NCBI GenBank assembly: GCA_963798485.1
Contig: CAWCTR010000014.1
Span: 224,001-288,000, forward strand
Length of the DNA stretch: 64,000 nucleotides
Direction: 5' to 3'
Source of the DNA: an uncultured delta proteobacterium
GTDB taxonomy: Bacteria > Desulfobacterota > Desulfomonilia > UBA1062
The position numbers were made by a program, and so were the translations under genes. The notes under the pieces were generated by a model that worked only from the letters and a program-made list of their open reading frames with translations, was not told the origin of the DNA and did not search any database. This document shows positions 1 through 64,000 of the stretch, one piece after another; position 1 is the stretch's first letter; the number at the start of each line of letters is the position of its first letter.

Positions 1-1
1 T

Positions 2-151
2 GTCTTTCACCCCGGCCCTATTGAGGTGGTGATCTCCGATCCTATTGAGACAAAAGGTTGTAGTATTGAAAACCTTCAGGATCTTGTGGAAAAGACGAGA
101 GAGGTTATCATCTCGAATTTCAAACCGAATTTTCCCGAAGAAGCACGCTGA
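2..151 (+). CDS. C-terminal end of a lysophospholipid acyltransferase (PlsC-like), partial
   Basis: Frame 2 reads VFHPGPIEVVISDPIETKG...LQDLVEKTREVII, a typical PlsC C-terminus; TGA at 149-151. Confidence 0.6.
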   Translation, partial: VFHPGPIEVVISDPIETKGCSIENLQDLVEKTREVIISNFKPNFPEEAR

Positions 152-306
152 TCTAAAGATTATTCAAGGGTTTCGTCTGAGATCCCTCGCTATCAAAAAT
201 TGTATGTAACCTGATGAATTTTCTGGTAGAGGGTAGTCATGGCGCTTGAGATCAACCCTTTAGAGGCCCGGTATGGTGCCCGGGTAAACGGGATAGAGAG
301 ACGCAT

Positions 307-3300
307 ATGAATAGGGCACTGAAAATTCTGCTTATTGCTGCATGTACTGTGGCTACCCTTATGGTATGCCTTTTTGGTGCAGCTTATCTATACCTCCTCA
401 CTGACCCGGGGAAGAACTTCTTGTTACACACGATAAACACCCTCTATCCAGGCAAGATATCCGGTACGAAAATCGAACTCTCCTTGCTTACCCAGGAGGT
501 TGCGCTTGAAAATGCCATATTGTGCGGGCCTGACGGAAAGCAGGTCCTCAAGGCGAACCACGTGTACCTCAGGATGAACCTTCCCGCACTCCTCAGGTAT
601 AAGCTCATATTTGAGACTATTGACATAAAAAGGCCCGTGTTCGTCCTTGAACTTGATAAGGACGGCCGGCTCAATATCGAGAGCGCCTTTGTGGGAAAAA
701 CACCGGGCAATAGCCCGTTCAACGTGTATATCAACTCGCTCAACTGCGAGGGGGGGACATTTTCATACATCGGCCACGACAATAAGCCCATTATAAAGCT
801 CGAGAACTTTGATCTTCTCATGAACTCCGCATTTGAAACAGACACAACCCTGCACCTGTCCGTTCCAAAGGCCGATATGTCTCTCTTTGTTGCGGACAAA
901 AAGATCAATCTCGGGGCCGGCAAGGCATCATTCACCCTCTTCAATGACCGTATCAGGGATATCCATGTTACAACTAAAAATGGCTCTTCAACGGCCACAC
1001 TGACGGGTTCAGTAACCGATATGGCAAAAAAGGCGCAGCTTCACTGTAATCTTAACCTGAACACCGACATTGCAGACATAAGGGATGCCCTTGGGTTTGG
1101 CCCTGACAACACCGGCAGGATCACCGGCAGCATAACGGCAATCCATGACTATGACAACCCTGTAGTAACCGTTTCCCTTGGGTATGCCGGGGGTGATCTC
1201 AAGGGATTGAAGATCAACAAGGCTTTTCTTGATTGCAGTATGACCGACAGGGTGGCCGATATCAAAGATCTCCATGCTGCATACGCATCCGGTGTAATAG
1301 ATATCACAGGCATTGCGGATTTAAGAAAGGCCTTTTCTGAAGGCTATTTTGAAGGGATCAAGGAAGAAGATGCCATTACCTATGACCTCTCCATTACCGG
1401 TACCAGCCTTTTAATCTCGGATCTCCCCGGCATGCCCAAGGGATTAAGGGGGAAGCTGAGTCCAAGAATTGTCCTGAAGGGCTCCGGGGTCTCTGCGAAC
1501 TCTGTGCATCTTGATGCCCAATTTGCCGCACTTGTCCAGGGCATCACATCAGGCTCGTTCATGAAAGGTGATGAAGTCACCCTGGCAGGCAGGGTATCCT
1601 ACCGGAAGGATATGCTCAATATCAAGAGCCTCACTGCCCGGAACCGGGGCATATCAGCAACCTCTGAAGGAAATATCAACCTTGTCACCCGTGAATTAGA
1701 TGGAACAATTACCCTGGATGCATCACAGATTGGTGATTTGCTGAAAGGGTCAGGCATTGATGCAACCGGCGCGTTGAAGGCATCGTCACGCATCTCCGGG
1801 ACCTTGAAAAAGCCCCTTGCCGATATAACCGTGCATGTTGAAGGGACGAACATCAATGATATCACCCTTGGCACCATTGATCTGAAGGCCCTCCTGGGTC
1901 ACGATGGGAGGCTTGATGTCGGTTCCTGTTCCATAACCAACCGCACCTCAGCTATCCAGCTTAAGGGAAGCATCCAGGTCTTCAGTCAATTCCCCGCCAT
2001 GGTTTCCAACCCGGATATACTCATTGATTCGGACCTGCGCTCAGTAAACCCTTCGGATTTTTTCAAAAAGCTCCCGCTTTCAGGCATGGTAAATGGTCAT
2101 GTAAGCGCCAAAGGCCCTTTAAGCGACATTTCAGCAGACATGCGTCTGGACGGCAAGGAACTCTCCACATCGGATATACCACTTGGAGATGCCGTACTCA
2201 CCGGTTCCCTTTCACAAGGACTGCTCACTATATCACGCCTTGATTTTACCAATAAGCACTCGACAATGCTGATAACCGGCGATGCCGCTCTGTTCGACCC
2301 GGCACAGAAGCACCTGAACACGGACCCGGATATTCACCTCAAGGCCCAGGGTAACAACCTGCATGTTGAAGACTTCTTTGACAAGGCCACCGGCACATTC
2401 TCCATGAGTGCAATAATGGAAGGGTCCATGCTGCATCCCATCGGCGATATGGCGATTGCAGCAAAAAACCTCGACCTTGGCTTCCAGCGCTTCCAGAAGC
2501 TGGATATAAAGATTCAGGCAGACGGCGGCCGATTCTGGATAGACCCGGCAATACTGACCCTTTCAGGGGGTGAAAATCTGAATGCCACCGGTTGGCTCTC
2601 CACAGATGGGAAATATTCCTTTTCGCTCGGCACCCAGGGTTTAAGCCTGGAGAATCTCGACTTCATCAAAGGGCATGAGTCGGTGAAGGGAAAAATCTTT
2701 CTGAATGCCTCAGGTGAGGGGAACTTAAGCAACCCGACCCTAGCCGGGAGGATTGCTGCTACCAATATCATATTCGATGACAAACCTTTGGATGATCTGA
2801 CCTTCTCTTTTGAACTCAAGGACAATAAGGTGAGCATGCAGGGCAACTGGAACTTCTCTCTAAAGGCAGTGCATGACCTTTCCTCGGGCGATTTTTCCAC
2901 AACAGTCATTTTTGCCGAAACCGAGCTCGCCCCCTATTTCGTTATTACCGGCAGACCTACCTTCTCGGGAAGGCTTACCGGAAGGATAGATGCCCAGGGG
3001 AATTCAAGGTCACTTAAAAGTATTGATCTCATCGCCGACATTTCCACATTGGATATCCTTCAAAATAATAAAATGCTTATAATGGGCCGCACTATAAACG
3101 GATCATACAAACATGGTCTCCTCTCAATACCGCAAACAAGGTTCACCTTCGGGGATAAAGGCTGGTTCGACCTTAAGGGCTCCGGAGATAGCGTAAAGTC
3201 ATTGACCCTTGACGCCGAAGGGGTCATACCTGCTGAAGTCTTCGGTATGTTTGATGAAGATCTTTCAGACATATCGGGACTTATCCATGTGTCGTCCAAG

Positions 3301-4503
3301 ATCACCTCCCATGACAATAAACCTGAAGTCTCAGGGCTGCTCACCCTGGAGGATATCGCCTATACCATACCCATAAACGGACAGCGTTTGTACGCTATGA
3401 ATGGAAAGATCAGTATCCAGGATGACAAAATCTTCATCGAAGACCTAACCGGCAGGATCGATACAGGCTCTTTCAAGATGGAAGGTACTATAACTCGTCA
3501 AGGGTTTACACCAAGCTCAGTCGATCTGAAGACCCAGTTCACGGCATTGCCGATTTCGATCCCTGATATGATGGACTTCACCGTAGATGCCGAGGCCTCT
3601 CTTAATGCCTCTTCCGACCACTCCCAGCTCAAGTCCGATGTGATCATCCTTGATGGGACATATTATAAGGATGTACAAGTGAACCTACTGACCGGTGTTA
3701 TTGAACGCGTTCTACCAATACCCAAGCAGGGTAAGGAGCAGTTCATACCAACCCCGTTGCCCTTTATGAAGAATATGAACCTCGAAATCAACATCAAGCG
3801 CAGGGGTGATGTGAAGGTGGGAAACAATGTTGCAGATCTCTCTCTCAACCCGGATCTGAAGATTATCGGCACCCTGGTCAATCCTGTCCTGACCGGCAGG
3901 ATAGCAGTTACCGACGGCACCGTGAACTTTCAGAACAATGATTTCACGGTCTCACGCGGGGTCATTGATTTCCTCAACCCATACAAAACCCAGCCCACTG
4001 TGGACATTAAGGGCGAGGCCAAGGTCAGGGACTGGACTATTGACCTTGCTATTGAGGGACCGCTTGACAATATACAGTTCAATCTAACCTCGACACCCGC
4101 AGAGGAGCCTCCGGATATACTTTCCCTCCTGATCGTCGGGAAGACATCGCGTGAACTCACACAGAGCCAGACCGGGTTAACGGTTTCTCCGACAGCCATG
4201 GCCGCTGAGCTTCTAAACTCCACCTATGGCAGGCAGGTCAAGAAGGCCGCATCCCTTGACATCCTAGAGCTGAAGGCATCCGAATTCTCTACTTCGGATA
4301 AGGGAGAAAACCTCAAGCTGACCCTCGGCAAAGAGTTGTCCAGGAGGATGATCCTGGAATACCAGGTGGAAACCAGCAATACACAGACCGTTCAGAGGGG
4401 CATAGCTGAGTATAAGATCCTTGAGAATCTCATTGTTAACGGCTATCAGGGCACTGATGGAGTCTATGGTACGGATATCGAACTCAAATACGAGTTCCGC
4501 TGA
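307..4503 (+). CDS. tamB: Translocation/assembly module TamB (DUF490)
   Basis: 1398 aa, N-terminal TM anchor, repetitive beta-taco sequence, DUF490-like C-terminus ending YEFR; adjacent to an Omp85 gene. Confidence 0.85.
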   Translation: MNRALKILLIAACTVATLMVCLFGAAYLYLLTDPGKNFLLHTINTLYPGKISGTKIELSLLTQEVALENAILCGPDGKQVLKANHVYLRMNLPALLRYKLIFETIDIKRPVFVLELDKDGRLNIESAFVGKTPGNSPFNVYINSLNCEGGTFSYIGHDNKPIIKLENFDLLMNSAFETDTTLHLSVPKADMSLFVADKKINLGAGKASFTLFNDRIRDIHVTTKNGSSTATLTGSVTDMAKKAQLHCNLNLNTDIADIRDALGFGPDNTGRITGSITAIHDYDNPVVTVSLGYAGGDLKGLKINKAFLDCSMTDRVADIKDLHAAYASGVIDITGIADLRKAFSEGYFEGIKEEDAITYDLSITGTSLLISDLPGMPKGLRGKLSPRIVLKGSGVSANSVHLDAQFAALVQGITSGSFMKGDEVTLAGRVSYRKDMLNIKSLTARNRGISATSEGNINLVTRELDGTITLDASQIGDLLKGSGIDATGALKASSRISGTLKKPLADITVHVEGTNINDITLGTIDLKALLGHDGRLDVGSCSITNRTSAIQLKGSIQVFSQFPAMVSNPDILIDSDLRSVNPSDFFKKLPLSGMVNGHVSAKGPLSDISADMRLDGKELSTSDIPLGDAVLTGSLSQGLLTISRLDFTNKHSTMLITGDAALFDPAQKHLNTDPDIHLKAQGNNLHVEDFFDKATGTFSMSAIMEGSMLHPIGDMAIAAKNLDLGFQRFQKLDIKIQADGGRFWIDPAILTLSGGENLNATGWLSTDGKYSFSLGTQGLSLENLDFIKGHESVKGKIFLNASGEGNLSNPTLAGRIAATNIIFDDKPLDDLTFSFELKDNKVSMQGNWNFSLKAVHDLSSGDFSTTVIFAETELAPYFVITGRPTFSGRLTGRIDAQGNSRSLKSIDLIADISTLDILQNNKMLIMGRTINGSYKHGLLSIPQTRFTFGDKGWFDLKGSGDSVKSLTLDAEGVIPAEVFGMFDEDLSDISGLIHVSSKITSHDNKPEVSGLLTLEDIAYTIPINGQRLYAMNGKISIQDDKIFIEDLTGRIDTGSFKMEGTITRQGFTPSSVDLKTQFTALPISIPDMMDFTVDAEASLNASSDHSQLKSDVIILDGTYYKDVQVNLLTGVIERVLPIPKQGKEQFIPTPLPFMKNMNLEINIKRRGDVKVGNNVADLSLNPDLKIIGTLVNPVLTGRIAVTDGTVNFQNNDFTVSRGVIDFLNPYKTQPTVDIKGEAKVRDWTIDLAIEGPLDNIQFNLTSTPAEEPPDILSLLIVGKTSRELTQSQTGLTVSPTAMAAELLNSTYGRQVKKAASLDILELKASEFSTSDKGENLKLTLGKELSRRMILEYQVETSNTQTVQRGIAEYKILENLIVNGYQGTDGVYGTDIELKYEFR

Positions 4504-4507
4504 AAAT

Positions 4508-7333
4508 ATGCGCCCTGAAGCAAAACATCTCACTCTGTTACTATTCCTCATGCTCCTCTTGGCTACGCCCTGCCAGGGTCAGGAAGGTTCAAGCCAGGGT
4601 ATGCATATACCCAGTGAATATGCTGCCTTCGATGGCATGATTGTTAAGCTTATTCATATAGAGCTTATAGAATGCCCTTGGTGCACCAACACAATCGAAA
4701 ACCTGGCACGGGATCTTATCAATCTGCGTGTTGGAGAACCGTTTTCTAAGAAGCAGTATCAGCAGTCAATCGATGCCCTCATGCTCTCTAAGAGATTCGG
4801 AGCGGTGATCCCTGAAATAGAACGGGTTGAAGAAGGCATCAAAGTCACCTTCCTTCTCACTCCCTACAGAGAGATCAAGGACATTCAGATTCACGGTGAG
4901 TACCCTCTGTTCAAAAGCGATGTCTTAAAGTCCATGAACGTTTATCCTGGTGATGCACTGCTGCCTGATTCACCCGCAGTACTAGAGAAACTTATTGGTG
5001 ACCTGTATATAAAAGAAGGCTACAGAAACCCCCATATTTCCGTAACAGCAGGAAAAGACTTAAAAGGCGGGTTGGTAATCCTCGATGTGAGTATTAGACC
5101 CGGCCCATATTATTTTCTCGATTCCCTGAAGATAAGAGGAAACCATGCAATCATCTATGCCGAAATCAAGTCCCGCATGAACTCTTGGCGATCATCGTTT
5201 TTCATCAGGGAATCGGGCCGTTTCATAGAGAAGGAATTCACCCAGGATATAAAAGACCTCTTAGTCCTCTACTGGCAGCGGGGATACCCTGAATGCGAGA
5301 TACAAGAATCCGTCAATAAAAATGAGGCGACCGGCGAGGTGAAGGCCGAAGTTAACATTACGGAAGGGCCTTACTATGAACTATCCTTCTCCGGGAACAA
5401 GTGGTTCAAGTCATATACACTCAAGGATGATATACCGATCTTCATAAAAGGAAATAGGCGAGACAAGGGCATAAAAAACGGTATCAAGGAGATTAAGGAA
5501 CGATATCGAAAAGATGGTTTCCTTTTCACCGAAATCGAAATCCTTGAGGAGAAGGTAACCATAAAGGATGAAAAGATACGAAAACTCAATCTTTTAATCA
5601 AGGAGGGCCCCAGGACTCTTGTAGAATCCATACATTTTTCCGGCAACAGTTACTTCAGCGAGGAAGAACTGATAAATAAAATTCAGACAGGCAAGGCACC
5701 CTTCTATTCTCGGAAAATCTTTAATCCTGATATTTTGGAAAAGGACCTGGCATCTATTCGCGAGCTGTACCTTACCCGTGGATACAATGAAGTATCCGTA
5801 TCTCATGAACTGACCTGGAATAAAGATAAAACGGGTGTTTCAGTTCTTGTTAAGATCACCGAGGGTGTAAAGACCGCTGTCTCGTCTGTCAGGATATTGG
5901 GCCTTAAGACAATTCCCGAAAAAAAGGCCTTTAGTATCCTGCAACTTAAAGAAGGCAAGCCCTTCAGAAGTGATGTCATAAAGTCTGATGAGACCGCCCT
6001 TTCAGGGTTTATCTCGGAAAATGGCTACCCGTACGTGAGCGTGAAGACGGAAGTTGTCATGTCTAAAGATAATACCGAGGCTGCCATTACGTACGCTGTT
6101 GATGAAGGTCAGCGCATGACCATGGGAAACATCTATTACCGGGGCAACTTCAAGACAAGGACGAGTGTCATCAAGAAGGAACTGGGTATTGAGCCCGGAC
6201 AGCCGTTCTCGCTTAAAACCATGCTTGAAGGACAAAAAAATATCCGGAATATGGAGGTCTTTGATTCGGTACAATTTAAGACCTTCGGGATCAAAGAGGA
6301 GAAAGACCGCGTCACGCTGCTCATTGATATGGAGGAGACCGAACCCTACTATGTCCAGGCCGCTACCGGCTATGCTTCTGACCGCGGGTTGTATGGGAAC
6401 ACGCGTGTCGGCGACCACAACATCTTCGGATTGAACAAGGACGCATGGATCGGCGGCGAGCTGAGCCAAATCGGCTACCAAGGCGGGCTCAGCATCACCC
6501 AGCAGAGGATCTTTGATACCCCCGTTACCAACACCAATGCACTCTCCTATGAGAAAAAGGCAGAGTTTAACCAGATCTTCGGGACCTCGGTCTGGACTTC
6601 GTCATGTAACTTTTTGCGGGTATACAAACCGCATATAACAACATCGCTTGGCTTCAGGTATGAATGGAGAGATCAATTTCTCAAGGATAGATCATTTACA
6701 ATTCCGCCGGGAGATGAAGATTCTTACGAGCCCCGTGGTTCACTGATAACCACCCCATTCATCTCCTATGACACCAGGGATTCCTTCGTAAGGCCCAAAG
6801 AGGGGTTTTATTCCTCTTATTCAGTGGATATATCAAAGGGTTATCAGAATTCCCTGGATAATTTCTTAAAACATTATCTGAATCTCCGTTACTACTACAG
6901 CCCATTCCAGAGGCTCACCCTGGCCTGGCTTGGTCGTTCAGGCTATATCTACACCTATGGGAAGAAAGGTCAGCTCCCGGTGGACCAGCTCTTCTATTTG
7001 GGCGGGACTATGGATGTGAGGGGATATAATGAGAACATGCTCAGGTATGATACCAGCGGAAACCCGGTAGGCGGCCGCCTGTCGCTTGTGGGAAGCATGG
7101 AGGCGCGTATAGAAGTTTCACATAATTGGGAGACAGCCCTCTTCTATGATACGGGTTCGGTCAGGAAGGCGCTCGTGGATGCAGGGTCTGATATCTTCAG
7201 GTCCTCTGTCGGTATCGGGCTCAGGTATGTCACCCCCATCGGCCCAATGGGATTGCTCTATGGCTACAAGATTCATCCCAAAGAAGGCGAGAGCCCGGGC
7301 AGATTCCTTTTCTCGTTGGGATATACATTTTAA
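4508..7333 (+). CDS. Omp85-family (BamA/TamA-like) outer membrane protein with multiple POTRA domains
   Basis: POTRA repeats (I.F.GN, Y...GY), VRGY motif, terminal GYTF; likely start ATG 4508 followed by a signal peptide. Confidence 0.85.
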   Translation: MRPEAKHLTLLLFLMLLLATPCQGQEGSSQGMHIPSEYAAFDGMIVKLIHIELIECPWCTNTIENLARDLINLRVGEPFSKKQYQQSIDALMLSKRFGAVIPEIERVEEGIKVTFLLTPYREIKDIQIHGEYPLFKSDVLKSMNVYPGDALLPDSPAVLEKLIGDLYIKEGYRNPHISVTAGKDLKGGLVILDVSIRPGPYYFLDSLKIRGNHAIIYAEIKSRMNSWRSSFFIRESGRFIEKEFTQDIKDLLVLYWQRGYPECEIQESVNKNEATGEVKAEVNITEGPYYELSFSGNKWFKSYTLKDDIPIFIKGNRRDKGIKNGIKEIKERYRKDGFLFTEIEILEEKVTIKDEKIRKLNLLIKEGPRTLVESIHFSGNSYFSEEELINKIQTGKAPFYSRKIFNPDILEKDLASIRELYLTRGYNEVSVSHELTWNKDKTGVSVLVKITEGVKTAVSSVRILGLKTIPEKKAFSILQLKEGKPFRSDVIKSDETALSGFISENGYPYVSVKTEVVMSKDNTEAAITYAVDEGQRMTMGNIYYRGNFKTRTSVIKKELGIEPGQPFSLKTMLEGQKNIRNMEVFDSVQFKTFGIKEEKDRVTLLIDMEETEPYYVQAATGYASDRGLYGNTRVGDHNIFGLNKDAWIGGELSQIGYQGGLSITQQRIFDTPVTNTNALSYEKKAEFNQIFGTSVWTSSCNFLRVYKPHITTSLGFRYEWRDQFLKDRSFTIPPGDEDSYEPRGSLITTPFISYDTRDSFVRPKEGFYSSYSVDISKGYQNSLDNFLKHYLNLRYYYSPFQRLTLAWLGRSGYIYTYGKKGQLPVDQLFYLGGTMDVRGYNENMLRYDTSGNPVGGRLSLVGSMEARIEVSHNWETALFYDTGSVRKALVDAGSDIFRSSVGIGLRYVTPIGPMGLLYGYKIHPKEGESPGRFLFSLGYTF

Positions 7334-7351
7334 AAAGGGGTATGTTCAAAC

Positions 7352-9043
7352 TCACTCCAGGTCAAGCCCCAGCTGCCCCCCGGGGTTCATGATGTTGTTC
7401 GGGTCAAAGTGTCTCTTGAGCGCCCTTAAAACTGCCATTTGCTCCGCTCCGAGATACGCCCCGATCCAAGGTGCGATCATGCGGCCGATACCGTGGTGAT
7501 GACTCAAGGAGCCTCCGCATTTGTCAATATGGTCTATAATCCCTCTTTGAAATGTCCTGAATTCATCAAGGTCATCCATCTTTGCCAGGAAGATAAAGTA
7601 GAGGTTCGTGCCCTGCGGGTAAAAATGGGATGCATGGGTCATACACATAGTATGAGGCCGTGACTTGATGTGTTCCCTTACGCCCTGGTGCACGGCATGC
7701 AGGTTATCCCATTTCACAGAGCACTCCAGCGTATCGATAACAACCCCGAAATCCATGAGGTCTTCCCGCATGTACGGTTCTTTATAGCGGGTATGTTCCC
7801 ATTTTTTCGCAGCATACCCGGTCAGTGAAATAGCCCCGAACTCTTTGCATATCCTCTTTGCCTGCCGTTCGATATTCCTGGTAAAGGTAGCCTCTCCTTC
7901 AGCGCTTCCCAGGCAGAGGCAGCGCTGCATGGGCCTGTACCCCCTGCCTTTGAGAAAGGCATCCACAAACCCGGGCATCCCGTAGAGTTTGAGGCCCCTT
8001 TCGGTCTCCTCAGGATCGGATATGCGAAAGATGGCAGGCATGCCGAATTCACCCTGGCAGATCTCCCTGCCGGCGTTCACGGCCGCCTCCCATGTAGGAA
8101 ACATGAAGCTGAAGCGCCTGGTATTCCCGGGCATAGAGCGGTAAATCTTCATGGTGGCTTCCACCAGTACCCCATAAGTCCCCTCGCTGCCCTTCATGAT
8201 GTCGTTTACCTTGGGTCCTGTTGCGCATGCAGGGAAATCATGAGTCTTGATGGTGCCCACGGGTGTTACGTACTCCTGGCTGATGACCAGGTCATAGGCA
8301 TCCCCATAGTAGGATGATGCCTGGCCTGAACCCAAGGTCACGATCCAGCCGCCCACGGTTGAATACTCAAAAGACTGGGGAAAGTGGCCGCAGGTGTACC
8401 TTTGATTCGTATGGAAGAGCTCCGGGGCCCTATGCAGGGCCTCTTCATAGGCAGGCCCGTATAATCCTGGTTGCACCCTGGCGGTCTGGTTGGCTTCATT
8501 GACTTCGAGAACCTTGTTCATATGGGTGCTCATGACGAGCGAGATACCTCCCTTTTCCGGTCTCACTCCAAAGTTCACCGAGCTGCCGGCCCCGAAGGCA
8601 TAGACAGGTATCCTGTTTTCATTGCAATAGGCAACGATATGCTGCACATCTTCGGCGGTGCGGGGGTGCACCACAAGGTCAGCCACCTGATTGATAATGC
8701 CCTTTCTGAGTTCCATCATCTCCTCGGTAGTTTTTCCCAGCGCGTATTTAACCCTGCTGTAATCGTCGGAGGTCACATTCTCCTTGCCCACAATGGCCTC
8801 AAACCACTCCATATGATGAGCTTCCAGGGCAGCCGGCCTGTTCAGAGCGACACTCCCCAGACCCTGATCTTTTTTGGTTCGGAAGTCCTCATCTTTCATG
8901 GAGAACTCTTCTTTTATCATCTCAAACCACTTTGCGCTCGGATGTTTGAAGATATGAGGGTCACCATATTTGAATATGGATCGGTAAGAACCTTTGGGCG
9001 GGGCAACTTCGGTCCATTTCGGCACGAACTTTTTCCTGATCAT
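7352..9043 (-). CDS. FAD-linked oxidase, alkyldihydroxyacetonephosphate-synthase-like
   Basis: GHFPQSFEYSTVGGW, GSEGTYGV, SHHHGIG, DPNNIMNPG. Confidence 0.8.
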   Translation of the reverse strand: MIRKKFVPKWTEVAPPKGSYRSIFKYGDPHIFKHPSAKWFEMIKEEFSMKDEDFRTKKDQGLGSVALNRPAALEAHHMEWFEAIVGKENVTSDDYSRVKYALGKTTEEMMELRKGIINQVADLVVHPRTAEDVQHIVAYCNENRIPVYAFGAGSSVNFGVRPEKGGISLVMSTHMNKVLEVNEANQTARVQPGLYGPAYEEALHRAPELFHTNQRYTCGHFPQSFEYSTVGGWIVTLGSGQASSYYGDAYDLVISQEYVTPVGTIKTHDFPACATGPKVNDIMKGSEGTYGVLVEATMKIYRSMPGNTRRFSFMFPTWEAAVNAGREICQGEFGMPAIFRISDPEETERGLKLYGMPGFVDAFLKGRGYRPMQRCLCLGSAEGEATFTRNIERQAKRICKEFGAISLTGYAAKKWEHTRYKEPYMREDLMDFGVVIDTLECSVKWDNLHAVHQGVREHIKSRPHTMCMTHASHFYPQGTNLYFIFLAKMDDLDEFRTFQRGIIDHIDKCGGSLSHHHGIGRMIAPWIGAYLGAEQMAVLRALKRHFDPNNIMNPGGQLGLDLE

Positions 9044-9059
9044 CTGCTACCTCTGATTT

Positions 9060-10697
9060 TTAATTTACAGGCACCCTGAGTGCCTCGGCCGTTTGGGTAA
9101 GCTCCTGGGCAACCCTTTTATCGTCCCATCCAAGCTCTTTTGCCGCACTGAGGGCAACCTTTTCCAGCACCTCGTTGCCTGGATTGCCCAACGTGGCGAT
9201 ACCGGTCCTGCGCAGCACGATATCGCTTAAGGTGCGCGCCATCTCGTAACGTGCTGCATAGACTGCCTGGGCCAGGATTTCACCGTCTTCATTGAGTACC
9301 TCCGCGAGTTGCCTGTCATGCCGGGCAAGCTCCAGAACCGGCTCGAACTCGTTTCCATAATTCTTGCCCAGGTACTCAAGCGTAGAGGTTTCAAAATCCT
9401 TGTTCTTGTGCTTGATGTCGAGCATAAAGGTCTTCATGTCCATGATCTGAGAGCCCCAGAGATAGCGCTTTGCCGTGGGCGACGACGTGTGCCTTCTTCC
9501 CAGCTTCTTCTCAGCCAGGTCGACGGCCTTCTCTGCCAGGTTCCTGCTGGTGGTGAATTTGCCGCCTTCAACGGTGATAAGGCCTTGCAGACCATCAATA
9601 GTATTGTCATGGATCTCATACCTGCGGGATGCACCGTACGTGTCTGCCGAATCATCCTCCACCAGCGGCCTGAGCCCGCCATAGGTGTGCAGGACATCAT
9701 CATAACTGAGTATATCACTGCCCAGGGTGGTATTTACATCCTCGATGAGCCCCTGGATGCTTTCCCTGGTCACGCGGTATTCATCCGGGTTGCCGATAAA
9801 CGGCTGGTCTGTCGTCCCGATAAGGTTGTGACCCCTCCAGGGTATCATGAAGAAGTGCCTGCCCTCTTTGGTCATGTAACTCACCACATGTGCATTTACG
9901 AACTTTTTGGTAATGATGTGGATACCCTCTGACCTCTTCAATATACCGGAAGAATTCCCCGGTTTCGCCAGGCCAAGAAGGATATCCGCCCATGGGCCTG
10001 CGCAGTTGATGATTAAGCTTGCCTTCAGTTCACTGGCAGATCCTCTCAAGAGGTCATATACCTTCACGCCTTCGACCTTTCCGGTGCTGTTTGTGATGAA
10101 CCCGTCAACCCTGGCGTAGTTGGCCACTTGGGCCTCATGGTGTACGGCTGATTTTATGAAGGCCAGGGTAAGCCGCTCCGGGAAGATGTTGGAACAGTCA
10201 TAGAAAACAGAGGCGCCCTTCATCCCCTGGGCAAAGATACCCGGCTCAAGCACAAGGGCCTCGGATGCGCTTATCTTCCTGTGGGAAGGGATCTTCTTGC
10301 TCTTGTCCCATGTACGATTTCTGTCGTAGGAAAGGGCATCATAGATCCTGAGCCCTATCCCGATCTCAAGGGAATTATTCTTGGGGCAGACCGTGTCATG
10401 CACCATCATCATGGGTATGGGGTAGACAAAATTAGGGGCAATATTCTCTAATGTCCTGCGCTCCTTGAGCGATTCCCTTACAAGGCCGAACTCTGCATTG
10501 GCCAGGTAGCGCAGCCCGCCGTGGATAAGCTTGGATGTTGCCGCCGATGTGGCGCAGGCAAAATCCTTCTTCTCCACAAGGGCTGTCTTCAGGCCCCTGC
10601 TTGCCGCCTCATAGGCCACTGCGGCGCCGGTAATGCCGCCGCCGATAATGATAATGTCGTGATCATGGTTCAAGGGCTCTTCGATGAACCTCTTCAT
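9060..10697 (-). CDS. glpD: FAD-dependent glycerol-3-phosphate dehydrogenase/oxidase
   Basis: IIGGGITGA, TSKLIHGGLRYL, GGKFTT, LRRT. Confidence 0.85.
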   Translation of the reverse strand: MKRFIEEPLNHDHDIIIIGGGITGAAVAYEAASRGLKTALVEKKDFACATSAATSKLIHGGLRYLANAEFGLVRESLKERRTLENIAPNFVYPIPMMMVHDTVCPKNNSLEIGIGLRIYDALSYDRNRTWDKSKKIPSHRKISASEALVLEPGIFAQGMKGASVFYDCSNIFPERLTLAFIKSAVHHEAQVANYARVDGFITNSTGKVEGVKVYDLLRGSASELKASLIINCAGPWADILLGLAKPGNSSGILKRSEGIHIITKKFVNAHVVSYMTKEGRHFFMIPWRGHNLIGTTDQPFIGNPDEYRVTRESIQGLIEDVNTTLGSDILSYDDVLHTYGGLRPLVEDDSADTYGASRRYEIHDNTIDGLQGLITVEGGKFTTSRNLAEKAVDLAEKKLGRRHTSSPTAKRYLWGSQIMDMKTFMLDIKHKNKDFETSTLEYLGKNYGNEFEPVLELARHDRQLAEVLNEDGEILAQAVYAARYEMARTLSDIVLRRTGIATLGNPGNEVLEKVALSAAKELGWDDKRVAQELTQTAEALRVPVN

Positions 10698-11428
10698 ACG
10701 CCCTCCCCCTTTTCATTCGAGGTCAGTATATACGCACGGATGGCCTGTTCGGCATAAATGAGCACATCAAGCATGACCTGCTTCGACCGCTCGGGGTCGG
10801 CGTTCTTGATAGACTCATAGATCTCCCTATGGAAGCGTTCCGACCGAACAGCATTGTCCGGGTTATCGAAATAGAGATGCCCGAAATCCACAAAGAAGCT
10901 GTTGAAAAAATTCAGTAGTATAAGATACAGGATATTGCCGCTGGCCAGTGCAATGGTGTGGTGGACCAACATGTCCCTGTGCATTACCGTGGACTTCCGG
11001 CTGTGAAACACAACCTCTTCCAGTGTCTTTATGTGGTCTTCAGACCTCTTCAGCGCCGCAATGGATGCCATCTCAGGGACGAGGATGCGCCTGACTTCAA
11101 GCAGGGTCATGAGGATGTCCTTGTCAAGGGTGTCATCGAGGTAAAACAGGGCATTGATGAGTTCGAGATTCGGGCTCTTCAGATAATTTTTCACATATAC
11201 CCCGTCACCGTGTCTGATCTCGATGACATCGAGCGACTCCAGCTTCTTGAGTGCCTCGCGCACGGTAGAACGGTTGACCTCCAAGGTCAGCGCCAGGTTT
11301 CTCTCGGTGGGAAGCTTTCCCCCCACCTTCATCTCTCCCTTGATAATCTTCTTCAGGAGCAGTGCTGCGATCTTTTCATAGAGCCTGCTCCTGCTAAGCA
11401 GCCTCAATCGTGATGCCGGCATGTTCAT
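10694..11428 (-). CDS. GntR/FadR-family transcriptional regulator
   Basis: wHTH LPTERNLA...VNRSTVREAL plus FCD-like C-terminal domain. Confidence 0.9.
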   Translation of the reverse strand: MNMPASRLRLLSRSRLYEKIAALLLKKIIKGEMKVGGKLPTERNLALTLEVNRSTVREALKKLESLDVIEIRHGDGVYVKNYLKSPNLELINALFYLDDTLDKDILMTLLEVRRILVPEMASIAALKRSEDHIKTLEEVVFHSRKSTVMHRDMLVHHTIALASGNILYLILLNFFNSFFVDFGHLYFDNPDNAVRSERFHREIYESIKNADPERSKQVMLDVLIYAEQAIRAYILTSNEKGEGV

Positions 11429-11442
11429 GGCTGTTCTCCTGG

Positions 11443-11469
11443 TTATTGGTCGGGTGGTCCGACCAATAA
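11443..11469. promoter_or_regulatory. FadR-type operator upstream of the regulator
   Basis: Perfect 11-bp inverted repeat TTATTGGTCGG-N5-CCGACCAATAA overlapping the FadR core TGGTCCGACCA; TTGACA on - strand at 11491-11496. Confidence 0.75.
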
Positions 11470-11619
11470 AGTGCTATATTATATCTTTCCTGTCAAGAGA
11501 TATTTTACGTAAGAAGGCAATTCGGGGAAGCTTATTACTTCTCCCACCCGCAGTGGTTCAAGGATGGCCACCCATGATGCTGCGTTGGAATCCGGTCATT
11601 TGCCTATAATTAACCGCGA

Positions 11620-12057
11620 TTATTCCAGAGTATAATCTATACTGTAGACATCGGATTTAGCGCCACTCGCATCCACAGCCTGAAGATCCATCCTGTACTT
11701 CCCTGGGGTTCCTGATAATGTAATCGGGCCAAGATCAGAATAACTCGGAGTGTCATTTCCTTGACCTTGTGCAGGTAAGGTGATCTCAAATGGGCCTCCA
11801 CCTTCAACAGGTGTCTCTGAACTAGCTGGAAATTCAGTTACCAAAAGAGTTGTCATACTTCCTTCATCTTTGGCACTCATTGTGAAAGTTACCTGATCGC
11901 CAGCTGTATATGCAGTAGCAAGAACATCACTATTGCCCATTGAAGCTTCAGTGATAGTAGGGATAAACCCTACACCCGGATGCCCCTTTCCTCCACTACA
12001 GCCATAAGCCATAAAGATAACACATAGTCCCACTATTGAGAGCTTAATATTTCTCAT
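11620..12057 (-). CDS. Hypothetical lipoprotein
   Basis: Lipobox MAYGC, beta-rich body, lower GC than neighbours. Confidence 0.65.
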   Translation of the reverse strand: MRNIKLSIVGLCVIFMAYGCSGGKGHPGVGFIPTITEASMGNSDVLATAYTAGDQVTFTMSAKDEGSMTTLLVTEFPASSETPVEGGGPFEITLPAQGQGNDTPSYSDLGPITLSGTPGKYRMDLQAVDASGAKSDVYSIDYTLE

Positions 12058-12247
12058 AACACCTCACTTAGTTATAGAAATAATTCTGATTAAATTTCAA
12101 TTTTAACAGTTATTCATTATTATATATAATTATGTCATCGTTATTTATCATATCATTTTTGTGAGTCAAGCGCATTAGCTATTAGTTGTCGAAGAATTCA
12201 AAAATGCCTCTGGAGAACGCCATAGGAAAAATCCTATCTATACTTGC

Positions 12248-12790
12248 TTACCCGTTCAGTTCCTCGATCCCTTCCTTGATGTTGTCTCTGATCAGGTTCA
12301 GGACCTCCATGTTGTTCAAGGGTACGTCGCCGAGGCCTTCCCGGAGTTCCCGGGTATCAAGGGTATAGGCATTCCCGTTCTTCTTGTGAGTGTATACGAT
12401 ATCAACATCGGGGTTCCCGAGGATAAGCATGGTAATGACGCCTGCAATGTCGCCCAGGGGTTGCCTGTCGATATGGGAGTGCTTGAATTCGGCATAAACA
12501 ACTGTTCCCTTGCCGATCTCCGAGGTGAGGGCAAACCTGCCTTGGGCCGTATATGTAGCCTGTTTGAGCATGGGCAGTCCAAGCCCGATGCGCCTGACCT
12601 TCTTGGTGGTGTAAAACGGGTCCAGGGCCTTCTCAATGGTCTGCTCATTCATGCCGTGGCCGTTGTCCTTGATCTCCAGGGAGAACATGTCCCTAGTAAG
12701 GTCTTCCTCGATGGTTATCTCGATAAGGCTCGCCTCGGCCCTCGATGAGTTCTCTGCTATGTCGAGTACGTGCAGTGCCAGTTCAAGCAT
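12248..12790 (-). CDS. HATPase_c histidine-kinase-like ATP-binding protein (hydrogenase-cluster type)
   Basis: DIAENS, DNGHGM, DPFYTTK, GLGLP, HIDRQPLGD. Confidence 0.85.
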   Translation of the reverse strand: MLELALHVLDIAENSSRAEASLIEITIEEDLTRDMFSLEIKDNGHGMNEQTIEKALDPFYTTKKVRRIGLGLPMLKQATYTAQGRFALTSEIGKGTVVYAEFKHSHIDRQPLGDIAGVITMLILGNPDVDIVYTHKKNGNAYTLDTRELREGLGDVPLNNMEVLNLIRDNIKEGIEELNG

Positions 12791-12793
12791 GAT

Positions 12794-13531
12794 CTACTCC
12801 AGGACATACCGGCCCATCTGCCTTGAGATCGCCAGAGCGATTTCCGGCAAGGCAGGGCTTTCCAGAAACATGCGCGTGCATGCCTTGCCGATATCCGCTA
12901 CGTAATGGGCATCCGATGAGGTTATGAGCTGATACCCCTTCAGCTCCGGGTATCGCTGCCGCGCCTCACGAATCCCCAGATTTGCAGATACCTCCAGTGC
13001 GTCAAAGGGGACATCCGGCGGGACAAACCCGAGCTGGCCGATTATGCCGAATGCTTGCCTGTCGATATGCGATGCTATTGCCAGCCCGTTAAGTGAGTGT
13101 ATCAGGTCAACCGCCTCGTTCAACGAGATGTCCGCGGCACCGATAAGAAGGCGTTCGTTGAAGCCTTCCACCTCGCCTGCCTCATTGACAATGGCCTGGA
13201 TGCCGAAGGCGTCTTCGTCGTTCTTGCCGGAAAGTTTTGCATACACGGCTTCCTGCAAAGAATAGAGCTCATGCAGGTGCTTGAACAGGGCGACAATGTG
13301 GACCTCCTCGCGGGTGGCCAGTTCCATGCCCGGGATGACCACCAGGTCGGTACCGAGCGCTGCCTTGAGAACGTACTGTACGTTTTCCGATGAGTTATGG
13401 TCGCAGATGGCGATCATATCAAGCCCCTGGGCAATGCATTCGTTCACGACAGATGCAGGATGCATATCGAGCTCGGCGCAGGGTGAAAGGCAGGTGTGCA
13501 TGTGAAGGCTGCAGCGGTATACCCTACCCAT
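12794..13531 (-). CDS. PHP-domain phosphoesterase
   Basis: LHMHTCLSPC, ICDHN, SHIDR, SSDAH. Confidence 0.9.
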   Translation of the reverse strand: MGRVYRCSLHMHTCLSPCAELDMHPASVVNECIAQGLDMIAICDHNSSENVQYVLKAALGTDLVVIPGMELATREEVHIVALFKHLHELYSLQEAVYAKLSGKNDEDAFGIQAIVNEAGEVEGFNERLLIGAADISLNEAVDLIHSLNGLAIASHIDRQAFGIIGQLGFVPPDVPFDALEVSANLGIREARQRYPELKGYQLITSSDAHYVADIGKACTRMFLESPALPEIALAISRQMGRYVLE

Positions 13532-13561
13532 GGCTTCAGGCCTGTTTCAGGTTGCAGACCT

Positions 13562-13909
13562 TCACGCCTGTTCCTGGTGCAGGATCTGGTAAAGTCTGCC
13601 CACTACCTCGAATTCGTTCATGTCGGCCACAAGGATGGGGATGCCCTCCTTGGCGGCCTTATCGAGGGTCTCGTTGCCGGGCGTAGCCCCCTGTACGACA
13701 ATGATGGCCGCGTGTTCCTTCAGGGAAGCTACGGCCACGATATTCTGGTGCACCTGCCTTGTCACCCAAACATTCCCGGCAGTACTGTTGGCCATGACAT
13801 CGCTCAACAGGTCACCTGCATAACCCCCGGAGATCTCCCGTGAAAGGTTCTCCCAACAGCATTTGCACTTCAAAGAAAGCCTTTCAGAAATGTTTTCCAG
13901 CGTAATCAT
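13562..13909 (-). CDS. DRTGG-domain protein
   Basis: GGYAGDLLSDVMA, VWVT.Q.H.N; start taken at MITLE. Confidence 0.85.
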   Translation of the reverse strand: MITLENISERLSLKCKCCWENLSREISGGYAGDLLSDVMANSTAGNVWVTRQVHQNIVAVASLKEHAAIIVVQGATPGNETLDKAAKEGIPILVADMNEFEVVGRLYQILHQEQA

Positions 13910-13910
13910 C

Positions 13911-14369
13911 TTAAGATTCCTCTCTCTGTACTCTTCCATTTATCATGATAACGCACTTCACACTGGTGCCTTTGCCGGGTTCAGAGGTGAGCTCGAAAAC
14001 ATCGGATGACCTCTTGATGTTCGCAAGCCCCATGCCCGCCCCGAAACCCATCTCGCGGATGGCATCATCAGCTGTTGAGTAGCCTTCCTGCATGGCCAGT
14101 TCGATATCAACAATCCCCGGGCCGACATCAATGGCCTCGATGATGATGGACTCCGGCAGGACATAATAGCTGATAGTGCCTTGCGTCGCATATGAGATAA
14201 TGTTCACTTCAGCCTCGAAGGTGAGTACAGCCACCCTTCTGATGACGTCCTCGTCAACTCCCATTGCTTTTAAACTTTTCTTGATCTGGCTCGACACCAG
14301 CCCGGCATCGACAAAGTCTCTGCCCTGGATCTCGTATCTGCCCTCAAGGTAGTTTTCGTTATCTTTCAT
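13911..14369 (-). CDS. Anti-sigma-factor-like Ser/Thr kinase (RsbT/RsbW fold)
   Basis: EAEVN, D.GPGI, AMQEGYST, GFGAGMGL. Confidence 0.85.
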   Translation of the reverse strand: MKDNENYLEGRYEIQGRDFVDAGLVSSQIKKSLKAMGVDEDVIRRVAVLTFEAEVNIISYATQGTISYYVLPESIIIEAIDVGPGIVDIELAMQEGYSTADDAIREMGFGAGMGLANIKRSSDVFELTSEPGKGTSVKCVIMINGRVQREES

Positions 14370-14757
14370 GTGCACTTATGTTGTCCTGGTCGAATATCTC
14401 TCTCACACACCCTGTCAGGCCTTCACGGTATAATCTGCCGCAGGCCTCAAACATAATGAACGGGGTCCACAGTACGGGGATGCCAAGCTCGCTCGCGATC
14501 TCCACAAACTTGTCATTCAACGCTTTGCCCCTGCATATCACGATGGCCGCTATATCAAGGGCATAGGCGGTCCTGATGGCCTGCACATTCGACAGCCCGG
14601 TAATAAGCAGACAACCGGAACGGGCAAAGGCCAGCACGTCACTCATAAGGTCTGCCCCGAAGGCTGTGCGGACAACAGTTTCGAGCTTTTCGTCACCTAC
14701 AACTATCTTCGCTTCAAGCAAATCCCTTACCTCGGCTAGCGTCACAGTGTTCTCCAT
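14359..14757 (-). CDS. DRTGG-domain protein
   Basis: GADLMSDVLAF, LLITGL, MFEACGRLY. Confidence 0.85.
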   Translation of the reverse strand: MENTVTLAEVRDLLEAKIVVGDEKLETVVRTAFGADLMSDVLAFARSGCLLITGLSNVQAIRTAYALDIAAIVICRGKALNDKFVEIASELGIPVLWTPFIMFEACGRLYREGLTGCVREIFDQDNISAHER

Positions 14758-14805
14758 CGCCTCCTAAAAATTGTTATAGAATTAATCTCAATTGCCGCTG
14801 TCTGT

Positions 14806-15453
14806 TTACGCAACCAGATAGTTATTCAGATCCAGTCCGGCAAGCTGGGGCAGTGCCTTTATCTTCTTGGTTTCAGTGATGCCGTTTACACTGGTGATAA
14901 TGAGGCGACCATTACCCTTGCCCAAGGCATTCATAAAATCATAGATGGCGCCCACAACCGTAAGCCTTCCCTCATCTATGAGTGCTTTGTAGCGTTTCAT
15001 GGCCGAAGATACCTGGTGATCTACATTCTTCTTGATGTTCTTCAAAAGCTCTTCATCAAAGATCTCACATCCGGAGTTACCAAGGCACGCCTTCAAGTTG
15101 TCGAGCTCATATTTTATGGCATCATTCTCTTTTTCGTATCCCTTCATAAAGGCCCTGATAGCCCCGCAATCGGTATGTCCCATGATGAGCAGGACCGGCG
15201 TGTGGAGGTGCAGAACCCCGTAATCTACGGAGCCCTGGGCCGATGCCATCTGGTTGCCGATGGTTTCGATGGTGAAGATCTTGTCAATAGGATCGGGTTC
15301 TATGGCTCTATGCTGCACCCTTGAATCGCAGCAGGCGACCAGCGTGACCTTAGGGTGGTGGGCTGCCATGTGCGGCCTGAAGTATGCCTCGCTGTGGGAA
15401 GCGACGAACGAATCGTTATTCTCAATGATGCCCCTGATAATCTCGCCGACCAC
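14806..15453 (-). CDS. Beta-class carbonic anhydrase
   Basis: Zn ligands CCDSR and GHTDCGA. Confidence 0.9.
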   Translation of the reverse strand: MVGEIIRGIIENNDSFVASHSEAYFRPHMAAHHPKVTLVACCDSRVQHRAIEPDPIDKIFTIETIGNQMASAQGSVDYGVLHLHTPVLLIMGHTDCGAIRAFMKGYEKENDAIKYELDNLKACLGNSGCEIFDEELLKNIKKNVDHQVSSAMKRYKALIDEGRLTVVGAIYDFMNALGKGNGRLIITSVNGITETKKIKALPQLAGLDLNNYLVA

Positions 15454-15568
15454 TTCTACCCCCTTGATAGTGCGCTATATCCCTACGTTTATGGAGGAAA
15501 TCGTTCCTGTTGTAAAGTGGTTTCTCTCCTGGCCCTGCCTGCTTCCACTTGACAATAAACTTCCCGTT

Positions 15569-16537
15569 TCAATTGGGGGCATGTCTTTTCAAGAACGCCA
15601 TCTTCTTTTCATTTATCTCTGCTGCAACATCTGACAGGGCCAGGATATGAAATCCTCCTTCCACGATATGGATCTCGGCATTGGGTATCGATCCGGCTGC
15701 ATTTTGTGCATGATTAAGGGGTACGTCAAGATCATCGGTCCCATGGATTACCAATGCAGGGACGGCTACGTGTTCAAAGGGAAGGTTTTCTACCTTTATA
15801 AGCTGCCTCATATCGTTGTTCAGGCCCTTTGTCCGTAGTCTTGGAGGACTCATGCTCCTGATCAGGTCCATAAGTATCTTAAGGCGCTGCTCGTCTTTCA
15901 TGATTGCCCTCATGAGATTCATCACCTCCTCCTCACCTAGAGAGCTTTCCATCTCGGCCGTGGCCCAACCCACAAGCATTGGGGCATGATGCGCAATGAC
16001 ATCCGCCAGCCAGAGGGAAGGCCCGTTGAACATGAGGTGCCCGAAAAAGATGTTTTCACCAATGTTGTTATGATTTATCTCATATCTTTGGCTGACAGCG
16101 GATTCGAGGATTAATGCCCAGACCCGTTCAGGATAACGTGCGGCAAAATGGAGTGCAGAGGGGCCGCCTGCTGAATATGCAATGATTGCAGATCGATCTA
16201 TACCAAGTGCATCGAGAAGGGAGACAAAGGCATCGGCCTGCTCCTCAAATGTCCTTCCACTGTTCAAGGGGGTGCGGATATAACCCGGACGTGACCAGCT
16301 CAGTATGCGGTACCCCTTCCCGAACAGGTCGCTGAAAAGTGCCTCGGTCTGGTCATACCCGCCCGGCGCACCATGCATAACGGCAACAAAGGGGCCGCTT
16401 TCCCCATGGATGGTATATTCTATAAGTCCTTTATCGGTTTCAATCACCGTGCTGCCGGCTTTGAGCTCGGCAACGAGGTCTCTCTTCCAGCGGATATACG
16501 GACCATATTTTTCCCTTGCCCTTCTCAAGATGTTCAT
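15569..16537 (-). CDS. Alpha/beta hydrolase (Ser nucleophile), paralog 1
   Basis: HGAPGG, AYSAGG, HGTDD, GFH. Confidence 0.85.
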   Translation of the reverse strand: MNILRRAREKYGPYIRWKRDLVAELKAGSTVIETDKGLIEYTIHGESGPFVAVMHGAPGGYDQTEALFSDLFGKGYRILSWSRPGYIRTPLNSGRTFEEQADAFVSLLDALGIDRSAIIAYSAGGPSALHFAARYPERVWALILESAVSQRYEINHNNIGENIFFGHLMFNGPSLWLADVIAHHAPMLVGWATAEMESSLGEEEVMNLMRAIMKDEQRLKILMDLIRSMSPPRLRTKGLNNDMRQLIKVENLPFEHVAVPALVIHGTDDLDVPLNHAQNAAGSIPNAEIHIVEGGFHILALSDVAAEINEKKMAFLKRHAPN

Positions 16538-16666
16538 GCCCCGATTATACCACTTTCAAGCAGGAAAAGAGAAATATCATTATCATATAACCTTTTCAAA
16601 ACATCCATGCAGGCAACCGGGGTATTGACAGACACGTGGAAAGTGCTCTATAGAGCATCCATAATT

Positions 16667-16718
16667 CCGGGGAAGGAGTCCCCCCTGTAACCGCCAGGCA
16701 GGCTGATGACTCCTATCA
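16667..16718 (+). ncRNA. Fluoride riboswitch (crcB motif) #1
   Basis: GGGGAAGGAGTCCCCC...AACCGCC...GGCTGATGACTCCTA: P1 stem, GGAGT/ACTCC pseudoknot, CTGATGAC core; TTGACA at 16625; 22 nt upstream of ATG 16740. Confidence 0.85.
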
Positions 16719-16739
16719 GAGCAATCTGAAGGAGCGTAT

Positions 16740-18404
16740 ATGGAGTTTGTATCTAAAAGCCTACCCATCTCAGACACCAAGGAATTGGTCGGCAGGGTCA
16801 ACAAAGCAGCCTCCCGGTTTCACATCGTTTCCCTGAACCGCCAGATCGAAGTCTGCGAAAGCCTCCTCAAGGAAAACCCGCTTATCGATGTGGCCATACT
16901 CGGCCAGTTCAAGGCGGGCAAGAGCTCGTTCATCAACAGCCTTGTGGACCGGGAAATACTCCCAGTCGGAGTCATCCCGGTCACCACGGTGATCACCCGT
17001 CTTCAATACGGCCCGCAAGAACGCTCGGTGATCACATATATCGATGGTACAAGGTCTGAGATAGGTATCGAAGAGCTGGGGAAGTTCATTTCCGAGGCAC
17101 AGAACCCATCAAATTCCAAGAACGTCGATATCGTGGACATAGAGTTGCCTGCACTCGAAGCTTATCCCGGGCTCCGTCTGGTGGATACCCCGGGGCTGGG
17201 AAGCGTGTTCAAGTATCACAAGGAGGTGTCCGAGAACTGGCTCCCCGAGGTCGGGGCTGCCGTCCTTGCCATCAGTTCCGACCGCCCGCTCTCCGAGCAT
17301 GATCTCAATCTTATCGCAGACCTCTCCCATCATACCCCCATGATCGTCATCCTCCTCACCAAGGCCGACCTTTTGACCCCGGATCAGCAGAATGAGGTGG
17401 TGCAATTCTTCCAGCAGACATTAAAGCGGAAGCTGAACCGTGAGTATCCCATATTCCCCTATTCAACCCGATCCGGGATGGAATTCTTCAAGCACCGGAT
17501 CGAGTCGGAGCTCCTTTCCGGCTTGTCCAAGAACCGGGATCAGGAGTTTAACCGCATACTCAACTACAAAACCCAGTCACTGCTCAAAAGTTGTCTAACC
17601 TATCTCAATATCGCCATGAAGACTTCTGTCGAGGCCGATCAGGACCGGGAGGCGCTCCGCTCTCAGATCCTGAATGAAAAGGTCGGCTATGATCAGATCA
17701 GGGAAGAGATCGGCGTCATTACAAGAGAATGCCAGAGGCAGACCCGGGCCCTCCTGACGAATCATCTTGAAAAATTCAAGGATCCCCTCACGGAGAAGCT
17801 CAAGGCCGAGCTGTCCGGAGAGATGCCTTCCTGGAAAGGAAACCTGTGGAGGCTGACCAGAAGGTATGAAGCATGGGTGACCGAAACCATGGAAGAAGAG
17901 ATACGGCATATCTCCAAGACGGAAAACCATCACTTCTACGGCACCCTGAACAAGGCACATAACAGCCTCACCCGGTACCTTGAAACCTTCAGGATGCTGC
18001 TCAATGACAATATTGACAAGGTGCTGGGAATAAAGCTTGCGGAGGCGGACTGGAAGATCGAGTTGACAGAGCCTGATAATCCCGACATCGGGGTTCTCTA
18101 CACCTTTGATTTCAAATTCGATCTCCTCTGGTTCCTCATCCCCATGTTTATTTTCAGGAGGTTTTTTGAACAACATTATCTGGGAGAGATCCCCTGGGCG
18201 ACGGAGGTGAATATCTCCCGGCTCATTACCCAGTGGGAAACCAGGATCAACAAGGCCATCGACGAAATGCGCAAACAGGCGGAAGGCTATATCAAGGATG
18301 AGATATCCACGATCGATGCCCTATTGTCATCACAGGGACAGGAAAAGACCCATGAGCTTTATGAACTGATTTCAGAACTTCAGGGATTTGTAGTCAATGT
18401 TTGA
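16740..18404 (+). CDS. Bacterial dynamin-family GTPase
   Basis: G1 GQFKAGKS, G2 PVTT, G3 DTPG, G4 TKAD; helical stalk and hydrophobic paddle (FDLLWFLIPMFIF). Confidence 0.85.
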   Translation: MEFVSKSLPISDTKELVGRVNKAASRFHIVSLNRQIEVCESLLKENPLIDVAILGQFKAGKSSFINSLVDREILPVGVIPVTTVITRLQYGPQERSVITYIDGTRSEIGIEELGKFISEAQNPSNSKNVDIVDIELPALEAYPGLRLVDTPGLGSVFKYHKEVSENWLPEVGAAVLAISSDRPLSEHDLNLIADLSHHTPMIVILLTKADLLTPDQQNEVVQFFQQTLKRKLNREYPIFPYSTRSGMEFFKHRIESELLSGLSKNRDQEFNRILNYKTQSLLKSCLTYLNIAMKTSVEADQDREALRSQILNEKVGYDQIREEIGVITRECQRQTRALLTNHLEKFKDPLTEKLKAELSGEMPSWKGNLWRLTRRYEAWVTETMEEEIRHISKTENHHFYGTLNKAHNSLTRYLETFRMLLNDNIDKVLGIKLAEADWKIELTEPDNPDIGVLYTFDFKFDLLWFLIPMFIFRRFFEQHYLGEIPWATEVNISRLITQWETRINKAIDEMRKQAEGYIKDEISTIDALLSSQGQEKTHELYELISELQGFVVNV

Positions 18405-18450
18405 ACACCCTTACCCGGCATAGGCAAAAAACATCAAGACGGAGGATTCC

Positions 18451-19650
18451 ATGGAACTATCTTTTACTATCGCGACCCTGTGGGTCGGCCTAGCGGTCAT
18501 TGCAACCATTATTGCTTATCACATCCGCATCTCAATGGCCCTGGTCGAAATCTGTGTCGGTATGGTGGCAGGGGCGTTATGGGAACACTACTTCGGCAAG
18601 GAACTGCTGGGAGCAAACGTTGATTGGCTGCGCTTTCTCGCTTCCACGGGGGCCATTCTCCTGACCTTTCTGGCAGGCGCAGAACTGGACCCTGAGGTCA
18701 TCGGCTCGAAATGGAAAGAGGTTACCATTGTCGGGCTTATCGGCTTTCTAGCCCCTTTTTTAGGGTGTACCGCGCTTGCCCGCTATGCCCTGGGATGGAC
18801 CCCTTCAGCAAGCCTTCTTGCAGGAGTAGCCCTCTCGACCACGTCCATGGCGGTGGTCTATGCAGTGATGATCGAGACCGGCTTCAACAATACCGAGTTT
18901 GGCAAAGGGATCCTCGGCGCATGCTTTATAAATGACCTCGGAACCGTCATCGCCTTGGGACTCATCTTTGCCCCCTTCTCCTATAAGACCTTCATCTTTA
19001 TCGGGGTAACCGCTGCCGCGATTGCGTTGCTTCCGTTTATATCCAAGCGCATCACACGGAAATACGGACATCGGACAGCCGCCATCAGGGCCAAGTGGAT
19101 ACTGTTCGTTCTGTTCGGTCTCGGAGCGCTGGCGGTGTGGTCCGGCAGCGAAGCGGTATTGCCTGCCTACCTGGTAGGGATAGTGCTGGCCGAATTCGCC
19201 GGTAACGATCACTTATGGGTGAGGAGGATGCGAACCCTCACCATAGGATTTCTGACCCCGTTCTATTTTATCCGGGCAGGCTCCCTGGTTTCGCTTCCTG
19301 CCATCATGACTGCACCGCTGATCTTCATTCTCCTTCTGGCCGGGAAGGTTGTCAGTAAGATATTCGGACTCTATCCCGTGATCGGCTTTTTCAGAAAGGA
19401 AACCAATGAGCGCTGGTATTACACCCTGATGATGTCGACCGGGCTCACCTTCGGCACCATATCGTCACTCTATGGCTTCACCCATGGGATCATCACGCGC
19501 GGGCAGTATTCCTTTCTGGTTGCCGGTGTCATCGCAAGCGCCGTTATCCCCACGATAATCGCCAACCTTGCATTCATCCCCTATTCCCTCCTGCCCGACC
19601 GGCCCGAGCCTACGGTTGAAGAGGTGGAAGATGGCCTTGGGGATGAGTGA
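18451..19650 (+). CDS. Cation:proton antiporter (CPA2-like)
   Basis: Polytopic membrane protein; TFLAGAELD, STTSMAVV, FINDLG, STGLTFG. Confidence 0.85.
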   Translation: MELSFTIATLWVGLAVIATIIAYHIRISMALVEICVGMVAGALWEHYFGKELLGANVDWLRFLASTGAILLTFLAGAELDPEVIGSKWKEVTIVGLIGFLAPFLGCTALARYALGWTPSASLLAGVALSTTSMAVVYAVMIETGFNNTEFGKGILGACFINDLGTVIALGLIFAPFSYKTFIFIGVTAAAIALLPFISKRITRKYGHRTAAIRAKWILFVLFGLGALAVWSGSEAVLPAYLVGIVLAEFAGNDHLWVRRMRTLTIGFLTPFYFIRAGSLVSLPAIMTAPLIFILLLAGKVVSKIFGLYPVIGFFRKETNERWYYTLMMSTGLTFGTISSLYGFTHGIITRGQYSFLVAGVIASAVIPTIIANLAFIPYSLLPDRPEPTVEEVEDGLGDE

Positions 19651-19901
19651 GATGAGTGATAGGAGAGAAAATGGGTTTCAGCTTGTTCCCTACACGTTGT
19701 GGAAACTATCATAGTTAAACAAGCATAATGGGGGCGGCATGGCATGTTCTGGAAAGGTTGGCAACATGTGAAGGGAGGCAAAGCATGACAGAAAAGACGG
19801 CCGTATCTCGTGAGGCTGTGCTCGATGTTCGCAAGCTGGACAATCCCTCCCGTTCGTGATTGACAGCTTTACCCTTAATACAGTACACATTTAACGAAGA
19901 T

Positions 19902-19949
19902 CGGGGATGGAGTCCCCCATAATTGCCGGGCAGGCTGATGACTCCTGTC
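19902..19949 (+). ncRNA. Fluoride riboswitch (crcB motif) #2
   Basis: GGGGATGGAGTCCCCCATAATTGCC...GGCTGATGACTCCTG, close to consensus; TTGACA at 19860. Confidence 0.9.
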
Positions 19950-19971
19950 AGAGAAATCTGAAGGAGAAGGT

Positions 19972-20162
19972 ATGGAGCTTGCCCTCAAATGTCATCCGGC
20001 TTCAGGTATTATACAATTCCCCTCAAGAACACAGTTATCATTCGTTCAATGCGTGCAAAGGCACGCTCAAAGGCGGCTTCGCCGTATGACCAGTAGTTCA
20101 CCATTATTACAGCCGTTGTTCATGTTCCTCAGATTACCAGCTGACTACAAAAAGGAGGCACT

Positions 20163-20166
<4 letters not shown>
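19972..20166 (+). CDS. Short leader or remnant ORF behind riboswitch #2
   Basis: AGGAG SD; MELALKCHP resembles the dynamin start MEFVSKSLP; stop overlaps the HIT start (ATGA). Confidence 0.35.
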
Positions 20167-20979
<813 letters not shown>

Positions 20980-21054
20980 CGAATAGTACCAAAGCCTGAG
21001 GAGTCATTGTCATGCCGACTTAGATGATGGATATCATCAGGTCCGCAGATTATA

Positions 21055-21735
21055 TTATTGATCTTGGTTCATTTCAGGCCCGGTGGAAAATTTGACCCTG
21101 TAATCTTTCACCGCTCCCTGTTTGAATCTCTCGAATGTCTGCTCCACCTCTGCGCTGTAATCAATTCCGGATTCATATGTGCAAACCTTGATGCTGTTAT
21201 CCTTTATGAGCAGGCAATACTTTGCGGCGGATAAATCGGCTTTAAGCTTTTTCGTTTCAGCTAAAAGGGACGTAAAATGGCCGGATTCGGCATAGTTCGT
21301 TATATACTCGCGTAAGGCTAAAAAGCCTCGCGATTTTAAATCTGCAAGGGTTAACTCATGTACCAGGCGATGAACGGCTTCACAATAAATATCTATTGTT
21401 TCTAAAAACCATCCTTCCTTGTGGTATTTGTACTGAAGCTTTTCCACAAGGGCAAGATGCTGTCGCATTGTGCGCATTTCTTGTGCAAATGTTTTTATAT
21501 TCTCAAAGAGAATTTTATTTTCCAGGTCCTGCATTATTTCATGACGATACTTGATCGTGTCGATATCGGATAGGGAAGTGTAAAAAAACGGCTTTAGATT
21601 ATATTCCTGCCTGTGGGCCGTGATGGTATCGATAACCTGATCAAGATTCAAATCAACAAAAAAGGCGGGCGCTTCAAGCGATTCTTTTTTTGTGCCCTCT
21701 TCAGTTCTTTCAAATAATATGCTGTGGAAAGTCAT
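21055..21735 (-). pseudogene. MutS-related protein, truncated before the ATPase domain
   Basis: MTFHSILF...FFVDLNLDQ...YRHEIMQDLE...FERFKQGAVKDY, recalled as the N-terminus of the standalone MutS-domain-V family; ends at 226 aa with no P-loop. Confidence 0.65.
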
Positions 21736-21793
21736 GAGACAAACACCTCCTGGGCCATGATGCGGACGCACCACTTCAACTCTACCGCCGCAT

Positions 21794-21845
21794 GGTAGGA
21801 GTTATCAGCCCGGCCCGGGCGTTTGTCAGGGGAACTCCATCCCTT
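21794..21845 (-). ncRNA. Fluoride riboswitch (crcB motif) #3
   Basis: Minus strand AGGGATGGAGTTCCCCTGACAAACGCCCGGGCCGGGCTGATAACTCCTACC. Confidence 0.9.
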
Positions 21846-21857
21846 TGTAAGGGTCAA

Positions 21858-21886
21858 ATGATAGGAATTTCTAGAAGTACAGTCAA
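21858..21886 (-). promoter_or_regulatory. Sigma70 promoter for riboswitch #3
   Basis: TTGACT-17 nt-TATCAT directly upstream of the aptamer. Confidence 0.7.
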
Positions 21887-22115
21887 GCTGGAAAACCGCA
21901 AAAATGCAGCGTGCACCAATACAGGGGTTGGCGTCGACAAACCGGACGTGTCGATATACCTGGGCTCCACATCTTGCTACGCTTAGCCCATCATGGCGGA
22001 TGAACCAAACGTCTAATCTTTCCGGGTTCATATAATGAATGAAATCATTAGAAAAATTTAATTCGTTTCTAATCTTCTTTTAATCATAATGCTGTATTGT
22101 AATCTTACCAAGATG

Positions 22116-22538
22116 ATGAAAAAAATTCTGATCATCCTATGCACCTTCGGGTTCATATCCTCTATCTGTCTAGCCGGACAGCCTGAATCGGCCCCCTCCA
22201 AGGAGGTACCGGCAAAGACCGGAGCGTCCAAGGAGATCAGAGGTAAGGTGGAGGGGGTAGTCCTTGAAGATCTGGCAAATGAGGTAAGGCCGAAGATCAC
22301 TATTATTACAGGGGATGGCCAGAAACACACCTTTGTCATACGACCGACCACAACTATCTATGATCCCGGGTGGAACCCCACGACATTGGATAAGATTACG
22401 AAAGGACAATTCGTGAGGATAAAATACAGGATTAATAAGGAAGGGTTCACAGTGGCCCTCTCCATCAAGCCTACCAAGATGGGTTCAGGCGCGGAGCATA
22501 TCTCGCAAAGTACAAATAAAGATGTGGAGCCAAAGTAA
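22116..22538 (+). CDS. Secreted beta-rich (OB-fold-like) hypothetical protein
   Basis: Signal peptide MKKILII...CLA; G.V..V and L..I.KGQ.VRIKY pattern. Confidence 0.7.
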   Translation: MKKILIILCTFGFISSICLAGQPESAPSKEVPAKTGASKEIRGKVEGVVLEDLANEVRPKITIITGDGQKHTFVIRPTTTIYDPGWNPTTLDKITKGQFVRIKYRINKEGFTVALSIKPTKMGSGAEHISQSTNKDVEPK

Positions 22539-22557
22539 TAATAAACTGCAAATGACG

Positions 22558-22842
22558 ATGAAAAGGATATTGATACTCTCCTCTCTCTTGGTGCTCAGCG
22601 CCATCGTATGCCTTGCAACACAAAATGCTGATCCTGCAATGAAACAACCAACTGCTCATCTGTATTATAAGACCTTCCAGCTCAATTATGTGAAAGGCAG
22701 TATTGAGGAAGTACCACTAACCGATCATGCTCCGGAAATTAGAACAACAAAATTAATTACACAAAATGAACATATTTACCTTGTTTCATTACGGTCATTT
22801 CTGCCACCCTTCACCTTGTATGCAAGGCCTCCCCCTGAATAA
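22558..22842 (+). CDS. 94-aa secreted protein ending RPPP; candidate arrest peptide, copy 1
   Basis: Signal peptide; C-terminus TLYARPPPE; gapless paralog at 47997. Confidence 0.75.
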   Translation: MKRILILSSLLVLSAIVCLATQNADPAMKQPTAHLYYKTFQLNYVKGSIEEVPLTDHAPEIRTTKLITQNEHIYLVSLRSFLPPFTLYARPPPE

Positions 22843-23012
22843 TACCTTTAGAAAGGTATTGATAGGGGATACGTCATATCAATATTGCTCCAACATTTAG
22901 TCATCTTGATTTTTAGAAGATACTATGCTGCATAATGCCATTGCGGCATTATTTCAGAGCAATAAAAAGCCCATGCTTGTACATAATACGAATAACACAG
23001 CGGAGGAATACC

Positions 23013-23558
23013 ATGAAGAGAATGTGGTTAAATATAATCATTATCCTGTTTGTCGGAATAGGGTTTGCAACCAGTGGTTGCGCAAAGAAGAATATAGTTG
23101 AGAAGACTGAAGAGATGAAGCCCCCTGTTGCACAGACTGCACCTAAGGCCCCGGCCCTTACCCGGCCGAAAGAAGAGGCAAAGGTTGAGACGTCAGCACT
23201 TACCGCAAATGAAATAAAGGCATTCGAAGACAAGGATCTCCATTTTGGCTTTGATAAGTTCGACCTCACATCAGAGGCTATGGAGATACTGAACCGGAAG
23301 GCTTCTTTCCTTAAGGCCGATACGAATGTAACAATCCGGATTGAGGGCAATTGTGATGAAAGAGGCACAACAGAGTATAACCTTGCCCTTGGGGATAGGA
23401 GGGCTGATTCCGCCCTGAACTATCTACTTGAGCAGGGAATTGCAAAAGAAAGGATATCCACCGTCAGCTACGGCAAAGAGAGACCTCTCGATCCGGGTCA
23501 TAATGAAAAGGCCTGGGCAAAAAACCGAAGAGACCATTTTGTTATTGTGAAGAAATAA
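23013..23558 (+). CDS. pal: Peptidoglycan-associated lipoprotein
   Basis: Lipobox TSGC, F.FD, IEGNCDERGT.EYNLALG.RRA, SYGKERP, KNRR. Confidence 0.95.
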   Translation: MKRMWLNIIIILFVGIGFATSGCAKKNIVEKTEEMKPPVAQTAPKAPALTRPKEEAKVETSALTANEIKAFEDKDLHFGFDKFDLTSEAMEILNRKASFLKADTNVTIRIEGNCDERGTTEYNLALGDRRADSALNYLLEQGIAKERISTVSYGKERPLDPGHNEKAWAKNRRDHFVIVKK

Positions 23559-23571
23559 CTATACCAATTAT

Positions 23572-23611
23572 GGGGTAGCTTTGCTAAGAACAATACAGGC
23601 AAGGCTGCCCC
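23572..23611 (+). terminator. Hairpin downstream of pal
   Basis: GGGGTAGCTTTGC...GCAAGGCTGCCCC; weak U tract. Confidence 0.45.
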
Positions 23612-23651
23612 TGAATTTCAAAGGTTATAGTTCAGAGCAAAGGTATAACGT

Positions 23652-25373
23652 GTGAGTAGAGATTATCTGAATTTGATACGTTCCTTGTTAAGGGGTCTGC
23701 CGGAAAATACCCGCACCCTCATACTCACTATTATTTATGGTGTTATAGCCGGGTCGGCGGCAGTATGCTTCATGACCCTTCTTAACCTGGTTTATGAAAA
23801 TACCTTCATTGTCTTCTCCTCTCATTCCAAACTCTTCTTCCTGATTGCAAGTTTTATCTTGGTCGTGAGCACCTCACTCATGGCAGGTTTCCTGCTTTTT
23901 AAATTCGACCCGGATGCGGCAGGGAGTGGCATTCCACAGCTCAAGGCTGCTTATTGGAAAGAAGTAGGCTATGTGCCGTGGCGTCCGGTTCTCATCAAGT
24001 TTATAGCCGGCGTACTCAATATCGGCGGAGGCGCCAGCCTGGGCCGTGAGGGGCCCACCGTTTATATCGGCGGTGGTATAGCCTCAAATCTTGCAGGGTT
24101 CATGGGGGTTCCCATACGGAGGCGGCGAAGCGCGGTTGTTATCGGTGCATCTGCCGGATTGGCCGCTGCCTTTAATGCACCTCTTGCTGCCATAACATTC
24201 ATCCTCGAAGAGTTTGTCAGCGATATCGATAACCGTTTTATCGGCCGCGTCGTACTCTCTTCCCTGCTCGGGGCATTTGTCGTATACGCCTTTATAGGCA
24301 GGCAGCCGGCTTTCAAACTCCCATCCATCGAATCCGTATCCTGGTCGCACTACACGATTGTCCCTGTAGTCGCCGTCTTTGCCGCTCTTGCCGGCGTCAT
24401 CTTTCAGCAGGCAACGCTCTCCATAAGGTACCGTCTTAAGAGGCAGAAGGCAGTTCCTGCCTGGCTTTTACCCTGTTTCGGAGGACTCATTGTATGGGTC
24501 ATCGGCTCCGCCGTCTTTTGTACTACCGGAAAGCTCGGGGTCTTCAGCCTCGGGTATCATGATCTCTCAAGCGCCTTGGATAATAATTTTATCTGGTGGG
24601 TTGCAGGAATCATGGTGGTTGCCAAGCTGCTGGCGACTATATTGTCCTATAGTTTCGGAGGATGCGGGGGAATCTTTTCACCTCTGCTCTTCATCGGCGG
24701 TATGTGCGGGTATTTCATCGGAGGCCTCACCGGTCATTGGATCCCGGTAACACCGTCCGATAGAGTCGTTCTTTCAGCGGTCGGTATGAGCACCTGCCTT
24801 GGAGTGGTCGTCAGGGCGCCCCTCACCTCTTTATTGATTGTTTTTGAAATGACACACCAGTTCGACCTCATCCCGGGATTGATGATCGGCACTTTCATCG
24901 GCGTCATCATCTCTCATGCCTTCGGCAAAGAGAATTTCTATGATGCGTCGCTGCTTCAAGACGGGCATGAGCTTATAAAGATCAGACCGCCCTTGGACAT
25001 AAAGGGCTGGCAAAACCTCCCCATTTCCTCAATTGCCAATCCACACCCGATTGTCGTGGATAATCTTGATGAAAGCCATCTTCAGCCCATACTTGATAAC
25101 CACCCATACAATTGTTTCCCTATCCTTTTAGAAAATAATGAGGTCGGTGTTATAACCCGGGATCACATGGAGTCCATTATTGCCCATAAGACAGTACCGG
25201 AAATTCCCAAAGCCGTATTCTGTCACCCGGATCAGACTGTCAAGGATGTCGGCAATAAATTTATAGAATCGCCAAGCGGCGTCATCATTGTCATAGACGA
25301 AAAAACAGGAGACATAACCGGTATTGTAACCCTCCATGATCTTCTCCGCGCACAGGCTTCTATTTTAGGTTAA
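23652..25373 (+). CDS. CLC chloride channel/antiporter with CBS domains
   Basis: GSGIP, GREGP, GIFSP; C-terminal CBS pair. Confidence 0.9.
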   Translation: MSRDYLNLIRSLLRGLPENTRTLILTIIYGVIAGSAAVCFMTLLNLVYENTFIVFSSHSKLFFLIASFILVVSTSLMAGFLLFKFDPDAAGSGIPQLKAAYWKEVGYVPWRPVLIKFIAGVLNIGGGASLGREGPTVYIGGGIASNLAGFMGVPIRRRRSAVVIGASAGLAAAFNAPLAAITFILEEFVSDIDNRFIGRVVLSSLLGAFVVYAFIGRQPAFKLPSIESVSWSHYTIVPVVAVFAALAGVIFQQATLSIRYRLKRQKAVPAWLLPCFGGLIVWVIGSAVFCTTGKLGVFSLGYHDLSSALDNNFIWWVAGIMVVAKLLATILSYSFGGCGGIFSPLLFIGGMCGYFIGGLTGHWIPVTPSDRVVLSAVGMSTCLGVVVRAPLTSLLIVFEMTHQFDLIPGLMIGTFIGVIISHAFGKENFYDASLLQDGHELIKIRPPLDIKGWQNLPISSIANPHPIVVDNLDESHLQPILDNHPYNCFPILLENNEVGVITRDHMESIIAHKTVPEIPKAVFCHPDQTVKDVGNKFIESPSGVIIVIDEKTGDITGIVTLHDLLRAQASILG

Positions 25374-25459
25374 ACCTGTTCAGGTGTGAAGTTTACTGAA
25401 TTACAATCTTTAAGTAAAAAACCCCTTTGCCCTCCAAATACGACTGGATTCTTAATTCA

Positions 25460-25915
25460 CTAAGCTCCTTGCCCAGGCTCTTTCTTTACCAGAAAAATAG
25501 AGCAGGGCATCTTCCGGATTATCGCATCATTACTGTTACCGACCAGAAAGTGTTCGATACGGCTTTCTTCATGGGAGCGCAAGACGACCAGATCAATCTT
25601 TTCTTTCCTGATAACCTTCAGAATTTCATCAACGGGATCGCCTTGCTTAATAATCTTTTTGATCTTTACGCCTTTCTTTTTCTCGCCGGCGATAATAGTA
25701 TCCAGTTCCACCTTGATTCTTTCCATACCCCTCTTGCGTTCTTCCTCCTGCGACACCTTGGGCAAAGATCAGCCTTGCAGCCAGAAGGTATCGACTACAT
25801 GGATCACGGTAAGTTCAGCGCCATACTTTGCGACCAGTGAAGTCGCGTAATGAACCGTCCTCTGACAATATTGAGTCATCCAGCTCACCGCAAGTATTCT
25901 TCTAATATCTTCCAT
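25460..25915 (-). pseudogene. Universal stress protein with in-frame TGA
   Basis: MEDIRRILAVS...IHVVD...LQG*SLP...GDP...DLVVL...PCSIFLVK; TGA at 25769-25771. Confidence 0.75.
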
Positions 25916-25930
25916 TATACACCTCCAATT

Positions 25931-26956
25931 TTATATTGTATCACCAGCTAACTTATCACCATTCAGAATCAACCCGAATGATGGAACCATAGGATCTTCA
26001 TGGTTCTTCATGAACATGATCCGCTTTTCATTCACTTCATCTGCTTCATCGGATAAAGCCAGGATGTGAAATCCTTTCTCAACGATATAGAGTTCAGAGC
26101 CGGGGATTGATTCCGCTGCATTCCGGGCATGCTCTAAGGGGACATCGGAATCATCGCTGCCATGGATGATGAGTGTCGGCGTGGCCACGTGTTCAAGAGG
26201 GAGAGGGTCGATCTCTCTGAGCTGCTTCAGGTCGTTGTTCAGGCCCCTTGTCCTCAGCTTTGAAGGGCTCATACTCCTGATGAGCTCCATCAGTATCTTC
26301 ACGCGGTGCTCGTCTTTCATGATATCTCGCATCAGGTGCATCACGTCTTCCTCTTCCAGGGTGCTTTCCATCTCTATGGTTGCCAGTCCAACGAGATACG
26401 GCGCATGTTTTGCAAAAACATCCGCCAGCCAGAGAGATGGATTGTTGAACATGAGATGCCTGAACAGGATGTTTTCGCCGATATTGTTGTGATTCATTTC
26501 ATAACGCTTGCTCACAGCGCATTCGAGAATCAGGGACCATATCCGCTCAGGATAGCGGGAGGCAAAGTGTATCGCCGGAGGTCCGCCTGCAGAATATGCA
26601 ACGAGTGCGGTCTTTTCGATGCCCAGAGTATCGAGAAGTGCCTTGAAGGCATCGGCCTGCTCCACAAATGTCCTTCCTGTTTTCAGTGGAGTGCGTAGAT
26701 AACCCGGGCGAGACCAGCTCAGGATGCGAAACCCTTTTTCGAATAAGCCGTTGAAGAGGGCCGCTGTCTGATCGTACCCCCCCGGACCTCCATGCATGAC
26801 AGAGACATAGGGGCCGCTATCGTCACGGATCGCATATTCCACCGGACCTTTTTCGGTTATGATCACCCGGCTGCCTGCTTCGAGCTCACTAATAAGGTCT
26901 TTTCTCCACCGGATATACGGCCCGTATTTTGCCCTTGCCTTTTTCAGGATATTCAT
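25931..26956 (-). CDS. Alpha/beta hydrolase, paralog 2
   Basis: HGGPGG, AYSAGG, HGSDD, GFH; colinear with the 15569 gene. Confidence 0.85.
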   Translation of the reverse strand: MNILKKARAKYGPYIRWRKDLISELEAGSRVIITEKGPVEYAIRDDSGPYVSVMHGGPGGYDQTAALFNGLFEKGFRILSWSRPGYLRTPLKTGRTFVEQADAFKALLDTLGIEKTALVAYSAGGPPAIHFASRYPERIWSLILECAVSKRYEMNHNNIGENILFRHLMFNNPSLWLADVFAKHAPYLVGLATIEMESTLEEEDVMHLMRDIMKDEHRVKILMELIRSMSPSKLRTRGLNNDLKQLREIDPLPLEHVATPTLIIHGSDDSDVPLEHARNAAESIPGSELYIVEKGFHILALSDEADEVNEKRIMFMKNHEDPMVPSFGLILNGDKLAGDTI

Positions 26957-26997
26957 ATGGTAATCAATTTCCACCAGAGCCTATCTGTGACACCAAT

Positions 26998-27792
26998 CTA
27001 TTTCTTAGCCAACAATGGGGCCTTGGTCGGGTCGAAGATGCGGTATGCAATGAGTTTCACCCGGTCGTTGACGAGGAACCACGCCAGCGCATAGCCCCAG
27101 ATCAGAAACGCCCATTTCCAGCCGATGGGAACCATGAACCATCCGTAGACCGCGGCTACCGTCGCCAGCACCTTCGTGACCACCGCCGACCAGAAAAGCG
27201 CCGGTGCAGGCCGGATGGACCAGAAAGGCCCGCGTGTGCGCGTCACGAAGATCGTCAGATGGCCGGCCACCGCGAGCTTCAGGAACATGAACGTCTGCAG
27301 CAGGTCACGGCTGAGATGGAACGTCTGTTCGCCAAGGTAAAACAGACCGAACGAAGCGATCACGCCGGCCACACCCAACACGGTCGATATCCCCAGGACA
27401 AGCCTCATGTTCCATGCCTCGGGCCGGTCTGCATAGTGCACGTTGTCGTAGGCGATCGCGAGGATAGGGGCGTCGTTCATCAAAGCCAAGGAGGACGATC
27501 ATTACCGCGGTCACGGGATAGAAGTTGAAGACCAGGATCGCCAGTGTCATGAACAGCAGCACGCGGATGGTTTCGGCAATGCGATAGATCGCGTAGCTGT
27601 TCATGCGCTGGAAGGCCTTCCGACTCTCCTTGATGGCATCGATGATCACGGACAGGCCCGGGCTCATCAGCACTACATCAGCTGCCGCTCGGGCAGCATC
27701 GGTGGCGCCGGAAACGGCGATCCCGGCATCCGCCTTCTTCAGTGCTGGGGCGTCATTCACCCCGTCGCCGGTCATACCCACGATGTGGCCGT
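26998..27792 (-). pseudogene. P-type IIIA H+-ATPase C-terminal fragment with frameshift
   Basis: [43 protein letters not shown]; frameshift near 27490; no DKTGT. Confidence 0.85.
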
Positions 27793-28458
27793 CAGCGTGA
27801 TCTCGATCATCGGGTCATCCACCTGCTTGATGACTTGCGAAACAGCTAGGCCGACTCCCATCCCAATGAGCGCGCCGATGCCGACGATCTTGATAAAATC
27901 AAAGGCCAACCCGCCGGCCGTCACGCCTGTCCCTGTCACAAGCGCAAGGCTGAGCGTGAAGAAAACGATCGCGGTGCCGTCGTTGATGAGGCTCTCGCCT
28001 TCGAGCAACACAGAGAGACGTTTCGGGACACCCAGGTTTTTGAAGATCGCGACCACGGCGATGGGGTCGGTGGCGGAGATGATCGCGCCAAAGACCTGCG
28101 CGTGTTCCCAGGTAAAACCTTGAACGAAATTCAACGTGTTGGCGACCGGCGTCAAAATCAGGGCTGTCAGTGCGATCGCCGCAACCACGCCGGGCATGGC
28201 CAGCGAATTAATGGTGAGGCGGTTTCGCCAAAATTGCTTGAACTCGATGTAAAACGCGGCTTCAAAGAGCAGTCCTGGCAGAAAGATGTTGAACAATAAC
28301 GCCTTTGTCAGGTGGGGCGCTTCGAAGACATGCAGCAGCCCCAACACGAGGCCGGTGAAGACCAGGGCCACTGTGTAAGGAACGGACAGACGTTGCACCG
28401 CGATCGCTACGGCCGTGGCCACAACGAACAGCAAAATAAAGATTGTTTCTGTCTCCAT
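27793..28458 (-). pseudogene. NhaP/CPA1 Na+/H+ antiporter, N-terminal half only
   Basis: FLPGLLFEAA, SATDPIAV, EGESLINDG; breaks at IEITLT. Confidence 0.85.
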
Positions 28459-28532
28459 TACAGTACGTTATCTCGTTTCAAGGTCTCCATCAGCTTGTCG
28501 AACGGCTTGTTAAATTTATCGACTCCTTGTTT
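28458..28532 (-). pseudogene. Probable transaldolase C-terminal remnant
   Basis: QGVDKFNKPFDKLMETL resembles a transaldolase C-terminus; its TAA overlaps the nhaP ATG. Confidence 0.45.
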
Positions 28533-28546
28533 TACACAATAGTAGG

Positions 28547-29104
28547 CTATTTCTGACCCGTCTGGTTCTCGGACAACACTGGCCAATTCCGGACTTGCTG
28601 CCAAGCCTGCTGTACCGCTGGCGGCAGCTTGTCCATGTGCTTCAGGAAAAGCGCAAGCGTCCAGATCTGCCGGTCGCTGAGGGAGTGCCGCCATGTAGGC
28701 ATGCCCGTCAGACGAATACCGTGCTTGATCTTCCAGAATGAAAAACCTTCCGGGTCGTCCTCAACCCCGTCGGTCGCCAATTGCGGTGGCTTTTGATAAA
28801 GACCTGTCGCTATCGGCGAGGCAGACGCGACCCCTTTCGCTGAACCATGGCAAACCGCGCAGTTCTGCGCAAAAAGACGGACTCCATCAAAGAGATTCTG
28901 CTCGGTCAGCGCCACCGGGTTTTGGCCCTTTGGGGCTTCGCGACGCAGTGTCGCATCCAGCGAAGTAGTGGCCATCCAGATTTCCAGCCGACTGGGGTTT
29001 GTATCCGCATTGGCCGGAATAAGCCCGCTCAACACCAGAAAGTAAGCGCCGATCAGGCCAACGGCAAGCGTTAATACGACTCCCCACACCATATTTTTTA
29101 CCAC
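28547..29104 (-). CDS. Monoheme cytochrome c
   Basis: CAVCH, WKIKHGIRLTGMP, N-terminal TM helix. Confidence 0.85.
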   Translation of the reverse strand: MVKNMVWGVVLTLAVGLIGAYFLVLSGLIPANADTNPSRLEIWMATTSLDATLRREAPKGQNPVALTEQNLFDGVRLFAQNCAVCHGSAKGVASASPIATGLYQKPPQLATDGVEDDPEGFSFWKIKHGIRLTGMPTWRHSLSDRQIWTLALFLKHMDKLPPAVQQAWQQVRNWPVLSENQTGQK

Positions 29105-29297
29105 AACACCTCCTTGTCCAGTGACGGTACACCGCCGATATCCAGAAACACACAGGTGCGGCGTTTCCGATTGGCCGACAGGCGAAGCAGTCGCTCCGGA
29201 TGGAAAAATTTATTTTTCAATATGTTCAAAATATCCTTCCAGCAGGTCGACCTGCGCGGCGAAAAGCGCCAATGTTATCTGTTTGCACGGAGCCCCT

Positions 29298-31463
29298 TTA
29301 CGAAACGTGCAGGGCTTTGTTCATCTTGGACAGCACCGCCTTCTGGTAGGTCGATATGGCCGATTTTTTCACCACGATCTTCTTGGCAAGGACCAGGGCG
29401 CTCCTGCGGTCTTCAGGCTTTGGTATCATGGTTGCAAGCGATGTGAGGGCTTTGTCTTCATCGGTCTCAAGGATGCTCGACTGTTCATGGAACATGCGCA
29501 GAAAATCATCCCTTTTGATCCTCTTGAACCGTGCGCTCGACTCCAGGAGCCGTTCATCCTCATAGAGCGCATCCCGGTCGATGACATGATCCGCATCCTC
29601 CAGGGCCATGACCATGCGGATGACCCCTTCCTCGTAGCCGCCCTTGTTCATTGCGCCCTCCCAGCGCTGCCGTTCATTTTCCGCGTGTGCGTCTTCCCTT
29701 TTCTTCTCCTGTCTCGACATCCTTTGGTGCAGTTCCTTCTCCGACTGCACAGGGAACATAAGCTTCATCAGCGGGTTCTCATAGACGGTAAAGAACATGG
29801 CCTCATCAAGACTGTCACGTATGCTTTGATACCCGCCCAGAATGGCAACGATGCCTTCAGAGATTTGGTCCTGAAGGGCCAGAAAGGCATTGTCCTGGCT
29901 GACCGGTTTCCGGGACTTTTGCACCATGGGCGCCAGGAATCTGAAGGGCAGCATGAACGGATTGACCCTGTCCGAGAAGATATATTTGTTCACCCGGAGC
30001 GGATGAAGCTGCTTGAGGATCTCTGCGGTGGTCTCGTTGGAAAGCATCTTCACCCAGGGGCTTACAAAGGTGTTATACAACCAGTCGTTCATCTCTGAAA
30101 CGGCTGCGACCCTGCTGAAGTCCGCATCTTCCTCCTTCATCTCTTCCTTGCCCTCGTTCAGGGCCATGAGGTCCTTCATGTCGCGCTCCTCGAAGCGGAC
30201 ATCGTAATCACTCACCCCTTCCTTCTTGCCCTTATCGACTATGATCATCTCATAGAGACCCGGTGCTAGCGCCTCTATCACATCGATGCTCTTGATGATT
30301 TCATTGTGCTCCTTCTGGGCGATCTTTGAGCCGACGAAGATCCCCAGGTGGCCGACATCCGGGTGAATCATATAGATGATCACCTTGCCCAGGGCCTTGA
30401 TTTCCTCCACCGACGAGTATTCCTTTATGATCCAGTCCAGGGCCTGCTGGGGCGGTGTAATGTTATCCCCCTTGGAAGCGAACAACACTATCGGTTTTTT
30501 GATGTCTTTCAAGTTCAGGATCTTTTTCCTGTCCAGAGACAGCTTGCCTTTCTCCAGTTTGTCGCCCACAAAGAGGTTCTCTACGGTGGAGTGTATCTCC
30601 TCTTTGGTCATTTCGGAATATCCGTCCCACCATTTCTCAAAGGCGAGGTATCGTTCCTCATCGGTATCCACATTGGAATAGAGATTATACTGCTTTTTCC
30701 ATAGGGTATTCCCGGGGTTGAGGCTTTCAAAGTTCTCCTCGAGCCATGCACCGTCGAATGTGCCGTTGCCCAGGTCTGACAAGAGTGAGGTAAGCCAGAT
30801 CCCGCCAAGCAGTCCTCCCGCATATCGCATCGGGTTCTTACCCTGAACCCCTGACCAGTACGAGAGGGGTGAGCCGTTCAGTACCAGAGGGCCGGTCAAG
30901 TCAGGACGGTCGGCGCCAAGCAGTGCCACAGCCCAGCCTGCCTGGCAGTTGCCGATCACCGCCGGCTTTTCGGCCTTTGGATGAAGCCGGGCAACCTCCT
31001 CGATAAAGCGGATCTCCGCCTTTTCAACATCCCCCAGCGTCTGTCCGTCCACGGGCTCCGGATGGAAGAGGATGAAATAGACCGGGTGCCCCTGGGCCAA
31101 GGCATCTCCGATCTCGGAATCCCGCTTTGAGCCGCCGATGCCCGGGCCGTTTCCTGCCCTGGGGTCGATGACCACTATGGGTCGTTTTTCCGGATCTATA
31201 ACATCGGTCTTTCTCGGTAGGATGCGCGCCAGGTCGTAATTCACCGGCTTCTTGAAAGTCCGGCCCGAAAGGATGATCTCATAGTCGAAGACAAGAACCG
31301 GTGGTTCTCCTTTTTTAATCGTTTCAAAATAATTGTTTCCCCGTTTCCTGAGGATATCCATAAAAAGGATCCACCGCTGGATGGAATCGAGCCAATATTC
31401 GTGGGCCTCTTTCATCGCCTCGAATGCCATACTCGGGTTTTCAGGATTCTTTTTTTCATTCAT
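29298..31463 (-). CDS. DUF3141 protein (PhaC-like alpha/beta fold)
   Basis: DPRAG.GPGIGG.K.DSEIG, GNCQAGW, GDNITPPQQAL, GHLGIF. Confidence 0.85.
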   Translation of the reverse strand: MNEKKNPENPSMAFEAMKEAHEYWLDSIQRWILFMDILRKRGNNYFETIKKGEPPVLVFDYEIILSGRTFKKPVNYDLARILPRKTDVIDPEKRPIVVIDPRAGNGPGIGGSKRDSEIGDALAQGHPVYFILFHPEPVDGQTLGDVEKAEIRFIEEVARLHPKAEKPAVIGNCQAGWAVALLGADRPDLTGPLVLNGSPLSYWSGVQGKNPMRYAGGLLGGIWLTSLLSDLGNGTFDGAWLEENFESLNPGNTLWKKQYNLYSNVDTDEERYLAFEKWWDGYSEMTKEEIHSTVENLFVGDKLEKGKLSLDRKKILNLKDIKKPIVLFASKGDNITPPQQALDWIIKEYSSVEEIKALGKVIIYMIHPDVGHLGIFVGSKIAQKEHNEIIKSIDVIEALAPGLYEMIIVDKGKKEGVSDYDVRFEERDMKDLMALNEGKEEMKEEDADFSRVAAVSEMNDWLYNTFVSPWVKMLSNETTAEILKQLHPLRVNKYIFSDRVNPFMLPFRFLAPMVQKSRKPVSQDNAFLALQDQISEGIVAILGGYQSIRDSLDEAMFFTVYENPLMKLMFPVQSEKELHQRMSRQEKKREDAHAENERQRWEGAMNKGGYEEGVIRMVMALEDADHVIDRDALYEDERLLESSARFKRIKRDDFLRMFHEQSSILETDEDKALTSLATMIPKPEDRRSALVLAKKIVVKKSAISTYQKAVLSKMNKALHVS

Positions 31464-31466
31464 AGC

Positions 31467-32375
31467 TTACTCCATTCGGTGGCTCACCAGGGCGGCGAAT
31501 GCGCATGAGATCAGCCTTGCCCTGGGCGGGTCGGACCGGGATGTGAGGATGATCGGGACCTTTGTCCCTACGACGAAGCCGGCCATCTGCGCCCCGGCCA
31601 GATATTCAAGGTCCTTGCCCAGGATGTTGCCCGAAACCAGGTCCGGCACCACCAGGATGTCAACGTCGCCTGATACGGGGCTGTTGATCCCTTTGACCCT
31701 TGCCGACTCGGCTGAAATGGCATTGTCGAAGGCGAGCGGCCCATCCACGACGGCCCCTTCTATCTGCCCCCTGTCCGCCATCTTTGCCAGACATGCCGCA
31801 TCCATGGTGGAGGGGATGGACGGGTTGACGACCTCCACTGCCGACAGGGCGGCAACCTTCGGTTTTTCCACCCCCAGCAGACGGGCAATATCAACCGCAT
31901 TCTGCACGATGTGCATTTTGGTGGAGAGGTCCGGGCTGATGTTGATGGCGGCATCGGTAATGTACAGAATCTTGGGATAGGTCTTCAGGTCTGCCAGGAA
32001 CACATGGGATATGCGTTTTTTTCCCTGGAGGTGATGGGCGAGGATCGGGTGAAGAAATTCGTCCGTATGGATATGACCCTTCATCAGGGCCTTGACCTCA
32101 CCCTTTTCAAAGAGCTCTACGCCCTTCTCGGCCATTGCATCCTCAACCGGGGCATGGATAATACGGAATTGCCTTGTGCAGGTGATGGTCTTCAAAATAT
32201 TTCGAATACTGTTTTCATCCCCGATTAAAATGGGATCCACATAACCGGCTTCGGCTGCCTCGCATGCGCCTTCCAGCACATGCCGCTCATCCGCATCTAT
32301 GACGGCAATGGGCATGGCAGGAAGACCTTGGACAGCCTTAAGCATGTCCTCAAATGTGGCAAATTCAACGCTCAT
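31467..32375 (-). CDS. Phosphate acetyl/butyryltransferase
   Basis: LMKG, TDAAINI.P, DGPLAFDNAIS, LTSRSD. Confidence 0.9.
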   Translation of the reverse strand: MSVEFATFEDMLKAVQGLPAMPIAVIDADERHVLEGACEAAEAGYVDPILIGDENSIRNILKTITCTRQFRIIHAPVEDAMAEKGVELFEKGEVKALMKGHIHTDEFLHPILAHHLQGKKRISHVFLADLKTYPKILYITDAAINISPDLSTKMHIVQNAVDIARLLGVEKPKVAALSAVEVVNPSIPSTMDAACLAKMADRGQIEGAVVDGPLAFDNAISAESARVKGINSPVSGDVDILVVPDLVSGNILGKDLEYLAGAQMAGFVVGTKVPIILTSRSDPPRARLISCAFAALVSHRME

Positions 32376-33559
32376 GGTTTATCTCCCTGCCTGCCTTTTA
32401 AGAGTAGCGCCCGGGTATGCCGGGCAATCATCAGGTCCTCGTTGGTGGGAATAACCCGCACGGTGCAGTGACTATTGTCTCCAGAGATGATTCCTGCATC
32501 GGTATCGTTATTCATGGGGTCGATACGTATTCCAAGATAATCGAGGCCGTGGCAGATCATCCACCTTACCGGTGCGGCCCTTTCGCCTATACCTCCGGTG
32601 AACACCAGGGTATCCAGGCCGCCGAGGACGGCGGACAGTGCTCCGATATACTTGCGTGCCGTGTAGCAGAAAAGCTCTATAGCCTCTGTGGCATGAGGTT
32701 CCGTGGTGCGCTGATCCAGGAGGGTTTTCATATCGGAGCTGATCCCGGAGACCCCGATGAGCCCTGAACGCTGGTAGAGCAGCCTTTCAAGCTGGCGGGC
32801 ATCATAGCCTTTTTCGTCCATGAGGTAGAGCATGATGCCCGGATCGAGATCACCGCATCTCGTGCCCATCATGAGCCCCCCCAAGCCGGAGAACCCCATG
32901 GTGGTGTCCTGGGGGTGTCCGTCTTTCAGGGCTGCCATGCTGGCGCCGCTGCCAAGATGGGCAATGATGACCAGTCCTTTCGTATCGTTGCCCAGAGCAC
33001 TGACTATATATTCATAGGAAAGACCATGGAACCCGTAGCGGTGTATTCCCTCGTGCCGGAGGCTGCGAACTATCGGCAGCCACTGGGCCACCTCAGGTAT
33101 CCGCCGGTGAAAGGCGGTATCGAAGCAGACCACTTGGCTAAGTTCCGGGTAGTGCCCGGCTACTGCATCGATGCCTTTGATCTCGCTGGGCAGGTGCAAG
33201 GGGGCCAGGGGGATGAGGCCTCTCAGGGTGAGCATCAGTTCCGGCGTCACCACTTCGGGGGCCATGTGTTTCGGCCCTCCATGGACCAGCCTGTGTCCGA
33301 CCCCATCCGGAGACGGAAAATGTTGTTCCTCAATGGCTATGGTGAACATCGCCTTGACTGCCTCTTTGTGGTCGGAGAAATCTGCGTGACTGTCCACAAG
33401 GCGTTTACCCTGGCCATCCTTCAGCCAGAGCCAGCCGCCTAGCAGACCGATCCGTTCCACCGCCCCTTCGGCTATGAGTCTTTCGGTTGTATCGATAAGG
33501 TACATGGCAAACTTCATGGATGAAGAGCCGCTGTTGATGCAGAGAATATGATGTTTCAT
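32372..33559 (-). CDS. ackA: Acetate/propionate kinase
   Basis: INSGSSS.K, GHRLVHGG, FDTAFH, YGFHGLS, FTGGIGE, PTNE. Confidence 0.95.
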   Translation of the reverse strand: MKHHILCINSGSSSMKFAMYLIDTTERLIAEGAVERIGLLGGWLWLKDGQGKRLVDSHADFSDHKEAVKAMFTIAIEEQHFPSPDGVGHRLVHGGPKHMAPEVVTPELMLTLRGLIPLAPLHLPSEIKGIDAVAGHYPELSQVVCFDTAFHRRIPEVAQWLPIVRSLRHEGIHRYGFHGLSYEYIVSALGNDTKGLVIIAHLGSGASMAALKDGHPQDTTMGFSGLGGLMMGTRCGDLDPGIMLYLMDEKGYDARQLERLLYQRSGLIGVSGISSDMKTLLDQRTTEPHATEAIELFCYTARKYIGALSAVLGGLDTLVFTGGIGERAAPVRWMICHGLDYLGIRIDPMNNDTDAGIISGDNSHCTVRVIPTNEDLMIARHTRALLLKGRQGDKP

Positions 33560-33626
33560 GTAATCATCCTTGCCGGCATTTAATCATGCTGCAATGACAC
33601 GGAGCGCGGCCCCATGACGAACCTGT

Positions 33627-33829
33627 TTATTCCTTGTTGTTCGTAATGACAAAGTGGTCTCTTCTGTTCTTTGCCCAGGCCTCTTCGTTATTCCCCGGGT
33701 CAAGGGGTTTTTCCTTCCCGTAGCTTATCGTAGAGATCCGTCCATCGGCTCTTTCTTTGCACAGCCGACCATAAGGAATCCAAACCCTACGGTCAACACG
33801 ACTAATGTTGCCAACCAAGACCTTTTCAT
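33627..33829 (-). pseudogene. pal: pal pseudogene with internal deletion
   Basis: Lipoprotein signal MKRSWL...VGCAKK joined out of frame to [16 protein letters not shown]...[10 protein letters not shown]. Confidence 0.8.
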
Positions 33830-33886
33830 TGTTTTCCTCCTATGTTTTATGAAGTGACCTTTTATTCCGTAAGGCTGCTCCCTTAC

Positions 33887-34249
33887 TTATTGCGGAGGAA
33901 CAGACGTGTTGAATGTGTAAGAAACAACAACTCCATTTTTATCGAATCGTACTACGAGGTCTTTTGTGTATGTTCCGCTGAATAGCCAGTAGTTATACAT
34001 CCCATAAGTCCATGTCTGCCGGCCATCTTCGATTCCGACCCGCCATGGCGGTCCAAACATGGAACGGATCTCTTTCTGCGTAGTCACATTCATCTGTATC
34101 GTAGACACCTTCTCATCCGGGAAATCACGGCCGATAGTGGCGCAAGAAGCCATAAACAGCATAATCACAACTATAAAACACCAGAAGACCTCACGCAGGA
34201 AATTACCATTCCCCTTAGAATAAACAGACAATGAATGATAGTTATTCAT
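33887..34249 (-). CDS. SmpA/BamE-like lipoprotein
   Basis: Lipobox MASC, TT..EI...FGPP, WTY, L.V.FD. Confidence 0.7.
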   Translation of the reverse strand: MNNYHSLSVYSKGNGNFLREVFWCFIVVIMLFMASCATIGRDFPDEKVSTIQMNVTTQKEIRSMFGPPWRVGIEDGRQTWTYGMYNYWLFSGTYTKDLVVRFDKNGVVVSYTFNTSVPPQ

Positions 34250-34540
34250 TTTGCTTTTTCTCCATTAAACAATCGTTATCTTCAATGTCAGTTGCTTAAT
34301 TATGCCCATGATGGGTAAGTTACACCGCAATCTTTGGCAGATTTTAGTGAGACTCCCTGAGGCAAGCCGCAATGTATTCTACAAAGGTTTTTGATAAATT
34401 AATAAACTTGATTTATCATTTGTCAAGGTAAGCATAGTTATAGTTATAATAATATGCAGCACAAAGACCTGCCGCACATCTGCCATATATCTTGACTGTG
34501 TTGTTATGAGACTTAATATTATGCCACAAAGGAGATTCCA

Positions 34541-36028
34541 ATGAAGAGATATCATATTTATGCAGTGGCAGGTATCATGTTCTTTACAGTATCATTCTCT
34601 GCATGCGCAAAGGAGAATGCAGCCTCCCCAGACACAGGAATAAAGCAGGCCGCCCCAGTTACTGCTCTTGCTTCTTCTCAGAACAAGATAAATCAGGGCA
34701 GCAACGCAAACAACTTCCGGAATGCCATAATTAACGTCACAAATAAAATTATACCTTCAGTAGCGCACATCGAAGTGACCCAGAGCCAGGAGGTCCAGAA
34801 TCCTTTCATGCCGTTCGAAGGTGATCCGTTCTTCAAGAGGTTCTTTGACTCTCCCCAGGTACCAAAGAAGTTCAAGAGGGAGTTGAAGGGCATCGGAACA
34901 GGAATGATCATCAACCAGGATGGCTATATTCTGACAAACAATCATGTCGTAGCAGGAGCAACCCAGATACAGGTGACCCTGCCTGATGAGAGCCAGTACG
35001 AGGCCAAGGTCGTCGGCACCGACCCAAAGACCGATTTGGCGGTTATAAAGGTCAATACAAATAAAAAGCTCCCCTATGTAACCTTCGGCGATTCCGACAA
35101 GGTGCAGGTGGGGGAATGGGTAGTGGCCATAGGCCATCCCAGGGGCCTTGATCAAACCGTGACACAAGGAATAATCAGCGCCAAGCACAGGCAGGGGATA
35201 ACCGACCCCAACACATACCAGGACTTCCTCCAGACCGATGCGGCGATAAACCCCGGAAACAGTGGTGGTCCGCTGCTCAACCTTGATGGACAGGTCATTG
35301 GGGTAAATTCCATCATTGCTTCGCAATCAGGAGGCTCCGAAGGCCTGGGGTTTGCCATACCGAGTAACATGGCCGTCCATATAGCGAACGAACTGATGAC
35401 AACAGGGAAGATCCATCGGGGCTGGCTCGGTTTATCTCTCCAGGATATTGCATTTGATAAGATGAAGGCCCTCAAGCTCACCTCGACAAAGGGCACCGTG
35501 GTGATGGATGTGGTGCAGGGAGGGCCTGCGGACAAGGCCGGCATGAAAAAAGATGACGTAATCATATCGTACAATGGAACGGATATTCATGATTCCGGTG
35601 AATTGAGGAACCTTGTCGGCAACACAACCATTGGGAAAGAAGTGAGTATCGGCATACTCCGTGACGGAAGGAAACAGACAATAACGGTAAAAATCGGCAA
35701 TCTCGAGGACGCATCCAAGATGATGGCCTCATCTGTAAGAGACAAACTGGGCGTGGATGTGAGACCGGTAACGGAAAAAGAAACGAACAGATACGGTATT
35801 GAAAAGGATCAGGGGGTTGCAATCAAGTGGCTCGATGCGAAAGGTCCGCTTGCCAAGGCAGGATTTGAGATTGATGATGTTATCCTCCGGATTAACGATC
35901 AGCCCATTGACGGCATGGAGAAATTCGTATCCATGCTAAGCGCCCTGCAACCTCACCAGCATGTCACCATCCTTGTAGTCGACCACCGGTCCGGCCAGAC
36001 CGGTACTATTCAAGTGGAGGTGCGGTAA
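34541..36028 (+). CDS. Do/DegP-family serine endoprotease with 2 PDZ domains
   Basis: TNNHVV, DLAV, QTDAAINPGNSGG. Confidence 0.95.
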   Translation: MKRYHIYAVAGIMFFTVSFSACAKENAASPDTGIKQAAPVTALASSQNKINQGSNANNFRNAIINVTNKIIPSVAHIEVTQSQEVQNPFMPFEGDPFFKRFFDSPQVPKKFKRELKGIGTGMIINQDGYILTNNHVVAGATQIQVTLPDESQYEAKVVGTDPKTDLAVIKVNTNKKLPYVTFGDSDKVQVGEWVVAIGHPRGLDQTVTQGIISAKHRQGITDPNTYQDFLQTDAAINPGNSGGPLLNLDGQVIGVNSIIASQSGGSEGLGFAIPSNMAVHIANELMTTGKIHRGWLGLSLQDIAFDKMKALKLTSTKGTVVMDVVQGGPADKAGMKKDDVIISYNGTDIHDSGELRNLVGNTTIGKEVSIGILRDGRKQTITVKIGNLEDASKMMASSVRDKLGVDVRPVTEKETNRYGIEKDQGVAIKWLDAKGPLAKAGFEIDDVILRINDQPIDGMEKFVSMLSALQPHQHVTILVVDHRSGQTGTIQVEVR

Positions 36029-36051
36029 TAATAACCCCATGGTAAGAACTT

Positions 36052-38742
36052 ATGCATTTCTTTAGGCGCGGGTTAAAGGCGTTCCGGGTATTTCTGATCC
36101 TGACAATATATGCCGCAATTACCTGGAACCCCAATCTCCGGGCTGCCGATCAGGAAGAAGGGGTAGTCAGGGCGACCCTTGATAACGGACTGCGTGTAGT
36201 TATAGTTCGTAATCAACTTGCTTCGGCAGTGACGACCGTCATCAATTATCTCGCAGGTTCGAATGAAGCCCAAAAAGGGTTCCCGGGCATGGCGCATGCG
36301 CAGGAGCATATGATGTTCCGGGGCAGCCCCGGACTCTCGGCAGGTCAGCTGGCAAACATAACGGCTGCCATGGGAGGAGATTTCGATGCGGATACCAGGC
36401 AGCATGTGACCCAGTATTTTTTCACCGTACCGGCAGAAGACCTGGATGTTGCCTTGCACATAGAGGCTATCCGTATGAGTGGTGTCCTGGACAGCGAACA
36501 ACTATGGAAACAGGAAAGAGGCGCTATAGAACAGGAGGTGGCCCAGGACCTCTCCAGTCCGGGATATATTTTTTATACCCGGCTCCTTGCAGCCATGTTC
36601 AAAGGCACGCCATACGAACACGACGCCCTGGGAACCCGCGCATCCTTTGACAAGACCACAGGGGCCATGCTCAAGAAGTTCTACCGGACCTGGTATGTAC
36701 CCAACAATGCCATCATGGTGATCGTCGGCAATGTGAAGCCCCAGGACACCCTGGCTGAAGTGAAGAGGCTCTTCAGCAATATACCTGCTCGGAAACTCCC
36801 GCCTAGGCCAGTTGTCAAATTGAATCCCGTCGAAGCCACGACCATCTCTCTGAAAACCGACGAACCCTATGGCACGGTAATAGCTGCTTTCCGAATGCCG
36901 GGATACGACAATCCGGATTATGCTGCTGCCAAAGTGCTGGCTGATGTTCTGGACAGCCGGCGGGGAAGTCTGTATGAACTGGTCACCCAAGGGAAGGCAT
37001 TGGATACCGGGTTTCAGGTTGAAGGCCTGCCCAAGGCCGGGCTCGGCTATGCTGTTGCGGAATTTCCCCAGGGAGCCGATGCGAAGGCACTGAGCGAGGA
37101 ACTGGTGAAAATCCTGTCGTCATTAAAGAAAACAGGCGTTCCAGCGGATCTGGTGAAAGCTGCCAAACGGCATAAAGTAACGGATGCGGAACTGGAGAAA
37201 AATTCGGTTTCCGGGCTGGCCATGGCCTGGTCAAGGGCACTGGCCCTCGAGGGCAGACGATCCCCCGATGATGACGTGAACGCCATAAATAGAGTCACCG
37301 TGGAAGACGTGAACCGGGTAGCTCGCATGTACCTGGACCAGGAACACTCCATAACAGCAATCCTCACTCCTGTTCCTTCGGGTAAGCCTGTTTCTACCAA
37401 AGGATTTGGAGGCAAAGAGTCTTTCGCTCCTGAACAGGTCAAGCCTGTCAAGCTTCCCGAATGGGCGGATAAATCGCTGAAGAGGCTCACCATTCCCGGC
37501 TCCACTCTGAATCCTGCCGTTCATTTCATGCCCAATGGAATCACGCTCATCGTGCAGCCTGTATCCGTGAGCAATACCGTTACTGTATACGGCCATATAA
37601 AAAATAGACCTGAGTTGGAAGTGTCTGCCGGAAAGGAAGGCGTAGATGAAGTAGTCGATAAGCTCTTCCCCTTCGGGACCACGTCCCTCGACCGGCAGGC
37701 ATTCCTGAAGGCTCTGGATGAAATTGGCGCGAATGCATCTGCCGGTACGGATTTCACCCTTCAGGTATCTGCAGATCAATTCGACCGTGGCATACAGCTC
37801 CTGGCAGATAATGAGTTGCGCCCGGCGTTGCCTGAAAAGGATTTTGAAATTATACGGCAGCAGGTGGCCGGGATCGTTGCAGGCCGACTGAGAAGCCCCG
37901 AGTATCTTACAGACAGGGCTGTCAAGAAGGCCCTTTATCCTGAACAAGATCCGACCCAGCGGCAGGCCGTGCCCGCAACGGTGACGTCTCTGACCATTCA
38001 GGATGTGAGGGACTATTACCATAAGGCCTTTCGTCCGGACCTGACAACCATCGTGGTCATCGGCAAGGTCGAGCCGGATCAGGCTGAAAAGGTCATTGAG
38101 AAGTATTTCGGCGGATGGAAGTCCTTGGAGGAGCCTAAGCCTGATACCATCCTGTCTTCCGTGCCTGCCAACAAACCATCGAGCACTGTCGTACCGAATG
38201 CAAGCAGGGTCCAGGACAAGGTTATTCTGGCTGAAACCCTTGGTATCAACCGGTCCAATGCGGATTATTACGCCCTGCAACTAGGCAACCACGTTCTTGG
38301 CGGGGCCTTTTATGCCACCCGCTTGTACAAGGATCTGAGGGAGAATGCCGGCCTCGTGTATTTTGTATCTTCATCTTTTGAAGTGAACCGGTCACGCGCA
38401 CTCTATGTGGTCGAATATGCCTGCGATCCGTTGAATGTGAGCAAGGCAAGGGCTATTGTAGAGCGCAACCTGAAGGATATGCAGAATATCCAGGTGAGTT
38501 CGGATGAACTGCAACAGGCCAAGGCATTGCTGCTCCGGGAGATCCCCCTATCTGAATCGAGTGTGGATTACTTAGCCTTGGGATTTATACAACGGACCGA
38601 CCTGGATCTGCCATTGGATGAGCCGACCAGGGCCGCGCAGCGTTATGTGAAGATCACTGCAGAGCAAGTTAAGGAGGCTTATTCTAAATGGCTTCGACCT
38701 GATAACTTGATCCAGGTGACCGAAGGACCGAATCCTCGGTAG
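36052..38742 (+). CDS. M16 zinc peptidase
   Basis: HXXEH (HAQEH) followed by MMFRGS; two-half architecture. Confidence 0.9.
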   Translation: MHFFRRGLKAFRVFLILTIYAAITWNPNLRAADQEEGVVRATLDNGLRVVIVRNQLASAVTTVINYLAGSNEAQKGFPGMAHAQEHMMFRGSPGLSAGQLANITAAMGGDFDADTRQHVTQYFFTVPAEDLDVALHIEAIRMSGVLDSEQLWKQERGAIEQEVAQDLSSPGYIFYTRLLAAMFKGTPYEHDALGTRASFDKTTGAMLKKFYRTWYVPNNAIMVIVGNVKPQDTLAEVKRLFSNIPARKLPPRPVVKLNPVEATTISLKTDEPYGTVIAAFRMPGYDNPDYAAAKVLADVLDSRRGSLYELVTQGKALDTGFQVEGLPKAGLGYAVAEFPQGADAKALSEELVKILSSLKKTGVPADLVKAAKRHKVTDAELEKNSVSGLAMAWSRALALEGRRSPDDDVNAINRVTVEDVNRVARMYLDQEHSITAILTPVPSGKPVSTKGFGGKESFAPEQVKPVKLPEWADKSLKRLTIPGSTLNPAVHFMPNGITLIVQPVSVSNTVTVYGHIKNRPELEVSAGKEGVDEVVDKLFPFGTTSLDRQAFLKALDEIGANASAGTDFTLQVSADQFDRGIQLLADNELRPALPEKDFEIIRQQVAGIVAGRLRSPEYLTDRAVKKALYPEQDPTQRQAVPATVTSLTIQDVRDYYHKAFRPDLTTIVVIGKVEPDQAEKVIEKYFGGWKSLEEPKPDTILSSVPANKPSSTVVPNASRVQDKVILAETLGINRSNADYYALQLGNHVLGGAFYATRLYKDLRENAGLVYFVSSSFEVNRSRALYVVEYACDPLNVSKARAIVERNLKDMQNIQVSSDELQQAKALLLREIPLSESSVDYLALGFIQRTDLDLPLDEPTRAAQRYVKITAEQVKEAYSKWLRPDNLIQVTEGPNPR

Positions 38743-38768
38743 AGCAAGATGGTATCCTCCTTGTGGGA

Positions 38769-39419
38769 TTATTTCCCGGGCAGGATTTTTTTGCCAAACC
38801 TTGATATTGCATCCCCCATGCTTTTCAGGCTCTTGCCGACCTCTTCGGATACATATCCAGTGCCTTGGACAAGTTTGCCGGAGATCTCGCGTCCTGTTCT
38901 GACGGCTTCAGATGAGCCAGTGTCAAGTTTATGGCCTGACCAATTTGCAGCCTGCTCCATATGCTCTGCCGCTGAATTAAGCGCATGACCGGCCTCTTTT
39001 GTTTCTTTCTTGGACCATGAATCTGATGCCTTAAGATAGTAATTATTGGCTAAAGCATGTTCAGCCCTGGAGAATGCATCTTTTAGATTTTTGTCTGATT
39101 TAACAGCCCCTTTTTCTATATCATCAGCCATCTTGCCCAGTTCCTGGATAGAGGCCGTTAACTCTTTTTTCCCTTCACCATTGGCAGATTGTGCCTCTTT
39201 CTTTAAAAAAGCCGAACCCTTTCGTATTTCATCAGCAGACGCCTTAAACTCCTTTTTAAGAAAGGACTCATGGGCCTTTTGAAAGTCGACCTTTGGCCCT
39301 CCTGTCTTGCTTTGGGTCTCTATTGCAGTCTGAGAGTAAGCTACAGGGGCAACAGCCACTTGACTAAAGACAATAGATGCAAACAACCCTGCCACCAAAA
39401 TAATTTTGTGTATCATCAT
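38769..39419 (-). CDS. Secreted helical hypothetical protein
   Basis: Signal peptide, SD AGGAGG, Ala/Lys-rich helices. Confidence 0.7.
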   Translation of the reverse strand: MMIHKIILVAGLFASIVFSQVAVAPVAYSQTAIETQSKTGGPKVDFQKAHESFLKKEFKASADEIRKGSAFLKKEAQSANGEGKKELTASIQELGKMADDIEKGAVKSDKNLKDAFSRAEHALANNYYLKASDSWSKKETKEAGHALNSAAEHMEQAANWSGHKLDTGSSEAVRTGREISGKLVQGTGYVSEEVGKSLKSMGDAISRFGKKILPGK

Positions 39420-39452
39420 GATACCTCCTTTTTATGTGATGGAGACATATGT

Positions 39453-40016
39453 TTAACGCTTTCCCCCTTTCCCGGCAATAGAATGAAGCATCCAGATCAC
39501 CAGGCCTGAGAGTATGATGGCTCCCATCACAATGAATTCATACTGTTTGATGTCATGAAGAAGAAGCTCGGCAGCATGTCCGAACACATATCCCAAGCTG
39601 GTTATTGCCAAGGCCCAGGTTAATCCGCCCAAGGTATTTAACGCTATAAACTTCCATGCAGGAATGCCGCTTGCACCGATGAGGAATGGGGTAATGGTGC
39701 GGATCCCATAGATGAACCTGAACAAGAGGATCACCAAAGTCTGATGTTGCTGCATCAGCCTCAGAACGCGTTCGGATTTTATCTTCCAGGAGTGGTGGGT
39801 ATCAAGATAAGCCATCCCCTTTTTCCGACCTATAAAAAAATAGAGCTGGTCACCGGCAAATGTACCTGCAAATGCAAACAGAACAACAAGAGAAAATGCG
39901 AGGTAACCACGGTGTGCCAAAAACCCGGCCAATATCAGTACGGTCTCACCTTCAAAGAAGGTGCCCAGCAGAATGACTAAATATCCGTAATGGATGATGA
40001 ATGCCTCAATCCCCAT
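39453..40016 (-). CDS. DedA-family membrane protein
   Basis: EGET, GDQLYF.IGR, RFIYGIR. Confidence 0.9.
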   Translation of the reverse strand: MGIEAFIIHYGYLVILLGTFFEGETVLILAGFLAHRGYLAFSLVVLFAFAGTFAGDQLYFFIGRKKGMAYLDTHHSWKIKSERVLRLMQQHQTLVILLFRFIYGIRTITPFLIGASGIPAWKFIALNTLGGLTWALAITSLGYVFGHAAELLLHDIKQYEFIVMGAIILSGLVIWMLHSIAGKGGKR

Positions 40017-40096
40017 GGATGTTATTCCCCAATGCCACATTCTTTGAGCTTTTACATCTTATCAAATATTCTATAGATAGTTCTGGGATAAATCGA

Positions 40097-41548
40097 CTAG
40101 CCACCTTTTTCTACTTCAATGTTTACCATCACCATGGGTATTTGGTTGTCTTTGAATAATATATTGCTAGGGTATATGATTTTCACATTTATGGAATGAG
40201 AAACAGTAAACCCCGATAGATCAATGGGTTCGGTTGTTATAAAGATCTTACTCTCTTGTAACGAAGAGGGTGCAAGAACCACAACCGAATCCGGAGTTAC
40301 ACTAAGACCCTTGAGTACATACCCCTGAGGAAGGTGGCCGACTGTATCAATATTGATAGGGACCTTCCTCGGGACAAGTCGATGGGCAGCGATTGTAATT
40401 TTATCTGGATGAATCTTCATGAGCATCATATTTGAGGGAATGTCCACCATGTTCTCCGTGAGCTTGATGGTCTGTCTCCCCTCTGCCAATGAAGAGAGGT
40501 CTATGGATACCTTGAGGGTTTTGGGGTCAAGAAGACTGAAAGCTTGTGATGAACCCATCAAAGTCAGCGTAGCCTCATTAACTTTTGATTCTTCGGTTTC
40601 CAATTCATGGGATATATTTTGGTATACGATGGGGACGACATAATCCTGTTGTAGCGATTCCTTTTGGTATCCAAATACCAACCAAAGCCCGAGAGCGAGC
40701 ACGATTGCTAAAAACTTTTCTGCGGTATTTTGTCTGAACCAATAGCCCGAGAGTTTCCTGGTCTGCGCAATCAGCTTGTCCTCATAGTATTTCTCAATTA
40801 TAGTGCTGAGTTCTGTTGGGTTATTTAAGCACGTGAGCTCTCTGTTTAAAGCAACGGTGATGGTCCCTCTCTCTTCTGAAACAATAATGCATAGGGCATC
40901 GCTGCGCTCTGATAGTCCAAGGGCAGCTGTATGCCTCAGGCCAAGCACACCGAATTTCTCCGCATTAAGCGACAGGGGGAGATGGCACCCGAACCTTGCA
41001 ACGGTGTCTTTGTTGATGATGACCGCCCCGTCATGACCGACCGAGTGGACATCGAATATGCTTTCAAGAAGTGGTTTCGTTACCACTCCGCCAAGGGGGT
41101 ATCCACCTTTCATATGTCTCTCAAGTGGGTCCTGGCCCTGTAGAACGATGAGGGCACCGGTCTTTTTCAATGCAAACTCAGCTACACTCTCAATGATGGC
41201 CTCTATCATGCTGTTGTGAGCAGTATCCCTCTCTTTAGGAAACTTGCCAAAATATCGTAAGGATGCAATACGCTCGAAGAATCTCCTGATGTCCTCCTGA
41301 AAAATCACTACAAGCGCGATAATGAGAACCGTGAAGAAACCCTGAAGTGCAACAGTCGTGAGGTAAAGATTGAAAAGACGAGCAAGGATGTAGACACCTC
41401 CTAGAATGCTGATCCCCACAAAAACGAGGCGATACGCAGTAGTCTTGAACCAGATGAGGAGAAAGTAAATTAACGAGGTTATGATGAGTACGTCAAAGAA
41501 GTCCTGGATTCGGAAACTTTTGATAAAAGAAAAAACGATGCTTTTCAT
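40097..41548 (-). CDS. Diadenylate cyclase (CdaA-type) fused to YbbR domains
   Basis: 3 TM, FQEDIRR, GALIV, HDGA, GLRHTAALG, VSEE, then a TM helix and YbbR-like repeats. Confidence 0.85.
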   Translation of the reverse strand: MKSIVFSFIKSFRIQDFFDVLIITSLIYFLLIWFKTTAYRLVFVGISILGGVYILARLFNLYLTTVALQGFFTVLIIALVVIFQEDIRRFFERIASLRYFGKFPKERDTAHNSMIEAIIESVAEFALKKTGALIVLQGQDPLERHMKGGYPLGGVVTKPLLESIFDVHSVGHDGAVIINKDTVARFGCHLPLSLNAEKFGVLGLRHTAALGLSERSDALCIIVSEERGTITVALNRELTCLNNPTELSTIIEKYYEDKLIAQTRKLSGYWFRQNTAEKFLAIVLALGLWLVFGYQKESLQQDYVVPIVYQNISHELETEESKVNEATLTLMGSSQAFSLLDPKTLKVSIDLSSLAEGRQTIKLTENMVDIPSNMMLMKIHPDKITIAAHRLVPRKVPINIDTVGHLPQGYVLKGLSVTPDSVVVLAPSSLQESKIFITTEPIDLSGFTVSHSINVKIIYPSNILFKDNQIPMVMVNIEVEKGG

Positions 41549-41574
41549 AAATAGTATGTGAACCCTTTTGATAT

Positions 41575-42066
41575 TCAGTTCAAAACCCAGTTCATCAGGA
41601 TACAATCAATAATGGCCCTGGCATTCTCTTTCACGCACGGGTCCATGGTGCTTCCCAGACGCGCGCACCGGATCTGAATGCCCACCAAATGAACCTCGCA
41701 GCTTAAGTCTTCCTCTATGAGCTGCGCGATAACCGTGATGGGAAAACGGTGCGTACTCAACGGTGCCTCATGCACGCGTGAATGGGAGAACGTCCGCACT
41801 TCGCCGGGCATGCCGTTGAAATCGGCGGCATCGATGATGACGGTCTTAGCGGGACGTGCCTCAAGTACACGGTGAAAGATCCTCTCAGGGCTGTCTCCGG
41901 CATTGATGATGATGATATTATCATGATCCGCAGGGAGATTTTCCGCTATGAAAACCCCGGCCCCGTCGTCTCCCCGCAGTGAATTACCCACCAGGACATA
42001 TGCCGTCCGGCCTGCATGGGCCGGGAGGAGTGCATTCCTTACCTCTTGGGACAGACTCTGGTTCAT
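41575..42066 (-). CDS. Hydrogenase maturation protease (HycI-like)
   Basis: VGNSLRGDDGAG, IDAA, STH. Confidence 0.9.
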   Translation of the reverse strand: MNQSLSQEVRNALLPAHAGRTAYVLVGNSLRGDDGAGVFIAENLPADHDNIIIINAGDSPERIFHRVLEARPAKTVIIDAADFNGMPGEVRTFSHSRVHEAPLSTHRFPITVIAQLIEEDLSCEVHLVGIQIRCARLGSTMDPCVKENARAIIDCILMNWVLN

Positions 42067-43391
42067 GAATTTTCGAATCTCACATCCAGGAAATGCGCCG
42101 AACATGAGATGCAGGGATCATAGGCCCTCACCAGCATCTCCAGGGCGAGGGTGATCTCCTGCTCCGTCTTGTCAAGGATGCCGGGAACCAGGCTCTTCAT
42201 GTCTTGTTCGATGTTGTTGATGTTCTGGGCGGTCGGGATAATGCAGTTGGCGTTTTTTATCATTCCCTTTCCGTCCGTCTCATAGTTGTGATACAGGGTG
42301 CCGCGCGGGGCCTCGACGGCGCCCACACCGTTTCCTGCCCTTACCGGCAGGGTGTGCTTTTCATTCAGGCCCACGAGCATCAGTTCCTCCTGTTTAATAC
42401 CATGCTCCATGAAGTATTCGATGATGCCGATAGCATGGTCGAGGCAGTGGACGCATTCAATGAGCTGGGCCACGGTATTGAGGTACGGATTGTGAACAGG
42501 CGGTTTGTACCCGGCTGCATTGGCAACCATCTTGGCGCCTGCACAGAGCTTGTTAAAATTCAGGTTCGTCCTGGCCAAGGCGCCGACGGCATAAGATTCC
42601 CTGCTTAATCTCGCATACTTCGCAGAAGAGTGCTCGACAATGAATTCATTCGCCACCTTTTTATAGTCCTTCTTGTGCAGGCGTTTCCCGTCCGACGACC
42701 CGATGTCACCTGTGAGCAGGGGGTAGCCGGGCCCGTCATTCACGAGCCCCACATATTCGGTTTCCCTTTCGAATTCAGGAAACCTGAGCTGAAGCGCAAG
42801 GTCCACCGTTGCATCCATGTCGGGCTGCATGCCCATAAGGAGAGAGTGCATGGACTCGAGGTCTTTTGCATGGGGAAGCTTCGTGAAGCCGCCTACGATG
42901 CATGAGATGGGGTGGATATGCCTGCCCACAAGTATGTCGCACACGTCATTGCAGGTCTTCTTCATGCGCAGCGCCCTTCTTACAACCTTGGGGTGCGTGT
43001 CGATGAGGGGCACGAAACTCTTGACGCCGAGCAGGTCGGGCGCGGCAAGCAGGTATATGTGGAGGATATGGCTGTCCAGGATCTCCATGTCCAGCAGGAG
43101 CTCGCGCAGCTTGGTTGTCTGATCGGTCGGCTCGATGCCCAGGGCATCCTCCGCTGCCTGGACGGATGCCAGCGTATGGGCACATGCGCAGATGCCGCAG
43201 ATCCTGGAGGTGATGTGCTGGGCCTCGAATATGGACCTGCCCCTGAGCATGCCTTCGAAGAAACGGGGCGCTTCGACGATTTCCAGGTTGCATTTTTTGA
43301 GCACTCCGTTTGTTACGTCCACCACGATGTTCCCGTGTCCTTCCACCCTGGTCAGATATTCGACGTTCACCGAGATGTTTTTATGCGCCAT
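42063..43391 (-). CDS. Group 3b [NiFe]-hydrogenase large (alpha) subunit
   Basis: RVEGH, RICGIC, EAPRG, DPCISCSAH. Confidence 0.9.
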   Translation of the reverse strand: MAHKNISVNVEYLTRVEGHGNIVVDVTNGVLKKCNLEIVEAPRFFEGMLRGRSIFEAQHITSRICGICACAHTLASVQAAEDALGIEPTDQTTKLRELLLDMEILDSHILHIYLLAAPDLLGVKSFVPLIDTHPKVVRRALRMKKTCNDVCDILVGRHIHPISCIVGGFTKLPHAKDLESMHSLLMGMQPDMDATVDLALQLRFPEFERETEYVGLVNDGPGYPLLTGDIGSSDGKRLHKKDYKKVANEFIVEHSSAKYARLSRESYAVGALARTNLNFNKLCAGAKMVANAAGYKPPVHNPYLNTVAQLIECVHCLDHAIGIIEYFMEHGIKQEELMLVGLNEKHTLPVRAGNGVGAVEAPRGTLYHNYETDGKGMIKNANCIIPTAQNINNIEQDMKSLVPGILDKTEQEITLALEMLVRAYDPCISCSAHFLDVRFENS

Positions 43392-44133
43392 CTTCGTCCA
43401 GCTCTCTGCATTTATTATACATGTCCATCTTTTTCATCACCAGGTCCAGCGGTATCTTGTACATTTCAATTACATCCTTCATGGCATTCTCGGCAGGATT
43501 GGTCACCATGCCCCGGCATCCGTAACAGATGTTGCCATGGTTGATGCACCATGAATTGCACCCGGCCTTGGTGACCGGGCCCAGGCAGGTGACGCCCCGG
43601 TCGTACATGCAGACATTCTCGTTGAGCTTGCATTCGACGCACACTGCCTTGTCCGGCACATGGTAGGGGACGCCTAAAAGGGCCGATTTCAAAACCTCGA
43701 TGAACTCTGGCTGGTAGATGGGACACCCGTTCACGAAGTAATCCACGTCCACCACCTGGTGGACGGCCCTGGTCTTTATCGTCGGGAAGAATGCATGGTC
43801 CTTGCCGTAGACATAATGTCTGATATCCTTAAGATCGAAATTGTTCTTCATCCCGTTCACGCCGCCTATGGTTGCGCATGATCCGTATGCCATGATGATC
43901 TTTGAACGCTCCCGGATCTTTTTGATGCGCTCCACTGCATGCTCGGTGGTGATGCTCCCCTCGATGATGGAGATATCATAATTCTTGTCCCATTTCTCGG
44001 ACATGACCTCCCGGAATTCCACCAGATCGATGGATCCGATGATATCGAGCAGCATCTCCCCGAAGTTTGCCACCTGCAGTTGGCACCCTTCACAACAGGC
44101 GAAATCGAAAAAGGCCACTTTCGGTTTGATCAT
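43381..44133 (-). CDS. Group 3b hydrogenase small (delta) subunit
   Basis: CCEGC, GSCA, GCP, VC.EC, CLGPVT, CYGC. Confidence 0.9.
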   Translation of the reverse strand: MIKPKVAFFDFACCEGCQLQVANFGEMLLDIIGSIDLVEFREVMSEKWDKNYDISIIEGSITTEHAVERIKKIRERSKIIMAYGSCATIGGVNGMKNNFDLKDIRHYVYGKDHAFFPTIKTRAVHQVVDVDYFVNGCPIYQPEFIEVLKSALLGVPYHVPDKAVCVECKLNENVCMYDRGVTCLGPVTKAGCNSWCINHGNICYGCRGMVTNPAENAMKDVIEMYKIPLDLVMKKMDMYNKCRELDEDGA

Positions 44134-44976
44134 TCAGATTGCCCCCCGCAGGTTTTTTATCCGGTTGTAGCGGAAGACGGGTCCGTCCTGGCAGCAGTAG
44201 ATGTTGTGGATCTGGCAGTGGCCGCACTTCCCCAGGCCGCACTTCATGTGCCTTTCCAGGGAAACCAGGATCTGGTCCTCCGGGACGCCCTTTGCGAGCA
44301 ATTCCTTAATGACGAATTTGTACATCACCGGCGGCCCGACAATGATGCCGAAGGTATAGTGGGGGTTGATGGTTTCTTCGGGTATCAGCGTGGTTATCAC
44401 ACCCACATGGCCCTTCCAGTCCGGGTCGGCCTTGTCCACGGTGCATTGAAAGCTGACATCGATCCGTTTGCCCCACTGGTCCACCTCATCTCCGAAAAGG
44501 ATGCTCTGGGGCGTGTTGCAGCCCAGGAGGATGGAAACCTTTCCAAAGTCGCGCCGGTTATCGATGACGTAGTTGATCAGGGAGCGCAATGGGGCAAGCC
44601 CGAGGCCGCCCGCGATCATGAGGAGGTCGTTCCCTTCCAGGATACTCACCGGGAAACCTTTCCCGTAGGGGCCGCGGATACCGATCTCGTCACCCACTTC
44701 CAAGCCGTGCATGACGGAAGTCAGCTTGCCTATCTTTCTGACGCACAGTTCGAAGCTCCCGCGGAGTGTGGGAGAGGAACATACGGAAATAGGTGCCTCC
44801 CCGGCATCCAGGATGGACACCTCGACAAACTGCCCCGGTTCATGGTCCAGATACTCCCCATTGTTGAAGCGGATCTCGAACAGCTGCTCTTTGTCCGTCA
44901 GGACCTTTTTGCGGATGATCTTTGCCGGTTTTATCTCGTATGCGGAGTCCCTGATCACTACCTTTTCCAGGCTCAT
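44134..44976 (-). CDS. Group 3b hydrogenase gamma subunit (FAD/NAD, 2Fe-2S)
   Basis: PGQF, RGPYG, AGGLGLAP, MKCGLGKCGHC. Confidence 0.9.
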   Translation of the reverse strand: MSLEKVVIRDSAYEIKPAKIIRKKVLTDKEQLFEIRFNNGEYLDHEPGQFVEVSILDAGEAPISVCSSPTLRGSFELCVRKIGKLTSVMHGLEVGDEIGIRGPYGKGFPVSILEGNDLLMIAGGLGLAPLRSLINYVIDNRRDFGKVSILLGCNTPQSILFGDEVDQWGKRIDVSFQCTVDKADPDWKGHVGVITTLIPEETINPHYTFGIIVGPPVMYKFVIKELLAKGVPEDQILVSLERHMKCGLGKCGHCQIHNIYCCQDGPVFRYNRIKNLRGAI

Positions 44977-46007
44977 ATGCCCACCTTTTTCAACGAGGTG
45001 ATCGTTTCCTTCAGGTTGATTTTTGCCATGCAGGTTCTGCTGCATCTCCCGCATCCGGTGCAGTAGAACCGGTTGAACCGGTCGTTATGGTACTTGAATT
45101 TCCGGTAGAAACGGTGACGCAGCCTGTCGCTTCGCTCACCCCTGAAACTCTCGCCGCTTGCTATCTTGGCAAAGGGTTCATTCTGGCATGAATCCCACAC
45201 ACGCACCCTCCTGCCCGTCTTCAGATCCAAGTTCGGGATATCCATGACATCGAAGCAGTAACACGTGGGACACACGTTCGTGCAGTTGCCGCATGATACG
45301 CATCTTTCCCCGATCTCCTTCCATACGCCGTGATCGAACCCCCTATCGAACAAGGCCGGGATTTCATTCCTGTCGACATCCACCTCATTCCTGAAAATGT
45401 GCCTTTTCTTCACCCTCAGGTCTTCAAGGGCCTTGAGATGAGGTGAACGTGCTTCCTTGATGAAGTTCATTTTCTCTATCAGGGCATCGCCGGTCTCGGT
45501 CTGAATGTGGATGAGATAGTCGTCCCCGATGTCGGTGAAAAAGAGGTCGTACCCGCCGAAGGGGATATGATTGCCCATGAGCGCACAGCTTGCATAGCCG
45601 TCACAGTAATCGTTGCACTCGAATCCCATGATGATCAGTTTGTTCTTCCTGAAGAGATAGTGGAGATCCTTGGGTCTGTCGGACAGGACGATGTTCAGGC
45701 ACTGGATCCCCGCCAGGTCGCAGGTATGGACCGCGAAGAGAACCAAGGGTTCATATTCCACGACCACCTTTGTCTTCGGGCTTTCGTTGAGGTCGTACTC
45801 GATCAGCGTCTCATACTGGGGCATGAAGTACTTCTTGGGTGGTATGATGGTGGGTATATACTCCATTGAGATCTGATCAGCGGACGCTACCTCTTCAAAG
45901 GCGTAATTGTTGTATCCCTTGTGAACAGGGGCGACCACTTTCTGTTTCGCGGAGAGCTGTACAATGAAACTGTTCAACTGTTTTTTTTCCAATACCACAT
46001 AGTTCAT
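44973..46007 (-). CDS. Group 3b hydrogenase beta subunit (4Fe-4S)
   Basis: CVSCGNCTNVCPTCYC, CTGCGRCSRTC. Confidence 0.9.
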   Translation of the reverse strand: MNYVVLEKKQLNSFIVQLSAKQKVVAPVHKGYNNYAFEEVASADQISMEYIPTIIPPKKYFMPQYETLIEYDLNESPKTKVVVEYEPLVLFAVHTCDLAGIQCLNIVLSDRPKDLHYLFRKNKLIIMGFECNDYCDGYASCALMGNHIPFGGYDLFFTDIGDDYLIHIQTETGDALIEKMNFIKEARSPHLKALEDLRVKKRHIFRNEVDVDRNEIPALFDRGFDHGVWKEIGERCVSCGNCTNVCPTCYCFDVMDIPNLDLKTGRRVRVWDSCQNEPFAKIASGESFRGERSDRLRHRFYRKFKYHNDRFNRFYCTGCGRCSRTCMAKINLKETITSLKKVGI

Positions 46008-46230
46008 CTTACTTCCTTAATCCGGGGTTACGGATCATTTTCTTTAAACACCCGCTAAAACTATACTGTTTATTATTATAAGAGACCGTGACATGCAGGC
46101 AAGGGGTGTATCAGTGTTTGAAAAGTGCATGGAGCCGGCCCTGGTTATTACCAGGAGGTATTGACTATGTCGATTTGCAGGCTATTTACGCTATGAACAT
46201 ACATGAGCAAAACTCGAAAGGAGTTCTCTT

Positions 46231-46902
46231 ATGAAAAAAGTTGCATTAATTCTTCCTTCTCTCATAGCACTCCTTATATGTTGTTCCTCCTTATCAGCAG
46301 CTGATGTAAATAAAGAAACGAACAACAACTTATCGCTCAATCAGGCATTGCAGGAGATCATGAAAGCCCAAGGTGTTAATGATGTTAAATCCATTGATTG
46401 CAGCAAAGTGACGGAAAAGCAGCTGCAAGTTCTTGGTGATGCGTTCATGGATATTATGCACCCGGATTCTGCAGAGCATGATTTCATGGACAGGATGATG
46501 GGCGGTAAAGACTCGCCGACACTGGAATCGATGCATAGGATTATGGGTGCCCGGTATCTGGGCTGTTATGGAGGAGATGAGTCATTCGGCATGATGTATC
46601 CATTTTGGGGCGGGAGGGGTTACGGAAATGGGGCTGGAAATTATAACAGGAGGTGGCCGCCGATGATGTACGGGTATGGCCCTTATGGTCAATGGGGAAT
46701 GATGGGCACTTATGGAGGAATTTACATGTGGATCCTATTTCTTATAATACTTGCTTTCGTTGTCTACCTGGTGGTGAGATGGACAAAACCTGCAGGAGCC
46801 GGTACGGGTGAATCGCCACTCGACATTCTCAAGAAGAGGTATGCCCGCGGCGAGATCACAAAGGATGAGTTCGAGCAGAAGAAAAAAGATCTCGGCCTGT
46901 AA
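46231..46902 (+). CDS. Met/His/Gly-rich membrane protein with SHOCT domain
   Basis: Signal peptide, H..MD.MMGG, TM helix, LDILKKRYARGEI..EF. Confidence 0.8.
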   Translation: MKKVALILPSLIALLICCSSLSAADVNKETNNNLSLNQALQEIMKAQGVNDVKSIDCSKVTEKQLQVLGDAFMDIMHPDSAEHDFMDRMMGGKDSPTLESMHRIMGARYLGCYGGDESFGMMYPFWGGRGYGNGAGNYNRRWPPMMYGYGPYGQWGMMGTYGGIYMWILFLIILAFVVYLVVRWTKPAGAGTGESPLDILKKRYARGEITKDEFEQKKKDLGL

Positions 46903-46963
46903 GAAACCGGAGCCTGTTTCCGTGCCTTGGGTATAATGGTGCATATGTATTCCAGGGAGATGT

Positions 46964-47350
46964 ATGAAATACTATTTCAGTAAAACCCTCGACATTCACT
47001 TTGATGAAACGGTTTCAAGAGTTATGGATGAGCTGAAAAAAGAGGGTTTTGGAGTTCTCACTGATATCGATGTTCAGAAGACATTGAAGAACAAGCTTGA
47101 TGTCGACTTCAAGAAGTACAGGATCCTAGGCGCCTGCAACCCGCACTTTGCTTACAAGGCCCTGCTTGCAGAGGACAAGATCGGCACCATGCTTCCCTGC
47201 AATGTCATAGTACGAGAAGCTGAGGGTGATAAGGTCGAGGTCGCTGCCATCAATCCTATCACTTCCATGCAGGTAGTCCAAAACTCTTCACTAGGAGAGA
47301 TCGCTGCACAGGTTCAGGCTAAACTGAAAAAGGTAATAGATTCCTTATAA
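46964..47350 (+). CDS. DUF302 protein
   Basis: EGFGVL, ILGACNP, LPCN. Confidence 0.9.
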   Translation: MKYYFSKTLDIHFDETVSRVMDELKKEGFGVLTDIDVQKTLKNKLDVDFKKYRILGACNPHFAYKALLAEDKIGTMLPCNVIVREAEGDKVEVAAINPITSMQVVQNSSLGEIAAQVQAKLKKVIDSL

Positions 47351-47367
47351 TTTTAGCATCTACATAT

Positions 47368-47823
47368 TTAATAGACGGATTTCATCCACCCTGTTTGTTT
47401 GTTAACCATGAGTTTATCCACAAGCGAACCATCTTTGGTGACGATCTCCGCCTCGAAGTATTTATCGTTATCAGTGATTTTTCCACTCTTGAGATTAGGA
47501 TTCCCCATGGTGGTAAGATAATGTTCCACAAGCACCTTTGCCTGATCCATCGTTATGGGTTGTCCGGAACGGTTGTAACTACGATGTCCGTAGCCTGGTC
47601 CGGACCCCATCATGCCTCCTTGTCCCCAACCAGGACCTCCGCTCCAGTCTCCACGATTCCACATCATTCCCGGCCCCATGCCGTCTTGACCGGCCCATGG
47701 GCAGAACCAGCCTTGATCTTGAGAAGGAGTAGGCCCACCCTTTTCATCAGCGAAAGAGAGCTGGAAGGCACCAATCGCCAAGGTAACTAAGAGTGCTAGA
47801 CCAAACATTTTTGTTATCTTCAT
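47368..47823 (-). CDS. Periplasmic Gly/Met-rich protein with PepSY-like C-terminus
   Basis: Signal peptide, GMGPGMM, VDKLMVNKQTGWM. Confidence 0.7.
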   Translation of the reverse strand: MKITKMFGLALLVTLAIGAFQLSFADEKGGPTPSQDQGWFCPWAGQDGMGPGMMWNRGDWSGGPGWGQGGMMGSGPGYGHRSYNRSGQPITMDQAKVLVEHYLTTMGNPNLKSGKITDNDKYFEAEIVTKDGSLVDKLMVNKQTGWMKSVY

Positions 47824-47996
47824 AGATTCCTCCTTTGAGCAAATTAACAATGAATAGGGGTTAATGATGAGAAAACAAGATTCAACATTGATTTATCTCA
47901 TATCAATGTTATATTCTGTAAACTAAACAATGTACTCAATCGTCTGTATATAGAAGACAACATAATGGAATTATCAATAAAGAGATCGGAGTTGTA

Positions 47997-48281
47997 ATGA
48001 AAAGGATATTGATAACTCTCAGTGTCCTTTTGCTGTTCTCTGCCGTATGCCTTTCATCTCAAGCCACAAAATCTGTAAAAGCAATGCCTTATGCAAACAC
48101 CGCTTACAAGGCCTCTCTCGTCAATAACATGAAAGGCAGCGTTGAGGAAGCTCCCTTAGCCATACTTGGTCCAGAAACCAGCGCTGTAATAATAATTGCA
48201 AAAAATGAACAGAGATACGTTGTGTCATCATGGTCAGCTCAACCACTATCTACCTTATATGCAAGACCACCCCCTTTCTAA
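47997..48281 (+). CDS. 94-aa secreted protein ending RPPP; candidate arrest peptide, copy 2
   Basis: Signal peptide; C-terminus TLYARPPPF; gapless paralog of the 22558 ORF. Confidence 0.75.
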   Translation: MKRILITLSVLLLFSAVCLSSQATKSVKAMPYANTAYKASLVNNMKGSVEEAPLAILGPETSAVIIIAKNEQRYVVSSWSAQPLSTLYARPPPF

Positions 48282-48466
48282 AATTACCTGAGATCAATCT
48301 TCAAGTACTGGATATCGGCATTATTCTCAGGTATTCAGTCATCAATAGCCTGAAGTCTGAAATGTAAAGTTACTACATTAGGCCATTGATGATCAGGGGG
48401 TTTATAACCAGGACAGTAATAGCCACCTTCATATGCATAAAATAAATACCTGAATGGAGGTTGCCC

Positions 48467-48904
48467 ATGAAAAATTCATGGCTATTTATACTTGTTTTCA
48501 TGGTTCTAGGTATAGAAGTGATTCTTCTGTATGGTGCTAAGAATATTGTTGATAAAGCAGATGAGGATAATACCTATATTCAACAAGTGGTCACACAACC
48601 AATCCTTTCCGCCCCAACAATAAAAGCAGATGTATCTGCTCCAAAGCAAAGCCTGGCAGATGGGACAGTGGCTCCAGGAACTAATGAAATCCATTTCGAT
48701 TCTGTCATGCCCTATCTCGAGCCTGATGTGCCGGATATATTGAATCCAAAGATGTTCTTCCTCAAGTCATCTCCTGATTTTAAAATTCAGGTCAAACAAA
48801 GTCCTGCCAGTAAAAATACTGGGGGAGAATACCCCTCACGTGGTGACCGGAGAGATAGGACGTACCATAACTATCTTGCTGAGTCGAGGGTTGAGAGAAA
48901 ATAA
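48467..48904 (+). CDS. Degenerate Pal/OmpA-C-like protein
   Basis: IHFD...L...IL..K..FLK...GDRR.....NYL aligns with Pal at 23013; lipobox Cys and C-terminal part lost. Confidence 0.65.
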   Translation: MKNSWLFILVFMVLGIEVILLYGAKNIVDKADEDNTYIQQVVTQPILSAPTIKADVSAPKQSLADGTVAPGTNEIHFDSVMPYLEPDVPDILNPKMFFLKSSPDFKIQVKQSPASKNTGGEYPSRGDRRDRTYHNYLAESRVERK

Positions 48905-48937
48905 CCCTTATCCATATCCTTCTTTCGAGGTGAAACC

Positions 48938-49246
48938 ATGATAGAAAATAATTCACAAGGTTTAAAAAGTCATCATATCCTCTCTACTTCATCAAATTTG
49001 CTGGGGATATGTTTTTTGATTTTCAATATAATAAGGGTATCAAAAATGCACGAAAAGACCTTGCTTGATACTATATGCTTGGTCCCAATGCTCCTGTTCA
49101 TGGCAGCGAGCATATTTTCATATGTTTCGATTCGTTCTTCGACAAATCAAGTTTCCTATGAACAGTGTGCGGATATGATATTCATTGGCGCTTTATGTTC
49201 TTTGTGCGTGATTACAATAGTGTCTGTTCTTGGGTTAGTCTATTAG
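48938..49246 (+). CDS. Small 3-TM membrane protein
   Basis: HILSTSSNLLGICF plus three hydrophobic segments. Confidence 0.7.
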   Translation: MIENNSQGLKSHHILSTSSNLLGICFLIFNIIRVSKMHEKTLLDTICLVPMLLFMAASIFSYVSIRSSTNQVSYEQCADMIFIGALCSLCVITIVSVLGLVY

Positions 49247-49271
49247 TGGCATTAAACATACAAAGACAAGC

Positions 49272-49733
49272 TTAAGTGCGAAATAATCTATCCAGACTCT
49301 TAAAGGCTTGTGTGAGATTTTCCTTGGCCTTTTCCGACAGCCCTTCCCCATGCTCGAAGTCATAGCCTCGTATGGCAAGGAGCCAGGCCTCGGGGCAGGT
49401 ATGGTAGAGCACCTCGGTCAGCGCAAGGATACCCCCGCAGGTGATCTGGTGGAACAGGGGCAATGTCGAAGCTTCAGGGAAGACCCTGCTGAGCTTGACA
49501 GGATCCCCTTTAACGGCCGCGTCCACGAACACGACCATGTCGTATTGGCTAAGTGTTTCTGCCAGCTCAGGGTATATGCCGCCAACCAGCAGCACATCGG
49601 CGCCCGGCAACGTTGATCGTTCGACGAGGCGTATCCCTACGCCGTCGTCCCTGCGGTACTCGTTGCCGACACCGACAACAAGCCTTTTCTTATGATCGCT
49701 TCCGGGCGTCAACGAGGTTTCCTGCATGATCAT
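49272..49733 (-). CDS. Hydrogenase maturation protease (HoxW-like)
   Basis: GVGN..RRDDGVG, FVDA, GEGLS. Confidence 0.85.
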   Translation of the reverse strand: MIMQETSLTPGSDHKKRLVVGVGNEYRRDDGVGIRLVERSTLPGADVLLVGGIYPELAETLSQYDMVVFVDAAVKGDPVKLSRVFPEASTLPLFHQITCGGILALTEVLYHTCPEAWLLAIRGYDFEHGEGLSEKAKENLTQAFKSLDRLFRT

Positions 49734-51111
49734 AGAGCTCCACTACCATGGGCATCTTGCCCACTGCATGGGTGGAGCAGGACAGACAGGGGTCGTAGCA
49801 TCTGATTGCCCCTTCGATCCGGTTCAGCACCCCCTCGGGAACGTCGCTGCCGGTGATATAACCCCTGGCTATGCAGTCCACCGCCTTGCTCATGGCCCAG
49901 TTGTTGTGGCCCGATGCAACGATGAGGTTCGCCTTGGTGATCATGCCGTCCCCGTTCACCCAGTAGTGGTGGAACAGGGTGCCCCTGGGCGCCTCGAGGG
50001 CGCCAACCCCTTCTGTGCACTGCACGGGTCCTTCGTGGAGGAGATCGCTGGAGAGGATGTCCGGGTCTTCCAGGATCTGTCCGGCCCGTTCCAGGGCATA
50101 GACGGCCTCTATGAGCCTGGCATAGTGGTAGTAGAAAGAGCTCTCTGCGGGTTTGCCGCTGTTCATGGCCCTGAAGCGGAGGAACTCCTGCTGGGCAATA
50201 GGTGTGCTGATCCTGTCCGCCACGTTGAGCCTGGCCAACGGGCCAACCCGGTAGAACCCCTCCTCGCCCAACGGCTTGAAGAAGGGGAACTTGAGGTAGT
50301 TCCAGTCCTCCACCTTCTCGCCGATGTGGCTGAGGTAGTATTTCGCCGGGAACTCATCGATGACCTTGCCGTCGCTGCCTGCGACCCTGACCATGCCGTC
50401 GTAGAGTTCCAGGGCGCCGTCCTCACCCACCAGGCCCATGTAGGCCGACGGGAACGAGGCGAAGTTGTCGCTCTCCTGTTTGTGATCGAGGATGAAATTC
50501 CGGATGATCGCCACACCCTCCAGGATATGCTTGATGTATTCGTCGATGCCCTTAAGGAGCCCGTCGCGCTTTTCTGCGGTCAGCGCCGTGTTCACGCCCC
50601 CGGGGATGGCGAATGTCGGGTGGATCCTCCTGCCTGTAACGGACTCGATGATGGTCTGGCCGTATTTTCTCAGCCTCACCGCTTTCAGCGCAAGCTCGGG
50701 GTTGGCCTTTACCAGCCCCACCACGTTGCGCAGCGCCGGGTCCGAGTCCCACCCGAGGATGATGTCGGGCCCTGCCAGCTCGAAGAAGTGCATGGCATGC
50801 GATTGGATGACCTGGCCCATGTGGATGAGCTCCCTGAGGAGCTTTGCCGTCCTGGGAATCTTCACGCCCAGGATCTCGTCGCATGCCTTGGCCGCGGCCA
50901 GGTGGTGGCTTACCGGGCAGATACCGCAGATACGCGGCGTTATGACCGGCATCTCCGGGAAGAACCTGCCTTCGGAGAACTTCTCAAATCCCCTGAACTG
51001 GTCCACGTGGAAATAGGTTCGGTCCACCTGACCTTCGTCGTTCAGGTATATGGTTACCTTGGCGTGTCCTTCTATCCTTGTGACCGGTGATATGGTTATC
51101 TTCTTTGACAT
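49690..51111 (-). CDS. hoxH: Group 3d [NiFe]-hydrogenase large subunit
   Basis: TRIEGHAK, RICGICPVSH, EAPRGTL.HHY, DPCLSCSTHA.G.MP. Confidence 0.85.
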   Translation of the reverse strand: MSKKITISPVTRIEGHAKVTIYLNDEGQVDRTYFHVDQFRGFEKFSEGRFFPEMPVITPRICGICPVSHHLAAAKACDEILGVKIPRTAKLLRELIHMGQVIQSHAMHFFELAGPDIILGWDSDPALRNVVGLVKANPELALKAVRLRKYGQTIIESVTGRRIHPTFAIPGGVNTALTAEKRDGLLKGIDEYIKHILEGVAIIRNFILDHKQESDNFASFPSAYMGLVGEDGALELYDGMVRVAGSDGKVIDEFPAKYYLSHIGEKVEDWNYLKFPFFKPLGEEGFYRVGPLARLNVADRISTPIAQQEFLRFRAMNSGKPAESSFYYHYARLIEAVYALERAGQILEDPDILSSDLLHEGPVQCTEGVGALEAPRGTLFHHYWVNGDGMITKANLIVASGHNNWAMSKAVDCIARGYITGSDVPEGVLNRIEGAIRCYDPCLSCSTHAVGKMPMVVELYDHAGNLVDARKRS

Positions 51112-51121
51112 GGCGGCACCT

Positions 51122-51664
51122 CTAGTCGTAGTACAGGAGATCCTGGGTAAGCGCCGGAACCCTGCCTTCCACAAGCTCGTTCAACACATGGTAGATCACG
51201 TCGGCAGGCGGCGGGCACCCGGGGATGTAGAAATCCACCTTTACGGCCTCATTAACGGCGAGCACCTTGGGGAGGTGCTTTCCCAACTCATCCGAGGTGG
51301 GCGGCGTACCGTTCACCGTGCTCTCGGTCGTGACATAACCACGGTGGAGTAGCTCCTCCACGGTAAAATAATTCCTCATGGTATTGATCCCGCCGAACAC
51401 GGCGCAGTCGCCCAGGGCCACGATCATCTTGCACCGGTGCCTGAGCTCTTTAACCTCTTCCAGGTGGTGGTCCGTTGACACGGCCCCCTCTATGATGCCG
51501 ATGTCGGTGCCCATGGGGGGTATCTTCAGGTCGGTGATGGGTGTCGCAGTCAGAACAAGCCCTTTCCCGATGAGCTCCACGAGACGCTCATCCATGTCAA
51601 GCAGTGACATGTGGCATCCCGAGCACCCCTCGCACCAAGTGGATGCTATCTTAATGGTATTCAT
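51122..51664 (-). CDS. hoxY: Group 3d hydrogenase small subunit
   Basis: GCSGCHMS.LD.DE, GDCA, PGCPP; short single-cluster type. Confidence 0.85.
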   Translation of the reverse strand: MNTIKIASTWCEGCSGCHMSLLDMDERLVELIGKGLVLTATPITDLKIPPMGTDIGIIEGAVSTDHHLEEVKELRHRCKMIVALGDCAVFGGINTMRNYFTVEELLHRGYVTTESTVNGTPPTSDELGKHLPKVLAVNEAVKVDFYIPGCPPPADVIYHVLNELVEGRVPALTQDLLYYD

Positions 51665-51667
51665 GTC

Positions 51668-53329
51668 TCACCCCTTTGCCAATAAGCTGGAAAGCACGGT
51701 TTTGAGATCGATTGCACCCGGGCCGGCCTTTAATACCGGCACGCGCTCCATTCGGTCCCCATCAAGATTGTAAAAGGTCCCTTCCCTCTCAAACCCGTCC
51801 CTGATGGGAACGACCAGGTCCGCCCTTAGCGTCAGGTTGTTCTCGTACGGGCTGAAGCAGGCGACAAAGGTCCCGTCCTCGATGGTCATCCCAGGGATGT
51901 CCTTGCCGAAGAAAAAGACCGGGCTTCCTTGTGCTGCGGCATACCCTATACCGAGCCTTGCGATACCCAGGGTATTGGTCTCGGGCGGCAGCCAGAGGAA
52001 CCTTACCCCATCAAGCTTGCCAAGGGCCTCTTTCTCCTTCTCATCGAGTTCCTGGTAGACGATCAGGCAGTTCGTGCCCTTTGCTAGGGTCTGAGCACGG
52101 GCCAGGAAATCATCAGAGGTGAGGCGTTCTCTTGGGAAGATTGAAAAGGTGTTCTTCGGTGCATCGACCAGTATGAACCGCGCCTTGTTTTCCGCAACCC
52201 TCCTCTTGACCAGCGAACCGAGGACACCATAGCCGGCATCGAGATCAAGACGGAAGATGATGACAGTGTCTGCCGTGTTCAGGTCTTCCATGCGTGCCGT
52301 CGAGGCGACCGGAGGGGTTACGGGTCTAAGCGAATTGACCTTTCCTTTGAAGAGCGTCTTTATCATCTCCAGCTCTTCGTTATAAAGGGATCCATCGACA
52401 TACGCCGTCGCTCCGTTGATCTTATCCCTGATCACGCTGCTCAGATCGCTTATAGCGATATCCTTCATTCCATTCCCTGTGCGCATGCGAGGGGAAGCCA
52501 TTTTCCGGTGCTCTTCATAGACTGACAGATACCTGCCCTGCCGGCATAACAGGCCGCCAGATGGCTTTGCGGCCCAGTCGCCGTGGATCTTTATCACGGC
52601 ATTAGTGCCGGGATTCTTATACACCTCGATGCCGCAGCCTACCGGGCACATGTCGCAAACGGTCTTTATCTGCTCGTTTTTGTCCCTGCTCCTCTGGTAT
52701 GCCGCCCTCTTTTCAATGAGGGCCCCTGTAGGGCATACCTGGACGCAGGCGCCGCAGGAGACGCAGCTCGAGAGTCCCAGCGGCCTCTCAAGATCGGCCA
52801 CGATCAGTGTCTTGACCCCCCTGTTGCTCTCCGTGAGCACGTAGTGGCCTGCCAGGTCGGTGCAGGCTCGTACGCACCTGCCGCACAGGATGCACCGGTT
52901 GTGCTCTATCATAATGTACGGGTGTGATACATCGACGGGATAGCGCTTTTCATACGTCTCGAAGTTGTAGTGGTCCATGCCGAGCTTATATCCCAGGTCC
53001 TGCAGCTCGCAGTTTCCGCTCACCTCGCAGTACATGCAGTAGTGGTTCCTGCTCGTGAAGATCATCTGGATGGTGGTCTTACGGATGTGCTGTATCCGGG
53101 GTGAATCGGTGATGATATCCATGCCGTTCTCCACCGGCATGGTGCACGATGCCTTCAGCCTCCCCTTGTCTTCCACAATGCACATGCGGCAGGCCCCCCT
53201 GGGGATCAGGGCCTCATGGTGGCACAGAGTCGGAATGTATATCCCGAGTGTCTGGGCCGCCTCAAGGATGGTCTTACCCTGCTCCACCTCGATATCTATT
53301 CCGTTGATCCGCAACTTCACCTTGCTCAT
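51668..53329 (-). CDS. HoxU/NuoG-like Fe-S protein with C-terminal molybdopterin-oxidoreductase-like extension
   Basis: PTLC..GACRMC, H.C..C...C.LQ, CILCGRCVRAC, CVSCGACVQVCP, CDMCPVGC...C, EREGTF.N. Confidence 0.8.
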   Translation of the reverse strand: MSKVKLRINGIDIEVEQGKTILEAAQTLGIYIPTLCHHEALIPRGACRMCIVEDKGRLKASCTMPVENGMDIITDSPRIQHIRKTTIQMIFTSRNHYCMYCEVSGNCELQDLGYKLGMDHYNFETYEKRYPVDVSHPYIMIEHNRCILCGRCVRACTDLAGHYVLTESNRGVKTLIVADLERPLGLSSCVSCGACVQVCPTGALIEKRAAYQRSRDKNEQIKTVCDMCPVGCGIEVYKNPGTNAVIKIHGDWAAKPSGGLLCRQGRYLSVYEEHRKMASPRMRTGNGMKDIAISDLSSVIRDKINGATAYVDGSLYNEELEMIKTLFKGKVNSLRPVTPPVASTARMEDLNTADTVIIFRLDLDAGYGVLGSLVKRRVAENKARFILVDAPKNTFSIFPRERLTSDDFLARAQTLAKGTNCLIVYQELDEKEKEALGKLDGVRFLWLPPETNTLGIARLGIGYAAAQGSPVFFFGKDIPGMTIEDGTFVACFSPYENNLTLRADLVVPIRDGFEREGTFYNLDGDRMERVPVLKAGPGAIDLKTVLSSLLAKG

Positions 53330-53512
53330 CGAACACCCCTCTCGCAGTACTTAAGAACTTGTGTTCCTCCCCTGGGACATCGACGTCTCCTTCCATACAT
53401 CCAGGAAGATTATATCTATGTCCGGCAACGGTCTGATAAAATATACACCAGAGCAAAAAAAATGAAAAGTATTAAATAATAATCATTCCTGATAGAGATA
53501 ACTGAATTGGAT

Positions 53513-53580
53513 AAAAAAGATCCTTTACTGCATCCAGGATAATGGAATCTTCATATCATCCCGGGTGCGGCAAAGGATCT
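53513..53580 (-). terminator. Long hairpin terminator after satP
   Basis: 23-bp imperfect stem AGATCCTTTGCCGCACCCGGGAT/ATCCTGGATGCAGTAAAGGATCT followed by a T run on the - strand. Confidence 0.65.
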
Positions 53581-53613
53581 GAGAATGCAGCCAAATTTAT
53601 ATACAGGAGGTGG

Positions 53614-54180
53614 TTATTTCTTGTCACCAAGCGGCAGGACGACCCTCCCAAAGTTCTCGTTTATCACCTGTGCCATTGCACAGTAAATGGCGGAAGCCCC
53701 ACAGAAGATCCCCTCATACCCGGTGATAATCGCCCAGGAACCCTTCCACCCGAAGCCGTCCCGCGCAGCCAGCATCCAGAAAAGTATGGTGAGCGATAAA
53801 AATACTACCTGAAGGCCCCTGTTGGCCTTCCATGTGCCGATCCACATGAAAAACGTGAAAAGCCCCCACATGAACAGATACCAGGACATGAACACCTCGG
53901 AGTTTTCACCGAGACCCAACTGCTTATTGAAATAGACAAGAAACACGAGGGTAAACCAGAATGCCCCATATGAGGTAAAGGCCGTGGTTCCGAAGGTGTT
54001 GCCCTTCTTGAATTCCATGATCCCTGCAATCACCTGTGCCATACCCCCATAGAAGATCCCCACTGCCAGGATCCCGGCGCACATACCGAAGATCCCTGCA
54101 TTGTGAAGATTCAGCAGTACCGTTGTCATACCAAAGCCCATGAGTCCAAGTGGTGCCGGATTTGCAAGATTGTTTGACAT
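53614..54180 (-). CDS. satP: Acetate uptake transporter (GPR1/FUN34/YaaH)
   Basis: ANPAPLGL, FYGG, GNTFG.TAFTSYG.FW. Confidence 0.9.
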   Translation of the reverse strand: MSNNLANPAPLGLMGFGMTTVLLNLHNAGIFGMCAGILAVGIFYGGMAQVIAGIMEFKKGNTFGTTAFTSYGAFWFTLVFLVYFNKQLGLGENSEVFMSWYLFMWGLFTFFMWIGTWKANRGLQVVFLSLTILFWMLAARDGFGWKGSWAIITGYEGIFCGASAIYCAMAQVINENFGRVVLPLGDKK

Positions 54181-54348
54181 TACACTCCTCCTATTTTTTA
54201 ACGATTATAGAATGATAGTTAATCATGTCAGAAGGTTCGTCTCTGACATGTAACCTCCCCCGCACATGGTTTTAAAAAATTGATACAATAGCCCGCGTAT
54301 ATACTGTTATCAGGGAGATTTGTCAATTGAATAGTGATTCATTTATGG

Positions 54349-55578
54349 CTAATCAGATCCCTCTTCAAGGAGGCTCTGCTCATAGGGGAATGGCGACAAA
54401 GCCTTCTTCAACACCCCGTGCACATAGGATATGGCGACCCCGTAGTTGGTGATGGGAATTGCCCTTTCGTGGGCCTCTTGTATCCTTCCCAGCATCTCCT
54501 TGCGGTTGATCATGCACCCGCCGCACTGGATGATGAGCCGGTAATCACGGATGTCCCTGTCCAGGATGGACCCGGCATGGACATCGAAGGCGATGTCCTT
54601 GCCGGTATAGAGCTTTACCCACCTGGGGATCTTGACCCGGCCGATGTCGTCCGGCAGGGGGTGGTGGGTGCACGCCTCACAGATGAGCACCCTGTCGCCG
54701 TCCTTGAGGGTGTCGATGGCCTTCACGCCTTCGACGAATTCAGCCAGATCGCCCTTGAGCCTGGAGAACAGGATGGAAAAGGTGGTGAGTTTGGTCGACG
54801 GAGGCAGGTCGCCAGCCACCTTCAAGACCACCTGTGAGTCACAGATCACGAGTCCCGGAGGGGTCTTGAGGCTGGCCAGGACGTACTCGATCTCGCGCTC
54901 CTTGACCACTATGGCTGCCGCGTCGTTGTCCAGGATGTCCCTGATGACCTGGACCTGCGGGAGGATAAGCCTGCCCTTGGGCGCGCCCAGGTCTATTGGC
55001 ACCACCAGGAGCACGATATCGCCGTGGCTGATGATGTCGCCCACGATGGTGGAACGCTCCGCCTCCAGGGTCTTTGCGATCTCCACGATGCGCTCGCGTG
55101 CCTGGCCTATGTTCTCTCCGGTCAGGCAGCACACGGCCGCAAACGGTATCTTGGCCTCATCCATCTCAGATGCCGTCTTTGTATCAACAGGGAACAGATC
55201 GATCTTGTTGAAAATGAGAATGGTTTTGGCCCCCCTCACCTTGAGCTCATCCAGCAGGGCCTTGTCTGCCTGGTCAAAGTCTGCAAAGGTGCTCACCACA
55301 ACGGCAAGGTTGATCTTGGCCATGATGGCCTTGGTGCGGTCCACCCGCATATCCCCAAGATCTCCGGTGTCGTCGAGACCGGCGGTATCGTAGATATAGA
55401 CAGGCCCGATGCCATGGATCTCCATGGCCTTGCCCACCGGGTCGGTGGTAGTGCCTGCCACGGGAGAGACGATGGACACGCTCTGGCCGGTCAAGGCATT
55501 GATGAAGGACGACTTGCCGGAGTTACGCTTCCCGAAGATGCCTATGTGCAGCCTGTTGGCTACTGGCGTGGTGTTCAT
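54349..55578 (-). CDS. hydF: [FeFe]-hydrogenase H-cluster maturation GTPase
   Basis: GKRNSGKSS, GTTTDPV, DTAG, NKID, PKGRLILPQVQ, CTHH, CGGC. Confidence 0.95.
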   Translation of the reverse strand: MNTTPVANRLHIGIFGKRNSGKSSFINALTGQSVSIVSPVAGTTTDPVGKAMEIHGIGPVYIYDTAGLDDTGDLGDMRVDRTKAIMAKINLAVVVSTFADFDQADKALLDELKVRGAKTILIFNKIDLFPVDTKTASEMDEAKIPFAAVCCLTGENIGQARERIVEIAKTLEAERSTIVGDIISHGDIVLLVVPIDLGAPKGRLILPQVQVIRDILDNDAAAIVVKEREIEYVLASLKTPPGLVICDSQVVLKVAGDLPPSTKLTTFSILFSRLKGDLAEFVEGVKAIDTLKDGDRVLICEACTHHPLPDDIGRVKIPRWVKLYTGKDIAFDVHAGSILDRDIRDYRLIIQCGGCMINRKEMLGRIQEAHERAIPITNYGVAISYVHGVLKKALSPFPYEQSLLEEGSD

Positions 55579-56963
55579 TTCTTGTACCCCATCATACGGA
55601 TCCTCTCGGGTGAGACAAGCTCTTCAAACTCATGGCCGGTCAGGATCTTTTCGTCAATGATGATCTCTTTGAGGGTCCTTTTGTCATGTCTCATGGTCTG
55701 ATAGATACGTGATGCCGCGTCATGGCCGATGTATTGGGAGAGATAGGTCAGGATGGCAACCGAATTGGTCAGGTTCGCATCGATCTTCTCCCTGTTCAGC
55801 GTTAATCCCTTGATGGCCTTCTCCTCAAACTTGATCAGGGCAAGGCTCAGCAGCGACATGGACTTGAGCATAAGATAAGATACCAGGGGAAAGAACTGGT
55901 TCAGCTCAAGGTTGCCAAGGGCCGCGGCCTGGGCGATGGTATTGTCATAGGCAATGACAAGAAGGCTGATCTGGGTGGTGAACTCGCACATGACCGGGTT
56001 GACTTTGCCCGGCATAATGGAAGAACCTTCCTGTACTGGGGGAAGGATCACCTCGCCGATCCCCCCTGAGGGGCCTGAGGAGAGGAGCCTGAGGTCCTCT
56101 GATATCTTCATCAGGTTCACTGCACAGGTCTTCACCAGGCCCGACACCTCCACGATGGCATCCAGGTTCTGAGTGGCATCCACCATGTTCTCGGAGCGCG
56201 TGATGGCAAGGCCGGTGAGATCCTTAAGCCTTTCGATCACGAGAAAGATGTATTTCTGGGGCGCATTGAACCCGGTGCCGATGGCAGTGCCCCCTATATT
56301 AAGCACCTTGATGCGCTCGCGCGCCTTGAAGATCCTCCATCTGTCCCGGGCTATGGCCTCGGCATAGGCAGCGAACTGCATTCCCGCCGTAATAGGCAGT
56401 GCATCCTGGAGTTCGGTACGGCCCAGCTTGAGGATACCGGCATAGGCCTTCTCCCTTTCCTGGAGGGCCTCCTGCAGGTTGATAAGAAGCCCTTCCATCT
56501 TGTCCAGATGCATAAGCATGGCCACCTTGAGCGCCGATGGATAGGTGTCATTGGTGGACTGGTGCATGTTTACGTGGTCAAGGGGATGGATGTATGCATA
56601 GTCGCCCTTGGCTCTTCCGACAAGCTCAAGGGCCTTATTGGCAATGACCTCGTTCACGTTCATGTTCAGCGAGGTCCCTGCCCCTCCGCTTAAGGGACTT
56701 ACAACAATGTCTTCAAAGTGCTCACCGGTAAGCATTTTATCAATGCCCTTGATGATGGCTTGGGCCTTTTCTTTCTCAAGATATTTCAGCTCTGCATTCA
56801 CCAGGGCGGCCGCCTTTTTAACCAGCAGATAGGCCTTCACAAAGAGCGGGTCGTGCCGCTCGCCTATGTTACCGAAATTGCCGAGTGCCCGGGCGGTGTG
56901 CACTCCATACAGGCTCTCATCCAGTATCTCAAGGCTGCCTATTGAATCCTTTTCTCTCCTCAC
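55575..56963 (-). CDS. aspA: Aspartate ammonia-lyase
   Basis: GGAGTS.NMN.NEV, QSTND, GRT.LQDA, GSSIMPGKVNPV. Confidence 0.85.
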   Translation of the reverse strand: MRREKDSIGSLEILDESLYGVHTARALGNFGNIGERHDPLFVKAYLLVKKAAALVNAELKYLEKEKAQAIIKGIDKMLTGEHFEDIVVSPLSGGAGTSLNMNVNEVIANKALELVGRAKGDYAYIHPLDHVNMHQSTNDTYPSALKVAMLMHLDKMEGLLINLQEALQEREKAYAGILKLGRTELQDALPITAGMQFAAYAEAIARDRWRIFKARERIKVLNIGGTAIGTGFNAPQKYIFLVIERLKDLTGLAITRSENMVDATQNLDAIVEVSGLVKTCAVNLMKISEDLRLLSSGPSGGIGEVILPPVQEGSSIMPGKVNPVMCEFTTQISLLVIAYDNTIAQAAALGNLELNQFFPLVSYLMLKSMSLLSLALIKFEEKAIKGLTLNREKIDANLTNSVAILTYLSQYIGHDAASRIYQTMRHDKRTLKEIIIDEKILTGHEFEELVSPERIRMMGYKK

Positions 56964-57202
56964 GTAGACACCTCATGTTGTGTCATTCCTGCGAAACAAA
57001 TAATAGGAAGGAAGTGTACATTCTGGGTACAGAAGGCGCAAGGGTATTATCTCAGAGGTAACTCGTATTATTAATATCATACTGATAAAATCATTGCAAA
57101 AGGGTTGGAAGATTTTATCAGAATGTTTAAAGCCCCTCATCTCCCATTAAGGGGCATGTTTTATCTTGACTGCCCGCAAAACGAGACGTACCTACAGGCA
57201 CA

Positions 57203-58375
57203 ATGGCAAATCATCCCGAGACATTATACGACTTCGATACCCCTGTGGAACGCCGCAATTCTGCGAGCCTCAAATGGGACAAATACAAGGGCAGAGACAT
57301 CATCCCCTTGTGGGTGGCGGATATGGACTTCAAGGCCCCTCCGGCTGTTATTTCGGCGCTTCACCGGCACGTGGCCCATGGGGTGTTCGGCTACACCTTG
57401 CCGCCTGATGACCTCCTGGAGGCTGTTATGTGCATGCTGGAGCGCACACATGCATGGACCGTGAAACCCGAGTGGGTCGTGTGGCTGCCCGGCCTTGTAA
57501 GCGGCCTGAACATTGCCTGCCGCGCCGTGGGGAAGCCGGGTGATGCAGTCATCACCACCACCCCGGCCTACCCGCCGTTCCTCAGCGCCCCTTCCCTCTC
57601 ACAGCGCACCCTCTTCACTGTCGCCCATGTAGATGACGGCGGTAACTATATCTTCGACTTCGCCGGTATCGAACGGTCCATCACAGCCCGTACACGGATG
57701 TTTATCCTGTGTAACCCGCAGAACCCGACCGGCAGGGTCTTCACCCGTGACGAACTATTGCACCTGGCCCGGATCTGCCTTGGTAATAATATCATCATCT
57801 GTTCGGATGAGATCCACTGCGGCCTTGTGCTGGACCATGACAAAGGACACATAACCCTATCCACCCTCGATGAGGACATAGCCCGGCAGACCATCACCCT
57901 GCTTGCCCCCAGCAAGACCTACAACCTCCCGGGCCTGGGCTGCTCTTTTGCCGTGATCCCTGACAAAGGACTCCGGTCATATTTTAAAACTGCCATGAAC
58001 GGCATCGTGCCCCATGTCAATGCCCTGGGGTTAACCGCTGCCCTGGCCGCATACCGGGATTGTGAAGAATGGCGACTGGCACTCATTGACTACCTCAGGC
58101 AAAACCGGAATCTGGTGGAGGATTTCGTGGCAAACACCCCGGGGCTTGGCATGCACCACACCGAGGCCACCTATCTCGCCTGGATTGATTGTCGCAACCT
58201 GGATGTGCCGAACCCTGCAGCCTTCTTTGAAGACTCGGGTGTCGGCCTCTCCGATGGTGCTGACTTCGGCACACCGGGATTCGTGCGTTTGAACTTCGGC
58301 TGTGCCCGCAGTCTCCTGGTAGAGGCGCTTGGCCGGATGGGGGATGCACTGGCCCGGTACCCCGGGCGCTCCTGA
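57203..58375 (+). CDS. PatB/MalY-type PLP C-S lyase
   Basis: WVADMDF, CNPQNPTG, SDEIH, APSKTYN, RLNFG. Confidence 0.9.
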   Translation: MANHPETLYDFDTPVERRNSASLKWDKYKGRDIIPLWVADMDFKAPPAVISALHRHVAHGVFGYTLPPDDLLEAVMCMLERTHAWTVKPEWVVWLPGLVSGLNIACRAVGKPGDAVITTTPAYPPFLSAPSLSQRTLFTVAHVDDGGNYIFDFAGIERSITARTRMFILCNPQNPTGRVFTRDELLHLARICLGNNIIICSDEIHCGLVLDHDKGHITLSTLDEDIARQTITLLAPSKTYNLPGLGCSFAVIPDKGLRSYFKTAMNGIVPHVNALGLTAALAAYRDCEEWRLALIDYLRQNRNLVEDFVANTPGLGMHHTEATYLAWIDCRNLDVPNPAAFFEDSGVGLSDGADFGTPGFVRLNFGCARSLLVEALGRMGDALARYPGRS

Positions 58376-58473
58376 TTCTCGGAGAGAAGCACCCTTATTA
58401 TCTGGTATTATCCAATCATCATCGTTCCCAAGCCGGGGGGATTGGGAACGAGACACTTTGTGAGATGTTGTTT

Positions 58474-59733
58474 TCAGCGTGCAGAGATCTGTGTACGATA
58501 TCGATCCCCGGCCTTGCGTTGCCTATCCATGGGAGACTGCGCTGCCGGACGTGCCACACCCTGCCTTTGCTGCTTTGTCCTGGCCGCCTGGAAAGGACCA
58601 TCGGCCTTGGGCTTTTTGTAATCGAATCCCGACAGGGTCTTTTGTTCCACTGCCGCCCCGAGGATGCATTCAATAGTATATGCCATGGATGTGTCTTCGT
58701 TCGTTACAAAGGTGAAGGCCTCACCTGTTCTGGAGACGCGTCCTGTCCGTCCGATGCGGTGGGTATAGGCATCAGCGGTGTCGGGCATATCAAAATTGAT
58801 GACATGGGTGATTGCAGACACATCTATTCCCCGGGCCGCAATATCCGTAGCGACAAGGATCTTGAAAGAACCGCTGCGGAAGCCTTCAATGGCATTCTGA
58901 CGCTGATTCTGTGACAGGTTGCCCTGTAGTGAGGCGGCCCTGAACCCGGCATAACCCAGTTGTTCTGCCAGCTTCTTTGCACGATGTTTGGTTCGGGTGA
59001 AGATCAGGACAGAATCCGTTTCAGTGCGTTTGAGCAATTCCTTTAAAAGTGCGGTCTTCAGATGTTGTTCCACCGGGTAAAGCACATGGGATATGGTTGC
59101 AACCGGTTTCGTATGGTCGATCTGGACCGTGACGGCATCGCGCAGTATGTCTGAAGACAGGCGGCGGATATCATCCGGCATGGTGGCTGAAAAGAGCAGG
59201 TTCTGCCTCTTGGAAGGGAGTTGCTTGGTTATCCGGCGGATATCGGGCAGGAAGCCCATGTCGAACATGCGGTCGGCCTCGTCGATGACAAGGACTTCGA
59301 GTGAAGACAGATCGATGTTGTTGCGGGACATATGGTCAAGAAGCCGGCCCGGGCAGGCCACAATAATCTCTACACCGCGCCTGAGCGCCTTTATCTGAGG
59401 GTCCATACTCACACCGCCGAAAATTGCGGCACTGTGCAACCTGGTATGCCTGCCGAGAGAATTGACGGCCTCATGGATCTGGGAGGCCAGCTCACGTGTG
59501 GGGGCAAGGATCAATGCCCGAACCTTGCGGCGCTCTCCGTCCATGAGCTTCTGGAGAAGCGGCAGCACAAACGCCGCTGTCTTGCCGGTTCCGGTCTGGG
59601 CCAGGCCCAATACATCGCGCTTGTTCAAAATGTGGGGAATTGCCTTTTCCTGTATGGGGGTTGGGCACGTGTATCCCTGCTCAGTAATGGCAGCAGAGAT
59701 GTCCGTATGAAGATTGAAGTGTTCGAATGTCAT
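58474..59733 (-). CDS. rhlE: DEAD-box RNA helicase, RhlE-like
   Basis: AQTGTGKT, PTRELA, DEAD, SAT, ARGID, HRIGRTGR. Confidence 0.85.
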   Translation of the reverse strand: MTFEHFNLHTDISAAITEQGYTCPTPIQEKAIPHILNKRDVLGLAQTGTGKTAAFVLPLLQKLMDGERRKVRALILAPTRELASQIHEAVNSLGRHTRLHSAAIFGGVSMDPQIKALRRGVEIIVACPGRLLDHMSRNNIDLSSLEVLVIDEADRMFDMGFLPDIRRITKQLPSKRQNLLFSATMPDDIRRLSSDILRDAVTVQIDHTKPVATISHVLYPVEQHLKTALLKELLKRTETDSVLIFTRTKHRAKKLAEQLGYAGFRAASLQGNLSQNQRQNAIEGFRSGSFKILVATDIAARGIDVSAITHVINFDMPDTADAYTHRIGRTGRVSRTGEAFTFVTNEDTSMAYTIECILGAAVEQKTLSGFDYKKPKADGPFQAARTKQQRQGVARPAAQSPMDRQRKAGDRYRTQISAR

Positions 59734-60088
59734 TGATGCTCCTTTGTTTATAGTGTTTCTGACAAGGGGTCTCTGCTCATTAAAGGGCAGGCCCTGTCTT
59801 CGTGGGAACCACTGGGATTCGTTTCAGCGGAACTGCTTAAAGACTCCTGACAGATCTTGTCTTGTTCGGAATAGTGAAGGAATAACTTGATACTGTTACC
59901 TTTTCCCTTTATGGATTATTCAGGTAAGACCGATTCGCTTTTTTAGATTGTGCCTATCCGTACGTACTATCCCGCTGATTGTCAAGGATAAAAGGTAGAG
60001 CTTTTCAGACCGAGGGAATGTTCATGCCGAATTCCGTCTCAGTGCACCCGGGCTTGACCGTCTTTAAGCTTGAGAGTAGAAATACACA

Positions 60089-60778
60089 ATGATTCCGGAC
60101 ATGATACAATATTGTGAGGCCTCCGCTACCGTGGACAGCGACAACCCGGTGGTCATCGAGTTTGCCAAGAGGAACACTGGCAGTTCCCCTGACCCCAAGG
60201 GGCAGGCCATAAGCCTGTTCTATGCAGTCAGGGATGGGATACGATACGACCCGTATACCCTCGACCTAACCGTGGGCGGGCTGAAGGCGAGTACGACACT
60301 GGGCGCCAAAAGGGGTTGGTGTGTGTCTAAGGCAATACTTCTGGCGGCCTGCTGCCGTGTTGTGGATATTCCTGCCCGGCTCGGTTTTGCCGACGTGCGC
60401 AACCACCTGACAACTACGCGCATGCGTGCGCTCATGAAGACCGACGTGTTCTTCTGGCATGGGTATACGTCAATCTTTCTGGATGGGCAGTGGGTAAAGG
60501 CAACGCCTGCCTTTAATAGAGAGCTCTGCGAGAAATTCAGGCTTCGCCCCTTAGAGTTTGACGGCATAACCGATTCTATCTACCACCCCTTTGACCTTGA
60601 GGGTAACAAGCACATGGAATACCTCAGGTATCGGGGAGAATTCGTCGATGTCCCGCTGAATGACATGATGGATACCTTCCGCAGGGAGTATCAGCCTGAC
60701 GTGTCCTGGAAGGACGAGTCATGGAAACAGGATGCTGACTTCGACAGAGAGGTCGAGCAGGAGAAGTCGAAAGGATAA
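60089..60778 (+). CDS. Transglutaminase-like protein
   Basis: VRDGIRYDPY, GWCVSKA, WHGY, WVKATPAF. Confidence 0.85.
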   Translation: MIPDMIQYCEASATVDSDNPVVIEFAKRNTGSSPDPKGQAISLFYAVRDGIRYDPYTLDLTVGGLKASTTLGAKRGWCVSKAILLAACCRVVDIPARLGFADVRNHLTTTRMRALMKTDVFFWHGYTSIFLDGQWVKATPAFNRELCEKFRLRPLEFDGITDSIYHPFDLEGNKHMEYLRYRGEFVDVPLNDMMDTFRREYQPDVSWKDESWKQDADFDREVEQEKSKG

Positions 60779-60781
60779 ACT

Positions 60782-61285
60782 GTGGGGCAACATAAGCCCA
60801 ATATCGAGATTGTCAGAGGTTATCTCCCCGGGGCAATCGGAAGGGTTGCCGAGCTTAATGGGACCTACTATCACAAGAATTGGGGGTTCGGGCTCATCTT
60901 CGAGGCCATGTGCGCCACTGACCTTTCGGAATTTCTCAAGCGTTATGATGAAACCCAAGACGGCTTCTGGACTGCCAGGCTTGATGGCCGCATTGAAGGC
61001 CATCTTTCCATCGACGGGATTCATTCTGACACCAAAGGGGCACATTTGCGGTACTTCATCGTGTCGGATGGCATAAGGGGCCAAGGGGTCGGCAACAGGC
61101 TCATGACTACGGCAATGGATTTCTGCAGAAGCAGCGGCCACAAGCAGGTGTATCTCTGGACCTTCGAAGGCTTGTGGGCGGCAAGGCGCCTGTATGAAAA
61201 GGCCGGGTTCAGGCTTGCTGAGCAGCGCAGGGGTTCCCAGTGGGGTGTCGAGGTTAATGAGCAACGGTTCGAGCTGTTTTTCTGA
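60782..61285 (+). CDS. GNAT acetyltransferase
   Basis: RGQGVG, LWT, ARRLYEKAGF. Confidence 0.9.
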   Translation: MGQHKPNIEIVRGYLPGAIGRVAELNGTYYHKNWGFGLIFEAMCATDLSEFLKRYDETQDGFWTARLDGRIEGHLSIDGIHSDTKGAHLRYFIVSDGIRGQGVGNRLMTTAMDFCRSSGHKQVYLWTFEGLWAARRLYEKAGFRLAEQRRGSQWGVEVNEQRFELFF

Positions 61286-61360
61286 CCAGCCTCTCAAGCA
61301 ATCGGACCGTTATAGAATATATCGAGGACACTGTTGTCGATGTAAGGCAAATCGTAGAAA

Positions 61361-61434
61361 GTAATATAAGCGGCTTCAGCCGCGATTGGAATCAATGGTT
61401 CACAATACTTTATCGCGCCTGAAGGTGCTCCTAC
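61361..61434. repeat. GTAG-family REP doublet (REPIN-like)
   Basis: AGCGGCTTCAGCCGCGAT...ATCGCGCCTGAAGGTGCTCCTAC; right arm reverse-complements to GTAGGAGCACCTTCAGGCGCGAT. Confidence 0.6.
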
Positions 61435-61571
61435 TTTAACCTTAAACCACTGCGCACGAAACTGCTATGGTCATATTCAGATGCATAATATGGGTTAAAC
61501 CTTGCCCATCAACAGACCCCATGATAATGAATATTCAAGCTATAACATCCACCCCTGATGAGGTTGTGCCT

Positions 61572-62282
61572 ATGCATATCAACAATGTAAGATTCCATCC
61601 TGAGAGCTATCCGGCGAACAACACCTACCCATTCAATCTCCAGGCCTTTCACAGCACCCCTGGCCTTACCTTTGAAACAAACATCACCTTTTTCATCGGC
61701 GAGAACGGCTCGGGCAAATCCACACTGCTCAAGGCCATTGCCAGGCGCTGCGGCATACACATCTGGGAGGAGGAGCGTGGGCGCTTCGGTAATAATCCCT
61801 ACGAGGAGGATCTTTTCAAGTACATCGATGTTTCCTGGAGCGATGACAAGAAACCCGGTGCGTTCTTCTCCTCTGAGAGATACCAGCACCTTGCCAAGAT
61901 CATTGATGAGTGGGCCATATCAGACCCAAAGCTGCTGGACTACTTCGGAGGGAAGTCCCTTATGTCGCAGTCCCACGGAGAATCTTTCATGGCATTCTTT
62001 CAATCACGCTACAAAATCGAAGGGCTCTACTTCCTGGATGAGCCTGAGACCGCGCTTTCACCTCGCAGACAGATTGAATTCGTGCGGTTGCTTATGAACC
62101 AGAGCAGGGACGGCCATGCCCAGTTCATCATAGCAACTCACTCGCCCATCCTGCTCAGCTGCCCGGGTGCCACAATAGTATCCTTTGATCATCAGGCATT
62201 GAAGATACTTGCTTATGACCAGAGTGATTACTACCTCATCTACCGTGACTTCCTGCTCAACCGCGAGAAATATCTCGTTTAA
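61572..62282 (+). CDS. AAA/ABC-type ATPase (COG3910-like)
   Basis: GENGSGKS, QSHGESF, LDEPETALSP, ATHSP. Confidence 0.85.
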   Translation: MHINNVRFHPESYPANNTYPFNLQAFHSTPGLTFETNITFFIGENGSGKSTLLKAIARRCGIHIWEEERGRFGNNPYEEDLFKYIDVSWSDDKKPGAFFSSERYQHLAKIIDEWAISDPKLLDYFGGKSLMSQSHGESFMAFFQSRYKIEGLYFLDEPETALSPRRQIEFVRLLMNQSRDGHAQFIIATHSPILLSCPGATIVSFDHQALKILAYDQSDYYLIYRDFLLNREKYLV

Positions 62283-62363
62283 TGCATAGATATCCCTTAA
62301 ATTTATGACTTCAAATGAAATTATCTGTTGACAAGTACGATTGTTGATCGTATAGCTGATCTT

Positions 62364-62576
62364 ATGAAGGTTACAGCACTCATACCCAATGATCTCATTA
62401 ATGAACTTAGGCATTATACCAATGGTAAAACCTTAACAGAAAGTTTGACTATTGCGCTTGAGGAATGGCTTGCACTCAAGAAGATTAAGGAATTGAACGA
62501 GAGCGTGAAAGACAAGCCACTCGAATTTTCAAAGGGTTTTTCGGCAGAGAACGTACGTTCAGTAAATCGCAGATAA
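62364..62576 (+). CDS. VapB-type antitoxin
   Basis: 70 aa, RHH-like MKVTALIP..L; overlaps the PIN gene start. Confidence 0.7.
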   Translation: MKVTALIPNDLINELRHYTNGKTLTESLTIALEEWLALKKIKELNESVKDKPLEFSKGFSAENVRSVNRR

Positions 62577-62953
62577 TGGTTATCCTCGATACCTCTATCT
62601 GGATTGAGTTTTTCAAGGTTAACGACGAAATTTTCCCTGCAGTTAAAATACTATTGGAGGGTCGTAAAATAATCGGTCTGGAGTGGATATTCGCCGAGCT
62701 TCTTCAAGGAGCCAAGAACAAGCGTGAATCCGATTTAATCCTGGGTTATTGGAACAATATATCCAAGATTGATGCACAGGGCATATGGATAGAGGCAGGT
62801 AAGTATTCAAATGCGACCAAGCTGCTGTCAAAAGGTGTAGGTTTGATAGATGCAGCCATAATGAGTGCCGCCTTGAGATTGGATGCTGATGTCTGGACCC
62901 TTGATCGGAAACTCGACGCGGTGTTGCCGGTGCATCTCCGCTTTCAAGCCTGA
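62576..62953 (+). CDS. VapC PIN-domain toxin
   Basis: ILDTSIWIE, ELLQG, DAAI, WTLD. Confidence 0.85.
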   Translation: MVILDTSIWIEFFKVNDEIFPAVKILLEGRKIIGLEWIFAELLQGAKNKRESDLILGYWNNISKIDAQGIWIEAGKYSNATKLLSKGVGLIDAAIMSAALRLDADVWTLDRKLDAVLPVHLRFQA

Positions 62954-63005
62954 GATATAGAAAACAGCGCATTCATCGGCACCTCTCTAGAATCTGAAAA
63001 ACAAA

Positions 63006-63031
63006 ACGGCCCCTGTAAAACCGGGGGCCGT
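63006..63031. terminator. Intrinsic terminator between convergent genes
   Basis: ACGGCCCCTG-TAAAAC-CGGGGGCCGT, A run on the left (T tract on - strand). Confidence 0.7.
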
Positions 63032-63059
63032 CAAACTTTGCAGCTAAGCAAATCCGTTT

Positions 63060-64000
63060 TTATCTCAGCGCTTCTGCAACAACCTCTGCGATGTCCTTTA
63101 CCGCAACCTTATCTGCGTTCTTGTCTTTCAGACCATCCTCGAACATGGTCATGCAGTAGGGGCATGTCACGCATACGGTGTCGGGGTTCTTCTTAAGGGC
63201 TTCAGATACCCGTTCCAGATTGATGCGGGTGCCGAGGTGCTCTTCCATCCACATCCTGCCGCCGCCTGCGCCGCAGCAAAAGGACTTGCTGCCGGTGCGG
63301 TCCATCTCCGTGGGGGCCTTGCCTGTTGCCTTACTGATGATGCTCCTTGGTGATTCGTAGATGTCGTTGTGCCTTCCGAGGTAGCACGAGTCATGGAATA
63401 CGACCTTGCCCATGTCGGCAGACTTCTTGAGTTTCAGCTTGCCTTTGGCGAGAAGGTCATTGATGAAGTCTGCATGGTGGATCACCTCTCCATCAAAGCC
63501 ATATTGTTTGTAATCATTTTTCAGGGTGGAGAAGCAGTGCGGGCAAAGGGTAATGATCTTTTTTACGCCCTTGTCCTTGAAGGTCTTCACATTATCTTTG
63601 GCCATCTTGTCGAACACAAACTCGTTGCCCAGCCTGCGCACACTGTCGCCGCAGCACAGCTCATCTTTGCCCAGTATGCCCCAGGAGATTCCGGCTGCAT
63701 CGAGGATGTTTGCCAGGGCCAGGGTTATGAGCTTGTTCCTCGAGTCAAATGCCCCGGCGCAGCCCACATACAGCAGGTACTCACTGGATGCATCGAAGGG
63801 TTTCACGTTGATCTGCGAGCACCACTTGGTCCTCTCGGTGGGCGCTATGCCCCACGGATTACTGCGCTGTTCCATATTCTCAAAGAGGTTCAACAGCTCT
63901 TCGGGAAAATGGGACTTCATCTCTACCAGATATCGCCTGAGCTGGAGCAGCTTGGGCATCTGCTCGATAAATACCGGGCAGACCTCCATGCATGCGCCGC
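63060..64000 (-). CDS. CCG-domain Fe-S oxidoreductase (HdrD/GlpC-like), 5' partial
   Basis: ACMEVCP, YVGC, CCGD, CPHC, HDSCYLGR, CCGAGGG, CPYC; open at window edge. Confidence 0.85.
   Translation of the reverse strand, partial: GACMEVCPVFIEQMPKLLQLRRYLVEMKSHFPEELLNLFENMEQRSNPWGIAPTERTKWCSQINVKPFDASSEYLLYVGCAGAFDSRNKLITLALANILDAAGISWGILGKDELCCGDSVRRLGNEFVFDKMAKDNVKTFKDKGVKKIITLCPHCFSTLKNDYKQYGFDGEVIHHADFINDLLAKGKLKLKKSADMGKVVFHDSCYLGRHNDIYESPRSIISKATGKAPTEMDRTGSKSFCCGAGGGRMWMEEHLGTRINLERVSEALKKNPDTVCVTCPYCMTMFEDGLKDKNADKVAVKDIAEVVAEALR

Follow-up and report, generated by a model that had tools for sequence, protein, structure and literature searches.

Fluoride riboswitches that act on translation are represented by those of Pseudomonas syringae and Burkholderia pseudomallei, which were used as translational controls according to the available part of the source (PMC12667848). 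The classical fluoride regulon comprises, in the available text of two sources (review PMC11139923; Weinberg et al., 2010, PMC2864571), the exporters Fluc/CrcB and CLC-F, Na+/H+ antiporters, pyrophosphatase, enolase, HAD phosphatases, formate hydrogen lyase and MutS-like proteins. Among bacterial dynamin-like proteins, those closest to the protein described here are IniA of Mycobacterium smegmatis (PDB 6j72), which is stress-induced (isoniazid-inducible, according to the PDB title), BDLP of Nostoc punctiforme (PDB 2j68/2j69), and DLP1/DLP2 of Campylobacter jejuni (PDB 5owv), a heterotypic pair whose genes lie side by side. A 64,000-nucleotide stretch from an uncultured delta proteobacterium (the window; GenBank assembly GCA_963798485.1, contig CAWCTR010000014.1) was analyzed, in which a fluoride riboswitch, RS1, precedes the genes for a dynamin-like GTPase and a CPA2-type antiporter (Table 1). 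The preferred reading, to which a probability of roughly 0.7 was given, is that RS1 acts as a translational fluoride switch on this GTPase-CPA2 operon within a fluoride island, and that the GTPase is the core riboswitch-controlled gene of the lineage, with a putative membrane-protecting role.

Table 1. Positions of the features discussed, numbered from the first nucleotide of the window.
Feature	Position	Strand	Basis or remark
Promoter-like site, TTGACA (16625-30), 18 nt, TATAGA (16649-54)	16625-16654	+	Putative, read by eye
Perfect 14-bp palindrome TGCTCTATAGAGCA	16644-16657		Overlaps putative -10 box
RS1, fluoride riboswitch aptamer (crcB motif)	16660-16722	+	Rfam RF01734
Sequestering hairpin	16710-16734	+	Minimum-free-energy fold
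Dynamin-like GTPase, 554 aa	16740-18404	+	Pfam Dynamin_N, 85.4 bits (cut-off 27)
CPA2-type cation/proton antiporter, 399 aa, no regulatory domain	18451-19650	+	Pfam Na_H_Exchanger, 108.6 bits (cut-off 26.2)
RS2, second fluoride aptamer	19894-19954	+	RF01734, 48.5 bits
Leader ORF, 64 aa	19972-20166	+	Overlaps HIT gene start
HIT-family hydrolase	20163-20630	+	HIT, 58.1 bits
3' remnant of enolase gene	20635-20979	+	Pfam Enolase_C, profile positions 185-294
Truncated gene of the MutS-domain-V family, behind RS3	21055-21735	-	Similarity to G002 ORF
RS3, third fluoride aptamer	21853-21789	-	RF01734, 45.1 bits

The sequence-only reading had placed a fluoride aptamer upstream of the dynamin gene, and comparison with Rfam bore this out: RS1 scored 47.1 bits over the whole model (1-64), for which the gathering score is 34 (E = 6.2e-10). 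Both stems, P1 (starting at 16669) and P2, were present in the alignment, and the pseudoknot strands were GGAGU in the P1 loop (16675-79) and ACUCC in the 3' strand (16709-13). RS1 is thereby supported as a genuine fluoride aptamer, and fluoride binding is predicted. One nucleotide, which had escaped the earlier reading, was atypical. Position 16674 is an A, where U was found in 84 of the 85 distinct aptamers compared (window and related loci), and the ion-site G-A-U-G of RF01734 reads G-A-A-G in RS1. In G-A-U-G, the Mg ions to which fluoride binds are held by the phosphates of the nucleotides (preprint 10.1101/2024.06.23.600262, available part). Because A16674 stands at an ion-site position, this copy may bind fluoride poorly, or the A may be a MAG assembly error. 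If RS1 were a decaying switch, with sensing weakened or abolished by the U-to-A change, the operon would be either locked off by its hairpin or leaky in this genome, with the family-level linkage still true. Consistent with decay, the A is unique among the 85 aptamers and the island is visibly eroded relative to the sister genome G002 (GGGtGRT gene lost, enolase and MutS-like genes truncated); however, the aptamer still scores 13 bits over the cut-off, it is backbone phosphates, and not the base, that contact the ions (same preprint, available part), and the GTPase and antiporter genes are both undamaged and of full length, with 88-95% identity to their orthologues, a point in favour of their still being in use. 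Decay of RS1 was judged unlikely.

The claim that the aptamer 3' strand buries the Shine-Dalgarno (SD) sequence of the dynamin gene proved exact in sequence. The hairpin is composed of CUCCU (16710-14), A, UCAGA (16716-20), GCAA, UCUGA (16725-29) and AGGAG (16730-34), the last being the SD of the GTPase gene, followed by CGUAU and the ATG at 16740. It was the minimum-free-energy fold in every stretch tested (-12.7 kcal/mol for 16709-16745). Its energy was unremarkable (z = -1.7; 13 of 200 shuffles folded equally well), and significance by energy alone was set aside as weak (z = -1.7 to -2.0); support for the hairpin comes from conservation. The pseudoknot strand ACUCC overlaps the arm CUCCU that pairs with the ribosome-binding site, so that the same CUCC serves both pairings, as had been proposed. 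In 48 of the 63 orthologous leaders, CUCC likewise folds against the ribosome-binding window. A relay version was found in 11 further leaders of the 63, in which CUCC pairs with a relay element and a second CUCCUGC copy holds the ribosome-binding site. Pairings were counted from per-sequence folds and not from an RNAalifold alignment; the inner stems vary in sequence among the 63 leaders, and could not be aligned by MAFFT because their lengths vary. With RNAalifold, applied to 30 simple leaders, the outer 5-pair helix alone was recovered, with one double compensatory change in it.

No U-run follows the hairpin in the window (CGUAUAUG, maxT = 1) and no terminator-like site was listed after it by the scan; the same U-less leader form is shared by the closest relatives (L007-L009, L047). 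The expression platform holds the alternative helix between aptamer 3' strand and SD, and an intrinsic terminator is absent. With neither U-run nor terminator-like site, RS1 would therefore be best read as a translational ON switch, and the expectation that fluoride frees the SD is supported by the shared CUCC strand, the absence of a terminator and the conservation of the pairing. Control could instead be mainly transcriptional: the hairpin would act as a terminator or expose a Rho site, and its masking of the ribosome-binding site would be secondary. Untranslated leaders are often Rho targets, and at least 5 U were found between hairpin and start codon in 35 of the 63 orthologous leaders, which thus resemble intrinsic terminators with the added effect of masking the ribosome-binding site. 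Given the U-less form of the leader in the window and in its closest relatives, mainly transcriptional control is considered quite improbable for RS1.

Under translational control, CUCCU would pair with AGGAG when fluoride is absent and so mask the SD of the first gene; once fluoride is bound, as a Mg-F complex, the pseudoknot would retain ACUCC, the hairpin could not form and the GTPase would be translated, the antiporter being made from the same mRNA. RS1 would thus share with the P. syringae and B. pseudomallei switches, as far as these are described in the available part of the source (PMC12667848), the aptamer family, the lack of a terminator and an ON logic in which the aptamer 3' strand competes between pseudoknot and expression-platform helix. 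It differs from them in controlling a dynamin-like GTPase and not an exporter, and in having A at the U7-equivalent position.

The dynamin-like identity of the first gene product, proposed from the translation, held at the level of sequence (Dynamin_N) and of fold (IniA, BDLP). The protein has a G domain (about 49-240), a helical stalk (248-552) and a hydrophobic tip (459-478), and the G1-G4 motifs (GxxxxGKS 55-62, T82, DTPG 149-152, TKAD 207-210) showed little or no variation among 37 homologous sequences. In the AlphaFold model (pLDDT 84.5), helices spanned residues 248-552. At about 458-478, behind a low-confidence loop, a hydrophobic stretch (FDLLWFLIPMFIFRRFF) is conserved and includes an invariant P468; it is a candidate membrane paddle. 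Foldseek retrieved IniA (5e-19) and BDLP (7e-18) with probability 1.00, and profile matches to the two were 2e-18 and 4e-19. With both, the GTPase shares the G domain, long helical neck/trunk and hydrophobic tip; it differs in identity (13-17%), in length (about 550 aa vs. 606-695 aa) and in TM-scores of only 0.31-0.35, which are expected to be low because these proteins are hinged. In the PDB profile search the best match was C. jejuni DLP1/DLP2 (5owv_C, E 8.5e-24, residues 40-402). Whereas that system is a pair of adjacent genes, a single GTPase gene is present here, and no second clear dynamin was found in this genome, the only other Dynamin_N match scoring 25 bits. Like IniA, the GTPase would be stress-induced, its inducing signal being fluoride sensed by RNA.

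A role in membrane fission is ascribed to IniA. For the GTPase under fluoride stress, we infer a BDLP/IniA-like, membrane-binding and GTP-driven remodeller that would protect or repair the cytoplasmic membrane. To our knowledge, fluoride is not a classic membrane-damaging agent.

Linkage counts were obtained from Rfam scans of related loci, and the linkage was clearly not unique to this genome, a possibility that the sequence-only reading had raised against itself. Of 77 related loci that could be assessed, 63 have the aptamer immediately 5' of the GTPase homologue, and at ≥50% identity 60 of 61 do; these counts overstate the number of independent events because related genomes are kin. In 6 more loci it is found 0.8-2.3 kb upstream on the same strand, where it heads operons of the GTPase with crcB, CLC, enolase or other genes. 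A cultured carrier of the operon is Syntrophomonas palmitatica JCM 14374, whose locus has the order switch, enolase, GTPase. Among 41 relatives, 8 genomes had a close orthologue that could be assessed; the aptamer adjoined the GTPase gene in every one of them, and in 5 it was the only fluoride aptamer of the genome. As the best explanation, the GTPase family of about 550 aa would be a specialised component of the fluoride regulons of many lineages. Some of the related aptamers carry CUAAUGA.

The commonest downstream partner of the GTPase is enolase (17 of 63 loci), a known fluoride target. It is established biochemistry that metal fluorides act as transition-state mimics in G proteins, and the GTPase might accordingly be raised as enolase is: MgF3- or AlF4- would trap the enzyme and the cell would make more of it to compensate, with no protective role. 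The GTPase is nearly always behind a riboswitch, though, and would therefore be nearly silent without fluoride, unlike a housekeeping enzyme in need of a top-up. This, and its standing as the one clear dynamin of the genome, make compensation an unlikely account.

The antiporter gene, which had been claimed to lie behind the dynamin gene, was confirmed 46 nt 3' of it. Against NCBIfam TIGR00932 the protein scored 103 bits, under the cut-off of 238, and no KTN/RCK domain was found. Neither an aptamer nor a terminator-like site was found between the two genes (18404-18451). An antiporter orthologue (43-95% identity) is encoded behind the GTPase in 6 loci, of which 4 have a fluoride aptamer of their own. 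Elsewhere the paired transporter belongs to the MFS, and partner genes of the GTPase vary widely among loci, which argues against one fixed GTPase-antiporter machine. In the operon, the antiporter would counter the acidification and ion imbalance that accompany HF entry. Na+/H+ antiporters are already known as fluoride-riboswitch genes (review PMC11139923, available text); the new element is the dynamin and not the antiporter.

Exporters were sought by Pfam searches of MAGs, by which the known exporter families were covered. No Fluc/CrcB gene (PF02537) was found in this genome (97.5% completeness), and no crcB in 24 other genomes of its family. The single CLC of this genome (23652-25373) carries a CBS domain and the motifs GSGIP and GREGP. 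CLC-F proteins are recognised by the lack of the helix-D serine and by Thr or Val after the gating Glu, GSGIP and GREGP being canonical (Brammer et al., 2014, PMC4113899, available part), and the CLC was rejected as a fluoride exporter on this basis. GREGP was present in 23 of 25 CLC loci of relatives, and the CLCs checked are, by their motifs, of the canonical chloride type. In island, genome and family searches, neither a Fluc/CrcB nor a CLC-F exporter was found in this lineage. The island resembles the classical regulon, as listed in the available text of the sources cited above, in its antiporter, enolase remnant and MutS-like remnant, and differs from it in that no exporter gene is found in island or genome.

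The word 'dynamin' does not occur in the available text of the review (PMC11139923) or of the crcB section of PMC2864571, nor does 'GTP' in the former or 'GTPase' in the latter. No paper linking dynamins to fluoride riboswitches was found in a literature search, outside whose scope Baker et al. (2012) and its supplements lie, in keeping with the earlier statement that no characterised role of a dynamin in fluoride tolerance was known. The link between GTPase and switch appears to be a component of the microbial response to fluoride that has not been described before. More tentatively, the GTPase and its paired transporter (CPA2 here, MFS elsewhere) could form the core of a fluoride tolerance that is independent of both known exporter families: where neither Fluc nor CLC-F is found, it might protect the membrane from fluoride damage or aid an unrecognised exporter, and fluoride itself, in a metal-fluoride complex that mimics the transition state, might cause the GTPase to assemble.

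Microbial fluoride resistance is now explained by two exporter families and a few metabolic adjustments. If the preferred reading is true, a membrane-level branch would be added to this response, with the GTPase behind fluoride riboswitches in dozens of species from several phyla and, in some genomes, as the sole riboswitch-controlled gene. Few natural triggers of bacterial dynamins are known, and these proteins would gain a defined inducing signal that is easily applied in the laboratory. The question is also raised of how lineages without Fluc or CLC-F handle fluoride, which is relevant to anaerobic communities exposed to fluoride or to organofluorine defluorination.

Upstream of RS1, transcription would start near 16661, just 5' of the aptamer, from the putative TTGACA/TATAGA promoter. 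This pair was not listed by the consensus promoter scan, which gave TGGAAA/CATAAT at 16637-16665 instead, a site that would cut into the aptamer; TTGACAG also precedes RS2 in the alignment. The 14-bp palindrome reported by the sequence-only reading was present exactly as described, and was rejected as an operator. The window has 3 perfect 14-bp palindromes, where 3.9 are expected and 50 Markov simulations gave 4.4 ± 2.3, and similarity to the two closest genomes starts only at 16667-16669, the palindrome not being conserved there. It is probably a chance occurrence, because the count is at expectation and the closest genomes do not conserve it.

The operon would belong to a fluoride island of three riboswitches within 5.2 kb, its other units being the HIT gene, the enolase remnant and the MutS-like remnant. 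RS2 and RS3 had been missed by the earlier reading. RS2 is a paralogue of RS1, copied from the -35 box through the first codons (alignment), and keeps the sequestering hairpin (19942-19966), with two substitutions, both outside the pairs. The truncated MutS-like gene gave no Pfam match; its residues 100-236 align at 93% identity with residues 1-137 of an ORF of 425 aa in G002 (MutS_V at 248-413), so that the N-terminal part alone remains and the ATPase domain is missing. A full-length enolase gene follows HIT in G002, and an intact enolase gene is present elsewhere on the contig of the window. The leader ORF behind RS2 resembles the start of the dynamin in its first few codons only, when considered as a dynamin remnant; its first 36 or so codons are conserved in G002 and kept there as an ORF, as read by eye from the G002 DNA.

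RS1, the fluoride aptamer heading the GTPase-CPA2 operon, is genuine and its sequestering design is conserved; the proposal that it acts as a translational fluoride switch on this operon is given a probability of about 0.7. The hairpin described in a sequence-only reading is present directly after the ACUCC strand and is the minimum-free-energy fold in all stretches folded. Its energy is unexceptional (z = -1.7; 13 of 200 shuffles equally stable). All three RF01734 aptamers of the genome (4.3 Mb, 97.5% complete) lie inside the window. A 14-bp palindrome was found where that reading had placed it, but its frequency is at chance level and the surrounding DNA is unconserved even in the closest genomes. 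The RS1 ion site is G-A-A-G where G-A-U-G is expected, a motif whose nucleotide phosphates coordinate fluoride-binding Mg ions according to excerpts of a preprint (10.1101/2024.06.23.600262). Among 85 distinct aptamers caught by pattern search in the window and loci, 84 carry U at this position and A16674 of RS1 is the sole A; sister genomes have U at the equivalent position, and RS2 is canonical there. The substitution may do no harm, may reduce binding or may stem from faulty assembly, and it favors an alternative in which RS1 has decayed as a switch.

Coordinates of features in the window and in related GTPase loci (L numbers)
Feature	Positions	Strand	Details
RS1, fluoride aptamer	16660-16722	+	RF01734, 47.1 bits (Rfam)
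RS1 3' pseudoknot strand	16709-13	+	ACUCC
RS1 hairpin	16710-34	+	CUCCU 16710-14, A, UCAGA, GCAA, UCUGA, AGGAG 16730-34; then CGUAU, ATG 16740
GTPase gene	16740-18404		554 aa, Dynamin_N match
GTPase G domain	residues ~49-240		AlphaFold model
GTPase long helical stalk	residues 248-552		AlphaFold model
GTPase loop	residues 430-458		AlphaFold model, low confidence
GTPase conserved hydrophobic helix			FDLLWFLIPMFIFRRFF, P468 invariant; AlphaFold model
Antiporter gene	18451-19650		399 aa, Na_H_Exchanger match, CPA2 type
GGGtGRT deletion comparison	19654-19848 vs L089 (G002) 8276-9368		330-aa PF14057 protein
RS2, fluoride aptamer	19894-19954	+	RF01734, 48.5 bits
RS2, 64-aa ORF, HIT gene	19894-20630
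Enolase remnant	20635-20979		3' third of gene
RS3 and MutS-domain-V family gene remnant	21055-21853	-
RS3, fluoride aptamer	21853-21789	-	RF01734, 45.1 bits
CLC gene	23652-25373		573 aa, CBS domain
Second enolase, same contig	G000:C14:384107-384955		intact
Aptamers directly upstream of CPA2	L007 5710-5774; L024 2882-2943; L030 6630-6691; L036 5785-5846
L076 (Syntrophomonas palmitatica JCM 14374)	1637-5611		switch-enolase-GTPase; cultured strain
L083 (Bacteroidales MAG)	2704-5602		switch-CrcB-DUF190-ORF-GTPase
L085 (Bdellovibrionales MAG)	332-4223		switch-PAP2-CLC (435 aa)-GTPase
L086			switch, enolase, GTPase
L072			switch, enolase N-terminal piece, GTPase
L070			switch, MoxR ATPase + metallophosphatase, GTPase
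nhaA-I RNA (RF03057), L008	3740-3785	-
nhaA-I RNA, L009	1183-1228; 1729-1787	-
nhaA-I RNA, L062	8991-9047	+

The linkage of switch and GTPase family is tight and broad, and classic fluoride genes co-occur. More than 1,500 GTPase homologues were found, of which the best 120 are all of about 555 aa, 59-92% identical, and belong to Desulfomonilia, Syntrophales and related MAGs. Scanning a single genome per species yielded 158 relatives; the best 80 of the 158 loci were kept and searched with Rfam at gathering threshold, and 77 were assessable (L029, L059 and L081 are without upstream DNA). An aptamer lies directly upstream of the GTPase gene on the same strand in 63 of the 77, its pseudoknot strand 30-100 nt ahead of the inferred start, so the linkage is not unique to the window's genome. 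Six loci (L070, L072, L076, L083, L085, L086) have a same-strand aptamer 0.8-2.3 kb upstream, with co-directional ORFs only in the interval, two have one elsewhere in the locus, and none was found in six. The direct arrangement occurs in 60/61 assessable loci at ≥50% identity (exception, L066) and in 3/16 at ≤41%, counts that do not represent independent events because kin have features in common. Wherever a close orthologue was assessable in relatives (8/8), an aptamer adjoins it, and in relatives G005, G008, G009, G012 and G023 the GTPase aptamer is the sole fluoride aptamer of the genome. Loci labelled outside Desulfobacterota (MAG labels, record-dependent) are from Planctomycetota, Goldbacteria, Elusimicrobia, Acidobacteria, Verrucomicrobia, Bacteroidales, Bdellovibrionales and one Firmicute. 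Some operons of other phyla have the GTPase after classic fluoride genes (L083, L085, L076).

The 63 leaders were folded individually from pseudoknot strand to start codon. At least three of the four CUCC bases were paired directly with the ribosome-binding-site window in 48; in 11, the partner of CUCC is a relay, GCAGGAG, and a second CUCCUGC occupies the ribosome-binding site, a four-part switch with logic unchanged from the direct form; four matched neither pattern. Its two jobs keep the outer helix constant, with both sides altered together in the L067 leader; inner stems vary in sequence (UCAGA/UCUGA, CAGG/CCUG, CCAG/CUGG). Control could alternatively be exerted at the level of transcription, as 35/63 leaders have a U-run of at least 5 between ribosome-binding site and start codon and look like terminators also serving as sequesterers. 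No U-run was found, however, in RS1, RS2 or the closest relatives (L007-L009, L047), which supports the purely translational control originally proposed for the window's locus. Fluoride riboswitches acting on translation are a known class (PMC12667848, in part).

The AlphaFold model of the GTPase (pLDDT 84.5, pTM 0.72) gave IniA (5e-19) and BDLP (7e-18) as top Foldseek matches, then the Campylobacter DLP pair and SynDLP, with low TM-scores, as expected of hinged proteins. A PDB sequence profile search was concordant (5owv_C 8.5e-24, 2j68 4e-19, 6j72 2e-18), and the G1-G4 motifs vary little or not at all across 37 homologues with identity down to 28%. Together with the Dynamin_N match, these results bear out the dynamin-like identity, and the fold and profile matches place the protein in the BDLP/IniA class of bacterial dynamin-like proteins. 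Whereas the Campylobacter DLPs form a pair, this GTPase is a single gene; one other Dynamin_N match (25 bits) was found in the genome. The GTPase belongs to a large family, with 3,048 clusters of a 50%-identity library matching it at E ≤ 1e-30, the best 150 of them all below 1e-112 and mostly 530-580 aa. The GTPase might protect the membrane under fluoride stress through a presumed action on it, a tentative proposal at slightly under even odds; its induction could instead compensate for inhibition of the GTPase. A literature search found no description linking dynamin and fluoride riboswitch, in agreement with the sequence-only view that no characterized dynamin role in fluoride tolerance is known; Baker et al. 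2012 could contain such an entry. Excerpts of PMC11139923 include no dynamin or GTPase among fluoride-riboswitch genes, and those of Weinberg et al. 2010 (PMC2864571) name neither.

CRCB domains were found in 2 of 41 genomes searched (40 relatives and the window's own), with none found in the window's genome or in 24 same-family relatives; as these are MAGs, 'not found' does not equal 'absent'. The sole CLC of the window's genome lies 1.8 kb from RS3 without its own aptamer. CLC-F proteins lack the helix-D serine of GSGIP, and their gating Glu is followed by Thr or Val (excerpts of PMC4113899). By its GSGIP/GREGP motifs (with GIFSP) the window's CLC is assigned to the canonical chloride type, and it was ruled out as a fluoride exporter. 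Of 25 CLC loci, the window's own and 24 in relatives, 23 have GREGP, the other two being unmatched by the pattern; the CLCs checked are likewise assigned to the canonical chloride type. Neither CLC nor crcB was found in the MAGs G005 and G023, although in both the sole fluoride riboswitch precedes the GTPase.

The GTPase-CPA2 spacer (46 nt) has no aptamer (Rfam) and no terminator-like site, and is 46-47 nt and aptamer-free in the window and sister genome G002. Partners were surveyed as the two nearest ORFs downstream that reach 120 aa (63 loci, 110 ORFs): enolase in 17 loci, HIT (after the GTPase or enolase gene) in nine, CPA2 (Na_H_Exchanger) and AAA_16 in six each, MFS in five, Prenyltransferase-like in four and HEAT_2 in three. 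Of the suggested switch-dynamin-CPA2 co-occurrence, the switch-GTPase part is broad, but the triple is one arrangement among several and no fixed unit. Identity of the six partner CPA2 proteins to that of the window ranges over 43-95%. Four of the six genes have their own aptamer, so the antiporter is itself a fluoride-regulon gene, consistent with excerpts of PMC11139923, where Na+/H+ antiporters are the second commonest fluoride-riboswitch-associated class. It may serve pH or ion homeostasis.

RS2 is a paralogous RS1 copy spanning -35 box, hairpin and first codons, and heads a 64-aa ORF overlapping the HIT hydrolase gene start. Nucleoside phosphofluoridates are hydrolysed by enzymes of the HIT family, an activity that could account for the HIT-fluoride switch link. 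RS3 precedes the MutS-domain-V remnant; the first MutS-like protein retains its N-terminal 236 residues and has lost the ATPase domain. In G002, whose GTPase is 90% identical to the window's, the order is RS1, GTPase, CPA2, GGGtGRT protein, RS2, leader, HIT and full-length enolase (429 aa), with RS3 and two MutS-domain-V genes convergent, the first interrupted by an IS1595 transposase. Compared with G002, the window lacks the GGGtGRT gene (~1 kb absent between CPA2 gene and RS2) and retains a remnant of the riboswitch-associated enolase paralogue, whereas GTPase-CPA2 and HIT are still whole. The GGGtGRT protein may be a further fluoride-regulon member; its family also follows the GTPase gene in L062. 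Matches to nhaA-I RNA lie a few kb from the fluoride-GTPase loci of three relatives.

Follow-up and report, generated by a model that had tools for sequence, protein, structure and literature searches.

Fluoride riboswitch aptamers upstream of a solitary dynamin-like GTPase gene and its neighbours in an uncultured delta proteobacterium

The fluoride (crcB) riboswitch (RF01734) turns genes on through a 3' hairpin that competes with the aptamer, according to PMC2864571 and PMC10687018. In proteobacteria, it leads fluoride-resistance clusters, e.g., ppaC-uspA-eno-gpmA-crcB of Enterobacter cloacae FRM and the plasmid islands of Citrobacter and Burkholderia. The survey in PMC11139923 reports an exporter in more than 85% of genomes, with only about 15% of Flucs regulated by riboswitches, lists Na+/H+ antiporters as the second commonest riboswitch-linked class, and notes that exporters do not account for all variation in fluoride tolerance and that the breakdown of organofluorines is limited by the toxicity of fluoride. 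Riboswitch–gene links have so far served reliably in working out what proteins do, and the triggers of most dynamin-like proteins from bacteria are not yet known; a fluoride switch on one dynamin subfamily would provide such a trigger.

Here, we analyzed a window of 64 kb (64,000 nt) of an uncultured delta proteobacterium (contig CAWCTR010000014.1, positions 224,001–288,000). Like the proteobacterial clusters, it contains riboswitch-led enolase and MutS-like genes, an antiporter of the same family (54% identity), and several switches; since plasmid islands also have several switches, the three-switch cluster in itself is ordinary. Unlike them, it lacks crcB, starts with a dynamin-like gene and includes a HIT-family gene, while its enolase and MutS-like genes are no longer intact. 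What is new is the link between the riboswitch and dynamin, for which no publication was found in a search that did not extend to the gene lists of Baker 2012 and Weinberg 2010.

Aptamers and expression platforms

The Rfam covariance model RF01734 (model positions 1–64, gathering score 34 bits) has three matches in the window, all of them full length with E from 2e-10 to 3e-9, namely, aptamer 1 (16660–16722, plus strand, 47.1 bits), aptamer 2 (19894–19954, plus strand, 48.5 bits), and aptamer 3 (21789–21853, minus strand, 45.1 bits); no fourth, weaker aptamer was found in the 64 kb at E ≤ 1. The covariance search suggested in an earlier note on this DNA thus bears out its claim of three crcB-class aptamers within 5.2 kb, and the gene positions agree with its placement of each aptamer in a 5' leader. 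Aptamer 1 heads genes of the dynamin-like GTPase and a CPA2 antiporter; aptamer 2, a short open reading frame (ORF), the HIT protein and a deleted enolase; and aptamer 3, a truncated MutS-like gene. Directly before aptamer 3 lies a sigma70-like promoter match (21858–21886, minus strand; 10 out of 12 positions, a match to the consensus only).

The P1, P2 and pseudoknot helices of the known riboswitch are retained. In the aptamer alignment, 98.3% of 540 cells are paired in these helices, and double-sided changes number 27 vs. 4.9 in shuffles; the pseudoknot is paired in 100% of cases, yet nearly invariant in sequence. Aptamers of the window and its relatives fit the fluoride consensus at 37–60 bits and have invariant core residues, and all three RNAs are confirmed as genuine fluoride riboswitch aptamers. 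The conserved GAUG loop residues are kept in aptamers 2 and 3; aptamer 1 differs from the known class in having GAAG, with A at 16674, where 108 out of 109 parsed aptamers (eight more were not parseable) have U. In our alignment, this position corresponds to U11 of the Bacillus cereus aptamer, described in PMC10687018 as extending the P3 stack. With such a rare U-to-A change and damage in two out of three units, some loss of function in the window copy is possible.

A stretch of 68 nt, up to and through the start codon, is 82% alike in aptamers 1 and 2, which are paralogous; the density of switches in part reflects duplication of this leader and deletions that drew the units together.

The predicted OFF hairpin of switch 1 (16710–16734, plus strand, −12.7 kcal/mol, z −3.07) pairs the pseudoknot strand CUCCU with the Shine-Dalgarno sequence AGGAG (16730–16734), located 5 nt upstream of the dynamin ATG. 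A similar hairpin, predicted to hide the Shine-Dalgarno sequence, is seen in switch 2 (19942–19966, plus strand, −12.7 kcal/mol, z −2.24). The folds of the whole leaders are not significant (z −1.65 and −1.68), and for the platform of switch 3 no fold above shuffles was obtained (z −0.42). As no U-tract follows the hairpin of switch 1, control is likely translational, and no intrinsic terminator was found on the coding strand behind the window aptamers. This differs from many related leaders, 47 out of 78 of which have a U-tract after the hairpin. In the same 78 leaders, CUCC pairs downstream in 64 cases (9–19 in 20 shuffles), and in 55 an in-frame start comes after its partner; the hairpin is conserved among relatives though the inner stems differ.

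A hairpin hiding the ribosome-binding site implies that switches 1 and 2 are likely fluoride-ON switches. The aptamers and the hairpin are identified computationally; by analogy with the described riboswitch, in the window leaders the 3' pseudoknot strand of the aptamer would pair with the ribosome-binding site when fluoride is absent, and, upon binding of fluoride–Mg2+, the pseudoknot would keep this strand and translation would start.

The dynamin-like GTPase and its switch in related loci

The first gene behind switch 1 encodes a solitary dynamin-like GTPase of 554 aa (16740–18404, plus strand) with the Dynamin_N domain (PF00350, 85.4 bits, cutoff 27), intact G1–G4 motifs (GQFKAGKS at 55, PVTT at 80, DTPG at 149, TKAD at 207), and dN/dS of 0.15–0.19, that is, under purifying selection. 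The top fold matches of its predicted structure (pLDDT 78, pTM 0.65) are IniA, BDLP and mitofusin (Foldseek E 5e-17; Z 18.6–19.2), with Z 18.8 over 453 aligned residues and rmsd 9.3 for IniA; the model thus points to a BDLP/IniA-like fold with a helical neck and trunk. These features, including a hydrophobic distal tip, are shared with IniA (6j72/6j73), BDLP1 (2j68), Cj-DLP1/2 (5owv), and DynA. The conserved tip (approximately 456–470, within residues 441–470 modelled with low confidence) may bind lipid.

In contrast to these proteins, the window family is usually solitary and riboswitch-controlled, and its structural identity to known bacterial dynamins is about 16%, which sets it apart as a separate subfamily; the best NCBIfam dynamin model yields 36.8 bits vs. 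the cutoff of 1600. Most bacterial dynamins are described as paired (PMC6104087); such a tandem pair, typical but not universal, is missing here, the number of second GTPase domains being zero in the window and one in 80 related loci within the flanks fetched. Longer fused forms were not found at E ≤ 1e-30, which is weak evidence. A role in phage defence (LeoA/LeoBC) was considered and rejected, as PADLOC matches of 27 and 24 bits are at the P-loop level only; there is a single, weak phage match to the protein.

For comparison, we used 80 related GTDB loci (52–89% identity), chosen by dynamin as the 80 best among 554 stretches with a match; the family also has members in Acidobacteriota, Verrucomicrobiota, Bacteroidota and Bacillota. 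A fluoride riboswitch directly precedes the dynamin-like gene in 78 of them, on the same strand and ending 17–154 nt before the dynamin match; of the other two, L074 has the aptamer one gene upstream of the dynamin position, and at the dynamin locus of L024 no aptamer was found. The training set of our model R1 included 35 of the 78 dynamin-leader aptamers; with Rfam alone, the direct arrangement is seen in 25 out of 27 cases. At the same time, flanking genes vary widely, and often no other fluoride gene is nearby. Comparative genomics thus shows that dynamin is a regular, selected target of the switch in this lineage, and the finding of this switch in almost every close relative examined suggests fluoride as the trigger of this dynamin group. 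Such a near-universal switch offers a specific and cheap stimulus (NaF) for tests of membrane function.

Among more distant plasmid dynamins, three out of 15 adjoin a fluoride riboswitch, and no aptamer was found at the remaining 12 loci. Two Burkholderia loci have the order aptamer–hypothetical gene–dynamin inside eno/ppa/MutS islands, and one Lichenicola dynamin gene is divergent from an aptamer–crcB unit. These proteins match the GTPase domain only and do not group with the window family in the tree (low support). Monophyly of all fluoride-linked dynamins is unsupported, the tree, built from 73 out of 129 GTPase domains, being unresolved at that depth.

Other genes of the cluster and fluoride export

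The second gene of the first unit encodes a CPA2-type cation/H+ antiporter (18451–19650, plus strand; Na_H_Exchanger PF00999, 108.6 bits; 103 bits with TIGR00932, under the cutoff of 238). It is under purifying selection (dN/dS 0.09–0.10) and has the acidic ND motif at 161–162, typical of cation transport and shared by 14 out of the 18 cluster members that are longer than 350 aa. On plasmids, fluoride riboswitches precede homologues with 54–57% identity, of which one adjoins crcB in an enterobacterial plasmid; apart from dynamin, no gene stands first behind an aptamer more often than that of the antiporter (13 out of 111 aptamers). Hence, it is a canonical member of fluoride clusters, and the enolase and MutS-like genes are known members as well.

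The earlier note correctly named the dynamin, CPA2 and HIT families, as confirmed by Pfam, but placed HIT directly after aptamer 2, where in fact a 64-codon ORF intervenes (19972–20166, plus strand). The first codons of this ORF resemble the dynamin 5' end, and its stop overlaps the HIT start; it has no Pfam or NCBIfam match, is also open in L003 (57 codons; dN/dS 0.6 on 55 codons, a weak value), and is a possible translational coupler. The HIT-family protein itself (20163–20630, plus strand), with an invariant stretch of 11 residues, is under purifying selection (dN/dS 0.09). It shares the Pfam HIT domain with the Hint/Fhit hydrolases; instead of their H-x-H-x-H triad, it has HTHIF (HxHxF), the two motif histidines being present and the third absent in nine out of nine aligned sequences; its hydrolase activity is putative. 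Fhit is reported to make and hydrolyse nucleoside 5'-phosphorofluoridates in vitro (PMC4613722).

Two genes are fragments, as had been noted. The enolase remnant (20656–20979, plus strand; Enolase_C) comprises the last ~107 of 429 codons, its 5' part being deleted relative to L003. The MutS-like gene (21055–21735, minus strand; start with a ribosome-binding site at 21735) retains the N-terminal 226 codons, which share 37% identity across 217 aa with the N-terminal portion of a MutS-like protein from a plasmid; the ATPase domain and the second gene of the pair are lost. In L003, the MutS-like gene carries an insertion.

The claim that no known exporter is present stands within the 64 kb. Pfam finds no CrcB among 64 window ORFs, and six-frame searches with two Fluc queries, which detect each other at E ≤ 5e-12 as a positive control, reveal no Fluc-like frame in the window; in six-frame tblastn, phmmer and HMM searches for a hidden Fluc, the best non-control match has E 0.07. 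The nearby CLC-CBS protein (23652–25373, plus strand) has no riboswitch and, as previously noted, is of the chloride type: it carries GSGIP, GREGP and GIFSP instead of the CLC-F signatures GNNLI/GMGLI, GREGT/V and GEVTP given in PMC11139923. It was therefore rejected as CLC-F and is not part of the regulon. Beyond the window, the claim is weaker, as most bacteria carry an exporter, usually without a riboswitch link; given the published prevalence, it is likelier that the genome has an unlinked exporter, Fluc or CLC-F, which probably takes care of fluoride export. Searches of the 1.2 Mb that surrounds the 80 loci, of which 36 span 20 kb or more, gave no Fluc or CLC-F; this is awkward for the unlinked-exporter step, which has to assume it away. 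The three CLC-like frames in these loci lack CLC-F motifs, and no exporter gene comes after any of the 111 aptamers.

Proposed role and alternative explanations

Taking all this into account, we consider, with a probability of about one half, that the cluster is an accessory (non-export) arm of the fluoride-stress regulon, partly decayed here, in which dynamin aids membrane upkeep. Switch 1 would turn on the dynamin-like GTPase and the antiporter; switch 2, HIT and formerly also enolase; switch 3 formerly would have turned on the MutS-like pair. Similarly to IniA and DynA, dynamin would maintain the membrane and reduce the leakage of protons as the cell is acidified by incoming HF, and the antiporter would restore pH. 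Protection of the membrane and the proton gradient is the most likely role of dynamin, consistent with the link between fluoride and pH (PMC11139923) and with the membrane roles described for IniA (PMC6715688) and Cj-DLP (PMC6104087). The earlier interpretation, a fluoride-stress regulon with non-canonical effectors, is thus partly supported: the regulon holds, as do dynamin and HIT, which recurs in 17 out of 80 loci, but not the antiporter.

Dynamin, and possibly HIT, could instead be fluoride-inhibited phosphoryl-transfer enzymes over-made like enolase and pyrophosphatase. In this case, a metal-fluoride would hold the GTPase in a GDP transition-state-like complex, and the cell would respond by raising its synthesis. 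Increased production of inhibited enzymes has been described as a response (PMC11139923; PMC5533749), enolase is found more often than any other regulon neighbour (19 out of 80 loci), and studies of dynamin-like proteins employ GDP-AlF4 as a transition mimic (PMC6104087). However, the AlF4 density was not seen in the Cj-DLP crystal according to the same source, no other GTPases are found behind the 111 aptamers, and dynamin, whose gene comes first behind the switch, is not known to perform any essential housekeeping task; we therefore regard this explanation as rather improbable.

It is unlikely that dynamin was placed behind the switch by a single chance event and simply stays the operon head of a decaying cluster, in which case the link would say little about function. 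The 80 loci indeed form a single well-supported clade (0.995), possibly reflecting one ancestral recruitment, and the broken genes of the window, the insertion in L003, and the variant aptamer 1 suggest decay. But the switch–dynamin junction persists while downstream genes change, the hairpin is retained with differing inner stems, and distant dynamins also occur in fluoride islands.

Export by other means, a strong reading of the earlier note in which organisms without Fluc and CLC-F would remove fluoride by the antiporter or by a vesicle or membrane process driven by dynamin, seems quite unlikely. While it would fit the exporter searches in the window and the 80 loci and the frequency of the antiporter behind aptamers, the loci were chosen by dynamin, leaving unlinked exporters out of view, exporters are widespread and mostly lack a riboswitch (PMC11139923), and crcB is found together with members of this antiporter family, which retains the ND motif. 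Equally doubtful is the broader suggestion that solitary dynamins with HIT, DUF6062 and prenyltransferase-fold partners form a dedicated fluoride defence, replacing, together with the antiporter, Fluc/CLC-F in syntrophic anaerobes; if true, this would be a third bacterial route to fluoride tolerance, via membrane remodelling.

Finally, the unusual target set (dynamin, HIT, DUF6062, prenyltransferase-fold and AAA proteins) might indicate that the RNA of this lineage senses another ligand, which is very improbable given the match to the fluoride consensus and the enolase, antiporter and MutS-like genes still under its control. Under the preferred reading of an accessory fluoride-stress arm, the HIT variant, DUF6062, and the prenyltransferase-fold protein are uncharacterised candidates for the fluoride response. 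At one locus, L057, DUF6062 is fused to dynamin.

Conservation of the switch–dynamin unit

All Rfam matches above cutoff in the window belong to the fluoride family RF01734 (cutoff 34 bits), and there are exactly three: 16660–16722 (+; 47.1 bits), 19894–19954 (+; 48.5 bits), and 21789–21853 (−; 45.1 bits). Thus, the three crcB-class aptamers of the earlier note, which had proposed this search as a check, are confirmed; a permissive Rfam search of the window yielded no fourth fluoride aptamer. Burkholderia plasmid islands hold five aptamers each within 16 kb, hence the density of three is not exceptional, and one of leaders 1 and 2 is a duplicate, since they are 82% alike over 68 nt running through the start codon.

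One GTDB genome scan with a 28-sequence alignment query returned 554 stretches with relatives of the dynamin-like protein (16740–18404, +), and the best 80 (52–89% identity) were analysed; their titles include Syntrophales, Smithella, Syntrophorhabdus, Desulfomonilia, Desulfobacteraceae, and one Spirochaetota, and the nearest named homologues come from Desulfomonilia (89–90%). A covariance model trained on 46 aptamers places a same-strand aptamer directly ahead of the dynamin match in 78 of these best 80 loci, with 17–154 nt between the two; the aptamer of L074 is one gene further upstream, and L024 lacks one. As 35 of the 78 detected aptamers belonged to the training set, 27 of the loci (the first seven and a mostly short selection that included both exceptional loci) were rechecked with Rfam alone, giving 25 direct junctions, one aptamer a gene upstream, and one locus with none. 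The junction is conserved, and the genes around it vary between loci. Motifs of the nhaA-I riboswitch occur nearby at L002 (9740–9785, −; back to back with the unit) and L004 (7183–7228 and 7729–7787, −).

The 80 loci form a single clade (support 0.995), and a tree of GTPase domains (73 of 129 used), poorly supported at its deep nodes, did not place the plasmid dynamins in it, which cautions against over-reading the link. Among 15 distant plasmid loci, represented by GTPase-domain matches only with 3–8 kb flanks, no aptamer was found in 12; two Burkholderia loci show the order aptamer, hypothetical gene, dynamin inside eno/ppa/MutS islands, and in the single Lichenicola locus dynamin is divergent from an aptamer facing crcB. 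The wider family (1872 representatives at E ≤ 1e-30) clusters mostly in Verrucomicrobiota, Acidobacteriota, Bacteroidota, and Bacillota.

A full-text literature search found no report of this link, and “dynamin” is absent from PMC11139923, PMC5533749, and eight PMC2864571 supplements; a prior table entry is possible, because Weinberg 2010 (S1/S3) and Baker 2012, the likeliest to list riboswitch-linked genes, lay outside the search. Listed papers pairing dynamin family proteins with fluoride are, by title, all eukaryotic, and those listed on bacterial dynamin-like proteins and riboswitches do not, by title and abstract opening, concern fluoride. The dynamin-like target is strongly conserved and apparently unreported.

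The predicted dynamin model (pLDDT 78, pTM 0.65) resembles IniA, BDLP, Cj-DLP, and mitofusin in structure comparison, and a conserved hydrophobic segment near residues 456–470 would be the positional equivalent of the lipid-interacting loop of IniA (PMC6715688, excerpt). This dynamin is solitary in 79 of the 80 loci, unlike most bacterial dynamins, which occur in pairs (PMC6104087, excerpt). Fluoride control in the lineage is very probable, and the regulon is real and of a known kind. Judging from the families involved, fluoride would turn the cluster genes on and antiporters would offset acidification from HF entry, while the dynamin may guard membrane integrity and the proton gradient under fluoride stress; we assign this account as a whole a probability of about 0.5. 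The G1–G4 motifs are retained, and compensation for a fluoride-inhibited GTPase is an unlikely role for the protein.

Composition and decay of the cluster

Downstream of switch 1 lie the dynamin gene (Dynamin_N, 554 aa) and an antiporter gene (Na_H_Exchanger, 399 aa; 18451–19650, +). Switch 2 precedes a 64-codon ORF (19972–20166, +), a HIT gene (20163–20630, +), and a C-terminal enolase piece (20656–20979, +), and switch 3 precedes a 226-codon minus-strand ORF (21055–21735) that matches the N-terminal portion of a MutS-like protein encoded on a plasmid (217 aa aligned, 37% identity). A fuller layout is seen in L003: switch, dynamin, antiporter, GGGtGRT gene, switch, short ORF, HIT, and a 429-aa enolase, with a convergent MutS-like pair whose first gene is itself interrupted. 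In the window, the 5′ part of enolase, directly after HIT, is deleted, and the MutS-like unit is shortened. Selection acts on three genes, dN/dS against close relatives being 0.15–0.19 for dynamin, 0.09–0.10 for the antiporter, and 0.09 for HIT; the MutS-like piece has 0.43, the short ORF 0.6, and the enolase piece 0.13 at high dS. That the dynamin is a passenger or relic of this decaying cluster is improbable.

GGGtGRT-family genes (PF14057) adjoin dynamin in eight of the 80 loci (including L003, 12921–13913; L022, L059, L064, L067, L069, and L070) and are absent from the window. A remnant 3′ of the enolase stop (~21025–21070, +), common to L003 (16176–16394), presumably resembles the UvrA C-terminus. 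A universal stress protein gene (25460–25930, −) is interrupted by an in-frame TGA and has no riboswitch ahead. At 26998–28458 (−), an N-terminal CPA1 antiporter piece (27772–28458) adjoins C-terminal pieces, frameshifted, of a proton P-type ATPase, forming a second deletion scar. Two alpha/beta hydrolase paralogues (15569–16537 and 25931–26974, both −), which are 71% alike across 300 nt, lie 10.4 kb apart on either side of the cluster; L001 has one copy. Two NiFe hydrogenase clusters, HydF, and an acetate transporter occupy 41575–57000, with no riboswitch link there.

Exporters, the antiporter, and recurring neighbours

No CrcB was found among 64 window ORFs scanned with Pfam, nor any Fluc in six-frame searches of the window with two Fluc queries, which detect each other as a positive control, in agreement with the earlier note. 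It had also assigned chloride-type motifs to the CLC (23652–25373, +), and indeed this protein carries GSGIP, GREGP, and GIFSP and none of the CLC-F signatures given in PMC11139923. The 1.2 Mb surrounding the 80 loci, 36 of which span 20 kb or more, contain no Fluc or CLC-F, nor does any of 111 aptamers precede one; this is notable, but the loci had been selected by dynamin. Exporters are present in more than 85% of the genomes surveyed, and riboswitches control only ~15% of Flucs and 30% of CLC-Fs (PMC11139923, excerpt), so an unlinked exporter is more likely than none; a replacement export route formed by the cluster is quite improbable. The Lichenicola plasmid crcB (L082, 4425–5654, −; 409 aa) encodes a fusion of a Fluc domain with a longer C-terminal part.

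Both plasmids checked carry antiporter homologues (54–57%) downstream of fluoride aptamers; on one, usp, two MutS-like genes, and crcB accompany the homologue. The antiporter is thus a known kind of fluoride-switch target, and the regulon of non-canonical effectors suggested earlier is supported for the switch-controlled dynamin but not for the antiporter.

Approximate neighbour counts in the 80 loci, as ORF calling dropped some genes, are enolase 19, CPA-type antiporters 18, HIT 17, prenyltransferase-fold protein 16, AAA protein 14, DUF6062-like proteins 13, and MutS-like genes five. The HIT protein lacks the third motif histidine; as Fhit makes and hydrolyses nucleoside phosphorofluoridates in vitro (PMC4613722, excerpt), clearing of fluorinated nucleotides is a lead only. 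A set comprising HEAT protein, an unknown 314-aa protein, AAA ATPase, DUF6062 protein, a 140-aa helical protein, and prenyltransferase-fold protein recurs, mostly behind a second aptamer, in the fluoride clusters of L007 (4203–8251), L009, L022, L037, L041, and L042; in L057 (4009–5853), a weak DUF6062 match is fused behind a helical region.

Aptamers and leader mechanism

Aptamer helices are kept in 98.3% of 540 cells. Position 16674 of aptamer 1 is A, with U in 108 of 109 parsed copies; as this rare A replaces the match of B. cereus U11, which extends the P3 stack (PMC10687018, excerpt), the copy may be weakened. A change of ligand is very improbable.

A competing hairpin is predicted for leaders 1 and 2 (−12.7 kcal/mol; z −3.07 and −2.24, respectively), in which the CUCCU strand of the pseudoknot would pair with AGGAG five bases 5′ of ATG. 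The strand pairs downstream in 64 of the 78 relatives' leaders, compared with 9–19 in each of 20 shuffles; an in-frame start lies 3′ of the partner in 55 of the 78, and 47 also have a U-tract. By analogy, this pairing fits the known ON logic, in which fluoride favours the pseudoknot over the hairpin (PMC10687018, PMC2864571, excerpts). The window leaders lack a U-tract, so control is probably translational. A good promoter match accompanies leader 3, in which fold prediction resolved no expression platform. In L021, L023, L030, L050, L053, L072, and L073, tandem repeated hairpins with CUCCU...GGAG lie in the interval from aptamer to start codon, which suggests two-step platforms.

Follow-up and report, generated by a model that had tools for sequence, protein, structure and literature searches.

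Short secreted reading frames ending in RPPP upstream of Pal-type genes: a narrow family of candidate arrest leaders derived from a barrel gene

The window, a 64,000-nt stretch of DNA, contains two reading frames of 94 codons, termed ORF-A and ORF-B, each of which begins with an export signal, ends with Arg-Pro-Pro-Pro and a single further residue, and lies upstream of a Pal-type gene. This arrangement raises the question of whether the two ORFs encode small proteins that act in the periplasm, or leader peptides whose translation controls the gene behind them. We addressed this question by comparing the ORFs with their relatives, their neighbors and the stalling peptides described to date.

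Two paralogous reading frames with a common C-terminal motif

ORF-A and ORF-B align without gaps, with 43 identities over 93 positions (BLASTP, E 1e-25), which confirms the pair of paralogs reported in the first-pass annotation, where 43 of 94 had been counted. Both N-termini read MKRILI, followed by a hydrophobic stretch and then CLA or CLS. Read from the sequence, each signal peptide consists of MKR, 16–17 hydrophobic residues and CLA/CLS; together with a helix predicted by AlphaFold over residues 2–20 of ORF-A, this bears out the Sec-type signal that had been ascribed to both. The sole Cys of either protein lies within the signal peptide. At the opposite end, the TLYARPPP that had been noticed one residue before the stop is indeed present in both, the single residue being Glu in ORF-A and Phe in ORF-B. 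The end codons are GCA AGG CCT CCC CCT GAA TAA in ORF-A and GCA AGA CCA CCC CCT TTC TAA in ORF-B, so the synonymous differences pointed out earlier (AGG CCT versus AGA CCA) are real. ORF-A starts about 19 nt past the stop codon of a longer paralog, and no clear Shine-Dalgarno sequence was found upstream of this start; an alternative in-frame ATG further 5' at 22522 would give a protein of 106 aa. ORF-B is preceded by GGAG 7 nt before its ATG. Searches against Pfam and NCBIfam matched no family to ORF-A, Pfam gave for ORF-B only a 13.5-bit chance match to a family other than DUF2946, and a protein atlas search with the short ORF returned no usable match. The features of both loci are listed in Table 1.

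Table 1. Positions of the two modules and their elements in the window
Feature	Position	Strand	Remarks
Long paralog, secreted five-strand beta-barrel protein of ~140 aa	22116..22538	+	family HMM match starts at 22116
ORF-A, 94 aa; candidate stalling leader	22558..22842	+	Sec-type signal peptide, unstructured middle, C-terminal ARPPP-E-stop
ORF-A codons R90-P91-P92-P93 (AGG CCT CCC CCT), proposed stall site	22825..22836	+	invariant in 12/12 members
Spacer between ORF-A and pal, 170 nt	22843..23012	+	
Shine-Dalgarno sequence of pal, GGAGG	23002..23006	+	
Pal-family lipoprotein, accessory paralog	23013..23558	+	TIGR02802, OmpA domain, lipobox Cys
ORF-B, 94 aa, paralog of ORF-A	47997..48281	+	ends in ARPPP-F-stop
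ORF-B RPPP codons	48264..48275	+	
Spacer of the B module, 185 nt	48282..48466	+	
Pal-like derivative	48467..48904	+	truncated OmpA-like domain, relaxed selection
Hydrophobic protein of 102 aa at the end of the B module	48938..49246	+	

A first, word-indexed search yielded a single relative, P0002, which is 70% identical and ends in ...FFARPPP (protein sequence only, from a contig of 1,411 nt). Scanning 1.84 billion representatives by HMMER, with a profile built on three sequences and a threshold of E ≤ 1e-3, matched 14 proteins, namely the window's own and 13 others, none of which is named. Seven of the 14, the window's own included, are intact short proteins, and all seven end in [YFS][AT]RPPP plus a single residue; the lengths of the database members range from 94 to 138 aa. 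P0004 and P0005 are frameshifted B-type versions that have no motif, and P0014 and P0015 are members of a longer family. The large, repetitive P0009, P0012 and P0013 were excluded as composition or repeat matches.

The resulting alignment (A2) comprises 12 sequences of 30%–73% identity to ORF-A, two rows being 96% alike. Eight of its 94 columns are invariant: I4, K46, G47, E51, R90, P91, P92 and P93. RPPP is thus shared by all 12 members, down to an identity of 30%. A89 is conserved in 11 of the 12, and the last residue varies among E, F, G, L, R and A. The RPPP-containing block 89–94, in which the top residue has a mean frequency of 0.90 (0.38–0.73 in all other 8-residue blocks), is by far the most conserved part of the short protein. 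Moreover, the motif codons of six DNA copies vary synonymously (AGG/AGA, CCT/CCA, CCC/CCT) at constant residues; thus RPPP is under selection at the amino-acid level. Genome-wide, six occurrences of RPPP were counted in ORFs of at least 150 aa, an ORF set that includes spurious frames. The signal peptide is likewise retained in 12 of 12 members, with K2, I4, L13, C18 and L19 invariant or nearly so. The stretch VKGSxEE (residues 45–51) is also conserved, and three of its residues, K46, G47 and E51, belong to the invariant set. This stretch would be 41–47 residues away from the proposed stall site and so have reached or passed the tunnel exit; it speaks against the leader reading in that it suggests a function beyond the ribosome.

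Module layout and origin of the short ORF

The genomes G000, G002 and G003 each harbor one A-type and one B-type module per species, in which the long paralog is followed by the short ORF and then by a Pal or Pal-like gene. A 102-aa hydrophobic protein that has no match in Pfam closes four of the six modules (G000_B, G002_A, G002_B and G003_B). The short ORF is intact in five modules, always as an open frame of 94 codons; in the sixth, G002_B, its 5' half is gone, the start is absent and only about codons 54 to 94 remain. The family is narrow: of the 15 genomes of the genus, only G000, G002 and G003 contain full-length copies; the count is three of 122 for the class, and a sample of 401 genomes from the phylum gave G000 alone. 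In all six modules, a Pal or Pal-like gene lies downstream on the same strand after 170–185 nt. Pal orthologs of 58%–65% identity were further found at four loci in three other species of the genus (two in G006, one in G008 and one in G013), where other genes stand upstream and no RPPP short ORF is present. The proposed linkage of an RPPP upstream ORF to pal in related genomes therefore holds for six of six modules in three species and fails at four ortholog loci in three others.

The selection acting on these genes was estimated by the Nei-Gojobori method. The dN/dS ratio of the short ORF is below 1 in 10 of 10 pairs, with 0.26–0.75 among the A-type orthologs and 0.51 for G000_B versus G003_B. 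The corresponding values are 0.11–0.22 for the A-type Pal and 0.20–0.37 for the long paralog; outside the motif, the short ORF evolves fast relative to the adjacent Pal. The B-type Pal-like gene has a ratio of 0.60–0.81; this gene is therefore decaying.

Structural prediction revealed that the long paralog is a well-defined protein. AlphaFold gave a pLDDT of 94–97 over residues 40–120, with strands at residues 39–49, 60–64, 70–82, 99–106 and 112–119. The best solved small-protein match found by Foldseek is CusF, at a TM-score of 0.68–0.70 (normalised to CusF) and an E-value of about 1e-3. The two share a five-strand barrel of about 80 residues, an OB-fold by structure, but their sequence identity is only about 20%, at the same E-value of about 1e-3, and the long paralog has no Pfam match over cut-off. 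A weak match to DUF5666 (E 0.032, below the Pfam cut-off) was obtained with a 149-aa ORF call, and the 140-aa form starting at 22116 matched no Pfam family. The likeness to CusF applies to the long paralog only; the short ORF retains strands 1–3 alone.

The relationship between the two forms is evident from profile comparison. The profile of the short family also matches residues 1 to about 75–84 of secreted proteins of about 120–145 aa, among them the product of the gene immediately before ORF-A, and hhalign of A2 against 17 long-family sequences (A4) gave a probability of 99.1% (E 1e-18), pairing short residues 1–81 with long residues 1–78. The signal peptide contributes to this score, yet the alignment continues into the mature part. 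Given an AlphaFold input of similar depth (12 rows for the short family versus 17 for the long one), the short ORF was predicted with a mean pLDDT of 52.5 and with the signal-peptide helix as its only secondary structure. From the hhalign match and the five-strand fold of the long form versus the unfolded short form, we conclude that the short ORF arose by truncation from a paralogous copy of the barrel gene; it ends in or after strand 3 and carries a new tail.

An origin by truncation would also suit functionless remnants of a duplicate, in which the tail is shared through recent descent only. Such an explanation draws on the narrow distribution (three of 122 class genomes), on the decay of B-type copies, seen in G002_B without its 5' half and in the frameshifted P0004 and P0005, and on the dN/dS of the B-type Pal-like gene. 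We regard it as most improbable, because RPPP is kept at 30% identity although synonymous sites around the motif have changed, five of five intact genomic copies are open over 94 codons, and the seven database members span 94–138 aa.

A more serious alternative, though in our view still an unlikely one, is that the product is a small periplasmic peptide of about 72 aa in its mature form, which acts in the envelope alongside the barrel protein and Pal paralog encoded in the same operon, so that its RPPP-x tail is functional and any pause is incidental. The tail might, with similar doubt, serve for instance in polyproline-type binding or as a protease-resistant end. In its favor, each ORF is closely spaced with two envelope genes of the same orientation, all 12 members keep the signal peptide, dN/dS stays below 1 in every pair, and VKGSxEE is conserved more strongly than the matching stretch of the long family. 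Against this, no fold is predicted (mean pLDDT 52.5), only three of five barrel strands remain, and no known family was matched. Furthermore, the last residue is free whereas RPPP is fixed, which is unusual for a motif read via a free C-terminus.

Downstream Pal-type genes and the spacer

The protein encoded downstream of ORF-A matches NCBIfam TIGR02802 at 135.2 bits (cut-off 125.35) and has an OmpA domain (E 1e-20) and a lipobox, GC-AKK, whose Cys was read from the sequence. Its gene is not in a tolB neighborhood, and G000 has several Pal-type genes. The TolB of G000 is encoded at C30:31110-32318 (295.8 bits, under the family cut-off but by far the best match), directly followed by a Pal gene at G000:C30:32464-32973. 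As this tolB-linked Pal resides on another contig, the Pal of the A module is an accessory paralog. The gene downstream of ORF-B encodes a protein 29% identical to the A-module Pal (E 7e-13), in which the lipobox Cys is absent; it found no match in Pfam and NCBIfam searches. Accordingly, of the earlier statement that pal or a pal derivative lies directly downstream of each ORF, the position stands, at 170 and 185 nt, but the gene is a paralog rather than the canonical tolB-linked pal. A predicted complex of Pal residues 24–181 with ORF-A residues 23–94 had a score of 0.01 (mark 0.32).

The spacer of the A module contains a weak sigma-70-like site at 22859..22886 (9 of 12 positions), and no terminator-like site was detected on the plus strand between ORF-A and pal. 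Rfam gave sub-threshold chance matches only. Consensus folding of the three A-type copies by RNAalifold paired the Pro codons (CCUCC) with the GGAGG of pal, closing a multibranch fold; this pairing exists in only two of the three copies, the remaining one having CCACC. In the three B-type copies, the partner of the Shine-Dalgarno sequence is instead a nearby ACCUUC, located some 25 nt before it. Compensatory pairs amount to one of 53 in the A-type fold and five of 50 in the B-type fold. Partition-function folding gave the pal Shine-Dalgarno sequence an unpaired probability of at most 0.08 in six of six copies, and imposing the footprint of a stalled ribosome raised its accessibility in none of them. 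A SecM-type hiding of the pal Shine-Dalgarno sequence by the Pro codons was thus not adopted, in view of the CCACC copy, the different partner in the B type and the unchanged accessibility under stall.

Base composition points to another possible route. From −65 to +15 around the stop codon of the short ORF, C exceeds G (24%–32% versus 8%–15%) in five of five modules. A second, similar stretch covers the signal-peptide codons, and the spacer itself has a C/G ratio of about 1. The genome encodes Rho, and a Rho model would fit the C-rich stretch at the stop, which is as far as this evidence goes. Spacer identity between G000_A and G002_A is 0.53–0.61, compared with about 0.33–0.46 at synonymous sites, which indicates only mild constraint on the spacer. 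Taken together, we rank a Rho-type coupling slightly above a hidden ribosome-binding site.

A putative arrest leader and its relation to known systems

The combination of a Sec-type N-terminus, an invariant RPPP, no predicted fold, a fixed spacing to the Pal-type gene and published stalling at RPPP led us to propose that ORF-A and ORF-B are regulatory stalling leaders of the RxPP or polyproline kind, which would act on the downstream Pal paralog. We put the probability of this reading, in which stalling, trigger, target and coupling are all inferred, at roughly 45%, and consider it the best single explanation of the locus. The first-pass annotation had suggested an arrest leader for pal; the anatomy, the conservation of RPPP and the Pal spacing speak for this suggestion, whereas the folding analysis found no stall-dependent opening and the downstream gene is not the canonical pal. 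Its remark that no arrest peptide had been described for pal agrees with our literature search, which found no paper joining arrest peptides with Pal.

In the putative model, a tandem copy of the neighboring barrel gene would have been truncated at strand 3 and have acquired the tail ...LYARPPP-x-stop. During translation, the ribosome would stall or pause while the P-site tRNA carries ...A-R-P-P (P92) and Pro-tRNA (P93) occupies the A site, a position deduced from that of the RAPP peptides in the available text of PMC12992588. Stalled two codons before the stop, it would shield this codon together with the C-rich end of the ORF, and the signal peptide, about 70 residues from the peptidyl-transferase center, would already be outside the ribosome. 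The duration of the stall might be set by engagement of the Sec machinery or by EF-P activity, and would in turn set the expression of the Pal-type gene 170–185 nt downstream. Two routes are conceivable: the ribosome could deny Rho access to the C-rich stretch, as happens in CruR or TnaC, or it could remodel the RNA of the spacer in the manner of SecM or CutF. More tentatively, the ORFs may represent a new arrest-peptide family that arose from a truncated duplicate of an OB-fold gene and uses RPPP to make the synthesis of an accessory Pal-type envelope anchor depend on Sec export or on the status of EF-P.

The same stall could instead serve the ORF alone, as a pause for its own co-translational export targeting that leaves pal unaffected. 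In a 94-aa protein, the signal peptide would be fully exposed only near the last codons, and RPPP is the strongest XPPP pause in the accessible text of PMC4176338. Yet the long paralogs have a similar signal peptide and need no such motif, no described precedent underlies the idea, and the constant 170–185 nt spacing to a Pal-type gene is left unexplained; we therefore judge it improbable.

The stalling leader proposed here resembles the RAPP-like arrest peptides. As described in the available parts of PMC7897499, PMC10987492 and PMC12992588, ApdA, ApdP, ApcA, SecM (RAGP), the RQH family and the Streptomyces RAPP/RGPP upstream ORFs all carry an N-terminal localisation signal, as our ORFs do. 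Common to both sides are also an invariant Arg with x-Pro-Pro behind it, within a few codons of the stop, a variable sequence N-terminal of the motif and a position directly upstream of a same-strand gene. Of the features of the RxPP class, the N-terminal signal and the invariant C-terminal R-x-P-P are found in the present family, and the same-strand downstream gene in six of six modules. What differs is the motif, as the candidate stall here is RPPP and not RAPP, RGPP or RAGP, and the downstream gene, which is of the Pal lipoprotein type and not a sec or yidC gene. Nor was any sequence similarity to SecM, ApdA or ApdP detected by Pfam or NCBIfam.

The substitution of Pro at the x position has been explored in known peptides. 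According to the accessible text of PMC12992588, systematic mutagenesis found the Arg of the RAP core irreplaceable, and random-library screens returned RxPP with x being G, A, S or P. The same source reports 2.4 units for ApdP A132P, equivalent to RPPP, versus 1.9 for the wild type in B. subtilis, an intermediate effect of this mutant in E. coli, and an intermediate effect of ApdA A121P. In ApdA and ApdP, RPPP is accordingly a partly to nearly fully permissive substitution, as far as that text goes. Pro at x thus falls outside the published query motifs (RAPP, RGPP, RAGP, RAPG, HAPP and QAPP) and inside the random-library RxPP set. It is further stated there that EF-P does not release the ApdA and ApdP arrests, RPPP not being among the motifs so described, and that RAPP and RGPP cluster close to the C-terminal ends of small secretory proteins, which are encoded before genes of diverse kinds. 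The downstream classes named in the available main text of PMC12992588 are sec genes, metal uptake and oxidative folding; the words "OmpA", "peptidoglycan" and "lipoprotein" do not appear in it.

The motif can equally be viewed as a polyproline stall. As far as the available text of PMC4176338 (Starosta et al. 2014) shows, RPPP is the only XPPP motif that stalls really strongly in vitro without EF-P, and it is also the strongest in vivo when an efp deletion strain is compared with the wild type. Our ORFs share with these stalls an Arg followed by three Pro, which is the strongest context in that source; PPP is present in 12 of 12 members and the genome encodes EF-P (efp, 260.8 bits, cut-off 185.8), so that the site is a candidate of this class. 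XPPP stalls are relieved by EF-P in the accessible part of PMC4176338, and as the genome encodes this factor, a simple PPP pause may not last long. The available text of PMC10987492 describes, as the uA_LPPP group, a leader that precedes secA and ends in xPPP; it stalls the ribosomes of B. subtilis in vivo, but not those of E. coli.

A third resemblance is to the leaders CruR (Bordetella pertussis Bp2923, DUF2946; PMC9426467) and CutF (Rhodobacter capsulatus; PMC9973294). In the accessible portions of these two papers, both are exported, poorly structured upstream ORFs with a C-terminal proline motif and stand before a gene for an envelope protein. The long spacer is shared as well, with 162 nt between cruR and bfrG in the available text of PMC9426467 versus 170–185 nt here, and the C-over-G stretch at the 3' end of the ORF resembles the Rho-dependent model given for CruR in that text. 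By contrast, ORF-A and ORF-B have neither a DUF2946 match nor a CxxC/CxxxC metal motif. In CutF, a stem-loop hides the Shine-Dalgarno sequence, as the available part of PMC9973294 describes; folding found no consistent counterpart in our copies.

If stalling is true, an envelope-anchoring Pal paralog would join the downstream classes of RAPP-like peptides, and RPPP would count as an arrest core that occurs in nature. The locus would then also record how a leader came about, in that the gene of a folded periplasmic protein was duplicated in tandem and cut after the third strand. Should the new-family reading also be true, no earlier stalling leader would be known for a lipoprotein that binds peptidoglycan, and the family would illustrate in detail the birth of such leaders. 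Since systems of this kind have been well described before (SecM, Apd, CruR, CutF and the surveys of 2024–2025), the findings would refine the picture and not change it; the family, the RPPP core, the Pal-type neighbor and the origin by truncation are the new details.

In favor of the leader reading, the same genome contains another ORF with a signal peptide and a RAPP-x-stop end, located before an outer-membrane-type gene with a spacer of 226 nt.

A decayed Pal copy and an intact counterpart

What is left of a Pal gene, its C-terminal part, lies on the reverse strand of the window, flanked by a lipoprotein-like ORF on one side and a 395-aa ORF on the other (see the table). At locus L049 of G006, another genome of the same genus, an intact Pal gene is found between homologs of these two flanking ORFs. 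Given the intact gene at the equivalent position, the Pal copy at this locus has decayed in the source genome G000, while the Pal copy behind the RPPP-ending short ORF stays intact.

Features of the window and of contig C18 of the same genome
Feature	Location	Strand	Remark
Long-family member	22116..22538		further members at loci L027-L043
395-aa ORF	32372..33559	-	flank of Pal remnant
Pal remnant	33627..33818	-	62% identity to Pal residues 126-179
120-aa lipoprotein-like ORF	33887..34249	-	other flank of Pal remnant
Run of six A	48200..48215		inside ORF-B
102-aa hydrophobic protein	48938..49246	+	no family match
87-aa ORF	G000:C18:48428-48691	-	signal peptide; His/Cys-rich stretch; C-terminal RAPP, one residue, stop

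Composition and variants of the modules

Both modules, each comprising a long paralog, a short RPPP ORF and a Pal (A-type) or Pal-like (B-type) gene, sit within low-GC patches (41.3% for A at 22001..23000 and 40.3% for B at 48001..49000, against 50.6% for the genome). The 102-aa hydrophobic protein also follows the Pal or Pal-like gene in modules G002_A, G002_B and G003_B, but neither G000_A nor G003_A has it behind Pal. The database protein P0004 (129 aa) is identical over its first 70 residues to ORF-B, the B-type short ORF, and at the A-run switches to the +1 frame; either the gene is truly inactivated in a close relative, or the sequence was misassembled. In another database protein, P0018 (244 aa), a long paralog is fused in frame to a B-type short ORF.

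The long family

Members of the long family span about 120-145 residues, share a conserved TTTIY motif and occur in multiple copies in the lineage (at least three in G013 and at least four in G003). Despite the lack of any Pfam model over the cut-off, they are confidently predicted to fold as a five-strand barrel.

A RAPP-ending ORF on another contig

Outside the window, contig C18 encodes an 87-aa ORF that has no Pfam match. Downstream of it, after 226 nt, comes a 473-aa ORF in the same orientation, followed by three further ORFs resembling a metal-uptake ABC system, with names assigned by eye. The 87-aa ORF looks like a metal-sensing leader of the CruR/CutF type.
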